Source: Anthoceros angustus (lineage: Eukaryota; Plantae; Anthocerotophyta). Taken from it: a stretch of 64,000 nucleotides of DNA. The notes below the pieces were generated by a model, which saw nothing but the letters and a program-made list of their open reading frames with translations, ran no database searches and was not told the DNA's origin. The translations under genes and the position numbers were made by a program. Below are positions 1 to 64,000 of this stretch, in pieces. The first letter of the stretch is position 1; each line of letters begins with the position of its first letter. The stretch covers positions 19,343 to 83,342 of the forward strand of contig VJWM01000313.1 in assembly GCA_010909165.1 (NCBI GenBank), given 5' to 3'.

Positions 1-1814
1 TCTAGCTCGTCCGTTAGTAGCCCGGTGGCGTGGATCTATCTACAAATCCATCTCCTGCCGCCCATCGCACGTTCTTGGCCGTTTGCATGCTCCTCCTCGA
101 CAATGATCTCTTCCATTCTGGTCTAGCCTCGTGTCTAGGTCCAGCTCGTGCTCCCATGGCGACCTCTTCGCCTTCACCTCCATGTCCTCCTCATGGTGAT
201 TTCCCATGAATCCATCTCCTTCTCCTGCGGTTTTCTTCAAACTTGTCATGGGATGCACCTCCTTCCTCTTGCCAACTCGTGGCCTCCACTTGCAGCCCTT
301 CTGCCTGCTCACCCTTGAGGAGCATTCCAGCCTCCTCCTCGCGCCCATGCTGGCGCCGTTTTATCTCCTCTCGGATTTCCAGATTGTCCTGCTGCAACTT
401 TTCCTGCACAACGCTCCCTTCTTGCTCATTTGGCCTCTCTGGCAACAAGACTTGCTGATCAATTCTTAGGCCGTCTACAACATGCTCACGTCCTCCCCCT
501 TCGACCCAGGCTGCGGCGACCAACTCCTCGTCAGGAAATCGGTCGTCTGTGGCCTCAAGTCGCTCCCGTTTTCAGACGAGAAATAAAATCAGCATTTTGA
601 TGCTGCTTCCCTGGCCTAGTTTCTACGTCGTAATCGAATTCTTGCAGCAGTAGTACCCATCTGGCAATCCTTCCTGACAAATCTGGCTTGTTGACAAGGT
701 ACTTCAACGCAAAATGGTCAACATGGAACGTCACTTTGCAAGCAAGCAGATAGTGTCTAAACTTCTTACAGGAGTAAATAATACCAAGACCCTCCGCTCC
801 GTGGTTGAGTAGTTCTTCTCAGCATCCGTGGGCTGTCTACGCATAGAAAATCGGATGATCCCGTTTCTTCTCGTCCTTCTGGCTTAAGACGGTCCCAATG
901 GCATAGGCGGACACATCCACGTATACGTGAAACGGTTTCTCCCAATCCGGCGGTTGTAACGTTGGTGCGCTCACTAAGCTGTCCTTCAGCTGCTGAAAAG
1001 CCTCCTGTCTTGCAGTTGTCCATTCGAAAGGTATATCCTTCTTGGTCAATTGTGTCAACAAGGCTGCCTTCTTAGCGAAATCCTTGATGAACCTCCTGTA
1101 ATATCCTACCAGTCCTACAAAAGCACGCACCTGTCTCACCGTTTGTGGCGTCCATCTCAGCTATAATTGCTACTTTCTCCTTATCCACCGCAACCCCCGT
1201 ACAGAGACCCGATGTGCTAACAAAATGCCCTCCGTCATACCAAAATAACACTTCCCCGGATGAAGTTTCATGTTCGACTCTGCATTTTGGAAACATTGTC
1301 TCAAATGATCTAAATCGGTCTCCTCCTTGAACAATCATCTAGGAATACCTCCATGAACTTCCTCGGAAAATCTCGGAATATCGCGTTCACTACCCTGAAA
1401 ATGGCGGGGCATTACACAACCCGAAGGGAGTTTTGAATAAGCGTAGGTTCCCCAATCCGTTGTGAATGTTGTCTTGTCACGATCTTCCTTCCAGCGAAAT
1501 TTGATTGTACCGAATATCCATCAAGATACATCTCATGTCAACTATGTCCACTGCTTGTCCATGAAAGGCAAAGGGTGATGATCCTTCTTCGCTCGTTGAG
1601 CTTCACGAAATCACAGCATACCGAACCTTTCCTGCTTCTTTGGTACAATCACGATGGTGCGACCCACTCTAGTGAGCACCGGGTAAATTACTCCGACCTC
1701 CAAATATTGGTCGCTGATCCTTAACGACCATGGAATACTTGGGGTTCAGTCTGTACTGCTTGATTCTCACCGGAGTGCTGCCCTCCTTCAAGTCGATTCG
1801 ATGTATCCTCAGTT
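1..1814 (-). mobile_element. Ty3/Gypsy pol fragment (copy A, left part): RT C-terminal half, RNase H and a charged post-RNase H linker
   Basis: ORF 837-1139(-) reads VRAFVGLVGYYRRFIKDFAK...FHVYVDVSAYAIGTVLSQ, and continues out of frame as KKFRHYLLACKVTFHVDHFALKYLVNKPDLSGRIARW. It is colinear with 30300-32100 and 54240-55960. It ends at 1814, where the TIR element begins. Confidence 0.93.
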
Positions 1815-1843
1815 AACATGATAATCTTGGAAGGGGGTTAATA
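1815..1843 (+). repeat. Left terminal inverted repeat of the MTase-carrying transposon
   Basis: Reverse complement of 10718-10745, apart from one substitution and one G-run length difference. Confidence 0.9.
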
Positions 1844-2439
1844 TACAAACCCCCTTCCGCACAACTGAAACCCCCTTCACAAAAAAGACACCGTTCGGGA
1901 AATGCAAAATCGTCGAATCCTCCGTCAACACCATGCTAAATACGAAAGGGAAAAAACATTGATATTTCACAATTCATAAAACAGGGCTTTCTTGGCGGCT
2001 GGCCGCTGCCAGTATCCTTGCGGCTATGCTTTGACACAAGTAATGAAAGAAAATCCGATATCAACTTTCAAAACCCTCTTCCGTCCCTCGAATATAGTCT
2101 TTCCTCTACAAAGATCCCTCAAAGTGATCACGAGACTCATCACGCTTGGGTGGCAATCTAAAACAAGCTGCCAGTTGCATGCGTTCAATTCTACTACATC
2201 GTCGGTCTCGGCCTTCGCTTCATCATCTTCGTTGTCGCCGTCCTTGTCGCCACCACTCCCGTCGCAGTATCCGAGGTTTGTTGTCCTTCCTCTAGCAAGT
2301 CCCCTTTGCGTTTTCATCCTCCTTGCACTAAGTGGAACCACGAGCTTTCGAACAATTTTTTTTTTAATACAAACTTCTTTAGCCGGTGTCGCTCCTCTCC
2401 GGTGGGCCTCGAATGTGAGCTCCTCTTTCCATCGCAAAA

Positions 2440-3050
2440 CCTCGAAACCATGTATGCGTTGTGGGATATAACCAGCATGAGGTCGGCCTCTATTGCAATA
2501 GAATTGCGTCGAAATCTTGCCGGTTGTTGTCCCACTTCCGCAACCATCCGTAATCCAATCTCCTTCTTTCGAGAATGTTTTGATGAATTTCATCATCAAC
2601 CCGAGAGGTCTTTGTAGGCACACCACCATTTTGTCTTGAGACATGTACACGCTTCTTCACCACGGATCATGTGCAATCACGGATCGTCCATTGTTAAAAG
2701 TCCCTCGTAATATTGGGCGCCTTCCGCCTTGCCTTCCTTCACACACCAAGCCACTGTTATGTACTCCACTGTCTCAAATCCACCCCTGTCATTACTCATG
2801 TTTGTTTTGTCCCAAAGCGAAGGACACCATTCCACCCTTGCCACATAATCCACGCATGCACTCTCTCACAAGGTGAGCTTCTTCCACTCCGTGCATGACA
2901 ATGAGCACAATTCTTCCGCCGTCGTCTTCTCCACAGCTTTGGAAGCTGTGTTCATCATGCGCATCGAACCGACTATCCATAGGACCAATGTCAAAGCCTC
3001 TTGGGACATCCATAAAGAAGGGTATAAGCCGCAGAAGGAATCCCGCATCT
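2440..3050 (-). pseudogene. Beta-class N4-cytosine/N6-adenine DNA methyltransferase-like domain (frameshifted as assembled)
   Basis: Motifs on the - strand in beta-class order: FFMDVPRGFD (motif IV position, 2996-3013); WDKTN...EYITVAW (2746-2814); QRPLGLMMKFIKTFSKEGDWITDGCGSGTT (motif X-I, 2525-2614); RNSIAIEAD (motif II, 2482-2508). An acidic tail (GDKDGDNEDDEAKAE) follows. Confidence 0.8.
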
Positions 3051-4139
3051 CCATAATGTTTCTTTTTCCACTTGATAGTAACACTCTTTCTCGGACCACG
3101 AGCGTGAACAAGTGCGGTCAGTCTTTCAAATCCTTGTCCGATTGCACGCTGCTCATCCTCAAGACTCTTCCAGTTGTTAATCTCAAATATGAAGTTCTTG
3201 AAATCCTCCGGCCTTTTGCAAATTCTCCACATCCTTTATTTCGACGCCGGAAAGAAAAACGTTAGAGCGAGGACACCACATTCCTATTGTATTCAAACAA
3301 GCGTTGGCGATGGCGAAGGAGGGTGTGAAAGCACGGCCGGCGCCCTTCACACCCTCCATCGACAAATTTGGTTTGCGGCTGCACCATGCCCGCGGCGGCC
3401 GGCCAGTAGAGCGGGCGAAGCCATACATGGGCGGCGGCGCCGTGACATGCGAACTGCGCATCCAAGATAGTGGGGGCGCGGCCGGCCGGCCTCCTCGCCA
3501 TTCTCCGGCGTGGCGAGGCGCGGCCGGCCAGCGGCGCCTCGCGCAAACGAAAACCAAAGCGACTCATTGTATGCGTGGTCGGATCTCACCTTCCCAAAAG
3601 CCGTTTGAAACCGAGCAATCATGTCGTCCGTTGAGTGTAGAGGATATTCCTTCCTCACTTCCTCGAAGATGAGCACTCGGATGTTTAGCCATGGCCACTT
3701 GAATAACATGCGGTTTCTTTCTTGAAGTAATTTCGTCCTCCATTCCTTTGAGATCGAGGATGCTCGATTACCTTCCCATTCTTGGTGACAAGAATCTGCA
3801 CATTCACCATCGTATACCGGAATGATTTCCGAGGTTTTAATGTCTTTCGGCTTGAAATACATTTTTCCACGTGTTTGGGATCATCTGTGACTTTCCTTTT
3901 CCCTTCCCTTTCTTCGGTGCCGGCGGTATGTGCTTCTTTCTGTAACTCGCTTCCCACTTTGAAAAGATCTTATCAATATTATCCCATACCTTGCCCTCCG
4001 CGATGCATGTGTGTGTCCTGTCCACTTTGTTACCTTGTACACGTCATCTTGGCCTTCATCATCTTCAATTAATCCAAGAACCTTATAAAGATTGAACTTC
4101 CATGACATGGTCATCTCACTCCATCCCGACGCCGAAGCT

Positions 4140-4400
4140 CATCTCGTAAATATCTTACATTCAATAAAAGACATTTTCTTCCGCTTATCGACATTGTGTT
4201 ATGGTCGGTTGCAAGAACTCTCATCTCGTGCACCGTAAGCCCACAGATACATGCGCTTCAACATATTGAAAGCAGGACTTCCGGAGCAATATCAAGTGCT
4301 TCATAGCGACATATGTGTGGTTCCCCAAGTACACCCATAATATATTTCTTGGCCCGAATTTAGCCAACTTGCTAATATCGTTGCACTCCCGGGTCAATCA
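4140..4400 (-). pseudogene. ParB/Sulfiredoxin-like domain upstream of, and probably fused to, the methyltransferase domain
   Basis: The - strand reads ILWVYLGNHTYVAMKHL (4293-4340; GNH motif in a helix-preceding position), then VSVGL...EMRVLATDHN...KMSFIE (4160-4245). This resembles the GL-x-E-x-LA-x-HN pattern of ParB-like domains. Same strand as the MTase motifs and about 1.1 kb 5' of them. Confidence 0.55.
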
Positions 4401-6898
4401 TGCATGAATGGCGAACCCTTCTTCAATCCTTCCCTTGAAATAACTCGGGCTAGGTAGTTTGACCATGCCTCGTCCACCCTCGATTTGGGCATCCGGTGTA
4501 ATAAAAGATCGGCTTCAAATTCTCAAGCTTTACCAAGTCTCTCGAACAACTTTCTTGGCATAGGCGAGTCCCCGATTATTGTCAATGGGTCCGATTCGGA
4601 TGGCATCTTCAAGTCTTTCCTCATCATCCGCATGGACGGTCGCTATATTCTCTGGTGGGCTTCACTCACGGTTTCCTTCCATTTCTTCTTTCTCTTCCCC
4701 GGTGGAGCCTCGCTATGTGTGGTATGCCCTGTGCGGCGTGCCCACCATGCCTTGCTCTCCACTCGAGTCCCTGTCTCCATACTCTCGGATCGGCGGACAC
4801 GGGAGGTGCCTCAATAGAAGCCGCGCACGCCGCCCACGCTCGGCCCGTCTCTTCCGCAACGCAAGTGCAAGGGCGTCGCAATCAGGCGGCCGGCGGCGCT
4901 TCAGTGCCTTGGGAACCCACCGGTTGGGGTGCAGTGTAGTCCAGACTCCCTCGGGAGGCGCCGGCGGCCGCCTCACCCTCTCCGACCGTACCTCCATGGA
5001 GGAGCCAGGAAAAGGAATGTCCAGAACGGAGCATCCTTCCATCCTCTCGCCTCGAAAGTCGTCATCGTCGGAGTGGCCAGGGCGTCGGGTATACACCCAT
5101 CCTCCTCATCGGATGGGCCGAGCTCACTAGGCACTGCGCTCGGCTTGGTGAGCCCGTCATGCACATTTCAGCCGGGCTCGACTCGTCGTTGTGACATTTC
5201 CCTCCTATCTTTGGATGACGGATTCGGTAATCTTCCGCATATTGTGTCGGTGCTCTAGCTTGAGCATCGCAAAACAAAAGGATTGAGGAAAGGCAAGATA
5301 GAAGGCACAAGTCATGGAAACCAACATATTTGCATCAAGCGCTTGAAAACCTTATTCCAAAGTTTTACTTATTGGGTGACGATAGCATTTCAATCCTCCA
5401 CCAGTTTGAAGGACTTCTTGCTTTGGAAGCCATGTAGGTGACCTCATAAGCCTTGTACATGGTTTCATCTTCGCTTATCCGATCAAATACCAAAGGCTTT
5501 GTTGTGCATCGAAAACAGCTCGTCCATCCATATCCACATCGCCCATAGAACCCGGCCCTTGCTCTGGTTTGGCAAGGCCCCTTGAACCCTCGACCCACGG
5601 TTTCAATAGAGGAGTCCAAAATTGTTCTCCTCAAGGCTCCTCATCCTGTGTCAACATCCGGTCCTTCTCGGCGAGCGCAGCCTCCACCTTGCTCCCCAAC
5701 CGACGTGTGGCATATCCTCATAGTTAAATGGCGTTGGAATAGGCCTGCATTGCTGTGGGGTCTCTTCCTCGGTCTCCTCCTGCCCTTCCCCGTTGTCTTG
5801 GCCTTCCCGGATGTTAGGATTTCCATGCCCAATTGACAAATTACCTCGGCTGGTGCTTGATGGCTGGGTTGTATCTGCGCCCTCCACCGAGGTAGGCGCG
5901 TGCCTTCTCCGACATCCACACAAATTCCCCGCATCCTTCTTCTTCTTCTGGGCCGGATTTCTTGGTTTTGGGCATCGGGTCGATGTTCTCTGGTTCTCCA
6001 CGTTCCTTCCCTCTTAGCTTGCCATCCTCAAGAGATTAGATACAATCGCCATAGGAAGCAATTCAAAGAAGGAATCGGTCCCAACAGGAAATTTGCGAGC
6101 GAAGGGGAGGGCCATCAGACTATGTGAATCGCGAGGAAATGGCGGAGGATCGCAGCGTGGAGAAGTCGCGTCTTTGGGAGACACGCCAAAAGTCCTTCTT
6201 GAGAGTTGATGTCGGGCCGCCACCGTCTCAGGCTGGAAGAACTTGCTCGGCTCTCTCGGGGTTACTCTCCACTTGAGCGAAAGTATGACGCCCCGTTGGT
6301 CACGTCACATGTCAACAACCTAACCATAAATGTCAATTAAGGAAATGCTTACATGGAAAACCATTTATAGGACCCTAAGTCAAAAGCCGTACATATGAAC
6401 CCCAATGCCGAGAAAACAATGAAGAGGCGGTGTGCCTCAGCCAAGTTCTACCGGTGAAGATCTTTCGGTTTATTTGCTCATAATGGCATTTCCACCTTAC
6501 CTTGATCCACTGCCTATGTCATGGCATACCACGCTCTGAAGAGTGAGGACCATATTTCCGGTTAGAGGTGCGAGTCCTCGGTGGCGACAATGTTGCGCCA
6601 CCCACATCGCTTGTCGAAGAGGTCGAGTTTTCGTCCACAAGTCATTCCTCACTTCGTTTGTGCGATCAAGGGGAACATGTACTTGAGAACAAGTGTTGGG
6701 TTTGCATCATCTCTCCGTCTGTTGATCCATGTAATGACATTGATGTTGTCGCGGAGCAGTGTGGAAGGGGTCTTTGATTTCCGGATGGTAGGTGACTCTC
6801 TTGTGAGGCCAAGGATGGTCAGATCTTGGGGGCCCCGATCATGAGCAACGAAACGAGTCCGAACTCCGGAAGGTTAGTTTGCCTTCAACGAAAGCGGC

Positions 6899-9800
6899 TT
6901 GTTTGCGGTGAAGACAATGTTGTGGCGAATAGTCCACCCCATCCGTGGCGATTCCATCTCATGCACACCGCACGGTATTGTAATGCTCGTCGCCATCGAC
7001 AAGCTCTCCGGCATTCCGCGTGGGGTGCCCATGACCCCCAGGAACTTGAACTTATATGCTGCCATTGATGGGAATCCTGCATCCAGGCGAAGACACCAGG
7101 AAGGAAGGGGAGATGGGGTGCAGAATTCCCGTCGTGGTTTGTTCCGCCAAGGAGCGATGTGCGAGGATGACCGCAGGACTGAGTTCTTCCCACAAGCAAA
7201 TGATCCGTGGACTGAGGATGGGGATGATGACTTTGTTCACCCTCCTCCGGCTGGTGCATCTGGAACATTCCATCCCAAGCCTTTAAGTGAGACATTGATG
7301 ACAACAAAGCTTTCTGGCGGACAAGCGCAGCGGCGACGGGCAGCGGGGGTGTCTTTGCAAAAATGTGAACTGGAGAAGGTGGCAGACTTTCTTAAACCGT
7401 GTTGCAACCAAATGTGCATGCAGAGGTTGACCAAGCAAGGCCTTGAGCAACGATATAGGTTCCTCACAATGCGAGGCAAGAGCAAGAGACATTTCTTCAA
7501 AGCCTCGTACATGGACCCGAGTCAAACTAACAAAGAAAGAGTTTTTCGCATGTTATGGGATCGGTTCCTCTGGTTGCGTGAAGGCCTTGAAGAGTATATT
7601 GTATAGCTGTGATACGAGGGAGGGTCATGAGGAATGCCCGTGGGATAGTGTTCGAACCAACCCAATTCATAAGTCCGTCATGCACTTGGTGCTCTAGCGT
7701 GGATGGATAATGCTCATTCATGGTGAAAGACTTCAACGTGCGGTGTATAACCGCACCTACAAAGCGGAGATATGGTCATTGTACAAAGCGGCGGTGTCAA
7801 AGCTCAGTGCGTTTGTGTGTCGCGGTTTTTGAAGTTATGGAAATCTAACTTCAGTGAAGATTCCCAAATCCAACAGTTCTCGACCGCTCAATATGTCTTG
7901 GGTTAAAGACCACCATTCGAATACAACTCAGGTTGATCAAGGTAGATATCACTACCACTAGTTGGAGTGGGAGGAGTTTTGGTATCATGGTTCGCTGGTG
8001 TGGCGGAGGGTGGGCGCCGGCCCGCGGCGCCACCCTCGGATATGACCGTTGCTGAAGTTGCACGAGTACCATGTTTGAAACTTGTCCTTGTTCATGGATG
8101 GCCCCCCGGTTGTAGGTTTGATTGGTCGAGTTTAGGGGCGGGCGGGCCCCGGCTGCGGCGCCACCCCATCCACCTTCAAACTCGCCAACCATAATATATG
8201 ACCTAGAAGGTGGACGTTTTGTAGATTTTAGATTGGGGAAGATGGTAAATGTATGTGTGAAGAGGTGATAGTCCACGACATCGGTTTGTTGTATGCAATG
8301 GGTTTCATGGATTACATCTTCGCTTGTGGTGTGGAAGAAGCGTGTTTGTATGTGTGAAATTGGGGAACGTGAAAAACTTGGAAGGATGTGACACTTGGAG
8401 CGTGTTTGGCGTGGCGGAAAAATATCGGGCGCGTTAGAGGCACAGCGTGCAGGAGGAGCGGGAAAAATGGCAAAACACCGTGAAAAGAGTTACGACCGGA
8501 TAAGTACATGCTCCTCGCTATAGACTCGGAATGGACCGAAGACCGAGATTCCACACTTTCGTTGGCCAAAGAATCTTGATGAGGACTGCCGTGTATCTGC
8601 ACGTAGTGGGTTGCATGATCCACAATTATACGCAGCAAGAGTGTTTTTGCACTATGCCAATTTGAGGAACGATGAATCGACAATCGATTATTCAAGATGT
8701 TATTCTTAATTATAAAGGAGTGCTACCCAAAGTGCTCTATTTGCAGCTTGACAACACTTGCCGGAAAACAAGAACCATGTTGTTTGCGTGTTTGAACATG
8801 CTAGTTGATATGGGAACTTTTCAAGGTGAAGGTTGGGTTCCTCCTTGTTGGGCACACTCACGACCAAATCGACCAAATGTTCTCTTGCTTTTCCAAAAGC
8901 TTGAAGCACAAGGCACACACTCTTCCCGCGTTGGCGACATCGTTCATGCATACACGCCTACCGAGATCAAAGTTTTGCGGAGGTCCGGACTTCCGGTCAT
9001 ATGTATGGCCGATTAGACAAGGCGATGGTCGCGGGCATATTCATCGGCGGTGAGAAAATTGAACAACTTATCTTTCCAGCACTTTAAAATCACCAGAGAA
9101 GACAAACCGAATGGTATGGTGATGATTAGGCAAGCAATATTCGACATCGATGTATTGGGAAACCGGCCGGGTTGGAGTTTTTGAAATTTGTCCCTCCGAC
9201 ATAACCGATGCGGTGTCGGCCCTCCGGCTCGAGACAAGAAAGGGACGTCGGCGGTTATCTCCGACGGAGTGGCACATTTGAGAGCGGGTCAGCCGGGCTG
9301 CCATATGTGACCGGACAGAATATGGATGGTGGGAAGCATTCAGGTGGACCAAGAAGAAATCGCAATAATCGTGGAGAACAACATTGGGCTCGCACTAGAA
9401 GTGCCGTGGAAATGGTTCTCTCTAATCGGAAGAAAGCAACCACTCCAAGTTCCTGAAGCTATCCTAGAGGCGTTGCTAAGAGAACTCCCCAGGATATGTA
9501 CTTAGGGCCTTACCGGCTTGGAAGGCAGCGGCGAAATGGCACGTTGCATGGAGATGTAAAAGACATAAAGGAAGGATGTTCATCGCAGTACCTTGTACGA
9601 TACGCATAATCGGCCTTTCCGGATTGGGAAAGTTAATCGGTGAGGTTGGATGTGGAAGAGCCTCATTTCCGTTCAAATGGGCGAAACACGATGCATATGA
9701 AGGCGAACGTGGAAGAATATGTGATTCGGACCCTTCCACCGAGACAATTTGGATTGGAAGGAAAAGGGTGGGAAGGCAAATTTCAAGAATGTTCAAGAAG

Positions 9801-9950
9801 TCTTCATCAATAAAACCGTCATCTTGTATTATGGGTTCGGTTTGAATTCCGTAAACATCTCTATTCCATTGACAAAAAGCGATCGAGGATAAGTTGAATG
9901 AATTGCGGGGCTTCATCGAGCCACCAAAGTGCACCGGAAGATAGTGACGA
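6899..9950 (+). pseudogene. Sola-like (DUF7869-type, RNase H-fold) transposase, frameshifted as assembled
   Basis: Ordered motifs: KPCCNQMCMQRL (7394-7429); GCVKA (7572-7586); FLKLWKSNF..VKIPKSN...SICLGLK (7830-7908); KHREKS..DKYMLLAID.GMD..TEIPHF (8474-8555); LPKVLYLQLDNTC (8723-8761); VGFLLVGHTHDQIDQMFS (8832-8885). A C-terminal GMFIAV...RPF(W)IGKV...VILYYGF...LTK segment follows (9570-9880). Confidence 0.82.
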
Positions 9951-10717
9951 AGGCGGTGAGGACATCGGGCCCTTGGACATGGAAGGTGTCAATTCGGAGA
10001 TGAGTGAAAAGATGTGAAGTGGAGGCAAACATCGGTGGACATCGGTGACAAGAGGGTTTACTCTCGTCAGTGTCTTGACCGCCAAGTGTTAGGCTCAAAG
10101 TGGGAGCTCGCGTTAGTGATAGGGAATCACTGGTGCTATCATTCGGTGGAAGTTGAAGAAGTTGAGTCACTTCCGGCCGTAGGTTGCGATGTCGGCGACA
10201 AGGACAAATGGCGGCGCGGTGGGCGGCGCCACGCCATCCTTTAGTAGCATGGAAACCGCTTTTCCGCACCGATCCCGTATTGTACATTTTGTTCGCACAT
10301 ATATAACCCATCCGGCATGCCTAAATCCTAAATCGTGGAAACCCGATAGCTGGGCGCCGGCCCGGCGCCACCTTCTTGCCAAAACAAAAGACTATGGGTT
10401 CGGGGACGGTTCGGAAAGAAGCACCATTCTTTACCAATGATGTGAAGATTGGCAATGTCTTCAAAAGACCTTGTTTATTTAGGCGGCCTCAACAACCCGT
10501 TCCCTTTTAGTCCTTAGGGTACTTATGGTAAGCAAGCATGGGTCGTAATATGCCAAATTCGATGGCGAACTCGCTAACCCTTTGTGTGATGGAACCGCTC
10601 GGACGTCAATTTCATCCCTTATCGACCCTTATTTTCAGGCCTTTCGACCGATGTTGCAAAGCGTAATCGACCCATCCCAAACCCCTTCCGGCGATATTTG
10701 GTTGAAAACCCCTTACG

Positions 10718-10745
10718 TATTAACCCCTTCCAAGATTAGCATGTT
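10718..10745 (-). repeat. Right terminal inverted repeat of the MTase-carrying transposon
   Basis: TATTAACCCCTTCCAAGATTAGCATGTT, followed directly by resumed Gypsy RT sequence. Confidence 0.9.
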
Positions 10746-11260
10746 GGTTCTTCAGGTATTCTGTCATCTATCGGTAATTTTGAAGGCACACATCGACATA
10801 TTCCCTAAACTACTAAACTCTTCTTTCTCTACGCCTAGATACCTGAAACCTTGACTGCCTTACCATGCTCTAACTCTAAATCCTCTACGACATACGGGAT
10901 CTCGTATATCGCCGGTACTACTGTCTTGGTCCCGGATCCCTCCTCGGGAAAATCCACGATCATAAGCTTACCTCTTCCAAAAGGCTACTCGCTCTCTATG
11001 TGCCTGTCTTGACTCTCCCTCGACATCCTCACGTTGCAAGCATGAATACTCCAAATCAACTTTTATTTGACAGCCTCGGTGAAGGTCCCGATAAGCTCGG
11101 TCGAGTGCAGGAGCTTACCTCAGAGTGCTACGGTGTAACCATCAGTGGAGTGCAGAACTCCCCTCATAGGGAGCCTTGCTCCATGACACAAAGCGATTAC
11201 CGCAGTCCTACCTATTAGACTTGAAGGTGACGCCCGCTACGATAAAATCAAAGAACACAT
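10746..11260 (-). mobile_element. Ty3/Gypsy copy A, middle part (protease-RT spacer and RT N-terminus)
   Basis: Nucleotide-colinear with 32060-32560, e.g. GGAGCCTTGCTCCATGACACAAAGCGAT occurs in both. It is bounded by the TIR element on the left and the solo LTR on the right. Confidence 0.85.
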
Positions 11261-14200
11261 TGTGGAAGACCACATGTACACTAACCCTCTACGAAGTGTC
11301 GGGATGAGCGATTTTTTTTGTTTTGGGTGTTTGTATAGCAAAGTGCTTTGAGAATCGCTGGGTAAGGTCTTTTATCGAGAATGGTCCTTGGCCCTTGGGA
11401 TAATAATTTTCTTTTTGGACCTTAGGTTTCGACCCCATAGGTAGGTCGGAAATAGAGTCCTTAGGTTTTGGTGATTTTGGAATATGAGTGTCTATATATG
11501 CTAGGGTGCCTCACAATATGCCGATTGGGTAGTCAAGTGGGAGGTGGCAGTTCCACCACGGTGGCGAAGAGCAGGACGTCTGGACAGGAGTTTACAACCC
11601 TAGTGGCGGAGGCGGGGTGCGCAGTCGGGCGCGAAGGACACCAGCCTGGTCGCGAATTTCAGGCAGGCGTCGGAGGCGGGCTGCAAGCTGCGGCGCATCT
11701 AGCTGCTGGGCAGTCTCTTTATTTGTCTGGAGGTAGTAGAGCGTCGCGTCAGTCACGGCGGTGGCGGCGGAGGAAACAGTGAAGTAGCGAAGGAGGAAAA
11801 AGAGGCGGCGAGGCAGGCGCGAGTGGAAGAAGTGTGCAAGGGTGGTGTTCCCTTTTCGATGCGGTGGGTGGGTTCTTTGAAACAAGGAGAAAGGAGATGG
11901 CGCTCGGCCGAAATCCCACCTGCGGTGGCCCAACATGGACCCTTTGGAAGGTGAGGCAGCGTGCGGGGCTGGGCTGGAATTTATGGAGAAGAAATGGTGT
12001 TCTGACGGTGGCATTGGTGCAAGAGTCGCCCGGCAATTGAGAACCAAGTTGCAAGAGGCGGAGGAAGAGGCGCGGGATTTGGGGCTCTTTCGAGGCGATG
12101 TATGCATCGGAGGATGGAGCTTGGTAATTGACCCCGGAGAAAGACCACGAGGCTGCGGCGCTCATGAAACTGGAAGTGAGGTGAACAATGGATGGGTGAC
12201 TCGCCAACTCGTGTATACTGGTGGTGGGATTAGCCAAGTGGATTTTGTGTTTCTGCAGCCGGAAGTTGGATCATATGGCGGACCACTTCTGGTCTTTCTT
12301 CATGAGGTGGTTAAAGGTACACAAATCGATTGGAGGATGATCTTTGAAGAGCACATGTGAGGAGGCGTTGCTCTCCCTTCCCTCGGCCCTCCTTGATTTC
12401 ACCTTTTCTAATTCATGTATTCGCGCATTCGGGTGTCTAGCGGAGTTGGGGTGTCGCCCTTCATAGCTGGCGGTCGGGGAACTCAAGGTAGAGGAGGAGT
12501 GTAAGGAGGATTAGGAAGGATTCCGGGATTGGGAATCGCCTCCCTAGAAGATTCGGATGAAGGTGGGGAGGTTTCCAAGGGCAAGAAGCGGGCGGCAGTG
12601 AGCAGGGGTCGGCGAAGAAGGAAGGACGACGGAAGAGGAACCTGACCACCTAGGGTCAGTCGAAATCGGCGCGAGGAGCAGGTGAAGGAGGAGAAAATAA
12701 AGGAAGCGACAAGTTGTCCCCTCGAGGAGGTCGCTGCGCTAGGAGATTGGAGGCGGATGAGGAGTGGCAAACCAACCCCTAGAAGAAGAGGGGTTAGTTT
12801 GAGCCAAGTCATGACGGACTCGGACACATTTTTGGCGACATTTCAGACCCGTCCGGTGAAGTGGAAGGTGACACCGCTCGCGTCACGAAATTGTTGTGGA
12901 GGGAATGGGCAGGGGCAGAATTCGAATCTGAGGCCCGACTTGACCATGGCTCGAGAGGCGGATCTCCTCGACCATGGCTCTCACACAGGCGAGTGTGCGA
13001 GACAGGGAGAAGTTGCTCAAGGAAGTTGGAGGCACAGGCGAGAACAAGGTGGCGGAGGAGGCAGGAATCTGCGGCCCTATGCAAGGCACGGAGGCGGCTA
13101 AGGCCATGTCCACCCAGGAGGCCTTAGTGAATCGAGGTCAAGGCGCATGCTGAGGAGCTTCAAGATGAGGTCTCATGAGTCGAGGCGGTGGAAACAATGG
13201 CGCCTGGAGAAATTCAAGGGCGGAGAGATAGCGAGAGAGGAGCTAGGGCCGAGTCAAGAGAGGCCAAAGCAGAAGAAGGCGAGCCACGGCGATGGCGAAG
13301 CAACCACCGTGGAAACCACCAGTGGCTAAACCGGCCACCGTCGCGGAAGGAGGCAGGGTGGGGAAGCCAGCAGAGCGCAGATGGGGCAGATCACAAACCA
13401 GTAGGCCCGAGATTGTCCACGGAGAGGTAAGGACCTCTATCGAAGGCGTATTGTGCTGCGGCGTCGGATGAGGATGCTCATGTCACAGCCCACGCATGGT
13501 GAGCGGGGTGCTCACTCTAAATGTATGTGGTTGTTGGGACGGGAGGCGAAACTATTGGTGCACATCTTGGCCGCCAGGCGGTGGTTCTTGAATAGGGCCT
13601 ACCCCAGGTAGTCGAGGAGATGGCGGGCGGAGGCGTGGAGGGAGGAGCACGGTATGGGCATCCGATGAGGCGGGGAATGATGCATAGGGCCTATAGCGCA
13701 GCGCCCGAAGGCGCGAAGCAGCGGCGAGGCGAGGTGGAGGTTTGGGGAGAATCGCTCGGATCGGGCGTGGCGGCGAGAGGACTATGGGCGTGGGGCTAGG
13801 CGGCAACCAGAGGCGGTATTTTAGGGCGACATCATAGGTCCGGGGTTTCCTTTTGGGGTTAGGGGATAGGATGTTTTGAGGAGCCTGTGTGTAGTTCTGG
13901 ATTGGTAGGCGCTCGTGGTAGAGCTATTTTTGAACCTTTGGTAGAGTGGTGTGGAGCCACACTAGATGTATAAGAGACCCTTGAGTGTCTCTCTTGACGA
14001 TTTCGGTGTGAACTTGGTGAATCCTGCGGCGGGGTTGATTGGAGGCGTCGATCGACAAACGTTCGATGCAGCCTTCTCGTCACAAGAAGGCGGGAAGATC
14101 CTGGATGGTCGAGGCGGAGTGGCCAAGCTCACGTTTGGGGCGGAATTGGTGAGGCGTCGTAGCTGGAAGCGGGGCAAGGTTGCTGCGGAAAGTGAGTGAG

Positions 14201-14837
14201 ATCGGGCGGGTGAATCGCCTCTTGACCTGCCTCCTCTCCCCCTCCTGCTGCCATCAGGCGTGTTTAATTCTATGAGGGGGAGTCATGTGGCCGGGGTGAG
14301 AGTGTGGCAGGAAGAGGGGTATCCATGTGTGGGAAAGGTTCTTGGCGAAGGGGTGGCGTGCGTGTGTGGGAGGCGGGGAAAATCGTGTGCGTTTTGAGAA
14401 AGCGGGGTGATAGAAAGGCGGCAGTGGTCTGAGGAGGTCGGCGCGGAGGCGAGATTTCATGACGGGGTCGTGGTGCCTAATTTGGAAGTTACGGACTTCC
14501 CTGTGAGAGAATTAGAAGGTGTGAGTCTAGGTGTGTGTGTGTGTAAAGCCATAACTCTCGGAGACCTCGCCGGGGAGCGGTGACAACCCACGGCCTGTAG
14601 CGGCAGTGGTGGTGCCGCTACGGTGGTTGAATCAACCGCTGCGGTGGTGAGCACCCTTCGGTGGTTGGATCTCCACAGTGTTGTTTGGGGTAAAGATCGG
14701 TTGTGGTAGGTCTAGGACCCGTAGTTTAGAACATCTTGACACAAAACCATTCCCTTGGGATCGAATCCTAGGACTATAACGACATAGAGGGTAATGTGGC
14801 CTCTTTGCGCCTTTGGACAGAAACCCCATTCCACACA
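11261..14837 (+). mobile_element. 3.6-kb solo LTR (or LTR-bounded deletion derivative) of a Gypsy-related family, containing an ORF remnant
   Basis: Starts TGTGGAA and ends TTCCACA(CA), with a 5-bp TSD CACAT at 11256-11260 and 14838-14842. The flanks rejoin into the Gypsy protease region (cf. 32541-32575). No gag/pol motifs inside. Contains ORF 11935-12360(+). Confidence 0.8.
11935..12360 (+). CDS. LTR-internal ORF remnant resembling the extra ORF of the Gypsy B family
   Basis: VNNGWVTRQL...FVFLQP...LLVFLHEVVKGTQIDWRMIFEEHM compares with AKNGWK...SQADWG/TIMYEAY at 27400-28100 and 40400-41100. Charged low-complexity frames follow (12680-13430). Confidence 0.5.
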   Translation: MDPLEGEAACGAGLEFMEKKWCSDGGIGARVARQLRTKLQEAEEEARDLGLFRGDVCIGGWSLVIDPGERPRGCGAHETGSEVNNGWVTRQLVYTGGGISQVDFVFLQPEVGSYGGPLLVFLHEVVKGTQIDWRMIFEEHM

Positions 14838-15400
14838 CACATGCGATTGTACAACCAAGGCACGCCTATCAAAACCTTGTAGCCTAAATCAGCCCGCGCA
14901 TCACAATGTAAGTGAGGTGGAAGGTGAGACCCCAATCACGGTTTGGTTCTTCTTAACACTCAATAGCTTCCTTCTTGTTTGATACGACCATCCGCAAAAA
15001 CACTTTCGTGAGTGGAACTCGGTGAACCCAAGTTGATATTTGTCTCCTCCGTCATCAAGTTGACTCGATCACGAATCAGCGCATTGGGCACCAAGCATCC
15101 ACACAATTTCAACTCAATCTAGGGGTAAAATCAACAAGTTCGACATTTACCTCCAGCGTTTCCTCCCACCCCACTACTTGAGATTCCTCGATCGCTTCTT
15201 TACAATTTTGCGGGATCTCGGACTCACATAATGGCTGTCTGGACCACACCGGCAGTCAAGCAATGCGTCAAGCCCGGAGATCTTATCGACAAGTTCCTCC
15301 CGTTTGCAACACGGCGGCTGGTCGGCTCAAACCTTATTGGTAAAGTTCTGATTCCATGGTCCCTCACAGGGTGGGGCCGGAGGAGCCATTCTGCATACCG
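14838..15400 (-). mobile_element. Ty3/Gypsy copy A, right part (aspartic protease region)
   Basis: Colinear with 32560-33050 (CCTATCAAAACC, GAACTCGGTGAACCCAAGTTGAT, CTTATTGGTAAAGTT). Confidence 0.8.
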
Positions 15401-15793
15401 CTCACGAGGTGTCTCATACAAAAGCCCGGCGCCTCCATGCAATATAGGTGCTCTCGTGGTCGTGCAAGCGCCATGGCCACACATCGGCCCACCAACACCT
15501 ATCATAGATGGATTACCAACGGGTTTCCTATGCACTTTTCGGTTGGTAGATGGGCCATGGGACATTATTCCGTTTATTTTAAGCAATTGATATTCCATGA
15601 TACTCATATTGGGCTATCTAGGCATTTCCCGTATTCATGTTTTCCTTGTATTTAGGTATTTTCTTAAAAACATATTTTTGGAAATGTTTTTCCTCTAGCC
15701 TAATTCATTTCTTTATGAACTTAAGTTTGGAGTATGTTCTTAAGCTCCTAGTTTCCTATTTAGTGGGAGTTAGGCTATGTCGTTTGGCTCTTT

Positions 15794-15950
15794 AGGTAGC
15801 TAATTTTCACCCCTACTTCATAGTGAGTGAGAGTGATGAAATGTTTGACATGTTAGGGCCCTCTTCGTAAGGTAGCTAATTTTCACCCCTACTTCATAGT
15901 GAGTGAGAGTGATGAAATATTTGACATATAAGGGCCCTATTCATAAGGTA
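15794..15950. repeat. Tandem duplication, 2 x 76 bp
   Basis: AGGTAGCTAATTTTCACCCCTACTTCATAGTGAGTGAGAGTGATGAAAT... starts at 15794 and again at 15870. Confidence 0.9.
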
Positions 15951-16046
15951 TCCTTTAAACTATAGAATTAACATTATTTATTTCTTAGGGCTACAACTAG
16001 TTTAATTAGTTACTTAATTTGTTATTTGGTTACAACAATCTATAAC

Positions 16047-17119
16047 AGCGTGTGGGTGGAAAGGGGTTTCTCCAGTGACCCCATTTTGCACACGCCCGAA
16101 CTCTTGCGGATGCCAAATTGCAAGCCGAAAAATCCGTATTGAAAACAGCAGTTTTGAAGAGTTTAGGTCTTATTTACGCATTTACAAATGTATTTGATTT
16201 TAAACTTTATCAAATTCTGAGGTATCCTAAAAGAAGGCCACTCTCACGACCCGACGTGTACCAACATTTACGGTTTTAGGGCCTCTACTTGATTACGATC
16301 ATAAACAAGTTTGCGCAACAACTTTCACCTCAATCCTAAGACTATACTCTCACTATGTGAATTCTATAGGACTTTGTTTCTCAAACATTGGCGATAGTAT
16401 CTTCATTGATCTAATGCTCTTGATCCGCGTGCAATGCGAATGAGATTGGTATGGTAGACGCACTTGGAGTGCCAGCGTCTCAAGATTCAAAAGAATGGTT
16501 CTCACTACTAGTTCAAAGCTTTGATCACTACAACAAAAGATGAGGGCTAAGTCAAGATGAGGACATATTCAAATTAGGGAGGTGCACAAAAAGGGTTGAA
16601 AACACCAAAAGGAATCTTTTAAAACAACAAATTAAAAAATTCCAAAAAATGCACGAAAAGGCCAAAATTTTATAGCAAGTGCACTCACTTGCCCGAGAAC
16701 CTGAATTTTTCTTTTTTTTTTGGGATGTATTTCGTATGTTTTTGGATTTTTTGCTTATTTTGTGCAAATAGGCTTGCACACTCCCACGTTGGGTGCGCAA
16801 ACCTATCTGCGCACTCATCTCGTTCCGTTTGTTTTCTAACAGAAATGCTTGTATGGGATGAAGGGCGGACATGCGAAATAACAGCGATGGTTCTCCTTAT
16901 TTTCACCCCAAAATTATGTGTCCACCCATGGATGCGGTACATTGAGACCAAATGAAAATACAGGGTGTGGGGCCGCGACTTTGAACACCACATTTAAATT
17001 AGCAAACACCCTTAAAAAAAGCCTAAAACAAAAGGAATGCGCATTTTTGCCCAAAAAACGACGGGATTTTAACCATAACTCCTTTTTGCCGGAGAAACCC
17101 CTTTCTACCCAGAGGTTAT
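16047..17119. mobile_element. Non-coding MITE-like insertion (1.07 kb) with an 8-bp TSD (hAT-like TSD length)
   Basis: TCTATAAC at 16039-16046 and 17120-17127. A near-terminal inverted repeat spans 16053-16075 and 17089-17111 (21/23 match). A paralogous empty site lies at about 18640-18800, with a single CCTATAAC at 18706-18713. Confidence 0.75.
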
Positions 17120-18447
17120 TCTATAACCACATACTTCGTATAAATATTATGTACTTTTCATTATGATAATCAATGCATAAGATCCTTTGAGCTTGTCCTT
17201 GATTCTCGTCATGACTTTCTGTGCATGTTAATCAAACTGCCGGCTACATACACATCGCCTCTCCTTGTCCTATGGTCCTATGTATGTAGCTGCCTACTAG
17301 GATGCAAAGCGCTCTAGAGGAGCAAGGCGGCCATACCTGCACATGCCTGCGGCAGGCTCACAAATAACGAGAAGGCAATAGATTTGGGTAGAGCCATGCC
17401 CTCTTCTTGCACAGCACAATGGAGGAAGGTCTGAATGCCATGCCGGGGATATCCTTGCATACGGACTTGGTAAAAAGCATGTAGTGACGGGCTGCCTATT
17501 TGATCAATTGATTTGTTGATTGATTAATGCATATATTTTCTTTTCCTTCTATTTTGGTAGATCACGTGAGATCAAGATCCAAGGAGATAATTGTACGCTA
17601 TATATGTATGTGCTAGTGGAAAAGACTATCATAAAAAGTAGTTACACTTCTAAGATAGTATGCTATACATGCATGTCTTAGTATGAAAGACTACCATAAA
17701 GAGTAATTCCTCACTATATATCGTGATATCATAGCAAGAAAGATAATATATCATATAAAGTGAGTATACGCTCTTGCAAAAATTAGCACTTGTTCTTGCA
17801 AAGAACCAATTTGATAGTTCAAAATGAAATCAAAACAAAACTCCATGAACTTTCTAAAGCCGTTCTGGGTCTTAGAAGTAATGCATGTGATGAGGATAGC
17901 AATGGAAAAGAAAGCAAGAAGCCTATGAAAGGGTACATAGTTGTGGAGTGGGGATGAAAGGATTAGGTTTCCTCTTTCAATGGACGAGCTCAACCATGCC
18001 TTGTTCAGCCCTTATTAGACTATACTGGCTGAGTTTGGCTTTCTTCAAAAGGCAACTTGCGATTCCTTGCAATGTAGAGTTGTTCAAGAGATTGCTTCAA
18101 TTTATCAGGAGTAAGCCACCGATACCAACTTCAACCTATCAAAGCATTCTTCATCATCATTGCACACGAAAGTTGGCTTTATGTCACAAGTGTCAGGAGC
18201 TGAACCCTATTGAGTAGATTCCTCTTTCATAACGTTGTAGTCCCTAGTAGTTGTGCGCACGTAATGATGGGAGAATATGCAAACATGAGAATCAAGGTTG
18301 GAAGAATATGCGGACGATTGTGTCAAATATGCTTAGTTTCAACTCGAAAAGTTAGCTTAGCCATAATTTTATTACTTTATTTTCAAAGCGAACCTCCCGA
18401 GAATATGAAGGTAGAAAATTGTAAGTTAGATTTTTAAGTTACAAGAC

Positions 18448-18600
18448 TTCATGGAATGCGAAGACAACACTCCATCACTTCCATGGTGAACTACACATGT
18501 GTGGTAGATCTCTTGGGCGAGCAAGAGAACTTGTGAGGCGTGATATTAACATGCTCTCGAAAATCGCGGCGGACCACATTATTTAGTATACCAAGTGCAG
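18448..18600 (+). pseudogene. Short pentatricopeptide-repeat (PLS-class PPR) gene remnant
   Basis: 18492-18545 reads YTCVVDLLG(R)A..L..A.DI.M, matching the HYxCMVDLLGRAGxLxEAxxxIxxM consensus of PLS-class PPR repeats. Only about one repeat, frameshifted. Confidence 0.5.
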
Positions 18601-21600
18601 ATTTGGTGTTGAATGATATTGATATTTTTAGAAATTAAAATTATTTAATCTTTAGGGCTAGAAGTAGTTTAATTGATTACTTAATTGGTTATTTGGTTAC
18701 AACAACCTATAACCTACTTCACAAATATTATATACTTTCTATTATTATAATCAATGCATAAGATCCTTTGAGCAAGTCCTTGATTCTCTTCATGGTTTTG
18801 AGCACAGGCGATTTTTGTACTAGTGTAGAGGATACATCCTCTGTATCATCAATGACACATATTGCAAGATGCCAAAACCTAGGACTTTGGCCGCGGTCCA
18901 CGCTAATGTGTGTGATATGAGGAGGATGTCAATAACACCACCGCCATTTGGACTCATCTACTCGGGTACGAGAGGCAAAGCTTAGCAATTTCCCTCATGC
19001 CTTTGCCACTCATGCTCACTATCCAATCAGCGGAATGTAGCGTCGAGAGATCACGCTTCACTCACAACTCACTCGGTGTGGTAAGAGCTTCTAGATCCTT
19101 TTCAAAGCGGAGATGACTAGACAAGCAAGATACTGTGAACTTATGGAGCTTTCCTCGTGCTTGTCCGTCAGTCAGTCTGAGATGCCAAAAGTTGCTACTA
19201 TCGAGAGATGTTGCTGTTGATCGTGTTTAGGGTGTGGTAGGAAAACCAGGGCACTCGAGACTCTCCCACTATAATGACCACACTTATCCCACTTTGTCAC
19301 TTGTCGTTGGGTTTCGTCCCATGAGACTTGTGTGAAAGTTCGAGGCCTTGTGCGATGCCGTCGCTACTGCGAGAGACACACTTCTCAGCCTTCTAAAGCA
19401 AGGCGCCCTCTACTCACCCCCGGTGCCCTGCACCGAAAAATCACCAATCCTCGACCTACAGCGACACAACACAATTGCGAGGTCACGCCTTAGCGAGGAG
19501 CCTATCACGGGCGCCAGGGACCCCCAGTCCACACCGATTTCGTCCCTACTTCTAAGACCACTCTTCTCCACTCGGGGCGCTCTTTTACTTGATTTGGGAT
19601 TCGTCCCTTAGGCTCACATGGCCTTCCACTAACACCTACACCTCTAATCCTCTACTCATCTCCTCATCCTCTTCCTCCTATTCTAACCTCGATTCGGGCT
19701 TCTTGGGACTAGCCCTTGCAGCTGGCACAGGGTCGGCCTCCACCGGCAAGTTCTTCCTTGGGCGGTTGCTATGAGTTTGACACGGCGAGAACCTCCGAGT
19801 CTTTCCTGTAGTCTACCCTCAAGCCGAGAGTTCACAGGCATTGCCACACACCCAAAGCAAAGCAATTTCACAGCAACCATTCACAAGGGGGCAACTCGTT
19901 TAGGCACTTGCGGAGCAAGTCCTCCACCAAGCACTCAGACCACCGCGACTTCCTCTCTACGACTGCGTTGGCTCACGGCCGAAATTCCTCTGTAATGGCA
20001 AAGGACTCGATGGGGTGGGCGCAAGGCGTGATACTTTACTTTGTGAAATCCTCCTCCTCTTATAGGAGGCCTTCCACATACAACCTCCCTTGGTGACCCT
20101 CTGCGGTCACCTTTTCCAATTTTCTATTATTTCCTACACTTGACATTTAAGGCTGGCATCTAAATCTCGTTGGTAAATTCTATTCTAGCAACTTCACCTA
20201 GATCATCCTTTAAAGGATGTCGACTTACATCACTGTCCTTTCTATTCTTCTATCTAGCATTTATGGTCTTTGACCATATCTAGTCTTCACCTTTTGGGGC
20301 GGGCCGTCCGTTGTGGATTGGCTCCCTCGCCCTCCTTTTTGCTCTTGCCCTTCCCGGCTTGTCATCTTCCTAATGTGTGGGGCAAGTACAATCTTGCCCT
20401 TCCTCCATCTCGTAGCGGCCATTCCTCCATCATCCAGCAATCGCCCCCTCCGCTCGGGCGCCTTTTCTCCAGCCTCGCTGGTGGCGCCTCATCATCGGCA
20501 CCCTACCGCGGTAGTCGGACTACGGGGTGACTTCTACCATGGTAGTCGATCTTCCCTTCTTCTCCATCGGCGATGCCTCTGTTGGATCTTCTTGCTCCTT
20601 CCTCTTGTTTGGTTTGTCCATACCTATCATGGAGCATCTTCAAGTCTTCCCCTCAATGTCGGATTTCCACTAATCCTTGGGCCTTTTTGCATCCTCTCCT
20701 CACAGCTGGCCTTCCCTTGCTCGTGGGGTGAGACTTCTCACCTCCTTCTCTCTTGGTGGGATCCGTCAGTCTCCTCAGGTGGGTTGTCTCTCCCCCCACC
20801 TCCTCTGCGGGGGTGTCACTACCCCGGCTCCTTCCTTCCTCGGCCCCAGCGGCGACTCCCCAGCCAGCCGCCTTCCACCGGTGGTCGGCGGACTACGTGG
20901 GGTGGTATCTACCCCGGTAGTCAGCGGACTACCGTGGTGGGATCCTCCGTGGTGGTGACCCCCAGGTGGGCTGTCCCCCCTCCTTGCTCTCCCGCCACCC
21001 TTCGCTTGGCGCTCCTCCTTCCTCCAGTTCCTCGGAGTCCATGTCACTTGTGGCCTCATCAAATCGAGGCCTTCCGGCTGCACTGCTGACTCCTTCATCA
21101 TCATCATGAGGACCCAATGTCCTCCTCTTGGCCAAGCAAGATCTCATTGGCCTTCAAAATCTATTGTGAGGTGAGCCCCAAGCTATGATATTGCATTTGG
21201 AGATCATCAATCTCCAGGCCATCTCCATCTCACACCTACCCTTGTAGGATCTCTTGTGGTCAATTCTCCCACCTTGACATGGAGGTTACATTCTCCTCCC
21301 TTGCTTCTTGGTGGCTGGCCAATTTTGCTGAAGGGCATAATGCCAAAATCTCCTCTTCCTCACCACATCACATGTACCACCTTTCTTGTGGTACTCCTCC
21401 TCTTGGAACCTCCTTTGTTCCCTTACCATTGTTAAAGTCTCTCCTTCTCACTTGCCCTCTTCCCTCGCTCTAGCTCTCTTGTACTGCTGATCTTGAGCCT
21501 TTAGCTCAGCGCTTCTCTTCAAATTGAGCGGTCTTCGCAATTCTTCTTGTCCGGATCTTGATGGCTTGTAGCCATCACTGCTCTTGCGTCCATTCTTTGG

Positions 21601-21936
21601 ACGCTACCTTCTCCTTAGAGCCTCGTTTGTTTTGCCCTTCGCTCTTGCTCTAATTGGGCAAAAGTGCTCCTCATATACATCTCCATGAGTCCCTTTGGGT
21701 TGTTGAATCTCTTTCTCTTTGACAACCTTCCCTCCGGACCTTCTCCATGGCGCGTTGATCCACAATCGGCTGAGCTTCTCTGACCTTCTCCAACTTGGCT
21801 GCCTTCTCGTCGGACTCCATGGCTTCAATTGCCACTTGGTCCTGCTTTCCTCCCATGTCTTGGGCTTTCACTTCTTCTTGGCATGCCCACAAGGCTGCTA
21901 GCTCCTAGCCCCTTCAAAATCCACATGGTGAGTGCT

Positions 21937-24900
21937 TGTAAGGTATTAAAGCCCAAGACTAATACACTTAGTCTAAGTTAGGTGTCGATTAAGTATCATT
22001 AGTTTAGCTTAAGCTAATCACTAGGAAGCTTCTTGTGCTCCTTCCTAGGAGCTTCTTGTGGAGCTTCTAGGAGCTATTGGAGGTATAAATACCTCCAAGC
22101 CTCATCTCAATGTGAGAGCTACTCTTGCCTCCTCCTCTCCTCTCCTCTTTCCACCATGGCGCCACCATCCTTCAACCGGTATCGAGCCATGGTTTGGTTG
22201 TGTTGTGATGCTAGAATTTTCTAGTGCAGGCGGTGACTCGTGGAATTGCGTGATCCAGATCGCGGTGGGTGACGCGCGGCGAGCGTGGCGGGCGGGCCGT
22301 GGCGCGACGCGAGCGAGCGGCAGGCGCGTGGCCGTCGGGCCTTGGCGCGAGCGCGCGCAGCCGGCCGCGGGGCGGCGCGCGGGCGCGGCGCGGCGGAGCG
22401 CGGGCGCGGCGCGGCTGGCAGCGGGGCGTGCGGGCGCGGCGCCCGCGCCGCCAGAGGCCGCAGCCCAGGCGCGGCGCCCGCGCGCGCCCGCGAGCCCTGA
22501 GCCCGCGCCCGCGCGCTGGCGCGCGGCGCCGGCCCAGCGGCCGAGGCGCCGGCCGCGGGCGCGGCCGAGCGCCCCGCAGGGCCCATGGCCGGCGCCGGCC
22601 AGCGGCTGAGCCCGCGGCGCCGCCCGCAGCGCGGCGCGCAGCCGCGGCGCTGCAGGCGCGGCGCTGGCCACCCGCGCAAGCGGGCGGCCAGCGCGCGCCG
22701 GCCGCGAGGTGCGCGTGGCGGTGGTGGCCGCGGCGGGCCGTCGGCGGCGCGGTGGCGCGCGGCGTGCGCGGCGGTGGCGTGCAGCAGCGGGCGCGAGGCA
22801 GTGCAGCGCGGGGCGGTGAGCGGTGTCGAAAATTTATTCGGCGGAATACTCAGGTGGAATAGTCAACGGCAAAATACACGGACCGCACGGTGACTGTTTT
22901 CTTCTTTGACTTTTCTGACAAGGCGAGTCGAGTGTTTTATCTGTATCGATTTTTGAGTCATGATGTCTTCATCATCAGAAAACGTCATGTTCAATATCGA
23001 GAAGTTAGATGGTACTAACTTCCCGTTCTGGAAAGAACAAGTGTATAATGTTCTAGTGCAGAAAAAGCAGATCAAGCCCATAAAGTTGTTAGGCGTCAAA
23101 CCAGATAGTATGACACAGGATGAGTGGCAGGACCTGGATGAGCTTGCTAGATCTACTATCATGCTAACATGGTTAAAAACGGTGTAGTTCAATGTGAAAG
23201 ATAAGACCACAAGTTACGGTGTGGCGGTATGTGACTGTGAGAAGCAAAGTGCGGCTTCTCGGTGTATTGGTTGAAACAGCTGGTGGACTTGAAGATGAAG
23301 GAAGGGACGAGGATGTCCGATCATCGAATGATTTCAATACCATTTTCAGCCACTCTCATCTCAAGGTATCACGTTCCCGTTAGTGAGAGCTATGTTTATT
23401 GGTCACATTACGGGAGTTGGGACACCTTCGTAAACTCGAGTAATTACACTTTGCTAGTGGTCTTACCATTGTAAATGTAGAAGGTAGCACGTGGCGAGGA
23501 GGTGAGCATGGAACATGGTTCCGGTGCCCTCATAGGAGGGAGGTCCAGCGGACAGCTTTCTCTGCAAATCTAGTCGTAACAAGAATGTGGAGTGTCACTA
23601 TTGTCACAAAGGGTCACTTCAAAGAGAGTGCGAGAAGTTCAAAAGGACCAAGGAAAAGAGAAGCGGGGACAAGGCGACTTAAATGCATCGAGTTGGAAGA
23701 GTTAAACTACGTTGAGGACGGAGATGTCCTTATCTCTTCTTACTTGAATCTTTGCACAATTAACGGCCGTGGATAGTCATTTATTACGCAATTGGATAAT
23801 TGACTCGGTGCATCTTTCCATGTTACTCCGCGAGAGTGGTTTAACACGTATGATGCTACAAGGAAAGGATGCGTTAGGCTTGGAAATAACTATGCATGCG
23901 GATCGCGTGGGTGATGTGCAACTCAAGTTTGACAACGGATCTTCATTCATCTGAAGGGCGTTAGGCATGTTCGAAGTTGACAAGAGCATGATTAGCGCGG
24001 GGCGGTTGGATGATCTTTGGTTACCACCTTGGTTTGGGGATCACTCTTGGAAGATCTCCAAAGGTTCTCTTGTGTTAGCTCGTGGATCGAAGTGTGGCAC
24101 TTTGTACTCACTTGAGTAAACATCAAAGATCATGTGATCGTGAGCAAATGTTTCCTTGTGGCATTGCGGTTAGGACATATGTCTCGAGAAGGGAATGAAG
24201 GTTTTATCTCGTTACGGTTATATCCTGTTAACTTCTCGATCTCTCGATGTGTGAGCACTGTTTATATGGGAAGCAGACAAAATCATCACATCGAACAAAG
24301 GTAAAAGTAGGGTAAACCTCTTGAGTTGGTTCACGTGATGTATGTGGACCTATGCTCACAGCATCATTAGGCGGTGCCTCTTATTTTGTCACTTTCATAG
24401 ATGATTTCTCACGCAAGGTGTGGGTTTATCCTTTGAGGAAAAAGGATGAAGTTCGGCGGTGTTTGAAATTTGTCACCCTTGTAGAGAATCGGTCGCCACC
24501 GATTGAAGTGTCTAAGGGGAGATAATGGTGGAGTATGTTTGAAAGCTTTCCGGTCATTCGTGATTCCAAGGAATCGAGAATTATGCGTATCTCCTCCACA
24601 AAATGGTGTGGTGGCGGATGAAACCCATTCGGAGAGGATGCGTAGTTTGTTGTCAAACTCGGATTGCCTAATGGGTTTTGGGCGACGGTGTCTCTGCAGT
24701 TCATCTTATTAACATCTCCTAATAAAATTTGATGAGTTCGAGCTATGGAAAGAAACCATCCTACAAGCATCTGCGAGTGTTTGGGTACATGAGGCATCAT
24801 GTTCCAAAAGAGTTTCGGGACAAGTTGGCACCTAAGTCCAAGAAATGTATTTTTCTTGGCTATGGTGATTCGGTGAGATGGGATACGTTTGTGGGATCCG

Positions 24901-26873
24901 AGGCTAGAAAGGTTGTTATTTCGACGTGTTCTTCAATGAGAACAAGATGCAAGCCTACTCCAAGCGTGGAGGTGCGAAGGGTGATCTTCCAAGAAGATGG
25001 ACATGATCATCATGGCGGTTGATAGCATGGTAATGTGTGAGCACATTCCTCCGATAGATGAACCAAGAGTCGAACAAGCACCTATAGGTGCATGCTTCGT
25101 GGGTCGAGATTACACGACCTCACGGGTATGATCCATCTCGGATTATGTTATCGGATTGTGGGGAACCCTCTTCTTACAAAGAGGCTCATGTCGGTAACAA
25201 AGAGAAGTGGGAGAAGGCCATCGAAATGAATTGCATAAGAACCAAACTTGGGAGTTGGTTGTTGCCTAAGGATAAGAAGGCACTACCTGCAAATGGGTGT
25301 ACAAGATGAAGGTCATACCGATGGCAAACCAAAGTACAAGTTGGTTGCTAAGGGTTTCAAGCAACAACCGCATTGACTTTGATGAGATTTTCTCACCGTA
25401 GTCAAAATGACAACTTTGCGATGTGTTCTTGCTTTGGTTGCGAGGATGATATGGAACTTATGCGGATGGATGTCAAGGGCATTCTTGCATGGTGACCTTC
25501 AAGAGGACGTCTACATGCAACGAAGGTTTTGTTGAGAAGGGCAAAGAATCGGTGTGCGAGTTGAGGAAGAGCCTTTATGGTTTGAAGCAGGCGAGTGGTA
25601 TCACAAGTTCCACTCATTTATGCTTTCTCAAGGCTACAAGCGTAGCGATGAGGATCATTGCCTCTATCTGAAGCAAGCTAAGGATCAAAGCTTGCTCATT
25701 TTGATCCTCTATGTGGATGATATGCTAATTCGCGATCTTGATGATTTGTTGAAGTCAAAGTTGAATGCTCACTTTGAAATAAGACTTGGGAGGCGAGCCA
25801 TATACTTGGCATGCGTATTCGGAGCAGACATAAGCGTCACTTTATTTGTCTCGACGGAATACGTGCTTCAACGTTTCAACATGGAGAAGGGAAGCCATTG
25901 GGTACTCCATTGCCTCCATATGTGAAACTTTCAAGCGCGGATTGCCCAAGCTACGAGGAGGACAAAGTGAAATGGAGAAGGTCCCATACTCATCGGTGTA
26001 GGGAGTTTGATGTATGCAATGATTGCTACGTCCGACATTGCCTTTGCGGTGGGAGTGGTTAGCGGTTTATGTCAAACGGCAAGAAGCATTGGGAGGCGAT
26101 AAAAGGAGTTATGAGGTATCGAATGGTACAAAAGCTTTGTGCATATGTTTTGGTAGTGAAGATGCATGTGGTTGGGTACGAGATCGATTATCACGGATAT
26201 GGACAAAGGTCCACATCAGTTATGTCTTCATTGCTTGGAGGCGATCTCATGGCGATCTCGTTTGCGATCGTGCATTCGCTATCTACCAGGCCGAGTATGT
26301 TGCAAGCGAGGCTTGCAAGGAAGCCATATGGCTTTCGTTTAGTGGAGACTTGGGGATCAAGGTTGGGTGTTGCATTGTGATAGCAGTGCTATCAATTGGC
26401 AAAGAATCCGATGTTTCATGCGAAGACTAAACATGTGGATGTGAAGTATCACTTCATTCGAGAGGTGTTGGATGACGAGGGTACAACTTGTCAAGGTTCA
26501 CACCGGCGAACCTGCGATATTCTTACCAAGGGACTCTCTACGACAATTTGCACAAGCTCGGACGATGGGCATGAGATAGTCCATTCTCCTGAAGGTAAAT
26601 TGGCCTTTAAGTGGGAGGTTGTAAGGGTATTAAAGCCCAATGTACTTAGACTAATACACTTAGTCTAAGTTAGGTGTCGATTAAGTATCATTAGTTTAGC
26701 TTAAGCTAATCACTAGGAAGCTTCTTGTGCTCCTTCCTAGCTTCTTGTGGAGCTTCCTAGGGAGCCTATTGGAGGTATAAATACCCTCCAAGCCTCATCT
26801 CAATGTGAGAGCTACTCTTGCCTCCTCCTCTCCTCTCCTCTTTCCCACCATGGCTGCCCACGATCCTGCTTCA
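21937..26873 (+). mobile_element. Full-length Ty1/Copia retrotransposon (Tnt1/Tork-like), 4.9 kb, frameshifted as assembled
   Basis: LTRs at 21937-22174 and 26620-about 26873. PBS CGGTATCGAGCC (iMet-like) at 22177-22188; PPT AAGTGGGAG at 26609-26617. Protein motifs: gag KLDGTNFPFWKEQ; integrase YFVTFIDDFSRKVWVY; RT KKSLYGLKQA and LYVDDMLI; RNH AKNPMFHAKTKHVDVKYHFIRE. Left TSD GTGCT at 21932-21936, right copy partly visible as TGCT; the empty site is at about 39768-39785. Confidence 0.93.
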
Positions 26874-27379
26874 CAAGCACTCGGCCAATTCTCCTAGGGT
26901 GGTCCCTTTGGCTTGCTGAAATTTGCTCCTTGACTCTGCGGGCCATCAGCTGGATCCCTCACGTCGCTCCATCGCCCTTCCTCCAAGGCGGGTAGTGGTG
27001 CCTGGCCCCCGGGCCTTCTTTTGTTCTCCTTTCCTTCTCTCCTACCGTGAGAACCTGGCGTGGGTGCCCCTGCGGTGAGCTGCTCCCCTGGGTAGGTGCC
27101 TACCACCTAGTGGTGGCTGTTGCGGCGCGCTCTTCAGCTATTCTCCTTCCCTTCTCTCACCAGGTGCACCTTTCTGGGTGTTAACGCCTACCCGTGAGTG
27201 AGCGCTCCCCTGGCGGTGGCCTACCTACCGTGGTATGCTACTACCACGATAGCCCACCCTCTTGGGTGGTGCCTCCCTAGGGTGGTGTGCCTCACTAGGC
27301 ACAAGCGAGATGGTGGGGACTCCCCACCCGGGTATCCCCTCCTGTGGTAGTTCTCCTCTCATAGACTACCATTTGGGAT

Positions 27380-28150
27380 TATCTCAAGAGGATGTGCATC
27401 TCCTTCCAACTCCTTGCTTGTGAGAAGCCCTTGGTTTCCACAAATGCACCAAATAGGTGCTAAGGTAGCAGGCCTTGGCCTTCCTCATCCACAATTTGGC
27501 TTGAGGAGCTTCTCCGGTGGTGGATGTAGGCCTCATACATGATGGTCCCCAATCGGCTTGGCTCCTCGAAATCTTCCACAAAATTGGAGGAAGTTGGTCT
27601 TTGAAATAAGGGCGTTGGTTACCAACCCCAACACAATCTTTGAAGAGCCTCCACTTGACTCCTTGATGCTCTCTTTTCCAGCCATTCTTGGCGTGGGCCT
27701 TCACTCCTCCATCCATCATGTCGAGGAACTCCTGCGGAATGTCGGAGGGCGTCCTCTTCCTCCATTCGACCTTTCGAGGAGCAATTCGAGCTCTCCTCCG
27801 GTCTCCCCACAGCCGAATGCTCCTTACGGTCCGGCGAGGATCCGTTCGAGCATTCCTTCGGTCGCGGGGTGCCGATTGATGGAGGTTGATGTAACACTCC
27901 TCAATCAATTCCAAATTGGTGTAGGCCCATTGGCGGCCATACACCCATCCCAGTGGATGTTCTCCTCCTCTCGCCTTGCGAAAATCACTAAATCCACAGG
28001 GTTGGGCTGAGCAAAGCAAGTGAATTGGGCATCAAGCTCACCTCCTCGTGGCCCCTCTCTTCTTTCCTTTCCTTCTCGCGAGGAGAGCCTTTGCCAGCGG
28101 CTCCTTCCCTTGCCTTTTCCTCCTCGAGGCATGGCGCGTCTTCCTTTCAA
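27380..28150 (-). pseudogene. Extra ORF of Gypsy B, copy in the 3' LTR region; resembles Athila-type accessory/plant-transposon ORFs
   Basis: MPRGGKGKG...LGWVYGRQWAYTNLELIEECYINLHQS...EFLDMMDGGVKAHAKNGWK...QADWG...CYLSTYLVHLW. The LELIEECYINL segment recalls the ELVREFYANL motif of Athila accessory proteins. Confidence 0.55.
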
Positions 28151-28899
28151 GTGCAAGGAGAATTACTTCCCAATGCAAATTGGTGCTCCAAACTTCTCTT
28201 CAAACACTTCTCCTTGGGTAGCAACCACACTTCACACTGCACGTTGCTCCAGTCTTTCTGCGGTTGCCTCCTCCCGTTGTCCTTCTTCGGGCGGGCGCCG
28301 CGCCGATTTTCCGCTCTTCACGCCTTCAATTCTATGACCCACTTACCGTGCTTTGCTTCGGCGCTTCCACACTTTCCTCTCCGATTGGCGTGGCGGCTTC
28401 TCCCACTGCTCGCGGCACTCCGCGTTTTCCTTCCACGGTCGCTCCGCCTCGCGGTTGTTGGTCTCCTTCGATGGGCGCGCGCCCCGCGCCACCCGGCTTG
28501 CTCGTGGCGATGGCGGCCTCTCTTCTCGCGATGGCGGTCTTCCTTCCTTTTGTTCGTTTCGCGGCTCGCTCTTGTTCTTGAAGTGGAAGCGCGCCCAAAG
28601 CGCACTTTGCCCTCCTTGGATGTACGGCGGCTGCACCCTAGATTGGGTTCATCATTCCAAAATCCTAATTCTATCTAAACTACCTATTTTCCTATCACGC
28701 TATCCTAATTAACTTTCTAATTACTCTATATATTTATTCCCTATTGGTGAGCATATATAGTGGATATCCCCTCTATTCTAAATTTCCTTTTGGCGAGATT
28801 TGTCGACCTACCGCGGTAGTCGCGGCTTACTGATTGCTCCCCCTCACCTAGGCGTGGTGTGGCGACCTACGGTGTACCGACCTACCAACCTTCGGTTGC

Positions 28900-30300
28900 C
28901 CTCACCTCGCAAATTCGTTTGACCCGTTCTTCTTCTGGGATATCCTCTTTCTTCCTAACAATATCCTACAACTCTAGCTTCAAGATTCTCGAAATTTTGG
29001 CATGCTCCTCTTCAATCGTTCTAGCCAAAAAATCAAACTTGTTGTCTTGGCTCTTTTGGGCTGGTTGCCCAAACTTTTCGTTCCACATACTCCCCACCTC
29101 ACTGTTTGCGTCCTAACAACAGGCCTCAGTTGAAGGTACTTCTTGACCTTCCACCCATTCTCGGTAATTCGCCACTGCGAGTTGCAGATCCATTCTGTAT
29201 CTGCGACCACCTAGGTCCCATCCATCTTAGCCTAAGCTTCCTGGAAAGTCTAGGTAACTATCATATAGAAGAACCAAATCCCGTCCACGATAGTCTCTTG
29301 CTTCCTCAACCTCCCATCATGCATCTTTTACGAGTTCACGAATCCATGGGTTTCTTCTAAAGCATCCTCCCTCGTTCCTCTGCTCTATGAAGCGATTCTA
29401 GTCTAGCTACAGCTATCCTCTGTCATCGTTCATCCTCCATGATCCTGTAGGTAGGTACTTCAAATTCCACGGGCATCACGGAGACATGCCATATGTTAGA
29501 TAATAAGGGTCTTCTTGGTGGTTACCTTCTCCATGTCTGTAGGCCACGTCTTGAATGCAACTTAGCATCCCAATCATACATGTGTCGATTACCTTGGTGA
29601 GGATTGTGCAGCAACCCATTCGTCTTCTCCGTCAATCCATTCGCTTTGGGGTTGTAGTCGTCTTCGATGCGAATGTTGAAGTAGGTGGTTAGGGACTCAA
29701 CGAGTTGAGGAAATGTGTCCCCGTCGTGACCAACTCTAAAGGACATCCGTACCTCGTTATGATGTTCTCGAATAAAAACTTGCTCGGTGCGTCGTCCTTC
29801 CTCTTGCTTGCTTCCACCATCTTGTACAATAATCCGTAGCCACCAAAATGTCGCTTCCTTGTCCATTGCGTTGGTGGTTTGATTCCTCTGATCGATTCCC
29901 CACTTCTCGAGCGGTGCTAACGGTAAGATGTAGGTAAGAGGCCATTGTGTGACAACGCGCCCAACCCTCGACGCATCACACCTCGGTGAACTCCCACATC
30001 CTTTTGCATCGTAGCCACCATTTCAAAATCTTCTTAGGTCACTGTGCGAATAGTGTCACCTGCCTCTTACGCATGTAATGCCTGTGGAGTGCCTTCTTCA
30101 ACCTCGAGGCATCGGATCTTTATCGTCGGGCCCTTGTTTATGCAGACATGCCTTCAGCGGTAGGGGCGGCTTTATGGAGAAAGACAGCCGCCTTCCCTGG
30201 ACAACCATCGGCATGATTCCATGCTCCGAGGCGTACTTCACCATTCAGATATCGGGCATGAACGCCCCTCGCGTTCTAATCTCCTCCTCCCGGGCACGTC
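28900..30300 (-). pseudogene. Gypsy B integrase (no chromodomain seen)
   Basis: ILVATDYCTRW; YNPKANGLTEKTNG; DWDAKLHS; C-terminal VLLYDS...LRLRWMGP...NGWKVKKY. Confidence 0.8.
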
Positions 30301-30849
30301 TCCTCACCTCCGTCCGTTAGTAGCTCCGGATGGCGTGGATCCATCTCCCATCGCCTCTTGCTTCCATGCACATTCCTCGCTGCGGCCCGTTTCTCCTCCT
30401 AACAGCTGATTTCTTCCATTCTGCTGGTCTAGCCTCGTCTAGGTCCAGCTCGTGCTTCCATGGCGACCTCTTCCTTTTGCCTCCATGGTCCTCTTGGAGT
30501 GATTTCCCTGAATCATACCTCCTTCTCTGCAATTTTCAAACTTGTCATGGGATGCATCTCCTTCCTCGCCCTCTGGCGCACCACCTCCTAGGGCCTTCTC
30601 CTCCTCGCGGCCCATGGCGCTGCGCCAAGTGGGGCCTTCCGTCGCTCAGCGGTGCTCTCATGTCTTGCCTCCTTGCCAACGTGGCCTCCACTTGCAGCCC
30701 TCCGCTCACCCTTGATTCAGCCTCCTCCTTGCGCCCATGCTGGCGCCATCCTATCTCGGTTCCAGTTCTGCTGCGGCTTTTCTCACAACGCTCCCTTCTT
30801 GCTCATTTGGCCTCTGCGGCAACAAGACTTGCTGATTCTTAGGCCGTCT

Positions 30850-32100
30850 ACAACATGCTCGTCCTCCCCTTGACCCGGGTGGCGACCAACTCCTCGTCGA
30901 AATCGATCATCGTGGCCTCAAGTCGCTCTCCGGTTTTGAGAAATCAATTCGATGTTGCTTCCACCTAGTCTACGTCGTAGTCAAACTCTTGCAGCGGTAG
31001 TACCCATCGGCAATCCTTCACGACAAATCGGCTTGTTGACAAGATACTTCACGCAAAATGGTCAACATGAAGCGTCACCTTGCAAGCAAGCGATAGTGTC
31101 TAAACTTCTTACGAGTAAATGATACCAAGACCTCTCCGCTCCGTGGTTGAGTAGTTCTTTTCGGTCGTGACATCTACATAGAAAATCGGATGATCCGTTT
31201 CTTCTCGTCCTTAAAGCGGTCCCAATGGCATAGCGGACACATCCGTATACATGAAGCTCCGGTCTGGCGGTAAAGTTGGTGCGCTCAAGCTGTCCTTCTG
31301 AAAAGCCTCTGTCTTGCATTGGTCCATTCGAAGGTGTATCCTTCTTGGTCAATTGTGTCAACAAGGCTGCCTTCTTGGCGAAATCCTTGATGAACCTCTG
31401 TAATATCCTACCCACACAAAAGCCTTTTGCCTCACCGTTTGTGGTGCGTCCATCTCATATGCTACCTTCTCCTTATCTACCAATCCTCGTCTGACTCGAT
31501 GTGCTAACAAAATGCCCTCCGTCATGCCAAAATAACACTTCCCGGATGAAGTTTCATGTTCGACTCTGCATTTGAAACATTGCCTCAAATGGTCTAGATG
31601 CGTTCTCCTCCAAACACGAAATCATCGGAATACCTCCATGAACTTCCTCGGAAAATCTCGGAATATCGCGTTCACCACTGGAAAGTGGCGGGGCATTACA
31701 CAACCGAAGGGCTTGAATAGCGTAAGTTCCCCAATCCGTTGTGAGCGTTGTCTTGTCGATCCTCCTCCTTGCAGTTGATTGTACCGATATCCGAAACACA
31801 TCTCCAGCTCATGTCCACACCTGTCCATGAAAGGTAAAGGTGATGATCCTTCTTCGTTGCTTCATTGAGCTTCACGAAATCTTGACACGAACCTTTCCTG
31901 CTTCTTTGGTACAATCACGATGTGCGACCCACTCGTGAGCGGATAAATCACCCGCCTCCAAATATTGGTCGGTGATCCTTAACAACCATGGAATACTTGG
32001 GATTCGATGTATTGCTTGATCCTCATGTCTTGCCCTCCTTCAATCGATTCGATGTATCCCAGTTCTTCCGGTATTCCTGTCATGTCGGTAATCTTGAAGG
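30850..32100 (-). pseudogene. Gypsy B reverse transcriptase and RNase H
   Basis: KTTLTTDWGTYA; FIKDFAKKAALLTQLTKKD. Colinear with copies A and C. Confidence 0.85.
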
Positions 32101-33099
32101 CAAACACATCGACATACTCTAAAGCACTCTGAAACTCTTCTTTCTATCTCCTAGGTACTAGAAAATCTTGACTACCTTGCTAGGTTCTAACTCTAGGTCT
32201 TCTCGCATGGGATCTACATATGTTCCTTGGGCTGCTACCTATCATTCGGATCCCTCTTAAAAATCTCGATCATAAGCTTACCCTTCCAAAAGGCTACTCC
32301 TTCTATGCCTCATCTTGACTCTTCTATGACTTCTCTATGTAAGCAGGTACACCAAATCACTCTTTATTTGACCTCGGTGACCCGATGCTCGATCCTTTGC
32401 AGGAGCTTACCCGTGCTACAGGGTGTACCCATCGGTGGGTTGCGGACTCCCCTCATAAGGAGCCTTGCTCCATGACACAAAGCGATCGCCGCGGTCCGTT
32501 CTGGACTTGAAGGTGATGCCACTCGACCAAAATCAAAAACACACGCGTACCATACAACCAAGGCCTACCTATCAAAACCTTATAGCCTAAATCCGAACCG
32601 CATCACAATGTAGGTAAGATGGAAGGTGAGTCCCCAATCGTGGGTACATTCTTCACCCCCAGTGGCTTTCTCCTTATGCCATCCGTAAAAATACTCGGGC
32701 GGGTGAAACTCGGTGAACCCAAGTTGATGAGTCTCCTCCGTCATCAAGTTGACTCCGATCCGAATCTAATGGCACGTCGGGCACCAAACACCGCAATTTC
32801 AACCTCAATCTCGGGTGCCCCAAATCAATGAGTTCGACCACATTTACTCCAGGCCGTTTCTCCCTCCCCACTTGCTTGATTCCGATCGCCTCCTTCACAA
32901 TTTTGCGGGATCTCGGACTCACAGCAGCAAGTGACCACAAATTCGCGGTCAAGTAATGCGTCGTGGCGATTTATCGACAAGGTTTCCTCCCGCTTGCAGC
33001 CACAGCTGGTCGATTCCGACCTTATTGGTAAAGTTCCCATGATCCCCTTGGGACCCCTACCGGCGGATCAACACGGCTCTCCGCCCGCTTTTGTCGGGT

Positions 33100-35900
33100 G
33101 AGCTTTAGCTCATCTTCCGGCCGCCCGCCGCGGTCGAGGAGCGGTTCGTTCCTCTCCTCCTTGGCCTTCCACCGCCCTTGGGGTCCCAGTAGTGCCGGCA
33201 GTGATCTGCCCTTGGTGGGTGGGCTCCGCTCCTTCTCACGCTTGACGCGCGCGTCTCGAGGCCAGGTGAGTCGTCCTCACCTTCCTCCGCTTCCTTTCCT
33301 CTGTTCACGCCGTTTTCCGCGCGGCCTTTCTCTCGGCTTGATCGGTGGTCACCTTGGCCACCATCAACCTTCATCCGCTCATCTCTCCTTCATACCCCTC
33401 TTCCACGATCCACGATGTCTGCTGGATCCAGGAATCATCCTCCACCTTCGGGGTGGTAGTCGCATGATTCGGGTTGGGCTTCTCTTCACTGCGGCTCGTG
33501 AACACGACTCTGGTCTGGTGTCACTCGCGTCACCCGCACAGGATCCCCATTTTATGTCCCAATTCCATACACGGCAAAGGGTACATAACCACTTGCCGTG
33601 GTTACGGGCATTCATTTGAGTAGTGACGGTGCTCGCAATTATAACAACACCACTGGAATCGCCGCCCGGTGCGATGGATCGGTCTCCATTGTCCTGGCGA
33701 TGTCGGTCGCGATCCATACCTTGAGGCGGTGTCGGTTGGTCGCCCTCATTGATTGAGGTGGCCGACTTCGGTGACGCTTGCACTGGTAGCTTCATCCACA
33801 TACCAATAATCTCCGGCATGACGGTTTCCACATGATTTACCGCATGTCGTGGTGCGAATACATTCCTTGGTGTGTCCGTTTGATGACAAAAAGCAATACA
33901 CCAAGCGCCCGTGAGGAGATCTTCGTGGAGCTTGATTCTTCACGCTTGACCTCTAACTCGGTCAATCTCTTGGTCAAAGCCTCCACTTGTCCGCAATCCC
34001 TCCTCTGCTGCAGACGTTTCTCCCTTCTCCATCCAACGGACCGTCTTCCCCTCTCCTTCTCCAATCGCGTTCCGCCTCTTCTTGTCCTTTTGACCTTCTC
34101 CGGGTCCTTCTTCATTTCGTTCGTAGGCCTTCTCGATTCCTCATCCGATGTGGAGCTTTCTTGAGTTCACTGTCCTCACTTTGATGAGGAGGCGATGGAG
34201 GAGGTGGGGAAGACGAGGAGCTAGATCTCCTCGATCCTTTCCTCTTCTTATGACTTCGCCTCTTCTTCTTCTCCTCCCCAACTCGGCGGACTCCCATTCC
34301 TCGGCTAAGCGGAGGCCCTTACGTCTTCGTCCCGCTGCGGTGTACCTCCATTTTCGCGACAAGCCACTCACAAACCAATCCAGCGCTTGTGAGTACCAGG
34401 TGGTGGATCTCCGGCCTCTCGGGTGCACATTTGAACTCGATCCGGATATCCATAAAACCTCTCCACATAATCAAACAAAGATCTCGTTTCTTCCTGAAGG
34501 GTCTCAACTTTGCCAAAGTGTGGTGTGCGTGAGCCCTCGGAACCGATTCAAGAAATGCTTGAGAGCTTCCCAATGGCGCACCGAATTATAGGTGCGACCA
34601 TACCCTTGTGCATGCCCTCTCGGTCCGGAAGATCGTGATCGATCGACTCCATCCTCCAAATTGCGTGGAGCTCGAAAGTTCTTACAAGCCTCGCGTCATC
34701 TCCCTTCTTCTTCGCGAATTTGACGTATTCTTTGGCGACTATGAAGTTCCTCCTCCTCCACCAACTCCACTCATGTTGCTCGGTGTCCTGCCAACACTCT
34801 TCTCCGGGGTAAGAAACATCGGGATCCTTGAGTCGAAATCTTCTACCAGCGAGGAGTAGCGACCTCCCTCTGGTTCGTCCCAGATCAAGATCGAGATTCG
34901 ATCGAGTCGTTCCGCCAAATCCTCGACCAAGCACGAAATTCCCGCTGGCGACCTGTCGTCCTGTCGATTTGGAAGATGAGGGGTGGTCTCACCGCTTTGA
35001 GAAGCAAAGCGTCGCGGGCGTTCGCGGTTGAACTCGTGCTCGGGAGGCGCCCCTTCCTTCTTTGGACACCTTCTCTTCTCGACCTCCTTCCTCTCGGCCG
35101 GTGATCTCGCCTCTTCTTCCTCCTTCTCATCCGTTCGCTCCGCGCGAGTCGGCGACTCCATCCTCCAATTAGCGTGGGAGGCGTGCTCGAAAGTTCTTAC
35201 AGCGCCTCCATCTCCCTTCTTCTTCTCGAATTTGACGTATTCTTTGGAGGAATGGCGGTCCTCCTCCTCACCAACTCCACTCATGTTGCTCGCGTTGCTG
35301 CCCCAACTTCTTCTTCCCGAGGAAAGCAGATCGGGATCCTTTGAGCGAAATCTTGACCAGCGGAGTAGCGACCTCCCTTGTGGTTCGTCCCAAAATCAAT
35401 TGATCGATTCGATCGACGTTCCAAATCCTCCGACCAGCACGAAATTCCCGCTCACGGCGACCTCGTCGTCGGTCGATTCATTTGGGGTGGTCTCACCGCT
35501 TTGAGAAGCAAAGCGTCGTGGCGTTCCGGCGTGCGGGTGAGTCGTGCTCGGGAGGCGCCTTCCTCGCTGGACACCAATTCTCTTCGACCTCCTTCCTCTA
35601 CCGGTGATCTCGCCTCTTCCTCCAATTTCTCCGTCCGTTCACCTCCGCCTTTCACAGGCGACTTCTTCCGATCGCTTTCTCTACTTCCTCCTGCGCTCGG
35701 TAGCGGCGGTGACTCTTCCCTTGATTTCTTAGGCTCGTAAATCTCTTGCGGTGACGGTGGTGACCTCTGCGTGTATCTCGAGATCGACCCTACGACATCG
35801 CAACCATCCTCATGTCCTCCAACCCACAGTGTTAAGAAGGAAGCAAACCACACCCCTTTGTCTCAACCATTCACCCCTATGACAACTTAGGCGTGGAATT
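33100..35900 (-). pseudogene. Gypsy B gag region, with an internal tandem duplication of about 0.5 kb (about 34645-35150 / 35155-35640)
   Basis: Cys/His clusters VYCF...GHTKEC...TCGKSCGNRH (about 33820-33900) and WLCTLC (about 33570-33590); Arg/Ser/Glu-rich tracts. The blocks CTCCATCCTCCAA...GCTTTGAGAAGCAAAGCGTCG occur twice. Confidence 0.6.
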
Positions 35901-35985
35901 CCTTCTCACAACATATGGTCGACCCTCGGTCCTTCTGAAAAACATTACGCAGCGATGGAAACCACAAAACTTCAAACTTTCAACA

Positions 35986-35999
35986 AGTCCCGAGCGCCA
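35986..35999 (-). promoter_or_regulatory. Primer-binding site of Gypsy B (TGGCG-type, non-iMet)
   Basis: The - strand reads ...CCTACCACA TTTT TGGCGCTCGGGAC, like the TTTTTGGCG PBS context of Athila-group elements. The tRNA was not assigned. Confidence 0.6.
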
Positions 36000-37214
36000 A
36001 AAATGTGGTAGGAATCGGGGCACTCCCAGGTCCTCCCACTATAGCGGCCACACTTATCCTTGTCGTCGTTGGGTTTCGTCCCATGAGACTTGTGTGAAAG
36101 TTCGAGGCCTTGTGATGCCGTCGCTACTGCAAGACACTTCTCGACCTTCTAAGCGAGCAAGGCGCCTCTACTCTCCCTCTTCGGTAATGCCCCTCGCCCC
36201 CGGATCGCCAATTCCACTAGCGACACCACAATTGCGAGTCCTGCCTCAGCGGTGAGCCTATCACGGCGAGGGACCCCAGTTCCACCGCGATTTTGTCCCT
36301 ACTTCTAAGACCACTCTTCTCCACTCGGGGCGCTCTTTTACTTGCAGTTGGGATTCGTCCCTTAGGCTCTGCTGTGGCCTTCCACTAACACCTACACCTC
36401 TAATCCTCTACTCATCTCCTCATCCTCTTCCTCCTATTCTAACCTCGATTCGGGCTTCTTGGTTTCTCGCCCTTACGGCTGGCGCACAGGGTCGGCCTCC
36501 ACCAGCAAGTTCTTCCTTGGGCGGTTGCTATGAGTTTGACACCGGGTGAGAACCTCCGAGTCTTTCCTGTAGTCTACCCTCAAGCCGAGAGTTCTCACAG
36601 GCATTTGCCACACACCCAAAGCAAAGCAATTTCACGGCAACCATTCACAAGGGAGCAACTCGTTTAGGCACTTGCGTGAGCAAGTCCTCCACCAAGCACT
36701 CCGACCATGACTTCCTCTCTCTACGTGCGTTGGCTCACGGTACGAAATTCCTCTGTAATGGCAAAGGACTCGATGGCGTGGGCGCAAGACATGATACTTT
36801 ACTTTGTGAAATCCTCCTCCTCTTATAGGAGGCCTTCCACATACAACCTCCCTTGGGTGACCCCAGGTCACCTTTTCCAATTTTCTATTCCTACACTTGA
36901 CATTTAAGGCACACCTAAGTCTATTGTCCTTGGTAAATTCTATTCTAGTAACTTCACCTAAGACCATCCTTTAAGGATGTCGGACATCACCTATCTTCTA
37001 CAAAGCTCATTTATGGTCATTGACCATTCTAGTCCTTATCCTTGGGGTGGGCATGTCCTTGTGGATTGGCTCCCTCGCCCTCCTTTTGCTCTTGCCCTTC
37101 CCGATCTTGTCGCCTTCCTAATGTGTGGGGCAAGTACAATCTGCCCTTCCTCCATCTCCCGGCGGCGCCTCGGTTTCCTTCCAATCGCGCCCCCTCGCGG
37201 CGCCTTTTCTCCAG

Positions 37215-39450
37215 CCTCGCCTGGTCGCGCCTCATCGCACCCTACGCGGTAGTCGGACTACGGGGTGGTGACTACCATGGTAGTGGGTCTTCCTTCTTCT
37301 CCATCGGTGATGCCTCTGGGTGGATCTCTTGCTCTTTTCCTCTTGTTTGGTTTGTCCATACCTATCATGGAGCATCTTCAAAGTCTTCCCCCCATGTCGG
37401 ATGTTCTAATCTCTTCTTGCGTTGGACTCCTCTCCTGGCCTCCCTTCCTCGTGGGGGAGGGATTCTCACCCTCCCTTCCTCAGGTCGGACCGTCCTTAGT
37501 CTCCTCCGGTGGGGTTGTCTCTCCCCACCACCTCAGTCCTCGGGGGTATACTGGACCCCCTCCTTCCATCTTGGCTCCAATCCAGCTGCGGGCTGCCCCC
37601 GGTAGTCGGACTACGGCGTGGTCAGTCTACCCGCAGTGTCTGGACTACCGTGGTAGTCACCTGCCGTGGTAGGTGACCCCGAGGTGGGCTCCCCTCCTTG
37701 CTCTCCGCCACCCCCCTGGCGCCTCCTTCCCCTCACTCCTCAGTTCCTCGGAGTCCATTTCATGATGGCCTCATCAAAATCGGAGGCCTCCTGCACTTAT
37801 GCGGCTCCTTCGTCATCATCATGAGGACCCAATGTCCTCCTCTTGGCCAAGACTCATTGTTGGCCTTCAAAATCTATTGTGGAGGTGAGCCCCAAGCTAT
37901 GATATTGCATTTGGAGATCATCAATCTCCTGGGCCACTCTCCATCCTCACACCTACCCTTGTAGGCGTCCCTTGTGGTCAATTCCCCACCTTGACATGGA
38001 GGTTACATTCTCCTCCTCACTTCCATTTGGTGGCCAATTTTGCACGAAGGGCATAGTCCAAAATCGCCTTCCTCACTACCGGCATTATGCACCACCTTCT
38101 TGTGGTACTCCTCCTCTGGACCTCCTTTGTTCCTTCGGCCATTGCTGGCAAGCCTCCTTCTCCACTTGCCTCACTTCTCGCGCTCACTCTTGCTTTGTCT
38201 TGAGCCTTTAGCTCAGCTTCTCTTCCAATTGCGGGTCCTTCTCAATTCTTCCTTCCATGTCCGGATTTTGATGGCTTGCGTAGCCATCACTGCTCTTGGC
38301 GTCCATTCTTTGGACGCTACCTTCTCCTTCCTCTGTTTTGCCCTTTTCTCCGCCTCCGCTGGTCGGCCTCATCGCACCCTACGCGGTAGTCGGCGGACTA
38401 AGGGGTGTGACTACCTATGGTAGTTCCTTCTTCTCCATCGCTGATTGGTGGATCTTCTTGCTCTTTCTCTTGTTTGGTTTGTCCATACCATGGAGCATCT
38501 TCAAAGTTCTTCCCCCCATTGTCGGCCTACTAATCCTTGGCCTTTTTGGACTCCTCTCGGCTCCTCCTCCTCGTGGGGTGGGGAACTTCTCACCCTCCCT
38601 TCCTCGGGTCGGACCCGTCCTTAGTCTCCTCGGTGGGGTTGTCTCTCCCACCACCCTCAGCTCCTCGGGGGTATACTGCACCCCCGGCTCCTTCATCTCA
38701 GCGGCCCCGGCGACTCCCCGGCGCTCGCTGCCCTACCTAGTCAGCGGACTACGTGGTGTGTCTACCAGTAGTCTGGCACCGTGGTAGGTGGTCTCTGGTA
38801 GGTGACCCCCGAGGTGGGCTCCCCTCCTTGCTCTCCCTCACCCTTCCACTGGCGCCTCCTCCGACTCCTCAGTTCCTCGGAGTCCATTTTTGATGGCCTC
38901 ATCAAAATCGGAGGCCTGGCTGCACTTTGCGGCTCCTTCATCATCATCATGAGGACCCAATGTCCTCCTCTTGGCCAACAAGACTTCATTGTTGGCCTTC
39001 AAAATCTATTGTGGAGGTGAGCCCCAAGCTATGATATTGCATTTGGAGATCATCAATCTCCGTGGCCTCTCCATCCTCACACCTACCTTGTAGGCGTCCC
39101 TTGTGGTCAATTCCCCACCTTGACATGGAGGTTACATTCTCCTCCTTGCTTCCTTGATTTGGTGGCCAATTTTGCACGAAGGGCATAGTCACGCCCAAAA
39201 TCTCCTCTTCCTCACTAGCATTATGCACCACCTTCTTGTGGTACTCCTCTTGGAACCTCCTTTGTTCCTCGATTGCTGGCAAGCCTCCTTCTCCACTTGC
39301 CAAGCATCTTCCCTCGCTCAGCTCCCTTGGTCTTGAGCCTTTAGCTCCGCTTCTCTTCCAAATTACCGGGTCCTAATTCTTCCTTCATGTCCGGATTTTG
39401 ATGGCTTGATATCCACTGCTCTTCTTGGCGTCCATTTGGACCGCTACCTT
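37215..39450. repeat. Tandem duplication of about 1.1 kb inside the 5' LTR region of Gypsy B
   Basis: The block from CCTCATCGCACCCTACGCGGTAGTCGG to GGACGCTACCTTCTCC occurs at about 37215-38330 and 38360-39450, but only once in the sister copy (about 20475-21620). Confidence 0.85.
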
Positions 39451-40329
39451 CTCCTAGAGCCTCGTTTTGCCCTTTTGCTCTTGCTCTAATTGGGCAAAAT
39501 GCTCCTCCATACATCTCCATGAATCCCTTTGGGTTGTTGCCGAATGGCTCTTTCTTGTTGTGACAACCTCCCTCAGGACCTTCTCCGCCGTTGGTCACAA
39601 GGTCGGGCTTCTCCTGACCTTTTCAATTTGGCTGCCTTTCGTCGGACTCCATGGCCTCCAATTGCCATTTGGTCCTGCCTTCCTCCGGCCATGTCTTGAG
39701 ATTTCACTTCTTCTTGGCATGCCCACAAGGAGGCTGCTAGTCCCTAGCCCCTTCAAATCCACATGGTGAGTGCTTCACAAGCACTCAGCAATTCTCCTAG
39801 GGTCCTAATTCTTTCTTGGAAATCTCCAGCTCTCCTTCTGCCTCCCGGGCCATCAGGCCTTGGTCCCTCACGTCGCTCCATCCGCTCTCCTCCTCCAGCG
39901 GGATGGTGGCCTCGGCGCCCGCGGCACCTCGCTTCTCCTTCCCTTCCACCGCCGTGGCTGCACGCTGGCGTGGGGTGGCCTACAGCGGTGGCTGCTCCCC
40001 TGGTAGTCGCCTACCATGGTGGTGCGCCTACGGTGGTGCCCACCCTTGGGTGGGCGCCTCCCTGGGGTAGTGGGGTGCCTCTCAGGCACAAAGGAGATGG
40101 TGGGGACTCCCCACCCTTGGCTGTCACCCCTCCTGGTAGTCCTCTCTCATAGACTACCATTCGGCCTTCCTCGGCGGTTCTTCTTCTCCTCTTGCTTGCT
40201 CACAGTGGGGAAAGATTCCCACTCGGCAACCTTGTTGCCTCCATCTTCTCCTCTTGCTTCTAGCATGCTTGTGGAGTCGACCTCCCGTCTTCCCAATGCA
40301 AAGGCAAAGGCCTTTCCAACCTTTGGAGA

Positions 40330-41141
40330 TGGATGACCTCAAAGGGATGCCATGCATCTTCAAGCTCCTTGCTTGTGAGAAGTCCCTCGGTTTCCCATAA
40401 ATGCACCAAATAGGTGCTAAGGTAGCAGCCTTGGCCCTTCCTCATCCACGAATTTGGCTTGAGGAGCTTCTCTCGGTGGTGGATGTAGGCCTCATACATG
40501 ATGGTCCCCAATCGGCTTGGCTCCATGGAAATCTTCCACAAAAATTGGAGGAAGTTGGTCTTTGAAATAAGAGTCGTTGGTAATTTACCAACCCCAACAC
40601 AATCTTTTGAAGAGCCTCCACTTGACTCCTTGATGCTCTCGGTCTTCCACCATTCTTGGCGTGGGCCTTCACTCCTCCATCCATCATGTCGAGGAACTCT
40701 GCGGGATGTCGGAGGGCGTCCTCTTCCTCCATTCGACCTTTCGAGGAGAGCAATTCGAGCTCTCTTCCTCCGGTCTTCCATACACTGTCGAATACTCTTC
40801 GGTCCAGCGAGGATCCGTTCGCATTCCTTCCGGTGCGCACTTCCGATTGATGGAGGTTGATGTAACACTCCTCAATCAATTCCAAATTGGTGTAGGCCCA
40901 TTGGCGGCCATACACCCATCCTAATTGGATGTTCTCCTCCTCTGCCCACTGCCTGAAATCGACTAAATCCCTGGGGTTGAGCTGCCCTGCAAAGCACGTA
41001 AATTGTGGCATCAAAAGCTCGCCTCCTCCTGGCGGCGTAGCCCCTGCTGCTGGCTTTTTGCCCTTTCCTTCTCGCGAGGTAGAGCCTTTGCCTGGCGGCT
41101 CCTTCCCCTTGCCTTTTCCTCCTCGAGGCATGGCGTCTTCC
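40330..41141 (-). CDS. Extra ORF of Gypsy B, copy in the 5' LTR region (best-preserved copy)
   Basis: Overlapping ORFs 40442-41158 and 40260-40868 together give MPRGGKGKGKE...QFTCFAGQLNPRDLVDFRQWAEEENIQLGWVYGRQWAYTNLELIEECYINL...KNGWKTESIKES...YLSTYLVHLWE. Confidence 0.6.
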
Positions 41142-41558
41142 AACAGCTCTCTTGTCATCCAACAGCTCTCAAATGAAGTGATACTTCACATCCACATGTT
41201 TAGTCTTCGCATAAAACACTGGATTCTTTGCCAATTGGATAGTACTCGGCTGTCACAATGCAACAACGACTCAACCTTGATTCCCAAGTCTCCACTAAAG
41301 GAGCAAGCCATATGGCTTCCTTGCAAGCCTCGATTCTTTGCAACATACTCGGCCTCTGTGGTAGATAGCGTAATGCACTGCCAAGCAGAGATCGCCATGG
41401 GGCCCCCTCAATGCACAGAGACATAACGTGTGGACCTCCTTTTGTCCATATCCCCTGCATAATCAGCATCTGTGTACCCAACCACACATGCATCTTCACT
41501 ATCAAAACATATGCAGAAAGCTTTTATACCATTCAGATACCTCATAACTCCTTTTACA
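41142..41558 (-). mobile_element. Copia RT-end/RNase H fragment of the same family as 21937-26873
   Basis: VKGVMRYLNG...GYTDADYAGDMDKRRST...LSTTEAEYVA...EACKEAIWL...HVDVKYHFI. Colinear with 26095-26480. Confidence 0.88.
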
Positions 41559-44500
41559 GTTAGAAATAATAGTAGACCACGTTGGTTCTGTACCAATATG
41601 GTTAGTCAGCTAGACCTAGCAGTTAGTATAGGTAGTTAGCTAGGCTAGCGAAAGGACACACCCCTTGCGAGACCACCTATAAAAGCCCACCTATGAACAC
41701 ACTTGATTCATTGTTAATATAGCATCTTTGCTTAAGGCGGCTTCCATGCAATTCTAACTTGGTATCGAGCCACGGGGCTCTTACCATGGTCTCTAGATCA
41801 ATGGCTGAATTACGAATGTGTCACTATCTAGGTGAGCAATGGATGAAGCTCTACACTCGCTCATGGATAGAAGCATTAGATAAATGGTTCTTGATAGCAG
41901 TTGGAATGAAGACCACCATTGGAAATTACAATGTCTTTGTCGTCGCTTTCATCTAGCGTGTGTGGGCTCACCCATGTCTTACACTAAATCTAGACTCACT
42001 ATTCTTATAGGATTAGATTTAGTGTCCTACAATTTTTCCTTGAGAAGAAATGAAAAAAAAAAAAGAAAAGCATGTTTCTATTTTTTTATCATATTTATCT
42101 ATTTTAAAAAAAAGGAGATTTGATAGGGTTCTCTACATAGGTTTATAAGCATGGATTTGTGTTTAGGGGAAGGCATTCAGCCTTGCTCCTTCTTACACAT
42201 TGCTCTTCTAAGCTTTACTCCTCCACCAATTCAAGCAAGACTCACTTCTACACACCAACATGGCCAGAAATCGGCGCAACACTGCTCATTCTCGGCGCTT
42301 TGGTGATGATGTGGAGCGTGCTCAAGGGCAATCATTTCAACGTAGGAATTCACGGGGATTCGGATGGCGGCACCTCGCTACTATCAATCCTTGGACAACT
42401 TCACGGATGCTTTGATCCAAGCTTTGGATAACGGTGGACTCCCCAGCTGATCGGCTCACAATCGTCGTGGTGGGATCAATCAATCCAAGTCATCACAATC
42501 GCCAACAAAGGAGATTGCGGGAAAGATCTGACGTTGGTTTCTGGATTCCCGGTAATTCCTCACCTTGCGGGACATCCTCAAGGTGCCATGAAGAACAAGC
42601 GTCTCTCGGAAGGATTTGTCCGGCCTCAATTCGCTGGAAAATTACGCTTGGGGAGGCGGCGATTTGATCGTCACCAAGTTTCCCCATCCACCTGTCGAGA
42701 GGAGGCGCCCGATTCAATCAGCCCGCGCGCCCCATCGGTCAGTCGAGAAGGTGGAGCCGGCCCCAATTCCTCGGGGGCGGATGCATAGCGCACGGCGCGG
42801 CAGCAGCGCCCACCCCGTGAGCGGCGTCAGCAACCGCCCGGCCGCGCCACGGTCGCGGCCGCCAGCAGTGCCCAACTTAAGTTGGGCAACCGCTCAGCTG
42901 GGCCGCTCGCAGTGCCCTTAAATTGGGCGCCTCGCGGCGATGCCGCGACAGGCTGCCACCCGTTGGGTTAACGGGGCGCCCGTTCAGGCGGCGTGCGCTC
43001 AGCAGGCGTGACCCGTCACCTCCAGCGGGGCTCGGTTCTTTTCTTTCGCTCCATTAATTGTTTTCGGGCTCTCTTCCAAAATTAGTGGCGATTTTGGTGG
43101 CGATCCTTCTCACTCCAACGGCTCTTGGCTATCAAGTGTGCCTCCTACACCGATTTCAACAACATCGTCAATACCTACCGTCATAGCTTTTAAGGAGGAA
43201 CCAAGATCGTCTCCTCTCGACTTTGGAAGCTGCCTACAAGGAGTTCAAGTACAAGGCCCAAGCCCAGCTCACTCGAGCAACGCTCTCTCCATTATCAAAA
43301 TCTTTGGCGATCGATCACATCAACACTAATCTTGTGAATTCTTTGGAAAATTGGCATTGAGTCAGCTTTGATAGGCGAGTGCTGGAAAACAATTTTGGAG
43401 CACGGGATCCGGTGATGCGTTGTAGGTGGGTGGTAGTGTGTTTGCTTTGAACTCTCTGGAAAATTTTTGCTCACACTACGATTTGTGTTTTGAGCCTTGT
43501 GTCACAACACGCTCGTTTACACAATTGTGGAGCCAAGGATTTGACCATGTCGGAGGAACTCCACCACCACCGCCACCTCCGCCATCTCGGCTCACGTAAT
43601 TAATGTTATGAGCGTCTCTCGACTTCAAAGAGAGATAGGTTCAGCGGGACCAAATATGAGATTTGGTCTCGGCGGATGAAAACGGCTCTCAACACGCGCG
43701 ATCTTCTCCCCGGTGGAGGTGTTTCCCCAAAGCCTACCGCACCTCGATCGGCGATTGATCGTGGCTCAAGTTGGATCGTCAAGCCATGCAAATGCTGGTT
43801 TCGGCCTTGGCGAAACCACCTTGCATCACAAGCGGTCGACTACTTCAGCGAGAGGCTTGAAGCGGATCAATGACATCTGCTCGATCAGCGAATGTGATGA
43901 CCTTGGTCACCGTCCGACAAGAGTTTTACACTCTTCGGATGCAACAAGGTGATAGTATTGCCCATCACGTGAGCGATTCGGTACCTTGGGCACAATTGGC
44001 TGCACTCGGGACTACAATGTCTGAATTTGATGCTCTGTCCGACCGGCTAGCCTTCCGGCTAGTTATCGATCGTTAAATCTCTTCCCAAAACCGATCGGTC
44101 CGGACTTCACAGCGGCGGTGGCGGTGGTGGACAATCCACCTAGCGTATCGAGCTTTGGCGCACTCCTTGAGGAGGAGGCATCCGCTTCAACTCGGCACAT
44201 CTAAACATGGTGGAGGCGGTGATGTTTGTGACTCGAGGGGCGGTCACAAAATCAACAACGAAGAGAGAATAACCCGGAGAAACAACAACTCCGGCCCATC
44301 AAAAGGCTCCTTACGCCTCTTCCTCCTCAAGCACGCAAAGCGTCAAAGGGGCGTGCAATTGGTGTCGATCACCGACCCTTTGAGGCCTTGAGTGCGGGGA
44401 AGAAGCGGTGAGGTGAGGCCAAAGCGTGAGATCAAGGCACTAATAATTTTATCGTCTCCAAAAGGCCAAGAACGTCAAGTCAGTTGCCTTAACCGTGTTA

Positions 44501-47500
44501 ACCCTTAACATAACCGACTCCACCCTCATATCGAATTTCGTCCACGGCCGGAATGGTCCCGTCAAGCTTTCTTCTTTATGGGATACAGCCATACTTTGCA
44601 CCCCCCCCTTTGTTGAGGACATCATTGGCGCTCTCTACCAGGAAGAACAGGCTCGCACCCTCTCTGGTCATGTTCCTAAGAACAAGGCAGAGCGCGTGTT
44701 AGCTGTGAATTCTCGCTTTTTCAAAGGAAAGGGGAAATTCAAAGGGGGAAGTAACCAGGCTGGACCTGGAGGTCCTTTTGGGCGGACTGATTCATCCAGC
44801 AGTTCAACTAAGAGACCAGGATCGTGCAACTGGTGTGGCACCCCTGGCCATTGGGCAAGAGAATGCCGAAGAAAGAAGGCAGGTGAGCCACAGCGACAGC
44901 CAAAGGCAAACTCTGCAGTCAAGGAAAAGAACTCTGGAGAAACAAAGGCGTCAGTTAAGATTCTTACTGCGTGCTTGTCCAGTTCCTTGAATGATGATGG
45001 CAGCTGGTACCTGGATTTCGGAGCCACGACTCATATCTGCAAGGACAAGGAGTTGTTTACTACCCTTCAGCTTGGTCATGTTAGTGACAAGGTTCTACTT
45101 GGAGACGAGTAAAGTAAAACCAGTCTGCGCATTGATGGCAGAGGTACTTGCATTTTTAGGCTGCAAGACGGCACACACCTTACGTTGAGTGATGTCTTGT
45201 ATGTCCCAAGTATGGCTAAAAATCTCATGTCCATGAGCCAGCTCCTTCGTCTTCGCACCTTTTGCATGCGTGCTGATTCTAACCATTGCTCCTTTTACAG
45301 AAAGACATACCCTGACACATGTGTCTTCAAAGGTATTTTAGATCACGATGCATGTAGGTTGAATACTCGGTTCTTGCTCCATTGTTGTTCCCCAGCATGT
45401 CACACTCAACAACAAGCGAATACGGTTGTACTGTGAGCGATGTTATGTACGCTAGACTAGGTCACGTTAATAGGGCTAAGCTTATTGACATGTCGATCAC
45501 TTGAATGTCTGAGGCCTCTCCTAATGCTTCAAGCATTTGCATGCTGATCGTATCTTGGCTAAACAAAAGATCACCTTTTCGAATGCACACAGACCCGCAG
45601 ATGTCTTTGGAATTAGTGCATCTTGATATATCTGGAAAGATCCATGAGCCCTCTCTTGGAGGCTCTCGCTATTTTCACTCTCACGGTAATTCGATTCGCT
45701 ACACATGGACTTTTCAATGCGTGTGACACCTTTAGCTACTTCGGCTCATTCTTTTCGAGAGGCGAGAGGGGCAAATTCTTTGAAAATCCTCGAGACCGGA
45801 CAATGGGGAAGTTTTAACTCATCTTTTGATAACCTTCTCCAGGCGTATCTTGCGACAACTCACAGTTCCTATGACAAAATGGCGTGTCGAGCATGAAATC
45901 AAGCGCTACTCGGCATGACAAGAAGCATGCTACTTTGGGCGAGGCTTACCTCAAGGCTATTGGGCGAAGCGGTTGTAGCGACCACATACATCCTCAACGG
46001 TCTTGACTAGATTGATCCGAGGACTCCTTTTGAAGTGTCTTGGCGCAAAGCCAACTTACTTCATCTCAGGTCTTGGCTCTAAGGCTTTTAGCCTATATGC
46101 CGATTGAAGCGTAAGCTTGACCGTGCGTGCCGCCCTCATTTTTAATGGGCTATGGCGACCGAGGCATATTGTGAATTTGGGATAGAGGCGAGGCGAGCCT
46201 TAAGCACCACAACTGCAAATGTATTAATTGATTGAGTAATGAACAAAATTGACTTTAAGTATCGTTCTTGTATGGACCACATAACCCTAGGTTGACTGTG
46301 TAGGGTTACCCTTGACACTCCTCTTAACCTAGCGTCAACTTTTACGGCATGCAACCTTCAACTTCGTTCGTTCCGGAGCGGAAGGCGGCGTCATCCAGCG
46401 GCCTTTGCCAAGCTCCGGGCTCGGAGATGACCAAATCACAGTGGCGGAAACCCTTGCTCTTACGGGCGCTTCTTGTTACGGCAATTTGCCTAATCCTTTG
46501 TAATTCACCTTTGGAACATGGCCGGCGGGATATGGATTGGATACCAAGCATTCGTTTGCTTTCGGTAACAAAGGGGAAAAAGGCCGAGTGGAAGGGCGGC
46601 TGGCGAGAAGAAAGCGAGCAGTAGCACGGTGGGCGCCATTCAGGGTGGAGCGGTGATCGAGTTTCTTTGGATGGGAGGCAAGTGGTCGTGAAAGTCGCCA
46701 TAACCCGGTCTGCATTGATGGCGGTACTTGCATTTTAGGCTGCAAGCGGCACACACCTTCGTTGAGTGATGTCTTGTATGTCCCAAATGTGGCTAAAAAT
46801 CTCATGTCCATGAGCCAGCTCATAGTCTTGCACCTTTTGCATGCGTCTTGATTCTAACCATTGCTCCTTTTACGAAAGACATACCACGACACATGTGTCT
46901 TCAAAGGTATTTTAGATCCACGATCATGTAGGTTGAATATCGATTCTGGCTCCGTGTTGTTCCCCACCTCAGCACACTCAACAACAACGGTCTGATTAGT
47001 GCACTGGAGAGGCGGTGTTATGTACGCTAGACTGTCACGTTAATAGGGCTAAGCTTATTGACATGTCGAAATCAGATGTCACAAAGCTCTCCTAATGCTT
47101 CAAGCATTTACCTGTCTGCGAGTCGTGCATACTGGCTAAACAAAAGGAATCACCTTTTCCGAATGCACCTGCACACAGAGCCACAGATGTGCTGGAATTA
47201 GTGCATGCTGATATATCTGGAAAGATCCATGAGCCCTCTCTTGGAGGCTCTCGCTATTTTTTCACTCTCACCGATGATTACAGTCGCTACACATGGACTT
47301 TTCCAATGCGTGCAAAAAGTGACACCTTTAGCTACTGGGCGGCTCATTCTTTGCTCGAGGCGAGACGGCAAGTTCTTTGAAGATCCTCGAGACGGACAAA
47401 TGGGGACGAGTTTTTAACTCATCTTTTGATAACCTTCTCCAAGATGGTATCTTCGACAACTCACGATTCCTACCCCACAAAATGGCGTGTCGAGCATAAG

Positions 47501-48360
47501 AATCAACGCTACTCAGCATGACAAGAAGCATGCTACTTTGGGCAGGCTTACCTCAAGGCTATTGGGCCGAAGCAGTTGTAGCAGCCACATACATCCTCAG
47601 GCGGTCGACTAGTTCGGTCCGAGGACTCCTTTTGAGGTGTACTGGCGCAAGAAGCCCAACTTACTTCATCTCAAGGTCTTCGGCTCTAAGGCTTTCGCCT
47701 ATATCCCAGTTGAGAAGCGTAAGAAGCTTGACCAGCGTGCCCAGGCCCTCATTTTCGTGGGCTATAGCGAGCAGGCCAAGGCATATTGTGAATTTGGGAG
47801 TAGTAGAAGGCGAGAGCCGGAGAGCCTTAAGCACACAACTACCAAATGTATTAATTGATTGAGTAATGAACAAAATTGACTTTAAGTATCGTTTACTGTA
47901 TGGACCACATAACCCTAGGTTGACTAGTGTAGGGTTACCCCTTCGACACTCCCTCTTAACCTAACGGCGTCAACTTTTACGGCATCTGCAACCTTCAACA
48001 CTACGTTCCGTTATGTGAGAAAGCGGAAGCGAAAGCGTCATCCCGCCCAGCACTGCCAAGCTCCAGGCTCCGGAGATGACCAAATCCACGGCGGAAACCC
48101 TTGCTCTTGCGGCGCTTCTTGTTGCGGCAGCTGCCCTAATCACTGTAATTCACCTTTGGAACATGACGACGCGCAGCGGCCGGAAGTATGGATTGGATAC
48201 CAACAGCTACGTTTGCTCAGCAACAAAGGGGAAAAAGGCACGAGTGGAAGGCAGCTCCATGGCGGAAGAAAAGCGAGCAGGTAGCACCGGTGGGCGCCGG
48301 TCGGTGGAGCGGTGATCGGGTTCTTGGATGGGAAGGCAAGTGGTCGATGAAAGTCGCCAT
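41559..48360 (+). mobile_element. Rearranged Ty1/Copia element (family 2): LTR, PBS, 1.8-kb leader, gag, protease and duplicated integrase; no RT
   Basis: LTR-like 41559-41758 (GTTAGAA...TTCTAAC, with TATAAAA). PBS TGGTATCGAGCC at 41760-41771. Gag start DRF.GTKYEIWSRRMKTAL at about 43630; CCHC CNWCGTPGHWAREC (44825-44868); WYLDFGATTHIC (45005-45040); integrase LVHADISGKIHEPSLGGSRYFFTLTDDYSRYTW. Confidence 0.8.
45120..48360. repeat. Tandem duplication of about 1.6 kb (about 45120-46700 / 46705-48360)
   Basis: Both units start CAGTCTG/CGGTCTG..CATTGATGGC..GGTACTTGCATT and end GGGATGGGAGGCAAGTGGTCG/GGATGGGAAGGCAAGTGGTCG. Differences are mostly small deletions around CAG/CTG. Confidence 0.85.
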
Positions 48361-48689
48361 AGCTGTGGTCGAGCAGGATGTCCTCAAAAAACCTGAAGAT
48401 ACCAGTGTTGAACATGCCTTGAGCTACGAAGATGGCATGGTGCCCTTGCCCATGGAGTTCGTGCACGCGTTGAGGGGTTGAAATCTTGTGGATCTTTGTT
48501 GCGGCGTGATTCGTCGATCTGATGGCTTCATCCACTGCAGGCAACAAGGCATATGGAAGAACATGGTATTTGTGTGTGACGTGTGGAGAACCATGGTGCG
48601 GAGGAACTCGGGTTCCCCATCGGATAAGTTCTCAAAGCTGTGTCAAAATGAAAGAAGCATAGTCTTGATGCGGTCAAGGCCGATCATAT

Positions 48690-49624
48690 GAGTGTAGTGC
48701 TTGAACTTGGGTAGAGCTTGGTAAAGATGTCAGAGGTGTTGAGTGACATCAACATAATCAACTTTGACCACTCCTCTTGCGGCCCGTCACGGATATAGTG
48801 GTGTTGGATCTCTATGTTCGTTAGTACGTGGTTTAGCAACAAGCTCAAGTGCTCGGTGTTGTCACACGGGATGAGGTAAGTCGGGCATGGGTGACCAGGT
48901 CTTTCGGAGTGGGCGCAGCCGTGCCTCTTTGGAAGCCTCATGGCGATTTATACTCGGCTTGATCGAGAAAGGTATAGGGGTTTGCTTCTTACAACTCCAG
49001 CTCACAGAGGCGTTGGCCAGCATAAAACAGTAAGTAGATAAGCTTCTACGGCCATCAGCATCGAACCCGGTCGGCATCACTGTAAAGCCGGAGAGATAGA
49101 ATATTTCTGTGCCTTTGCTTTTGTAGAATAACCGCCCATATGGGTTCCCTATGATACACGAAGATATGTTTCACGGCTACCCAATGAGGCGACGAGATTT
49201 TCCATAAAGCTGGCGGCTTGATGCTCACTGCATACTGGATGTCAGGGCGGGTCCAATTTGCCACAAAAATGAGGCTACCGTGACATCTGGATGTGCACCT
49301 CTGCCATGTCCTTTTTAGCTTCAGTGGAGGTAGGACATTGCATGGCTGTCGACTTAATGCTACGGTGATGGGGTAGCTATTTGGATGAGCACAGATCCAT
49401 CTTGAACTTGTGCAGGATCTCACGGATATATTTATGCTGATGGATAATTAGAAGACCCTCCTTGCGAACTCGGAGGATTTGAATCCCCAGACAGAACTTT
49501 AGATCTCCTATGTCCTTCATGTCAAATTTGTTGCTAAGCATTTGTTTGACCTCAGCTAACAAAAGTTGATTGTTTGTGACCAGAATTACGTCATCTACAT
49601 ACAATGCAAGGACAACAAATGAAG
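48690..49624 (-). mobile_element. Copia RT/RNase H fragment (family 3)
   Basis: ALYVDDVILVTNN...KFDMKDIGDLKFCLGIQI; TRPDIQYAVS; HWVAVKHIF; SVSWSCKKQT; IEIQHHYIR; DIFTK. Cut on the right by the LTR at 49625. Confidence 0.88.
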
Positions 49625-52600
49625 TGTTAAGAATATGTAATCCAACACTCGCTTGGGTTTAGTTATATTAAGGCCAGGGAGCCCAAGGGGTGCGACTCTT
49701 AGGTGACTAGTTATATAGGAACCTTTTCAACCATATGTTTTGTTGTTGTTCATACTCTTTGAATTATTACACTTTTACAATTCCATGTGAGTCTTCTCTA
49801 CTCCTCTAGAAATGCACATGGTATCAGAGCCATGCTCTGCAATTTGCTAAAATCCTTGAAGAATGCCGAGGCAGGGTGGATTGCCTAAGCGGCATCGTCG
49901 GGCTGGACCTCCACCACAACAATTCCTTGGAGGCCCTACGACAAGCGGCGGATTGTGCAGATAGACACCTGGCTTGGACCTCTCTGACAAAACTACCACC
50001 GCCATGGCTACAGCGATTTGTAGCTGCTTGCAGTTCGGCTGGATCAGCCCATTCTCTACAGAGCAATCAACTAGTGGATCGTCTCTACAGAGAGCGTTGT
50101 GAAAGGAGAGGACAAAATTCAGAGGATTATCTCTTCAGACCTCGGCCTGAGGCTTTTCCTTCCTCTCCTGCACAATTACAAGCCCAACTTGATCAGATTC
50201 TTGATAATCAGAGGATCATCGGGCTGAGAATTGAGGAACAATATCAACGTTTCCTCAGGGCTGTTCACTATAGGGATGTAGTGATACAGGCTCACCTACG
50301 GGATATAACAGATTTGACAACCAGTCTTGGATCACAATCAATTCGGGGTGCCCCAATCTTTAGCCTTGGAGGTCGTCGACACCCAATCCTCGGCTCACGC
50401 GTTGGGGAGGCGGGAGGCATGTGACGCATTCCTTAGAGCGTCACGTCGCGCTGGCCTTACGTGAAGCCGACCCTTGTGGGAGGAGACGGCAACCGATTTT
50501 TGTTCCTCTCCTTCCACACCAGCTATGAAGAGGCGCACCTGTACCTGTTGGACATGAGAAGCCAACCGCCAACTTCGTGAGAGCAGGTCAAGAAATAAAG
50601 GACTTCTAACCCTAATGTTACCTTTTCCTGACCACGTCTTGGTTTTATTATCTAACGTGTCTGAATTAGGGAGGAAGAACCACTGAGCATGGCACAAGCA
50701 GGCTCACATGCCTATGCATGTCCTCCTGCCTGTGCTTCGCCGAGTGTGCCCTTCCCCCCTGAACACAGGATGTTAGATATAACTCTTCATGATAGACCTG
50801 CATGTCTATAAATCAACTTGTAAGCCAATTTAACTCCCTGTCACTTAACAACGCAGTAGTTATGGCTACTAGCAGTGCATACGCCACGTCCTCATCAGGC
50901 CCTATCTTCACAGACCATATAAAAGAGAAAGATCGATTCAATGGCTTACAGTACCCTGTCTGGCGTGTTCGCATGAAGTCCACCCTCATTGGTAGAGGTG
51001 TGTGGAAGGTTGTGGATAAGACTCTCCCCAAACCTGATCCAACTACTGACCCAGCCCCCTCGGCCGTAGACGTCGAGAAGTGGGACAACCTTAACGGTAT
51101 AGCTATAGCACTCCTCATCAGTGGCCTGGATTCCTCTCTAGTCCCCAGCATTGAGTTCCTGACAGAGGCTCACGCAATCTGGGATCAGCTGTCTAACACA
51201 TATAATGTTAACAATGTTCTTACCATGTATAATGCTAGACAGGAATTCAATGCTCTTCGCATGAGAGAAGGTGAAACAATAGCAACACATACCTCTAAGT
51301 TTCGCCACCTGAGGGGGCAGCTAGAATCACTTGGCTCAAAAATGTCAGAAGTGGATACTGCAGCTCAGCTTTTGATGAGCCTACCCCCCTCATATCAGAA
51401 CTTTGTCACCAGCCTTATGCTAGTTTCTAGTAAGGCAGGACAGTCAGCATCTGCTTCCACCCTTACAGTGGAGGAGATAATTGGGGCTCTCTATCAGCAA
51501 GAGCAGAGTCGCTTAAATGCTGGTGGTATCCCCAAGCCCAGGACAGAGAAAGCACTGGCTGCTAAATACAAACCCTACAGGAACAAGGGAAAAGCATCAG
51601 CTGGAGGCTCCAAGAGTGAGTCAAGTTTTGCTTCTTCAAGTAATGAAAATTATGGCCGGTGTGGAGTTGCTTTGGCCATTGGAAGCGCGTGAGTGTGTCG
51701 AAGAAGAGGTGGCGAGCCCGGAAATCAGGCTGCGACAATCGACGATGTAGGTAACCGAGGATAAGAGTCCAGCGAGAATACCATGGTGAAGATTCTAACG
51801 TTGCTTGATCAATTGCAGCAAGACAAGGGGTGGTACCTTCATAGCGGAGCCACCGCCCATATCTGTAATGATGAAGCACAATTTCTACAGGCTGGACCTT
51901 CGTCCATTTAAGGAAAGAGTGCTTGGGAGATGAGCAGAATCAAACCAGTTTGCCTACACAAGGCCTTGGGATATGTAAATTTCCCCTGCAAGATGGTTCC
52001 ACTCTCATATTGGATCATGTCCTCTACGTTCCACAGATGGGTAAGAATCTCATGTCCATGAGTAAGTTGATGCAGCAAGGCACCTTTGAGATCTTTGTCT
52101 CAGCAGGAGATTGCTGTTTCTTCAGGCCAGAGCTTCCTGGTCATTGCGTCTTCAGAGGTGTCCCTCATGATGACCTGTACAGACTTTCCATCACAGGAAG
52201 TCTAGATGCCGTTGCACTCTCCACAGGACCACCTTCCATGAAGCCAGAAACATTAGCTTCCCTTTGGCATGCACGACTAGGTCATGTCAACAGAAACAAG
52301 CTTATTGACATGTCGTCTAAAGACTGCTATAGAGAGCCCTTACCTAAGTATTTCAAGAACCTTCCCGCTTGTGAGTCGTGTGTACTTGCCAAGCAAAAGG
52401 AGCTCCCATTTCCCAAACATGCACATAGGGCAGATACAACATTGGCATTAGTTCATGCTGATATTTCTGGCAAGATCCACGAGCCGTCACTCGGTGGATC
52501 ACTCTACTACTTCACTCTAACGGATGACTTTAGTAGATATTCATGGACTTATCCAATGCACCTTAAAAGTGACACTTTCATGTACTTTAAGGATTGGTTA

Positions 52601-54235
52601 AATACTGTAGAGAGGCAGTCTGGTAATCTCCTTAAGATCCTAAGGACTGACAACGGCACAGAATTTATCACTTCTGATGATTTCCTACAAGAGAAAGGTA
52701 TTGAGAGGCAGCTCATCGTGCCGTACACTCAGCAACAGAATGGTGTAGCCAAAAGGAAAACCAGACTCTGTTAGGAATGACTCGAAGCATGCTATTATGG
52801 TCAGGGCTGCCACAAGGCTATTGGGCAGAAGCCGTGGTTGCTGCAACTTATATACTGAACAGAGTAGTCACCAGTTCCCTACCAGGCAAGACTCCATATG
52901 AGGTCTTCTGGAAAAGAAAACCCAGCATCTTACACTTGCGTGTCTTTGGATCCAGGGCATATGCCTACATTCCAGAGCCAAAGCGCAAGAAGTTAGAAAA
53001 CAGGGCTAAGGGACTGATCTTTGTGGGCTACAGTGAGCATGTGAAGGCATACAAGTTATATGACCCAGAATATCAAACTGTGACATTGGCTCGCAGTGTT
53101 ACCTTTCTGGAGCCTTCTGAATCTGCTACTTCTCATGCTCCCGTTCTCACAGACGGCATAGCTTCAGAGGGAGTAATTGAAGCTACTGAAGTGACCGGCT
53201 TTTATCATGACATAGTTCCACCTACCTTGTTCCCCGATGGTGATGATCTAAAGCTTTCGGTGATGAAGACACCACCCTTCTCGGCCCTGGGTTGCCAGTT
53301 CCTCGATTCTTCTTTGAAGGCCTAGCAGGCTGGTCAGTTTTTCGATGCTGCTCAAAGCATCGATTCACAATCTGGTCTTGAGCCTCTTGTTTTGGATGCG
53401 GCGGCACCTCCGGCACTGACCACTGTTCTTGGGCGAGATCCGGTTGAACCCGGCCTCGGCTGACCGAGAACCGAATTGGCCTTGCTTTGTGACCTGCGCT
53501 AGAACTGTCGCCATGAAGCTCTCGACATAGGCCACCTCCCGACCAGTGGTCGGAACCTAGATATGAGTCAATAGACTTTCGCACCTCTACCTGTTCCCAA
53601 CACAAAGTGCTTCAAGTCTCTCCAACTCTGCCCGATGAACCCACGTCCTTGACTCAAGCCTTCACCGGCCCTGAATCCTCCCAGTGGCGTTTCGCAGTGG
53701 AGGATGAATACCAGAGTTTGATTACCAATCGCACTTGGACCTTAGTCGATCCGCCACCTGGTAGGAAGCCCATATCTTGTAAGTGGGTCTTTAAATTAAA
53801 ACTGAATGCTCAAGGACAAGTTGCTCGCTTCAAGGCACGACTTGTGGCTCGTGGGTTCTCTCAAGTGGAAGGCCTCGACTATCAGGAGACTTTCTCCCCA
53901 AATGCGATTACATCCATCGGGATGATACTCGCTTCCATTGGCAGGCGGATTTGGAACTTCACCAAATGGACGTATGCACTGCCTTCCTATATGGCTCCCT
54001 TGATGAAGATCTGTATATGGAGCAGCCGGAAGGCTATGTTAGCAAGGAGCATCCAAACAAAGTACTTAAGCTGCTTAAATGCATCTATGGCCTGAAACAG
54101 AGTGGGAGAGTATGGTACATCACCATGCATCTTTATCTCCTTAGCATCTCTTTGAAGCGGTCTTTGCGAGCCGATGTGTTTGGTATCCCGGAGGATCCGC
54201 TTTCGTGCTCCTTGCACTGTATGTGGACGATATGA
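49625..54235 (+). mobile_element. Ty1/Copia element (family 4): 5' LTR, PBS, extra upstream ORF, gag, PR, IN and RT truncated at YVDD
   Basis: LTR 49625-49818 (TGTTAAG...GCACA). Perfect PBS TGGTATCAGAGCC at 49819-49831. Gag ORF 50802-51692 (KDRFNGLQYPVWRVRMKSTL); integrase ORFs 51923-52774 and 52777-53325 (LWHARLGHVN, LVHADISG, FTLTDDFSRYSW); RT 53607-54235 (CKWVFKLK, ARLVARGFSQ, IYGLKQSGRVW). Confidence 0.92.
49832..50424 (+). CDS. Unknown protein of about 195 aa (predicted helical/coiled-coil) between the PBS and gag of Copia family 4
   Basis: Open frame 49876-50424 (182 aa), extending upstream without a stop to the PBS. The ATG at 49832 is one base out of frame, and one more G would give MALQFAKILEECRGRVDCL.... 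Heptad-like stretch QLQAQLDQILDNQRIIGLRIEEQYQRFL. Confidence 0.55.
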
Positions 54236-56131
54236 GGATCAAGCAGTACAGGCTGAACCCCAAGTATTCTATGGTCGTCAAGGATCAATTTGGATCGATG
54301 CTTGGAAATTTGGGGTGATTACAGGTACTCACGGTGAGTGGGTTGCACCATCGTAATTGTGCCAAGAAGCGGTGAGAAAGGTTGGTGCCAAGATTTGAAG
54401 CTCAATGAAGCAACAAGAAGGATCATCACCCTTTACCTTTCATGGACGATGTCTTTGGACACGATTGGCCGGACATGAGATATACGATTTTCTTGGGCGG
54501 GTATTAAGGTACAATCAAATTTCGCTACGAAGGAGGATCGAGGACAAGACAACATTCACGGGTTGGGAACTTACGCTTATTGAAGCTCCCTTTCGGGTGC
54601 AGCGCCCCACTTTCCAGTGTGGTGAGCGATATTTCGGGACTTCTTGAGAAAGTTCATGGAGGTATTCCTGGATGATTTCTGCGTGTTTGGAAAGAGAGAC
54701 CTGCATCTAGACCATTTGAGGCAATGTTTTCGAAGTCGCGAGTCAATCATGAAGCTTCATCCGATGTTATTTTAGTATGAGGAAGGTATTTTGTTGGCAC
54801 ATCGAGTTTCAGTAAGAGGGTTACAGGTAGATAAGGATAAAGTAGCGGTGATAGGCGAGATGGGCCTTTCCACAGACGGTGAGACAGGTGCGAGCTTTTG
54901 TAGGACTCGTAGGGTATTACAGGAGGTTCATCAAGGATTTCGCCAAGAAGGCAGCCTTGTTGACACAACTGACCAAGAAGGATACACCCTTCGAATGGAC
55001 CAATGCAAGACAGGAAGCTTTTCAGCAACTGAAGGACAGCTTAGTGAGCGCGCCAACATTACAACCGCCAGATTGGGAGAAACCGTTTCACGTCTACGTG
55101 GATGTGTCCGCTTATGCCATTGGGACCGTCCTAAGCCAGAAAGATGAGAAGAAACGGGATCATCCGATTTTCTATGCGGGAAGGCAGCTCACGGATGCTG
55201 AAAAGAACTACTCAACCACGGAGCGGGAGGGTCTTGGTATCATTTACTCCTGTAAGAAGTTTAGACACTATCTGCTTGCTTGCAAGGTGACGTTTCATGT
55301 TGACCATTTTGCGTTGAAGTACCTTGTAAACAAGCCGGATCTGTCAGGAAGGATTGCCAGGTGGATATTACTGCTCCAAGAGTTTGATTATGACGTAGAA
55401 ACTAGGCCAGGGAAGCAGCATCAAAATGCTGATTTCATTTCTCGTCTAAGGACTGGAGAACGACTCGAAGCCACCGATGACCGATTTCCTGACGAGGAGT
55501 TGGTTGCCACGGCCTGGGTCGAAGGGGGAGGACGCAAGCATGTTGTAGACAGCCTAAGAATTGATCAGCAAGTCTTGTTGCCAGCAGAGAGGCCAAATGA
55601 GCAAGAAGGGAGCGTTGTGCAGGAAAAGCTGCAGCAGGACAATCTGGAAATCCGAGAGAGGGTAAAAGGGCGCCAGCATGAGCGTGAGGAGGACGCTGAA
55701 ATGCTCCTCAAGGGTGAGCAGTCAGGAGGGCTGCAAGTGGAGGCCACACGTCGGCAAAAGGAAGAGGCAAAAACGGACATGAGAGCACCGTCTGTGAATG
55801 ACGAGAAGGACCACACTTGGCAAGGTCGGAAACGAGGCGCCACAGGGCCGCGAGGAGGAGAAGGCCCTAGGGAGGTGGACACACCAGAGAACGAAGAAGG
55901 GGATGCGCTTCATGCAAAGTTTGAGCGAAGTGCGAGGAAGGGAGTAGAGCGCCTTGCTCGTTGAGAAGGCTGAGAATTTGTGTCTCTGCAGATAGCGATT
56001 GGTGATCACAAGGCCTCGAACTTTCACACGAGTCTCATGGGCCGAGAAACCCAGCGTCTGAGGCGGCGATTGGGATAAGTGTGGCCGCTATAGTGGGAGG
56101 ACCTCGGGGTGCCCGGGTTTTCCCTACCACA
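54236..56131 (+). mobile_element. Ty3/Gypsy copy C: RT, RNase H and linker, joined directly to the last approximately 190 bp of the LTR
   Basis: IKQYRLNPKY at 54238; clean ORF 54879-55964 (361 aa: RT thumb, RNase H EKNYSTTEREGLGIIYSCKKFRHYL, charged linker). It ends ...TTTTCCCTACCACA at 56131, the same LTR end as 19233 and 36004. Confidence 0.9.
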
Positions 56132-56316
56132 CTAGGCACACCAAGTCTAGCTTGCAATTGATGCAGCGTAATCTTAGTCGATCGAGCCGATCCATAATTG
56201 ATGATTTTGTGCCCGGGTTTTCCCTACCACACTAGGCACCTGCAGTCTAACTTGCAATTGATGCAGTCGTAATCTTAGTCGATCGAGCCGGTCCATAATT
56301 GATGATTTTGTGCCCG
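56109..56316. repeat. 2 x about 100-bp tandem duplication spanning the LTR end and its flank
   Basis: GTGCCCG occurs at 56109, 56209 and 56310. The unit contains the LTR terminus CCCTACCACA plus about 75 bp of flank. Confidence 0.9.
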
Positions 56317-56779
56317 ACGGGTGCTAAGCGAGCTAAAGCATAAAAAAAGCCAAAATTTCAAGGTGTTTAAATTGATATACCGGTGTATAGTATTATGGTG
56401 TTATTTCACGGACCATCCGAGACGTTCCCTTGAGCGAGAGCAAAGAAAGCAAGGGGTGTGGAGGGAGGGAGTGGAGGGGAGCTGAGGGAGGCTAGGGAGA
56501 AGTGAAGGAGGATGGAGCTCTTGCTACCCTTGTAGGAGTGAGTTAGGCGGGGCGCCGCCCGAACGGATGCGCCTCAAGCTTTCCCTCACCGGCATATCGA
56601 GATTTTTTGACGAACCACAAACCAGTCCACATCCACAACTCTACAACTCATGAACTTCATGAACTAGGGATCAATCCATACACACAGCCCTATGGCAACT
56701 ATAATCTTTATGAAGTAGAGATAAGTCCACACCCACATTCCTCGACAACCGTATGTACCTCACGAACCAAAGACCGGTC

Positions 56780-59700
56780 CATACCCACCCTCTGGACACT
56801 TAAAGGGAGGGATTTTATACAAACATATAAAATCTCGAGGCGATATTATTGATTTACTTAATAAAAATAAGGTATCTCTTTTATGTATCACCAATAAAAT
56901 AGCACCAGCGAAGTTAGGGTCTCGTCAGCGGGATGAAGTGCTTGGCTTTGGATGAGCCGATGGCGCTTGGATGGGAGAGAGCTAGCAACGGTTTTGTGTG
57001 GAGTCTTGATGTCGTAGCGGAGGGCATGATGGCTAAGATTCCAGCTTGTACTCTTGTAAATAACGAGATATGGTGTGAGGTGGCTGTAAGTCAAGGACGG
57101 TGGGCTGCTTGGAGTTTGGAGCCTAGTATGTATTGAGAGGAAGATACCATTGTGAGGTTCCACTTCCCTTGCGCTTAGGAGTGAGTCGGCAGAGCCAAGG
57201 CCACGTCTTCCACTGTTGCCTTGATCATGCTATTGTCTCGAGCAAGTGCCTCTCGAAGGAGCATCGGTGTCAAATTGCAAGAAGGGTCCATGAGAGGTGG
57301 GACGTCCTTTAGCTCGGGCCTTCCTCATGTAGGCGCTCCCTCCCTCTCACCAAAGAATCCTCTCCCGAATTTAGACTATCTCCAAGCAAGTGCCGCTCAT
57401 CGCCATGTCGGCACATTGGCTCCTCACCAATATGCATGTAGTTAGGCCTACCACATCCGGGCATGGTACTTTGAGTCCTTAGGAAAAGTTTTGTAGGAGA
57501 AGAAAGGGCAACATGTAACAAGAACAACTCTACCACGCGATGCTTGACGTGGAGGAGTTTGTGACAAAGTGACAAGTACATTTTGTTGTGTGCAAGCTGC
57601 AGTAGCATGAGCATGGATTTTGTGCGTTTTAGAGCGAGAGGCAGTCCACACCCACCCTCTGACGGCAAGGAGGGATTTTATAGAAATATATAAAATCTGA
57701 TTCGATGTTATTGATTTATTAAATAAAATAATAAGGTATATCTATTGTGTACTACCAAAGTGACGAGCACCGCATAGGGTTTCGTCTGTGGGATGAAGCG
57801 CTTCGCTTTGGAGCTTGGGGTGGAAGTTTGACAAGCAGGGCTTGGCGCTTGGATGGGAGAGCTAGAAATGGTTTTGTGTGGAGTCTTGTTGCCATAGCCA
57901 ACGGCATGGATGGCTAGCATTCCGGCTTCTACTCCGTTGTAAATAAAGAGTAGCATCTCATCCGAGGTGGCTGCGAGTTGTCAAGGACGGCTGCTTGGAG
58001 CCTAGCAGTGTTGAGAGGAAGAGATCGTGCTCGGGCTCTGAGTGGATTGACAAGACCAAAGGGCATGTTGAGAAAAATAAAGCATTGTGAGGTTCCACTT
58101 CCCTTGAGCTCGGGAGTGAAATGGCAAGACCCAAGGCGATGTCTTGAGCACATAGTTAGCTAGGCCTACCATAGCCGGGCTTGTTGCAAGCCTGCTTTAA
58201 GTCTTAAGTGTTAGAATATCAAGATATACCTAGAATTAGGGTATTCTTATATTCTACTATAAAGAGATTATACATGACACCCTGGACACTAGCAAAGCTA
58301 CCTATAAGCTATCTAGCTGCGTATGTCATAAGCACAATAGAGTCTATCTTGTATAGTCCGGTGGTGAGACTATTCATCTAATCTAGGAGGCCATTGGCCT
58401 TACGCCGAGAGCCTTCTATCCACTAGAGTAGCAAATGCTTGAATCTCTTACATTGAGGAAGAGTTCTATAGGAGAAGAATGGGCATACAACAAGTAAGTA
58501 ACAAGAAGTTTTTACACTCGTATCATATCGGAAAAATCAAATGTCAATATAATACGACTAACGTCTTCTTCATATAATTTTTCACATAATATCGAGATAA
58601 ATACAAAATAAGAGGGTAGATATCGATAAAAGAGTCACTTTGGATCTATATATGTATGCATTGCTGGGCAGCAAATATATTTGGGAATCATTACTTCACA
58701 CCAAGAGTGAGTACTTCCATATATGATTTATTTAGATTAGATTTTGTGTATTTTTTCAATTTTTTCTTTTTTGTTTCATGTATACTGTACAGTTTGGGTA
58801 CATGTGAGTACTTCCATATGTATTTGAATTCATTCATATTAGTTTTTCTATGATATTCTTCTTTTCTTTCTTCTTTATGGAATCGAGTACTTACAAATAA
58901 AATCTTTTGAATAGACTTGCAAGCATGAGAGCTACCAAGAGAAGAGTGACATTGCAAATGCAACAAAAAAAAGACATTTTAGCCACGGAGAGGCTAACAA
59001 GCTAATCACTCACAAGGCGCTAAGTGAATGGGCCACTAGCCATTTTCGAGTGAAGGTCTCGGTGGCAACCATCAAGCGAGTCATCAAGAAAGAGCGTATT
59101 ATCCAGTGTCAAACAACACGACTTAGAACGACGCTTGCGACCTTGCGCATCTCCACGTTGAAACAGTTGTATGATTGGTTTGTGGCGGAGAAGGGAGGAG
59201 CGCAAAGATGCTGAAATATGTAAAGCAGAAAATTTTCTATGAGCAATTACAGAAGTGCGGAACGACGGGCTCTCATATTTTCAAATGGGTGGGCCTTAGG
59301 ATTCAAGCGTAGACATGGTATAGCATGACATGTAAAGCGAAAACCTCGGGCTTAACCATGATTAAGTTCAAAGAGCTCAAATTGAGACTTCTTAGATACG
59401 TATAGAAGACTATCTCTTTTTGTTCTCATGAGATTCTTTAAGACTATTTTGGGCAGTTTTGTTCCCATCATAATTTTGCATATGGTATAATTTTTTTATT
59501 TAAAATTGGAAAAAAACAAAGCAACCCTACTATCTTTGTACCTATTTCGATGCCGACTCTAGACAATTCAAATGATCCTTTGTCTTCTTTTTTGGGCGAG
59601 CTCCGATTAGCATGCACCAAGCTAAGGCTGCCGATCAAAAACTACCTCCGTCGGTGCTACATGAGGAAGGCCACAGGCTAAGGATGTCCCACCTCTCATG

Positions 59701-60200
59701 GACCCTTCTTGCAATTTGACAACGATGCTCCTTCTTTGAGAGGCACTTGCGAGACAATAGCATGATCAAGGCAACATGTGGGCGGCCGTGGCCTTGGCTC
59801 TTGCCGACTCACTCCTAAGCGCAAGGAAGTGGAACCTCACAATGGTATCTTCCTCTCAATACATACTAGGCTCCAAACTCCAAGCACTTTGTCTTGGACG
59901 ACTTAGCCACCTCACACCGAGATCTGCTCGTTACTTACAGAAGTACAATGGAATCTTAGCCATCATGCCCTCCGGCTCACGACATCAAGACTCCACACAA
60001 AACCGTTGCTAGCTCTCTCCCATCCAAGCCTCTTATCATCAAAGCCAAGCACTTCATCCATGGACGAGACCCTAACCCAGTTTTTGGGCGGTGCTTGTTA
60101 CTTATTGGTGATACATAAAAGAGATACCTTATTTTTTATTAAGTAAATCAATAATATCGTCTGAGATTTTATATGTTTGTATAAAATCCCCTCCCTTTAA
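56780..60200. repeat. Three copies of an unclassified repeat of about 0.5 kb: 56780-57335 (+), 57650-58140 (+) and 59655-60200 (inverted)
   Basis: Shared blocks AAGGGAGGGATTTTATA, GGATGGGAGAG..CTAG..A.GGTTTTGTGTGGAGTCTTG and TTGTGAGGTTCCACTTCC. No recognised protein motif. Confidence 0.8.
58925..59345 (+). pseudogene. pogo/Tigger-like (CENP-B-type HTH) transposase N-terminal remnant
   Basis: MRATKRRVTLQMQQKKDIL...ITHKALSEWATSHFRVKVSVATIKRVIKK, then QLYDWFV, then FSNGWALGFKRRHGI (59279-59322), the hallmark end of the CENP-B/Tc5 HTH. No DDE domain or TIRs found. Confidence 0.7.
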
Positions 60201-63150
60201 TATGGAAAACCTGGTTAGTACCTTAAGTATCCTAGCCTAGGTTAAGAAGTTAGTTCTACATTTTAGTTATGACGGTTTCAATAACCGCTTTACTTGATGT
60301 ATATAGCCTTGTGCTATTTCCTCTTCAATTTACTCTCTTTCGTGATTCCTTGCTTGTGCGTCTACTTCTTCCACATGCTCTATTCTCACACCCGCGTTGC
60401 ATGATCCCGTGGCAGCATATCTTCATGCATATCTTTATGGTATCAGAGCCGTCTTCAGCGAGTGTGAGGAGAGCGGATCAACCTGGCGCCTGACCTTCAA
60501 GATGCCTGGCGCAGTGATTGGCACGGCATTGGACCAACCAGCAGACGGAGGACTCATCTCCCTTGCTGCATCACGATTGCAGGTCACGAAGCGCTCCACA
60601 ACCGGCCAGGCAAATTCCAGCCCTGGTACATAGGGATGCAAACCCCGTCAGGAGGAATCGTTTTCGTTCAACCACTCCCCCTGCACCACGCTGCCGCGAT
60701 CTGTATCCGCACGAGATCAACACTGCCCTGCAGTCAGTGACCAAGGACGTCTTCAACCTGCGCAAGGAGTCGCCCATCCGTCGCAAGGGAGCCACTGAGC
60801 TCGTCATCTTTCGGCAACTCAGCAATCTCAGGAGGCGTGTGAAATCGAGAGACCTCCTTATTCAGAGACTTTGCGAGGGCATCCGATCCCTCTACTCATT
60901 ATGTGAGAATTACCTTAACTCTGAGCTTCCCTCTTCTAGCACCTCTGATGATCGGATGCCCTGTGCTATGCTGTAGCCAGTTCACCTCCTTATGCAAGCT
61001 CAAAACCAGGGAGTAGATGACGAGTCCCTTGACATTTCTTTCCTGTTCGCTGATGCTTTTACATATCCTGCTTGGGATTTTTCTCCCTTCAACCTTCTAG
61101 AGAGAGCTAGGCAGTTAAATTTCCAAACCGCCTTTCAGTCCATCCTCAATCCACCCGCAGTGCCCAACAACTGCGTGCAACTCTAGTGCCTTTGAAGATA
61201 GAGTTTCAGACAAAGATAGATTTAATGGCACAGACTATCAGATCTGGGCCATGAGGCTTACTCAGATATTTGAGGAGAATGAGCTGTTCAACATCGTTGA
61301 TGGAGCGAAGCCAAGATGTGATGCACCACGAGCGGCCGACGAGATCCTAGCCTGGGAGCGAAAGGATAGACGTGCCCGTTCAATACTCATTGCTGCCTTA
61401 GACAGAACCATGATGCCCCACACCATTGGAGCCAAGTCTGCTAATGACGTGTGGAAAGTTTTTGAGTCAATCTATCATTAAAATTTATCCCTTGTTCCAT
61501 GTCTAACGACTTCTTCAATTTGAGGATGAAGGAGAGCAGGCTGAGGCTTACATCAATGCGGGACTCAAAGCGCTTGTTGTGGCGCAGTACTCACGGATCT
61601 TAGCGGCCTCCTTCTGCCTCTTGATACTGGTGGTTCTCACGGACGAGAATGTGACCATTGCGCTCAAGGCAAGCTGTGACACTCAATTCACTCTTGAGGA
61701 AGTTGGAGCACTTCTTTGAAAACGTGGCATTTCACAAACCAGGCTTCAAGTTCATCACAGTGGAGCAAGGTCTATTCAAGATTTTTCCTCGGAGAGTGGC
61801 GGCACGAGGTAGGGGACGTGGCTTCCACTCAATCACGCGTCCTAATAACAACAACGTGAAGAAGACCTTTGTTTGCAATTTGTAATTCGCCATTATACGA
61901 ACAAGAAGAAACAAGAAAAAAATCAAGGCACCTCAAGCAACCTCACTATGAGCAAGTAAATACCATCCTAGCGATGCCACCACTATCAGACCAGTCTACC
62001 TCCACAGTTCTTAGATTACATGCTACGGTCACATTTGTTTCAACAAGTATTTTCCATTTCATTCCATGATGATGCTAGCGGTTTGTTCTTATGATGATAG
62101 TGGCTCTCATCAAGGATGAATAGTGCTAAAACTTCTCATCTCATTTTGGTGATGCTTATGTACCTTCAATGAAATCTCATGTCCGTATAAATGGCGACCT
62201 GATCTGTTTTGACGAGAAGGGTGTACCATCACCAAGTGGTAATCTCTAGCGGAAATTTCCATGACCTCTACTTGCTTGATGTCTCCACATGCAACCTTGG
62301 CCCTTATGTCCACATTGCAGAACACCATACTCTTTTGGCATTGTCGTTTAGGTCATGTCAATTTGGTCTTGGAATATAAATACCTCTGGAGAGCCTCTTG
62401 ATTTTTCCTTTGATTCGATGCTTCATGAAGCATGCCAACTTAGCAAAGCCCATAGTGCCATACAAGGATGAGAACCTTAGCGGTACGGCTGCTCACACCA
62501 TAGTGACATTTGTGGTCCCATGTCCACTAGCTCTTTTGGTGGAGGCAACTACTTCATCACCTTCATCGATGAGTGGAGGTCTTGCATGACATACATCCTT
62601 CGTCAAGAGTGAGGCTTTGTTCAAATCATATGTCAAATTTGCTCGTGAGGACTTCTTGCAAGGTACTGGTTGCGAACCGACAATGGGGGTGAGTACACAA
62701 GCAATGCATTCAACTCCTTTTGAACAAGAAGGGATTACGCATCAACTCACTCCCTACACACCTCGTGAGAATGCTTTCTCACGAGAGGAAAAAACCTTGC
62801 AAGAGGCTACTTTGGCATCCCTTACCTTTCTGGGTGACCCGTGGTTATTGGGCGCTTTGATGGCAATAACTATGTCCAGAACTGCCTTCCCACCAAGGAG
62901 CTTGGGAAGATCACTCCTTTTGAGCGTTGAATTTGGTAAGAAACCAAGGGTTCAACACCTCCAATTTTTGGTTCCCCATTATGCCTTGGTGCCTCCTTCT
63001 CAACGCTCAAAGTTGGATCCGAGCCTCACGACATGTCTTTGTTGGATATTCGATGAGGTGAAGGGATATAAGCTTGCACATACATGTGCGTGCGTCTGCA
63101 TAACTTTCCTATCTATGGCTTTGCCAAAGTGCGCCTGCGGTCACCAAATT
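60201..63150 (+). mobile_element. Ty1/Copia element (family 5): LTR, PBS, extra upstream ORF, degraded gag-PR-IN
   Basis: Perfect PBS TGGTATCAGAGCC at 60438-60450 after an LTR-like segment of about 237 bp with TA...TA ends. Gag KDRFNGTDYQIWAMRLTQIFEENEL...WERKDRRARSILI (61210-61480); LWHCRLGHVN (about 62335); GGNYFITFIDE (about 62543). Confidence 0.82.
60518..60976 (+). CDS. Unknown helical protein upstream of gag in Copia family 5
   Basis: 152-aa open frame. The segment RRRVKSRDLLIQRLCEGIRSL aligns 8/21 identical with LRAVHYRDVVIQAHLRDITDL in the family-4 upstream ORF. Confidence 0.5.
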   Translation: MARHWTNQQTEDSSPLLHHDCRSRSAPQPARQIPALVHRDANPVRRNRFRSTTPPAPRCRDLYPHEINTALQSVTKDVFNLRKESPIRRKGATELVIFRQLSNLRRRVKSRDLLIQRLCEGIRSLYSLCENYLNSELPSSSTSDDRMPCAML

Positions 63151-63169
63151 TGAACACCATTTGATTGTC

Positions 63170-63850
63170 TATTTAGCTATGTCCACACGGTGTAGTATTC
63201 AAAAGACCCAATGGGATGGGAACTTCACACCAATCTATGGACCAATCATGGATCGATGTGACCTTGTTGTCATTATGCTCACCCCCATTTGCTCCAAATT
63301 ATCACGGTGAATGGAGGGCTGATTCGTGCTTGCTTCATGGGCCCCGCCAAGAGGCTACTGAGTCCCCATATGTGGGCATTAATTACTTTGTCCCGCTTCA
63401 GATCTACCATTTGAATCCATTTCGGCACGCGCCTTCTTCCTCCGGAAATCTTACCAAGTCCTCCACCGCTGTTGATATTGCAAGCCCTCGTTTTCTTCAC
63501 ATTGCAGCGCATCGCACATCCTCCATATCCATGGCATGTGTTAAGCGCCGCTTGGTCGCGAACCTAGCAATCGGAGGGAGGTGGAATTGTTAGCCCCGAG
63601 CTTGGTACCTCTTGGCTATAATTGTACAATCGGAGGTGGGCCGCCAAATACTTGCATCGTATGGAAAGGGCACAGCTAAAGCGGTATTGGTTGAAGATGC
63701 GATCCGTGGATGGCCGACGAAGGCAACGCCACCGCTGGAGTCGGAATGGTACCGCTTACTTGGCCGCAAGCAACCCAATTTGCAATCGATGCGTGAGGAC
63801 AAAGGCGGCGACGGGCGGCCGGGCTGCCCGAGTCCGGCCGATGCGGACGC
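63170..63850 (+). pseudogene. Possible highly degraded Gypsy-type integrase core
   Basis: Scattered frameshifted fragments in plausible order: SYVHT(C)..QK, TAVDIA..F..I...H and QSEVGRQIL..Y. Weak. Confidence 0.35.
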
Positions 63851-64000
63851 GGTGATTCCTGTGGTGGATTGAGAAGATGAAGGAAGACTTGGCTTATCAA
63901 GGAAGACTAAGAGCGCACTGGTAGGAAGGCTAGAGGCCTGGAGGTTGTGCATGGGATTGGTGGCATACCCTTTTCTATCGCATTGAAAGTACATTCTCAT

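Follow-up and report, generated by a model that had tools for sequence, protein, structure and literature searches.

The element at positions 1815-10745 of the window (the whole 64-kb stretch of DNA that was analysed) is delimited by terminal inverted repeats (TIRs), a left one of 29 nt on the plus strand (1815-1843, AACATGATAATCTTGGAAGGGGGTTAATA) and a right one of 28 nt on the minus strand (10718-10745), which are inverted copies of each other that differ by a single mismatch and a 1-nt indel. The 22-nt core of the TIRs occurs at only two places in the 64 kb (0.01 expected). Between the TIRs lie remnants of a transposase gene on the plus strand and of a divergent gene on the minus strand, hereafter the partner gene. 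The window TIR sequence (AACATGNTAATCTTGGAAGGGG) aligns with the TIRs of three related metagenome loci (L064, L035 and L044) that start with AACA[CT]G and continue with ..GAA..GG(T)AATAT; when metagenome and viral contigs were scanned for the exact TIR, the number of matches was 0. Within the 64-kb window, there is neither a second copy of the element nor an internal repeat, and an Rfam scan of the window produced no match.

The element is inserted in an LTR retrotransposon, amid debris of Ty3- and copia-type retrotransposons. Its flanks (268-1814 and 10747-11259) align contiguously to a paralog of this retrotransposon at 30672-32543, with an overlap at 32062-32064. The empty site in the paralog, at 32061-32064, has CAGTT joined directly to CTTCC; the paralog reads ..TATCCCAGTTCTTCCGG..., and the filled site has ..CCTCAGTT before the element and GGTTCTTCAGG.. 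after it. The left copy of the target site duplication (TSD) is AGTT (1811-1814) and the right copy is GGTT (10746-10749), with GTT in common, that is, the TSD of the window copy is either a perfect one of 3 bp (GTT) or one of 4 bp with one change (AGTT/GGTT). The flanks of L064 and L035 contain no duplication, and such metagenome flanks are possibly chimeric. The rejoining of the window flanks on the empty-site paralog argues against a mis-joined assembly and against contamination, the latter point having already been made in a first-pass annotation of the sequence, which also correctly described the TIRs, the short TSD and the divergent arrangement of the two genes between the TIRs.

The transposase remnants (7367-9050, plus strand) are spread over at least three frames and include parts of a DUF7869-type RNase-H-like core with LDNT... 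and GFLLVGHTHDQIDQMFS. Pfam PF25273 (DUF7869) recognizes two pieces in two frames, at 8805-9050 (E 9e-14, 51.9 bits) and 8666-9013 (E 2.7e-6, 27.6 bits), both above the gathering score of 26 bits, so that the initial DUF7869-type assignment of this gene is borne out; the intact relatives described below exceed the same threshold with 174-182 bits (E about 1e-52). The HMM of the family transposase matches the window with positions 81-124, 342-390, 395-442 and 443-491 out of 866. The gene is thus frameshifted and fragmentary, and encloses a GC-rich patch at about 7860-8230. Intact transposases of the family are DDE-type proteins of 820-900 aa with the DUF7869 core. A PDB sequence search with the transposase detected no relative, and a literature search on DUF7869 returned nothing. 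Transposases of this kind had no Pfam model until recently, and the literature holds no Pfam mapping for Sola. The window element resembles Sola and Zator in the presence of TIRs, a TSD of 3-4 bp and a large RNase-H-like transposase. Sola elements generate a 4-bp TSD, reported as AWWT for Sola2, whereas Zator generates a 3-bp TSD; the GTT or AGTT/GGTT of the window is unlike AWWT, and a 3-bp duplication would fit Zator as well.

The partner gene is decayed as well. Its most readable piece (2437-2632, minus strand) corresponds to the C-terminal half of a beta-class N6/N4 DNA methyltransferase, with a QRP..L helix, motif I (GSGTT) and RNSIAIEAD, and contains a 1-nt frameshift directly after GSGTTTG. 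This piece scores 14.6 bits (E 0.033) against PF01555, below the gathering score of 26.7 bits, and matches a PHROG methyltransferase family with an E-value of 8e-4. Against a phage methyltransferase HMM, the motif I region scores 24.1 bits, and 33.8 bits once the frameshift is bridged with X; frameshift-aware alignment yields scores of 80-91 compared to 25 +/- 4 for controls. In a tblastn search, the piece matches 429 phage records; of the 25 listed, almost every one carries a DNA methylase annotation. The HMM of exon 3 (ex3) of the family gene finds the motif I exon with 27.3 bits (E 2e-7). Taken alone, the window yields only some 60 residues, around motif I, that belong to a beta-class N6/N4 methyltransferase.

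Upstream of this piece, the region 2840-3058 (minus strand; YGDAGFLLRLIP..FFMDVPRGF...LIVMHGVEEAHLVRECMRGLC) might be what is left of the exon with the catalytic motif IV, whose family counterpart reads GDV..LPKKEYTLMIADIPYGF...IVIFHSMDQGYSVAQALRSRC. Here, motif IV is degenerate, with DVPR in place of the family DIPY, so that the aromatic residue is lost, and about 6 upstream residues are absent. The local alignment scores with ex2 of L044, L023 and L031 (37-40) are reached by 4-9 of 300 shuffled sequences (p about 0.01-0.03), and none of the profile searches detects the region, which makes the identification a weak one. The order and spacing match those in the relatives: on the minus strand of the window, DVPRGF lies near 3010 and GSGTT near 2540, and the relatives have ADIPYGF in the exon that precedes ...DLFSGTG|TT; thus, in both the relatives and the window, motif IV is N-terminal to motif I. 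Further upstream, a ParB-like region and the helical region that follows it are represented at 3945-4346 (minus strand) by NILWVYLGNHTYVAMKHL, CGLTVHEMRVLATDHNT, VDKRKKMSFIECKIF and AEGKVWDNIDKIFSKWEAS, in several frames interrupted by stops. The HMM of the first family exon (ex1) matches collinearly at 3840-4043 (E 0.0014), 4114-4257 and 4142-4198, and these three matches rank 1, 2 and 4 among 2485 six-frame fragments; tblastx matches of this region to L023, L031 and L044 are collinear as well. The ParB fold assignment itself comes from the relatives, the window retaining collinear remnants. The stretch 4347-7366, presumably the N-terminal part of the partner and the divergent intergenic region, contains GC-rich patches and nothing recognizable, profile searches of it giving no match.

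Other searches with the window copy were largely blank. Some 20 ORF pieces from the minus strand were scanned against Pfam, NCBIfam and PHROGs, and three of them against PDB sequences; the motif I piece alone was picked up, and weakly. A tblastn search of phages with the ParB-like and motif IV pieces found nothing relevant, and frameshift-aware alignment of six phage methyltransferases (165 N-terminal residues each) to 2650-3400 (minus strand) gave no better scores than control DNA. A search of 1.8 billion representatives with the 210-aa ORF at 2027-2656 (minus strand) retrieved a spurious repeat protein only; about 165 residues of this query are out-of-frame junk, so this outcome says little. 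With both of its genes broken and DVPR as the catalytic tetrapeptide, the window copy is dead. Of the two features originally ascribed to the minus-strand gene, the methyltransferase is upheld for motif I by the family HMM and falls short of the Pfam threshold, whereas the ParB-like part is backed by the collinear remnants and the ParB/Noc-like fold of a relative and lacks a ParBc profile match.

With so little of the methyltransferase legible in the window, nothing from the large protein search to support it, and related loci that lack the gene (see below), this copy could have acquired part of a methyltransferase gene from a bacterium or a phage on a single occasion, the cargo not being a trait of the family. 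The relatives make this scenario hardly credible. Among the 80 related metagenome loci retrieved with the transposase core, about 17 independent ones carry the same multi-exon partner gene, whose ParB exon lies upstream of the transposase in divergent orientation, and these loci represent several lineages with about 55% identity. In two complete elements, L064 (7.6 kb; 98-7691) and L035, both genes are enclosed by TIRs of the AACA[CT]G type. Complete elements, 6-9 kb in size, contain these two genes only, and the intact members are on fern-like contigs. Pairwise identities of the transposases and the partners are tightly correlated (r = 0.98, 28 pairs). For the transposase, dN/dS is 0.07-0.12, and the exons of the partner have values of 0.02-0.22, dS being saturated in the majority of pairs; both genes are under purifying selection. 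Together with the ParB-region remnants that the window retains in the family order, the confinement of both genes within TIRs, the co-divergence and the selection refute the one-off capture. The checks that had been proposed along with the initial reading, namely co-occurrence of the two genes and dN/dS below 1, thus come out in its favor, with pairing in about 17 of the 80 loci and dN/dS of about 0.1; the idea of a TIR element with its own amino-methyltransferase applies to the family, as exemplified by L064 and L035, and not to this dead copy. Seven related loci, each extending 3.4 kb or more upstream, lack the partner gene, which hence is a clade-specific cargo. Two other loci, L007 and L008, looked cargo-free with the phage HMM; this was overturned by the family HMM, which finds the ParB exon, and only this exon, in the available sequence.

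The only named relatives are gene models from Ceratopteris richardii and Ginkgo, with at least four annotated in the latter, and a protein search with the Ginkgo methyltransferase domain recovers Ginkgo paralogues only. Together with the Ty3/copia debris around the element, these relatives indirectly support a plant origin of the element. No transposase is found within 10 kb of the Ceratopteris copy, so that the gene also exists alone. This copy, the multiple Ginkgo models and the conserved introns, which imply a long eukaryotic history, are what one would expect if the partner were a host or domesticated gene next to transposases, the Ceratopteris and Ginkgo genes being primary and the copies in elements secondary. 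Such a scenario is very unlikely given that L064 and L035 hold both genes inside the TIRs, that each metagenome contains many divergent, high-coverage copies, that in L027 one copy is nested in the transposase of another, and that the two genes co-diverge. Furthermore, the methyltransferase exon of the Ceratopteris copy contains frameshifts, so this copy looks like a decaying one rather than a maintained host gene.

The intact partner is encoded in several exons, transcribed divergently from the transposase, and is a protein of roughly 900-1000 aa that consists of a beta-rich N-terminal domain, a ParB/Noc-like domain, a beta-class N6-adenine/N4-cytosine DNA methyltransferase domain in which motif IV precedes motif I, and an acidic tail. 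The N-terminal domain is modelled with high confidence and has no fold match in the PDB. The first exon (P0012) was modelled with AF2; the ordered part has a pLDDT of 77-94, and the top 46 PDB matches in a Foldseek search are all ParB, Noc, KorB, Spo0J, PadC or sulfiredoxin structures (best E 7e-6, probability 1.0). This predicted fold, along with a weak DUF6551 match (E about 0.03) that recurs in four proteins, points to a ParB-like domain; Pfam ParBc matches neither the window pieces nor the relatives, and comparison of the family profile with PDB sequences found no ParB. The relatives pass the PF01555 threshold of 26.7 bits (L044, 42.1; L064, 38.1; Ginkgo Gb_10123, P0039, 68.9). The closest solved methyltransferases are CcrM (1.5e-7), M.MboIIA, M.RsrI and DpnA, and the Ginkgo domain also matches the solved cytosine-N4 methyltransferase 8s9m (E 2e-3), which is probably the enzyme from the rotifer. 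Pfam scans of the ORFs in complete elements detected no nuclease family and thus no restriction endonuclease partner.

Motif IV of the family is DIPY, a variant of DPPY rather than the canonical DPPY or SPPY, and the Pfam match of the relatives covers mostly the C-terminal half of PF01555. Combined with the lone ParB exon of L007 and L008, these features suggest a DNA-binding regulator or a partition-like factor in which the ParB module is the functional part and the methyltransferase a pseudo-enzyme. This interpretation is unlikely, considering the strong purifying selection and the conservation of the motifs across lineages: IADIPYGF is invariant in all 9 sequences compared, NPY[QK]KPQRL...DLFSGT is invariant in 7 of 7, motif I FSG[TS]G is nearly so, and an intron after FSGTG is in a conserved position. 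Moreover, the phage methyltransferases nearest to the window piece, which are known as enzymes by annotation, have DLPY or DMPY at this site.

The methyltransferase part of the partner shares with CcrM, M.RsrI, M.MboIIA and DpnA the order of motifs (IV, then I), the QKP..L helix, FxGSGTT and (I/V)G(I/V)E. The matching records amount to 3396 from plasmids and 429 from phages, and fusions of an N-terminal ParB domain with a methylase are common in prokaryotes. Unlike the prokaryotic orphan methyltransferases, the partner is encoded by a eukaryotic gene with several exons, has an additional N-terminal domain, an acidic tail and DIPY, and resides inside a eukaryotic TIR transposon without a restriction partner. 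Viral mariners also carry a DNA methyltransferase gene next to the transposase, with an endonuclease partner as in restriction-modification systems; their methyltransferases belong to other classes (Methyltransf_26 and C5) and have no ParB. In eukaryotes, PF01555 proteins of prokaryotic origin that are fused to, or used with, chromatin functions include the bdelloid N4CMT (PMC8885841) and Marchantia MpDN4MT1a/b (bioRxiv 10.1101/2021.02.12.428880). These are host genes, whereas the partner is a transposon cargo, and N4CMT contains a chromodomain in place of the ParB-like domain.

The closest precedent comes from red algae, where Plavaka elements carry a cassette in which PAG2 combines a PF01555 DNA methylase with SET and PAG3 combines a ParB-like domain with a 2OG oxygenase; the same cassette is found on Zisupton, Mutator and Fanzor elements, and inverted-repeat arrays are located beside the ParB gene, for which self-binding and self-modification have been proposed (bioRxiv 10.1101/2025.02.11.637652). 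In both cases, a eukaryotic DNA transposon stably carries a PF01555 methyltransferase and a ParB-like module. The differences are extensive: the two domains are fused in one protein in the present family and reside in the separate PAG2 and PAG3 genes in red algae; the transposase is of the DUF7869 type as opposed to Plavaka/CACTA; the hosts are fern- or gymnosperm-like as opposed to red algae; and the elements span 6-9 kb compared to 17-19 kb. The PF01555-SET and ParB-2OG fusions that define PAG2 and PAG3 are not seen in the partner proteins, in which Pfam finds neither a SET nor a 2OG domain, so the domain repertoire appears to be analogous to that of PAG2/PAG3 rather than the same cassette. 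The red-algal case renders the present element less unprecedented than the first-pass annotation, which named no described Sola-type element with this cargo, had supposed.

Between the two genes, and only there, 10 loci contain palindrome arrays, the candidate palindrome being GGAAGTCGATGC-N3-5-GCATCGACTTCC. None is present in the window, including 4347-7366, or in L007 and L008, so that self-targeting may not be general. Altogether, the locus is very probably an old, inactivated two-gene TIR DNA transposon within an LTR retrotransposon, the partner being a ParB-methyltransferase with a proposed element-directed role. Under this model, the transposase would move the element by a cut-and-paste mechanism acting at the AACA[CT]G termini, and the partner would bind DNA, probably that of the element itself, via the ParB-like module, with the palindrome arrays between the genes as candidate binding sites in fern-like lineages, and then deposit 6mA or 4mC at the bound sites; which of the two would be made is not readable from the sequence.

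Such marks might modulate the bidirectional promoter and the access of the transposase, in the manner of Dam for IS10 and IS50, or might counteract the 5mC-based silencing by the host. In IS10/Tn10 and IS50/Tn5, Dam methylation of the element DNA governs transposase expression or the use of the ends; there, the methylase belongs to the host, whereas in the present family it is encoded by the element. VANC of VANDAL is an element-encoded anti-silencing protein that acts on the element's own sequence, removing methylation, in contrast to the proposed writing of it by the partner. Marking of the ends, evasion of silencing and the spread of 4mC/6mA writers, as originally envisaged, are all speculative. 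The methyltransferase could instead act on the whole genome or the host, for example, by broadly blocking 5mC maintenance or by writing 4mC in the germline or in sperm, akin to MpDN4MT1. Eukaryotic N4C writers of this Pfam family do exist, and the N-terminal domain, having no match among solved folds, might serve to read chromatin. Local targeting is suggested by the ParB-like module together with the palindromes inside the element, and action on the whole genome or the host is considered unlikely.

The preferred reading, that of an element-directed ParB-methyltransferase, can be extended further, at a level that we consider conjectural and improbable in its entirety. Ferns, Ginkgo and the host of the window might harbor a transposon lineage that writes 6mA or 4mC on its own DNA and was recently active in some hosts, with the ParB-like module docking on internal palindromes and guiding the fused methyltransferase; solo or domesticated copies might then be a source of land-plant amino-methyltransferases, possibly including the sperm-type 4mC writers.

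Whether plant DNA contains 6mA and 4mC is disputed, and few of the writers have been identified. In the present family, purifying selection has long maintained a beta-class amino-methyltransferase as the fixed partner of a transposase, and the intact copies in fern-like DNA and the gene models from Ceratopteris and Ginkgo provide concrete proteins and loci. These findings extend the methylase and ParB accessory genes of red-algal elements to land plants and to another type of transposon, and suggest a general strategy whereby mobile elements bring along their own epigenetic writer. They also flag a source of 'bacterial' methyltransferase genes in plants that is neither contamination nor direct transfer into host genes.

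The element at 1815-10745 is bounded by terminal inverted repeats (TIRs) of 29 nt on the left (1815-1843) and 28 nt on the right (10718-10745), which are inverted copies of each other differing by one mismatch and one 1-nt indel; their 22-nt core has no further occurrence in the 64-kb window, with 0.01 matches expected. Both flanks belong to a single LTR retrotransposon, a paralogous copy of which is present elsewhere in the window: the left flank (268-1814) aligns with 30672-32064 and the right flank (10747-11259) with 32062-32543 of this paralog. At the junction, the uninterrupted paralog reads CCCAGTTCTTCC whereas the window reads CTCAGTT, the element and GGTTCTTCAGG. Thus, the element was inserted into the retrotransposon and duplicated either GTT (3 bp) or AGTT (4 bp, with one later mutation). 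The TIRs proposed in the first-pass annotation are real, and its short target-site duplication is narrowed to these two variants, of which the 3-bp one would be Zator-like and the 4-bp one Sola-like; in 2017, Pfam did not yet contain domains for these and similar superfamilies. Ty3-type RT/RNase H domains are found in the flank paralog, and other parts of the window contain copia gag and integrase. Given the retrotransposon context of both flanks, which are continuous with the paralog, a mis-join or, as initially argued, a contaminant origin of the segment is unlikely.

Several other repeats are present in the window. Long direct repeats at 19500-21300 and 36260-38030, approximately 16.75 kb apart with segments 80-100% identical, and a 1.13-kb tandem duplicate at 37854-39153 probably represent the LTRs or nested copies of a different retroelement. 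A 93-nt repeat (21956-22048 and 26648-26740, 100% identical, 4.7 kb apart) adjoins a 1-kb stretch of 70% GC (22001-23000) and may correspond to the termini of a young element. Copia-type sequence (gag, pre-integrase, integrase) occurs in three related segments at 45180-46270, 46760-47900 and 52000-52860, two of which are 1.6 kb apart in a tandem-like register.

On the plus strand, Pfam DUF7869 matches the element in two different frames (8805-9050, E 9e-14; 8666-9013, E 2.7e-6), which indicates that the transposase is frameshifted; the full-length family transposase profile matches only four pieces in the window. Both element genes are broken up by GC-rich patches (3265-3600, 4650-5100 and 7860-8230) with GRP/AAG/RRP-like strings in all frames and short, imperfect, inverted mutual matches, perhaps small insertions or products of local expansion.

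The divergent gene is harder to recognize. About 20 minus-strand ORF pieces were compared with Pfam, PHROGs and NCBIfam, and PDB sequences were searched with three of these; the sole responding region, 2522-2632, matches PF01555 (N6_N4_Mtase) below threshold (E 0.033) and a PHROG methyltransferase family with E 8e-4. In tblastn, this piece matches 429 phage records, and DNA methylase is the annotation of almost every one of the 25 listed. Six of these phage enzymes were used to build an HMM that, among 2485 six-frame fragments of the window, matches this piece alone, with a score of 24.1 bits that rises to 33.8 bits when a 1-nt frameshift is bridged by X, because RNSIAIEAD then aligns with the conserved (R)xFIGIE(x)D. 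As this extension played no part in the choice of the phage sequences, it is independent support. In frameshift-aware alignments, the C-terminal part of the phage methyltransferases scores 80-91 against 25 +/- 4 for control DNA, and their N-terminal 165 residues score no better than control DNA. The ParB-like piece has no match in the profile, PDB-sequence or phage searches, and comparison of the minus-strand ORF at 2027-2656 with 1.8 billion representatives gave no relevant match. Of the profile matches initially anticipated, then, DUF7869 was recovered, PF01555 fell short and ParB was absent, and the window taken alone would point only to a fragment of a beta-class methyltransferase.

Related loci clarify the architecture. 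An 82-aa query covering the DUF7869 core retrieved ten short proteins, and their alignment (A2) retrieved 80 metagenome loci, many with intact genes. Scanning with the phage HMM first, and then with HMMs made from the loci themselves, revealed, in 17 loci, a divergent partner gene whose distance upstream of the transposase is 0.5-1.6 kb (L007, L008, L013, L016, L023, L025, L026, L031, L035, L036, L037, L041, L042, L044, L064, L068 and L071). The first exon of the partner encodes 520-580 aa. Another contains the catalytic motif IV (GD...LPKKxY(S/T)LxIADIPYGF), and a third the AdoMet motif I (NPY[QK]KPQRL...DW(V/I)(L/M)DLFSGTG), after which an intron occupies a conserved position; the last exon ((G)TT...FRN(A/C)(V/I)(A/S)LEKDE) has an acidic tail. 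L044 (42 bits) and L064 (38 bits) exceed the PF01555 threshold; with catalytic and AdoMet motifs intact in the relatives, the predicted product is clearly a conserved beta-class methyltransferase.

In L064, 37-nt TIRs (98-134 and 7655-7691, 97% complementary) enclose both genes, as had been claimed for the window, in an element of 7.6 kb. TIRs are also found at 177 and 6220 of L035, on the left only in L044, and on the right, downstream of the transposase, in L066, L069, L074 and L080; all align with those of the window (start AACA[CT]G, subterminal GAA..GG(T)AATAT). No duplication flanks L064 or L035, conceivably because metagenome assembly of multi-copy DNA may pair sides derived from different insertions. 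These loci establish a two-gene TIR element with a DUF7869-type transposase and the partner. In L027:1-6430, a flipped partner-bearing copy, whose methyltransferase-side TIR ends at 4040, adjoins the 5'-truncated transposase of another copy, apparently because one family member was inserted into another. Seven divergent, decayed loci of a JGI clade (L058, L059, L061-L063, L078 and L086) have no partner trace in the 3.4-9 kb upstream of the transposase, so that the cargo is either clade-specific or was lost there.

With family HMMs, the minus strand of the window yields a match at 2027-2656 (E 2e-7) and three in the ParB region, at 3840-4043 (E 0.0014; AEGKVWDNIDKIFSKWEAS versus rdGevWdlqdkifsmWeek), 4114-4257 and 4142-4198; the latter three rank 1, 2 and 4 among the 2485 window fragments and follow the order of the family gene. 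In tblastx, segments 4242-4198, 3998-3951, 3673-3548 and 2656-2546 are collinear with L023, L031 and L044. The motif-IV exon is weakly recognizable (LIVMHGVEEAHLVRECMRGLC versus IVIFHSMDQGYSVAQALRSRC, shuffle p ~0.01-0.03), with DVPRGF at the spacing expected for the family DIPYGF. These collinear ParB-region, motif-IV and motif-I remnants indicate that the window gene is a whole but decayed copy of the family gene, so that the ParB-like methyltransferase gene initially proposed emerges from the family comparison despite the subthreshold PF01555 score. The window copy is a dead relic, and very probably a decayed member of the transposon family with the ParB-methyltransferase partner.

Among eight loci with both genes intact (identities from 99% down to 52-58%), pairwise amino-acid identities of the transposase and the partner first exon are correlated with r = 0.98, a value inflated by the relatedness of the copies (r = 0.97 for dN; 28 pairs). 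In most pairs dS is saturated, with dN of 0.1-0.45; among the pairs in which dS can be measured, the transposase has a dN/dS of 0.07-0.12, partner exon 1 of 0.08-0.11 and the motif-IV exon of 0.03-0.22. The motif-I exon has a dN/dS of 0.02 in L023/L031, and values of ~1 are seen only between near-identical copies. Both genes have thus been co-inherited over the long term under selection. One-off or repeated capture of a methyltransferase gene is incompatible with the co-divergence and dN/dS data; the proposal of a transposon with its own methyltransferase is borne out at the family level.

Sequence profiles fail to detect ParB in the partner, giving only a recurrent weak DUF6551 match. The AlphaFold2 model of the first-exon product of P0012, a partner protein of a relative (18 sequences), is ordered in two stretches, at residues 50-160 and 235-549. 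All top 46 Foldseek matches in PDB are ParB, Noc, KorB, Spo0J, PadC or sulfiredoxin, the best being Myxococcus xanthus ParB (7bnk, E 7e-6, probability 1.0), and the alignment of ~290 columns spans the ParB N-domain and the subsequent helical domain; the predicted fold is clearly ParB-like. The N-terminal beta-rich domain (P0012:48-160; five strands and two helices, pLDDT 94) has no significant match among PDB folds (best E 0.11), its equivalent is not recognizable in the window gene, and it might have a reader or targeting role as a domain of a new type.

Host assignments come from a few plant sequences. The L023 first exon retrieves 31 proteins, most from ENA ERZ1034xxx assemblies, and is 56% identical to Ceratopteris richardii KP509_1Z236600. 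The Ceratopteris locus (L091; MU262555.1, 39100-61388) has ParB, motif-IV and frameshifted motif-I exons, lacks a transposase in the 10 kb to each side, and could be solo, non-autonomous or decaying. The 31 proteins also include two Ginkgo models with PF01555 (EukProt Gb_10123, 69 bits, and Gb_03516), and two further Ginkgo paralogues were found. The Ginkgo domain matches CcrM (1.5e-7), M.MboIIA, M.RsrI and DpnA, more weakly the cytosine-N4 enzyme 8s9m (2e-3), and 3396 plasmid records; 6mA or 4mC specificity does not follow from these nearest matches because the PF01555 domain switched between the two repeatedly (PMC8885841). L007 and L008, in which both the transposase and the ParB exon are present, have a GC content of 35% and Ty3 and copia debris; the window, with ~50% GC, is far from all of these relatives at the DNA level. 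The relatives and the retrotransposon context suggest a land plant host for the window element.

No description of this family was found in the open-access literature. Of the described cases, the red-algal Plavaka cassette comes closest: PAG2 combines PF01555 with SET, and PAG3 a ParB-like domain (best match 7BNR) with a 2OG oxygenase, with adjoining inverted-repeat arrays. Zisupton, Mutator and Fanzor elements carry this cassette as well (bioRxiv 10.1101/2025.02.11.637652). There are 66 PF01555 genes in Asparagopsis. In contrast to the cassette, the present family fuses ParB to the methyltransferase, lacks SET and 2OG domains, and differs in transposase type and host group. Giant-virus mariners carry other methyltransferases (PMC3627910).

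Ten two-gene loci (L013, L023, L025, L026, L031, L037, L041, L044, L064 and L071) contain arrays of 1-15 palindromes (CGAT[GA]C-N2-6-G[CT]ATCG, e.g., GGAAGTCGATGCCCCGCATCGACTTCC; arrays at L031:4512-4709, L037:2526-3290 and L025:2555-3040) confined to the region between the divergent genes. Their GGAAGT/ACTTCC arms are conserved, and the palindromes are kept across lineages with ~55% protein identity. The window, L007 and L008 have none, and those of Ceratopteris lie between exons rather than genes (L091:11796-12042). A tentative mechanism, which we consider somewhat less probable than its alternatives taken together, is palindrome-guided self-methylation: the ParB-like module would bind the intergenic palindromes as candidate sites and direct the methyltransferase to the DNA of the element itself, where methylation would regulate the bidirectional promoter or the access of the transposase or, alternatively, interfere with host 5mC silencing.

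What the first reader, a model, noticed from the sequence alone, without database searches (positions are those of the whole stretch)
2440..3050. Methyltransferase motifs are in beta-class order but the catalytic motif reads DVPR, not DPPY
The order motif IV, then W-x-K...E-Y, then Q-(K/R)-P, then the GxG SAM loop (DGCGSGTT), then RNSIAIEAD is the beta-class permutation. The D at motif IV is more typical of N6-adenine than of N4-cytosine (SPPY) enzymes. The aromatic residue that stacks the flipped base is replaced by R (codon AGA, not at a CWG site). This copy may be inactive, the family may have diverged, or the domain may serve as a SAM-dependent binding module.
Basis: partly seen in the sequence, partly recalled or inferred. 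Interest (0 to 1): 0.75.

Follow-up and report, generated by a model that had tools for sequence, protein, structure and literature searches.

The report
Transposon methylase with altered active site
A jumping gene in this plant-like genome carries a bacterial-style DNA-methylase domain in which the base-gripping tyrosine, kept in all ten close relatives that show this spot, is replaced by arginine, so this version likely still binds its cofactor and its own DNA but likely no longer marks DNA.

Summary
DVPR (3010-2999, minus strand) is motif IV of a beta-class amino-methyltransferase domain. The domain is the tail of a ParB-like + methylase gene inside an 8.9-kb Sola1-type DNA transposon (1815-10745; 28/29-bp inverted ends; DUF7869 transposase on the other strand) that sits in a Ty3 element. 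Relatives found through the transposase read DIPY in 10 of 10 close loci that cover the motif, with varying synonymous codons; 1 distant relative reads DSMY. So arginine is not the family consensus. It is unlikely to be a read error: 2-3 edits separate it from an aromatic codon. The gene's frameshifts, by contrast, likely are read errors at CWG sites. Contigs of one public run suggest the SAM loop is DGCAGSGTT and motif VIII is CPYQRP; they do not cover DVPR. Best reading: a lineage-level, catalytically impaired, SAM-binding accessory domain; an active variant is not excluded. The ParB-methylase/Sola1 design is published for Ectocarpus, and this scan already noted it elsewhere in this genome and, with a dead motif, in two other windows.

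The parts
1811..1814 (.). Left target-site copy, AGTT
   Evidence: Matches GGTT at 10746-10749 at 3 of 4; the uninterrupted Ty3 copy near 32060 has one AGTT. A 2-bp TT duplication is an alternative reading.
1815..1843 (+). Left terminal inverted repeat, starts AACATG
   Evidence: 1 mismatch and 1 gap in 29 columns against the right end; I3
2447..3041 (-). Beta-class amino-methyltransferase domain, in several frames
   Evidence: Frameshift-aware alignment to relatives, score 84.1 vs control max 40.7, 10 frameshifts; 5-14 frameshifts at penalties 8-14 where the alignment spans motif IV
2999..3010 (-). Motif IV, D-V-P-R (relatives D-I-P-Y); preceded by Y-T-L-L at 3026-3015 and followed by G-F
2761..2814 (-). 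W-D-K and E-Y, matching W-V-K and E-(L/Y) of relatives
2606..2614 (-). Motif VIII Q-R-P (relatives N-P-Y-Q-K-P); a loose end of run X1 at 2614 reads C-P-Y in frame before it
   Evidence: tables 3, 4, 7 (loose end read by hand)
2525..2548 (-). SAM-binding motif I, D-G-C-G-S-G-T-T in the window, likely D-G-C-A-G-S-G-T-T
2482..2508 (-). R-N-S-I-A-I-E-A-D, matching R-N-C-I-S-L-E-K-D of relatives
3234..3589 (-). Likely intron (GT...AG) between ParB-side exons and the methylase exon; holds 6 of the element's 7 CGGCCGGC words
   Evidence: Splice signals; relatives break their frames in the same part of the gene; word positions. Inferred, no RNA.
3951..4411 (-). ParB-like part of the same gene (L-G-N-H-T against G-G-S-H-S of relatives)
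   Evidence: Alignment score 115 vs control max 41.2 of 16; the L016 exon matches ParB_N clusters by predicted structure, TM 0.53-0.61
8438..9844 (+). DUF7869 (Sola1-type) transposase gene, core part
   Evidence: Pfam PF25273 E 9e-14 and 2.7e-6; alignment to 14 relatives score 416 vs control max 41.5 of 6, 175 of 442 identical, 27 frameshifts, 1 stop
10718..10745 (-). Right terminal inverted repeat, ends CATGTT
10746..10749 (.). Right target-site copy, GGTT
262..1814 (-). Ty3/gypsy pol region interrupted by the element; it resumes at 10747-11259
   Evidence: Self-comparison: 268-1814 matches 30672-32064, 10747-11259 matches 32062-32543

Best explanation
DVPR is the catalytic motif of a beta-class DNA-methylase domain at the end of a ParB-like accessory gene inside a Sola1-type transposon, and in this lineage the domain has likely become a catalytically impaired module that would still bind SAM and help the protein grip the element's own DNA. 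Shown: the element, the two-gene layout, the motif order, and Tyr in close relatives against Arg here. Inferred: Arg is shared by this genome's family rather than private to this copy; loss of the aromatic ring that stacks the flipped base, together with Lys-to-Arg in Q-K-P, removes or much reduces methyl transfer; the intact SAM half and ParB part let the protein act as a DNA-binding or scaffolding partner of the transposase. The DIPY relatives are likely N6-adenine methylases that mark their own element.
For: DVPR pairs with DIPY in all 12 of 15 penalty settings that reach the motif, and in all 4 of 15 that reach it when the motif itself is given no score; no setting put anything else there. 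10 of 10 close loci covering the motif read ADIPYGF with varied synonymous codons, exon identity 49-98% among the 7 aligned. The window motif is 3 edits from Tyr or Phe, 2 from Trp; 0 of 299 AGA triplets in aligned repeat copies of the window stood opposite a Tyr, Phe or Trp triplet (some pairs counted in both directions). The copy looks young (TIRs 28/29; 75 of 161 laid contigs 99%+ alike), so 2-3 changes in one codon fit a lineage better than one copy. Run X1 lists no other letter at the Q-R-P codons, at depth above 200. A distant relative, L076, also has a worn motif IV (DSMY) with Q-K-P and motif I kept. In CcrM the motif IV Tyr stacks the target adenine and Lys193 contacts N7 (PMC6787082 passage; that Lys193 is the Q-K-P lysine is my inference).
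Against: Only one copy of motif IV from this genome was seen; run X1 gave no cover there, so 'lineage-wide' is not shown. D, P and the main-chain groups that activate the amino group remain. In RlmJ the motif IV Tyr does not stack the base and another aromatic does (PMC3814359 passages); here motif VIII offers a Tyr (N-P-Y-Q-K-P in relatives, C-P-Y-Q-R-P in X1). The ten DIPY loci are not independent: their names suggest one data series, and two pairs are near-identical. The window is error-rich. No activity, SAM binding or expression is shown for any member. No repeat array that ParB could bind stood above chance in this element.
Confidence: 0.5

Rival explanations
1. This one copy is mutated; active copies of the family in this genome have an aromatic residue and methylate adenine like the DIPY relatives likely do.
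For: The close relatives are uniformly DIPY. Only one copy of the motif was seen. Transposon copies decay.
Against: 2-3 changes in one codon are needed in a copy with near-identical ends and only 1 stop in 442 aligned transposase codons.
Confidence: 0.2
2. DVPR is an active variant: Arg packs on the flipped base by cation-pi contact, the Tyr of P-Y-Q-R-P covers the other face, and the enzyme still methylates adenine or cytosine, perhaps with a changed target.
For: D, P, G-F, W-x-K, E-Y, motif I and the I-E-x-D strand are kept. RlmJ shows that stacking can move to another residue. Two Arg changes in the base pocket could be a matched pair.
Against: The published consensus needs Y/F/W at this place. 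I know of no beta-class enzyme with Arg here (recalled; not searched directly). Motif IV is also worn in L076 in a different way, which fits relaxed selection.
Confidence: 0.2
3. The arginine is a base-calling or assembly error in an error-rich long-read sequence.
For: CAG/CTG is depleted (o/e 0.42 in the element) without TAG excess (0.86), and gaps between repeat copies pile up at CWG (0.43-0.67 vs 0.22-0.31 in four of five pairs). The gene has about 10 frameshifts, one just upstream at 3014.
Against: The errors seen are mostly 1-3-base losses at CWG. The frame runs unbroken through M-D-V-P-R-G-F. 0 of 299 AGA triplets stood opposite an aromatic triplet. One or two errors could give K or E, also non-aromatic.
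Confidence: 0.08

Closest known systems
Sola1-1_Ec32 of Ectocarpus (PMC12477816; passages and supplement rows seen; figures and protein sequence not seen)
   Same: Sola1 element with a gene on the strand opposite to the transposase that joins a ParB-like domain to an N4C/N6A methylase domain; termini begin AAC; 4-bp target duplication.
   Different: 21.5 kb with 282-bp TIRs in a brown alga, against 8.9 kb with 29-bp TIRs in a plant-like genome. The passages give no motif IV sequence and no activity. Direct sequence relation to this gene not tested.
Prokaryotic beta-class amino-methyltransferases (CcrM, M.RsrI, M.MboIIA, M1.HpyAVI, M.PvuII)
   Same: Motif IV before motif I; profile of 6 spliced relatives vs 82 phage enzymes, hhalign probability 96%, E 3.7e-9, 211 columns; model of L076 matches these structures best.
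   Different: Introns, ParB-like N-terminal part, transposon cargo; here Arg at the aromatic position and Q-R-P for Q-K-P.
MpDN4MT1a/b of Marchantia (10.1101/2021.02.12.428880, passages) and bdelloid N4CMT (PMC8885841, PMC10406627, passages)
   Same: Beta-class amino-methylases of bacterial origin in eukaryotes.
   Different: Host genes with (T)SPPY and shown N4-cytosine activity; no ParB part; this family has D at motif IV and rides in a transposon. Sequence relation not tested.
Inactive methylase domains of DIRS1 retrotransposons and METTL14 (PMC4738411, passages)
   Same: Methylase fold kept with a disrupted active site; proposed binding or partner role.
   Different: DIRS1 domain is of the PCIF1 group in a retroelement polyprotein; METTL14 is an MT-A70 RNA-methylase partner.
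Plavaka PAG2/PAG3 of Bostrychia (10.1101/2025.02.11.637652, passages)
   Same: Transposon accessory genes with a putative N6-adenine methylase and with a ParB-like domain, proposed to bind and modify their own element.
   Different: EnSpm/Plavaka superfamily; methylase is joined to SET and ParB to a 2OG oxygenase, in separate genes.

Membership tests
Beta-class DNA amino-methyltransferase (PF01555) | Motif IV N-terminal to SAM-binding motif I | tested here: met
Beta-class DNA amino-methyltransferase (PF01555) | Profile similarity across the domain | tested here: met
   Window piece E 0.0024, below cut-off; relatives' exons 33.9-42.1 bits, above the 26.7 cut-off; hhalign E 3.7e-9; window to relatives
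Beta-class DNA amino-methyltransferase (PF01555) | Motif IV (D/N/S)-P-P-(Y/F/W) with an aromatic fourth residue | tested here: not met
   D-V-P-R in the window; met in 10 of 10 close relatives as DIPY. Hence filed as a variant, not as a working member.
Beta-class DNA amino-methyltransferase (PF01555) | SAM-binding motif I and acidic residue after the next strand | tested here: met
   D-G-C-(A)-G-S-G-T-T and I-E-A-D
Beta-class DNA amino-methyltransferase (PF01555) | Permuted Rossmann fold | tested here: inconclusive
   Window protein itself not folded (in pieces). L076 model pLDDT 54, pTM 0.52, best hits all beta-class enzymes, E 2.4e-6, but its alignment was made of phage beta-class rows, so partly circular.
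Beta-class DNA amino-methyltransferase (PF01555) | Transfers a methyl group to N6-adenine or N4-cytosine | not testable with these tools
   Needs an assay
N4-cytosine methylases of the DN4MT1/N4CMT kind | Ser in motif IV (SPPY) | tested here: not met
   Asp in the window and in all 11 relatives covering the motif
Sola1 DNA transposon | Sola1-type DDD/E transposase | tested here: inconclusive
   DUF7869 hit and acidic residues in A-I-D, L-D-N, H-D-Q-I-D; no named Sola1 protein was available to compare. Equating DUF7869 with Sola1 is recalled and follows the scan's earlier notes.
Sola1 DNA transposon | Terminal inverted repeats | tested here: met
   28/29 columns; relatives L023, L040, L076 also begin AACA; Ectocarpus element begins AACCG
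Sola1 DNA transposon | 4-bp target-site duplication | tested here: inconclusive
   AGTT/GGTT, 3 of 4, one site only; empty site has one AGTT
ParB-like + methylase accessory gene of Sola1 elements | ParB-like domain in the same gene, on the strand opposite to the transposase | tested here: met
   splicing into one mRNA is inferred

The most novel reading that the evidence does not exclude
DVPR is a working active site of a new type: a plant transposon lineage has rebuilt the base pocket of a bacterial-type methylase with two arginines and a tyrosine from motif VIII, and uses it to write N6-adenine or N4-cytosine marks on its own DNA, while sister lineages use canonical DIPY and others have switched the enzyme off, making this family a natural series of active, altered and dead transposon-borne writers.
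Probability: 0.15. Interest if true: 0.8.

Novelty: new variant of a known kind. Interest (0 to 1): 0.4.

Why it matters
The odd motif itself most likely marks an impaired enzyme. The useful result is the family: intron-bearing Sola1-type elements in eukaryote contigs whose methylase keeps a full DIPY site under apparent purifying selection, beside lineages with DVPR or DSMY. That gives matched proteins to test the open proposal (PMC12477816) that such accessory proteins bind and mark their own transposon, and whether 6mA on plant transposons can come from the transposons themselves. It also warns that frameshifts in this assembly are largely read errors at CWG sites, so 'broken gene' calls here are unsafe.

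Tried and rejected
Word-based protein searches with the piece holding DVPR and the ParB piece found nothing; the full HMMER search gave 1 hit, a repetitive protein, rejected as spurious. These blanks are weak, since the DVPR query was partly in the wrong frame. ESM Atlas on that piece: top score 0.78, no lead. Pattern scans with it in metagenomes and with the transposase in viral and prokaryote contigs were empty. The relatives' motif IV exon found no viral relative and 1 weak prokaryote match, E 1e-5, not followed. No whole genome is held, so other copies could not be read. Run search: no RNA holder listed; run X2 laid 0 contigs; run X1 has no cover at 2866-3753 or 2831-3100, not used as evidence. 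Fold of the half-domain exon of L016: pLDDT 59, no match in either structure search. PDB sequence searches with window pieces and with relatives' exons gave no beta-class hit. I first read a 6-residue deletion before DVPR; rejected once the Y-T-L-L frame was found. The tally of phage motif IV words (81 of 82 aromatic) is not evidence, as the filter asked for an aromatic. A palindrome array in this element: top 8-mer 7 copies, equal to the maximum of 30 simulations; 39 palindromes vs simulated max 42. PMC8514461 (passages) did not state that CHG methylation causes nanopore deletions; that link is my inference plus recall of CCWGG errors.

Full report
Observation. DVPR is GAT GTC CCA AGA at 3010-2999. 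The piece 2656-2516 hits Pfam N6_N4_Mtase weakly (E 0.0024) and, by tblastn, 305 phage records whose best rows are mostly annotated as DNA methylases.

Setting. A self-comparison shows that 1815-10745 interrupts a Ty3 pol region that is continuous in the copy at 30672-32543. The insertion has inverted ends, AACATG...CATGTT, with 1 mismatch and 1 gap in 29 columns, and flanks AGTT and GGTT where the empty site has one AGTT. On the plus strand lies a DUF7869 gene. No genome is held; the host is plant-like by its retrotransposons, introns and CWG pattern (inference).

Finding relatives. Direct searches with the DVPR piece failed. 17 of the 80 carry a part of the same accessory gene, 14 of the 20 that are 6 kb or longer. 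They show a ParB-like exon and three methylase exons, in most loci on the strand opposite to the transposase. L023, L040 and L076 have inverted ends beginning AACA. The relatives' methylase exons pass the Pfam PF01555 cut-off; a profile of 6 spliced relatives aligns to 82 phage beta-class enzymes with probability 96%, E 3.7e-9; the L016 ParB exon matches ParB_N clusters by predicted structure. A model of the intronless relative L076 (pLDDT 54) matches M.BceJIV, M1.HpyAVI, M.RsrI, CcrM, M.PvuII and N4CMT best, with the caveat that phage rows filled its alignment.

The window against the family. Frameshift-aware alignment gives: methylase 3041-2482, score 84.1 vs control max 40.7 of 105; ParB part 4411-3951, 115 vs 41.2 of 16; transposase 8438-9844, 416 vs 41.5 of 6. 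Y-T-L-L-x-M-D-V-P-R-G-F lines up with Y-S-L-M-I-A-D-I-P-Y-G-F in every setting that reaches it (12 of 15; 4 of 15 with the motif unscored). All 10 close loci that cover the motif read ADIPYGF, with GAC/GAT, ATC/ATA/ATT, CCG/CCA/CCC and TAT/TAC codons, which points to purifying selection. They are not independent: L040/L044 and L032/L036 are near-identical in protein and the names suggest one data series. L076 reads FDSMY.

Is the sequence trustworthy? Not in its indels. CAG/CTG is at 0.42 of expectation in the element with TAG at 0.86, and gaps between repeat copies gather at CWG in four of five pairs; the changes there are mostly losses of 1-3 bases. The transposase has 27 frameshifts but 1 stop in 442 codons, which fits read errors better than decay (inference). 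Contigs of run X1 restore bases at some breaks: 2 bases at 2538 and a loose end at 2614 that reads D-K-L-V-V-C-P-Y in frame with Q-R-P. The gene may therefore be intact in the cell. The arginine is another matter: it needs 3 edits to be Tyr or Phe and 2 to be Trp, and 0 of 299 AGA triplets in aligned repeat copies faced such a triplet. X1 does not cover the motif.

Mechanism. In beta-class enzymes the Asp side chain and the main chain of the next residues hold and activate the target amino group, and the Tyr ring stacks the flipped base (PMC6787082, PMC10406627, PMC3814359 passages). DVPR keeps the first and loses the second; Q-K-P has become Q-R-P, with no other letter listed in X1. The SAM half is whole. 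Since 2-3 changes in one codon are unlikely in a single young copy, and since motif IV is also worn in L076 while its SAM half is kept, I take a lineage-level impaired domain that still binds SAM and works with the ParB part on the element's DNA as most likely (0.5). A private mutation (0.2), an active variant using Arg and the motif VIII Tyr (0.2; RlmJ shows that stacking can move) and a read error (0.08) remain. None of binding, activity or expression is shown.

What is known. The design, ParB-like plus N4C/N6A methylase opposite a Sola1 transposase, with AAC termini and 4-bp duplication, is described for Ectocarpus Sola1-1_Ec32 (PMC12477816; passages and supplement rows), which cites similar proteins in green and red algae. 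Inactive methylase domains in transposons are known from DIRS1 (PMC4738411 passages). I found no paper on land-plant-type members or on a DVPR motif in the listings; this library lacks most subscription papers and Repbase. The scan's own notes report the same design twice elsewhere in this genome and a version lacking the catalytic motif in two windows elsewhere; these are unchecked AI notes, and they gave me the Ectocarpus lead.

Verdict. Real feature, correctly seen; a new variant of a known kind. Interest 0.4.

Noticed in passing
whole window, e.g. 30672-32064 against 268-1814 and 54233-55924: CWG triplets are lost by small deletions in some repeat copies but not in others (CAG o/e 0.50 vs 0.96 and 0.82; copia at 50796-53325 0.95). 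If these are base-calling errors at methylated sites, the assembly itself maps which copies carry CHG methylation.
   Followed up: partly
window 45117-46702 / 46702-48361; 37203-38347 / 38342-39476; 34644-35143 / 35153-35648: Adjacent tandem duplicates at 80-83% identity with more gaps than mismatches in the two pairs aligned; possibly assembly stutter rather than real duplications.
   Followed up: partly
L076 (8616 bp): Apparently complete element with 28-bp AACACA ends, an intronless 929-codon ParB-like + methylase frame with DSMY at motif IV, and an 8-mer repeated 36 times (simulated max 7), a candidate binding array for the ParB part.
   Followed up: partly
L032: DIPY-type element with an 8-mer repeated 14 times (simulated max 7).
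   Followed up: no
L013:230-3485: Here the accessory gene lies on the same strand as the transposase, unlike most other loci.
   Followed up: no
L016:2563-4314: The ParB-like exon resembles fungal DUF3723 (PF12520) clusters in the ESM Atlas (score 0.95-0.96), hinting that DUF3723 is a related ParB-like transposon protein.
   Followed up: no
window 3334-3540, 4880-4985, 8010-8165, 10340-10370: Short GC-rich clusters with GGCCGG/GGCGCC words inside the element, mostly in likely introns; not above chance by whole-element counts.
   Followed up: partly
window 9916-10320 (-): Open frame with a weak C2H2 zinc-finger hit (E 0.023) near the right end of the element.
   Followed up: no
window 22000-22900: A 70% GC island with several overlapping open frames; 21928-22171 recurs at 26611-26867.
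   Followed up: no
window 4660-6400 (-): Long upstream part of the accessory gene region, not aligned; relatives have about 240 codons before the ParB part.
   Followed up: no
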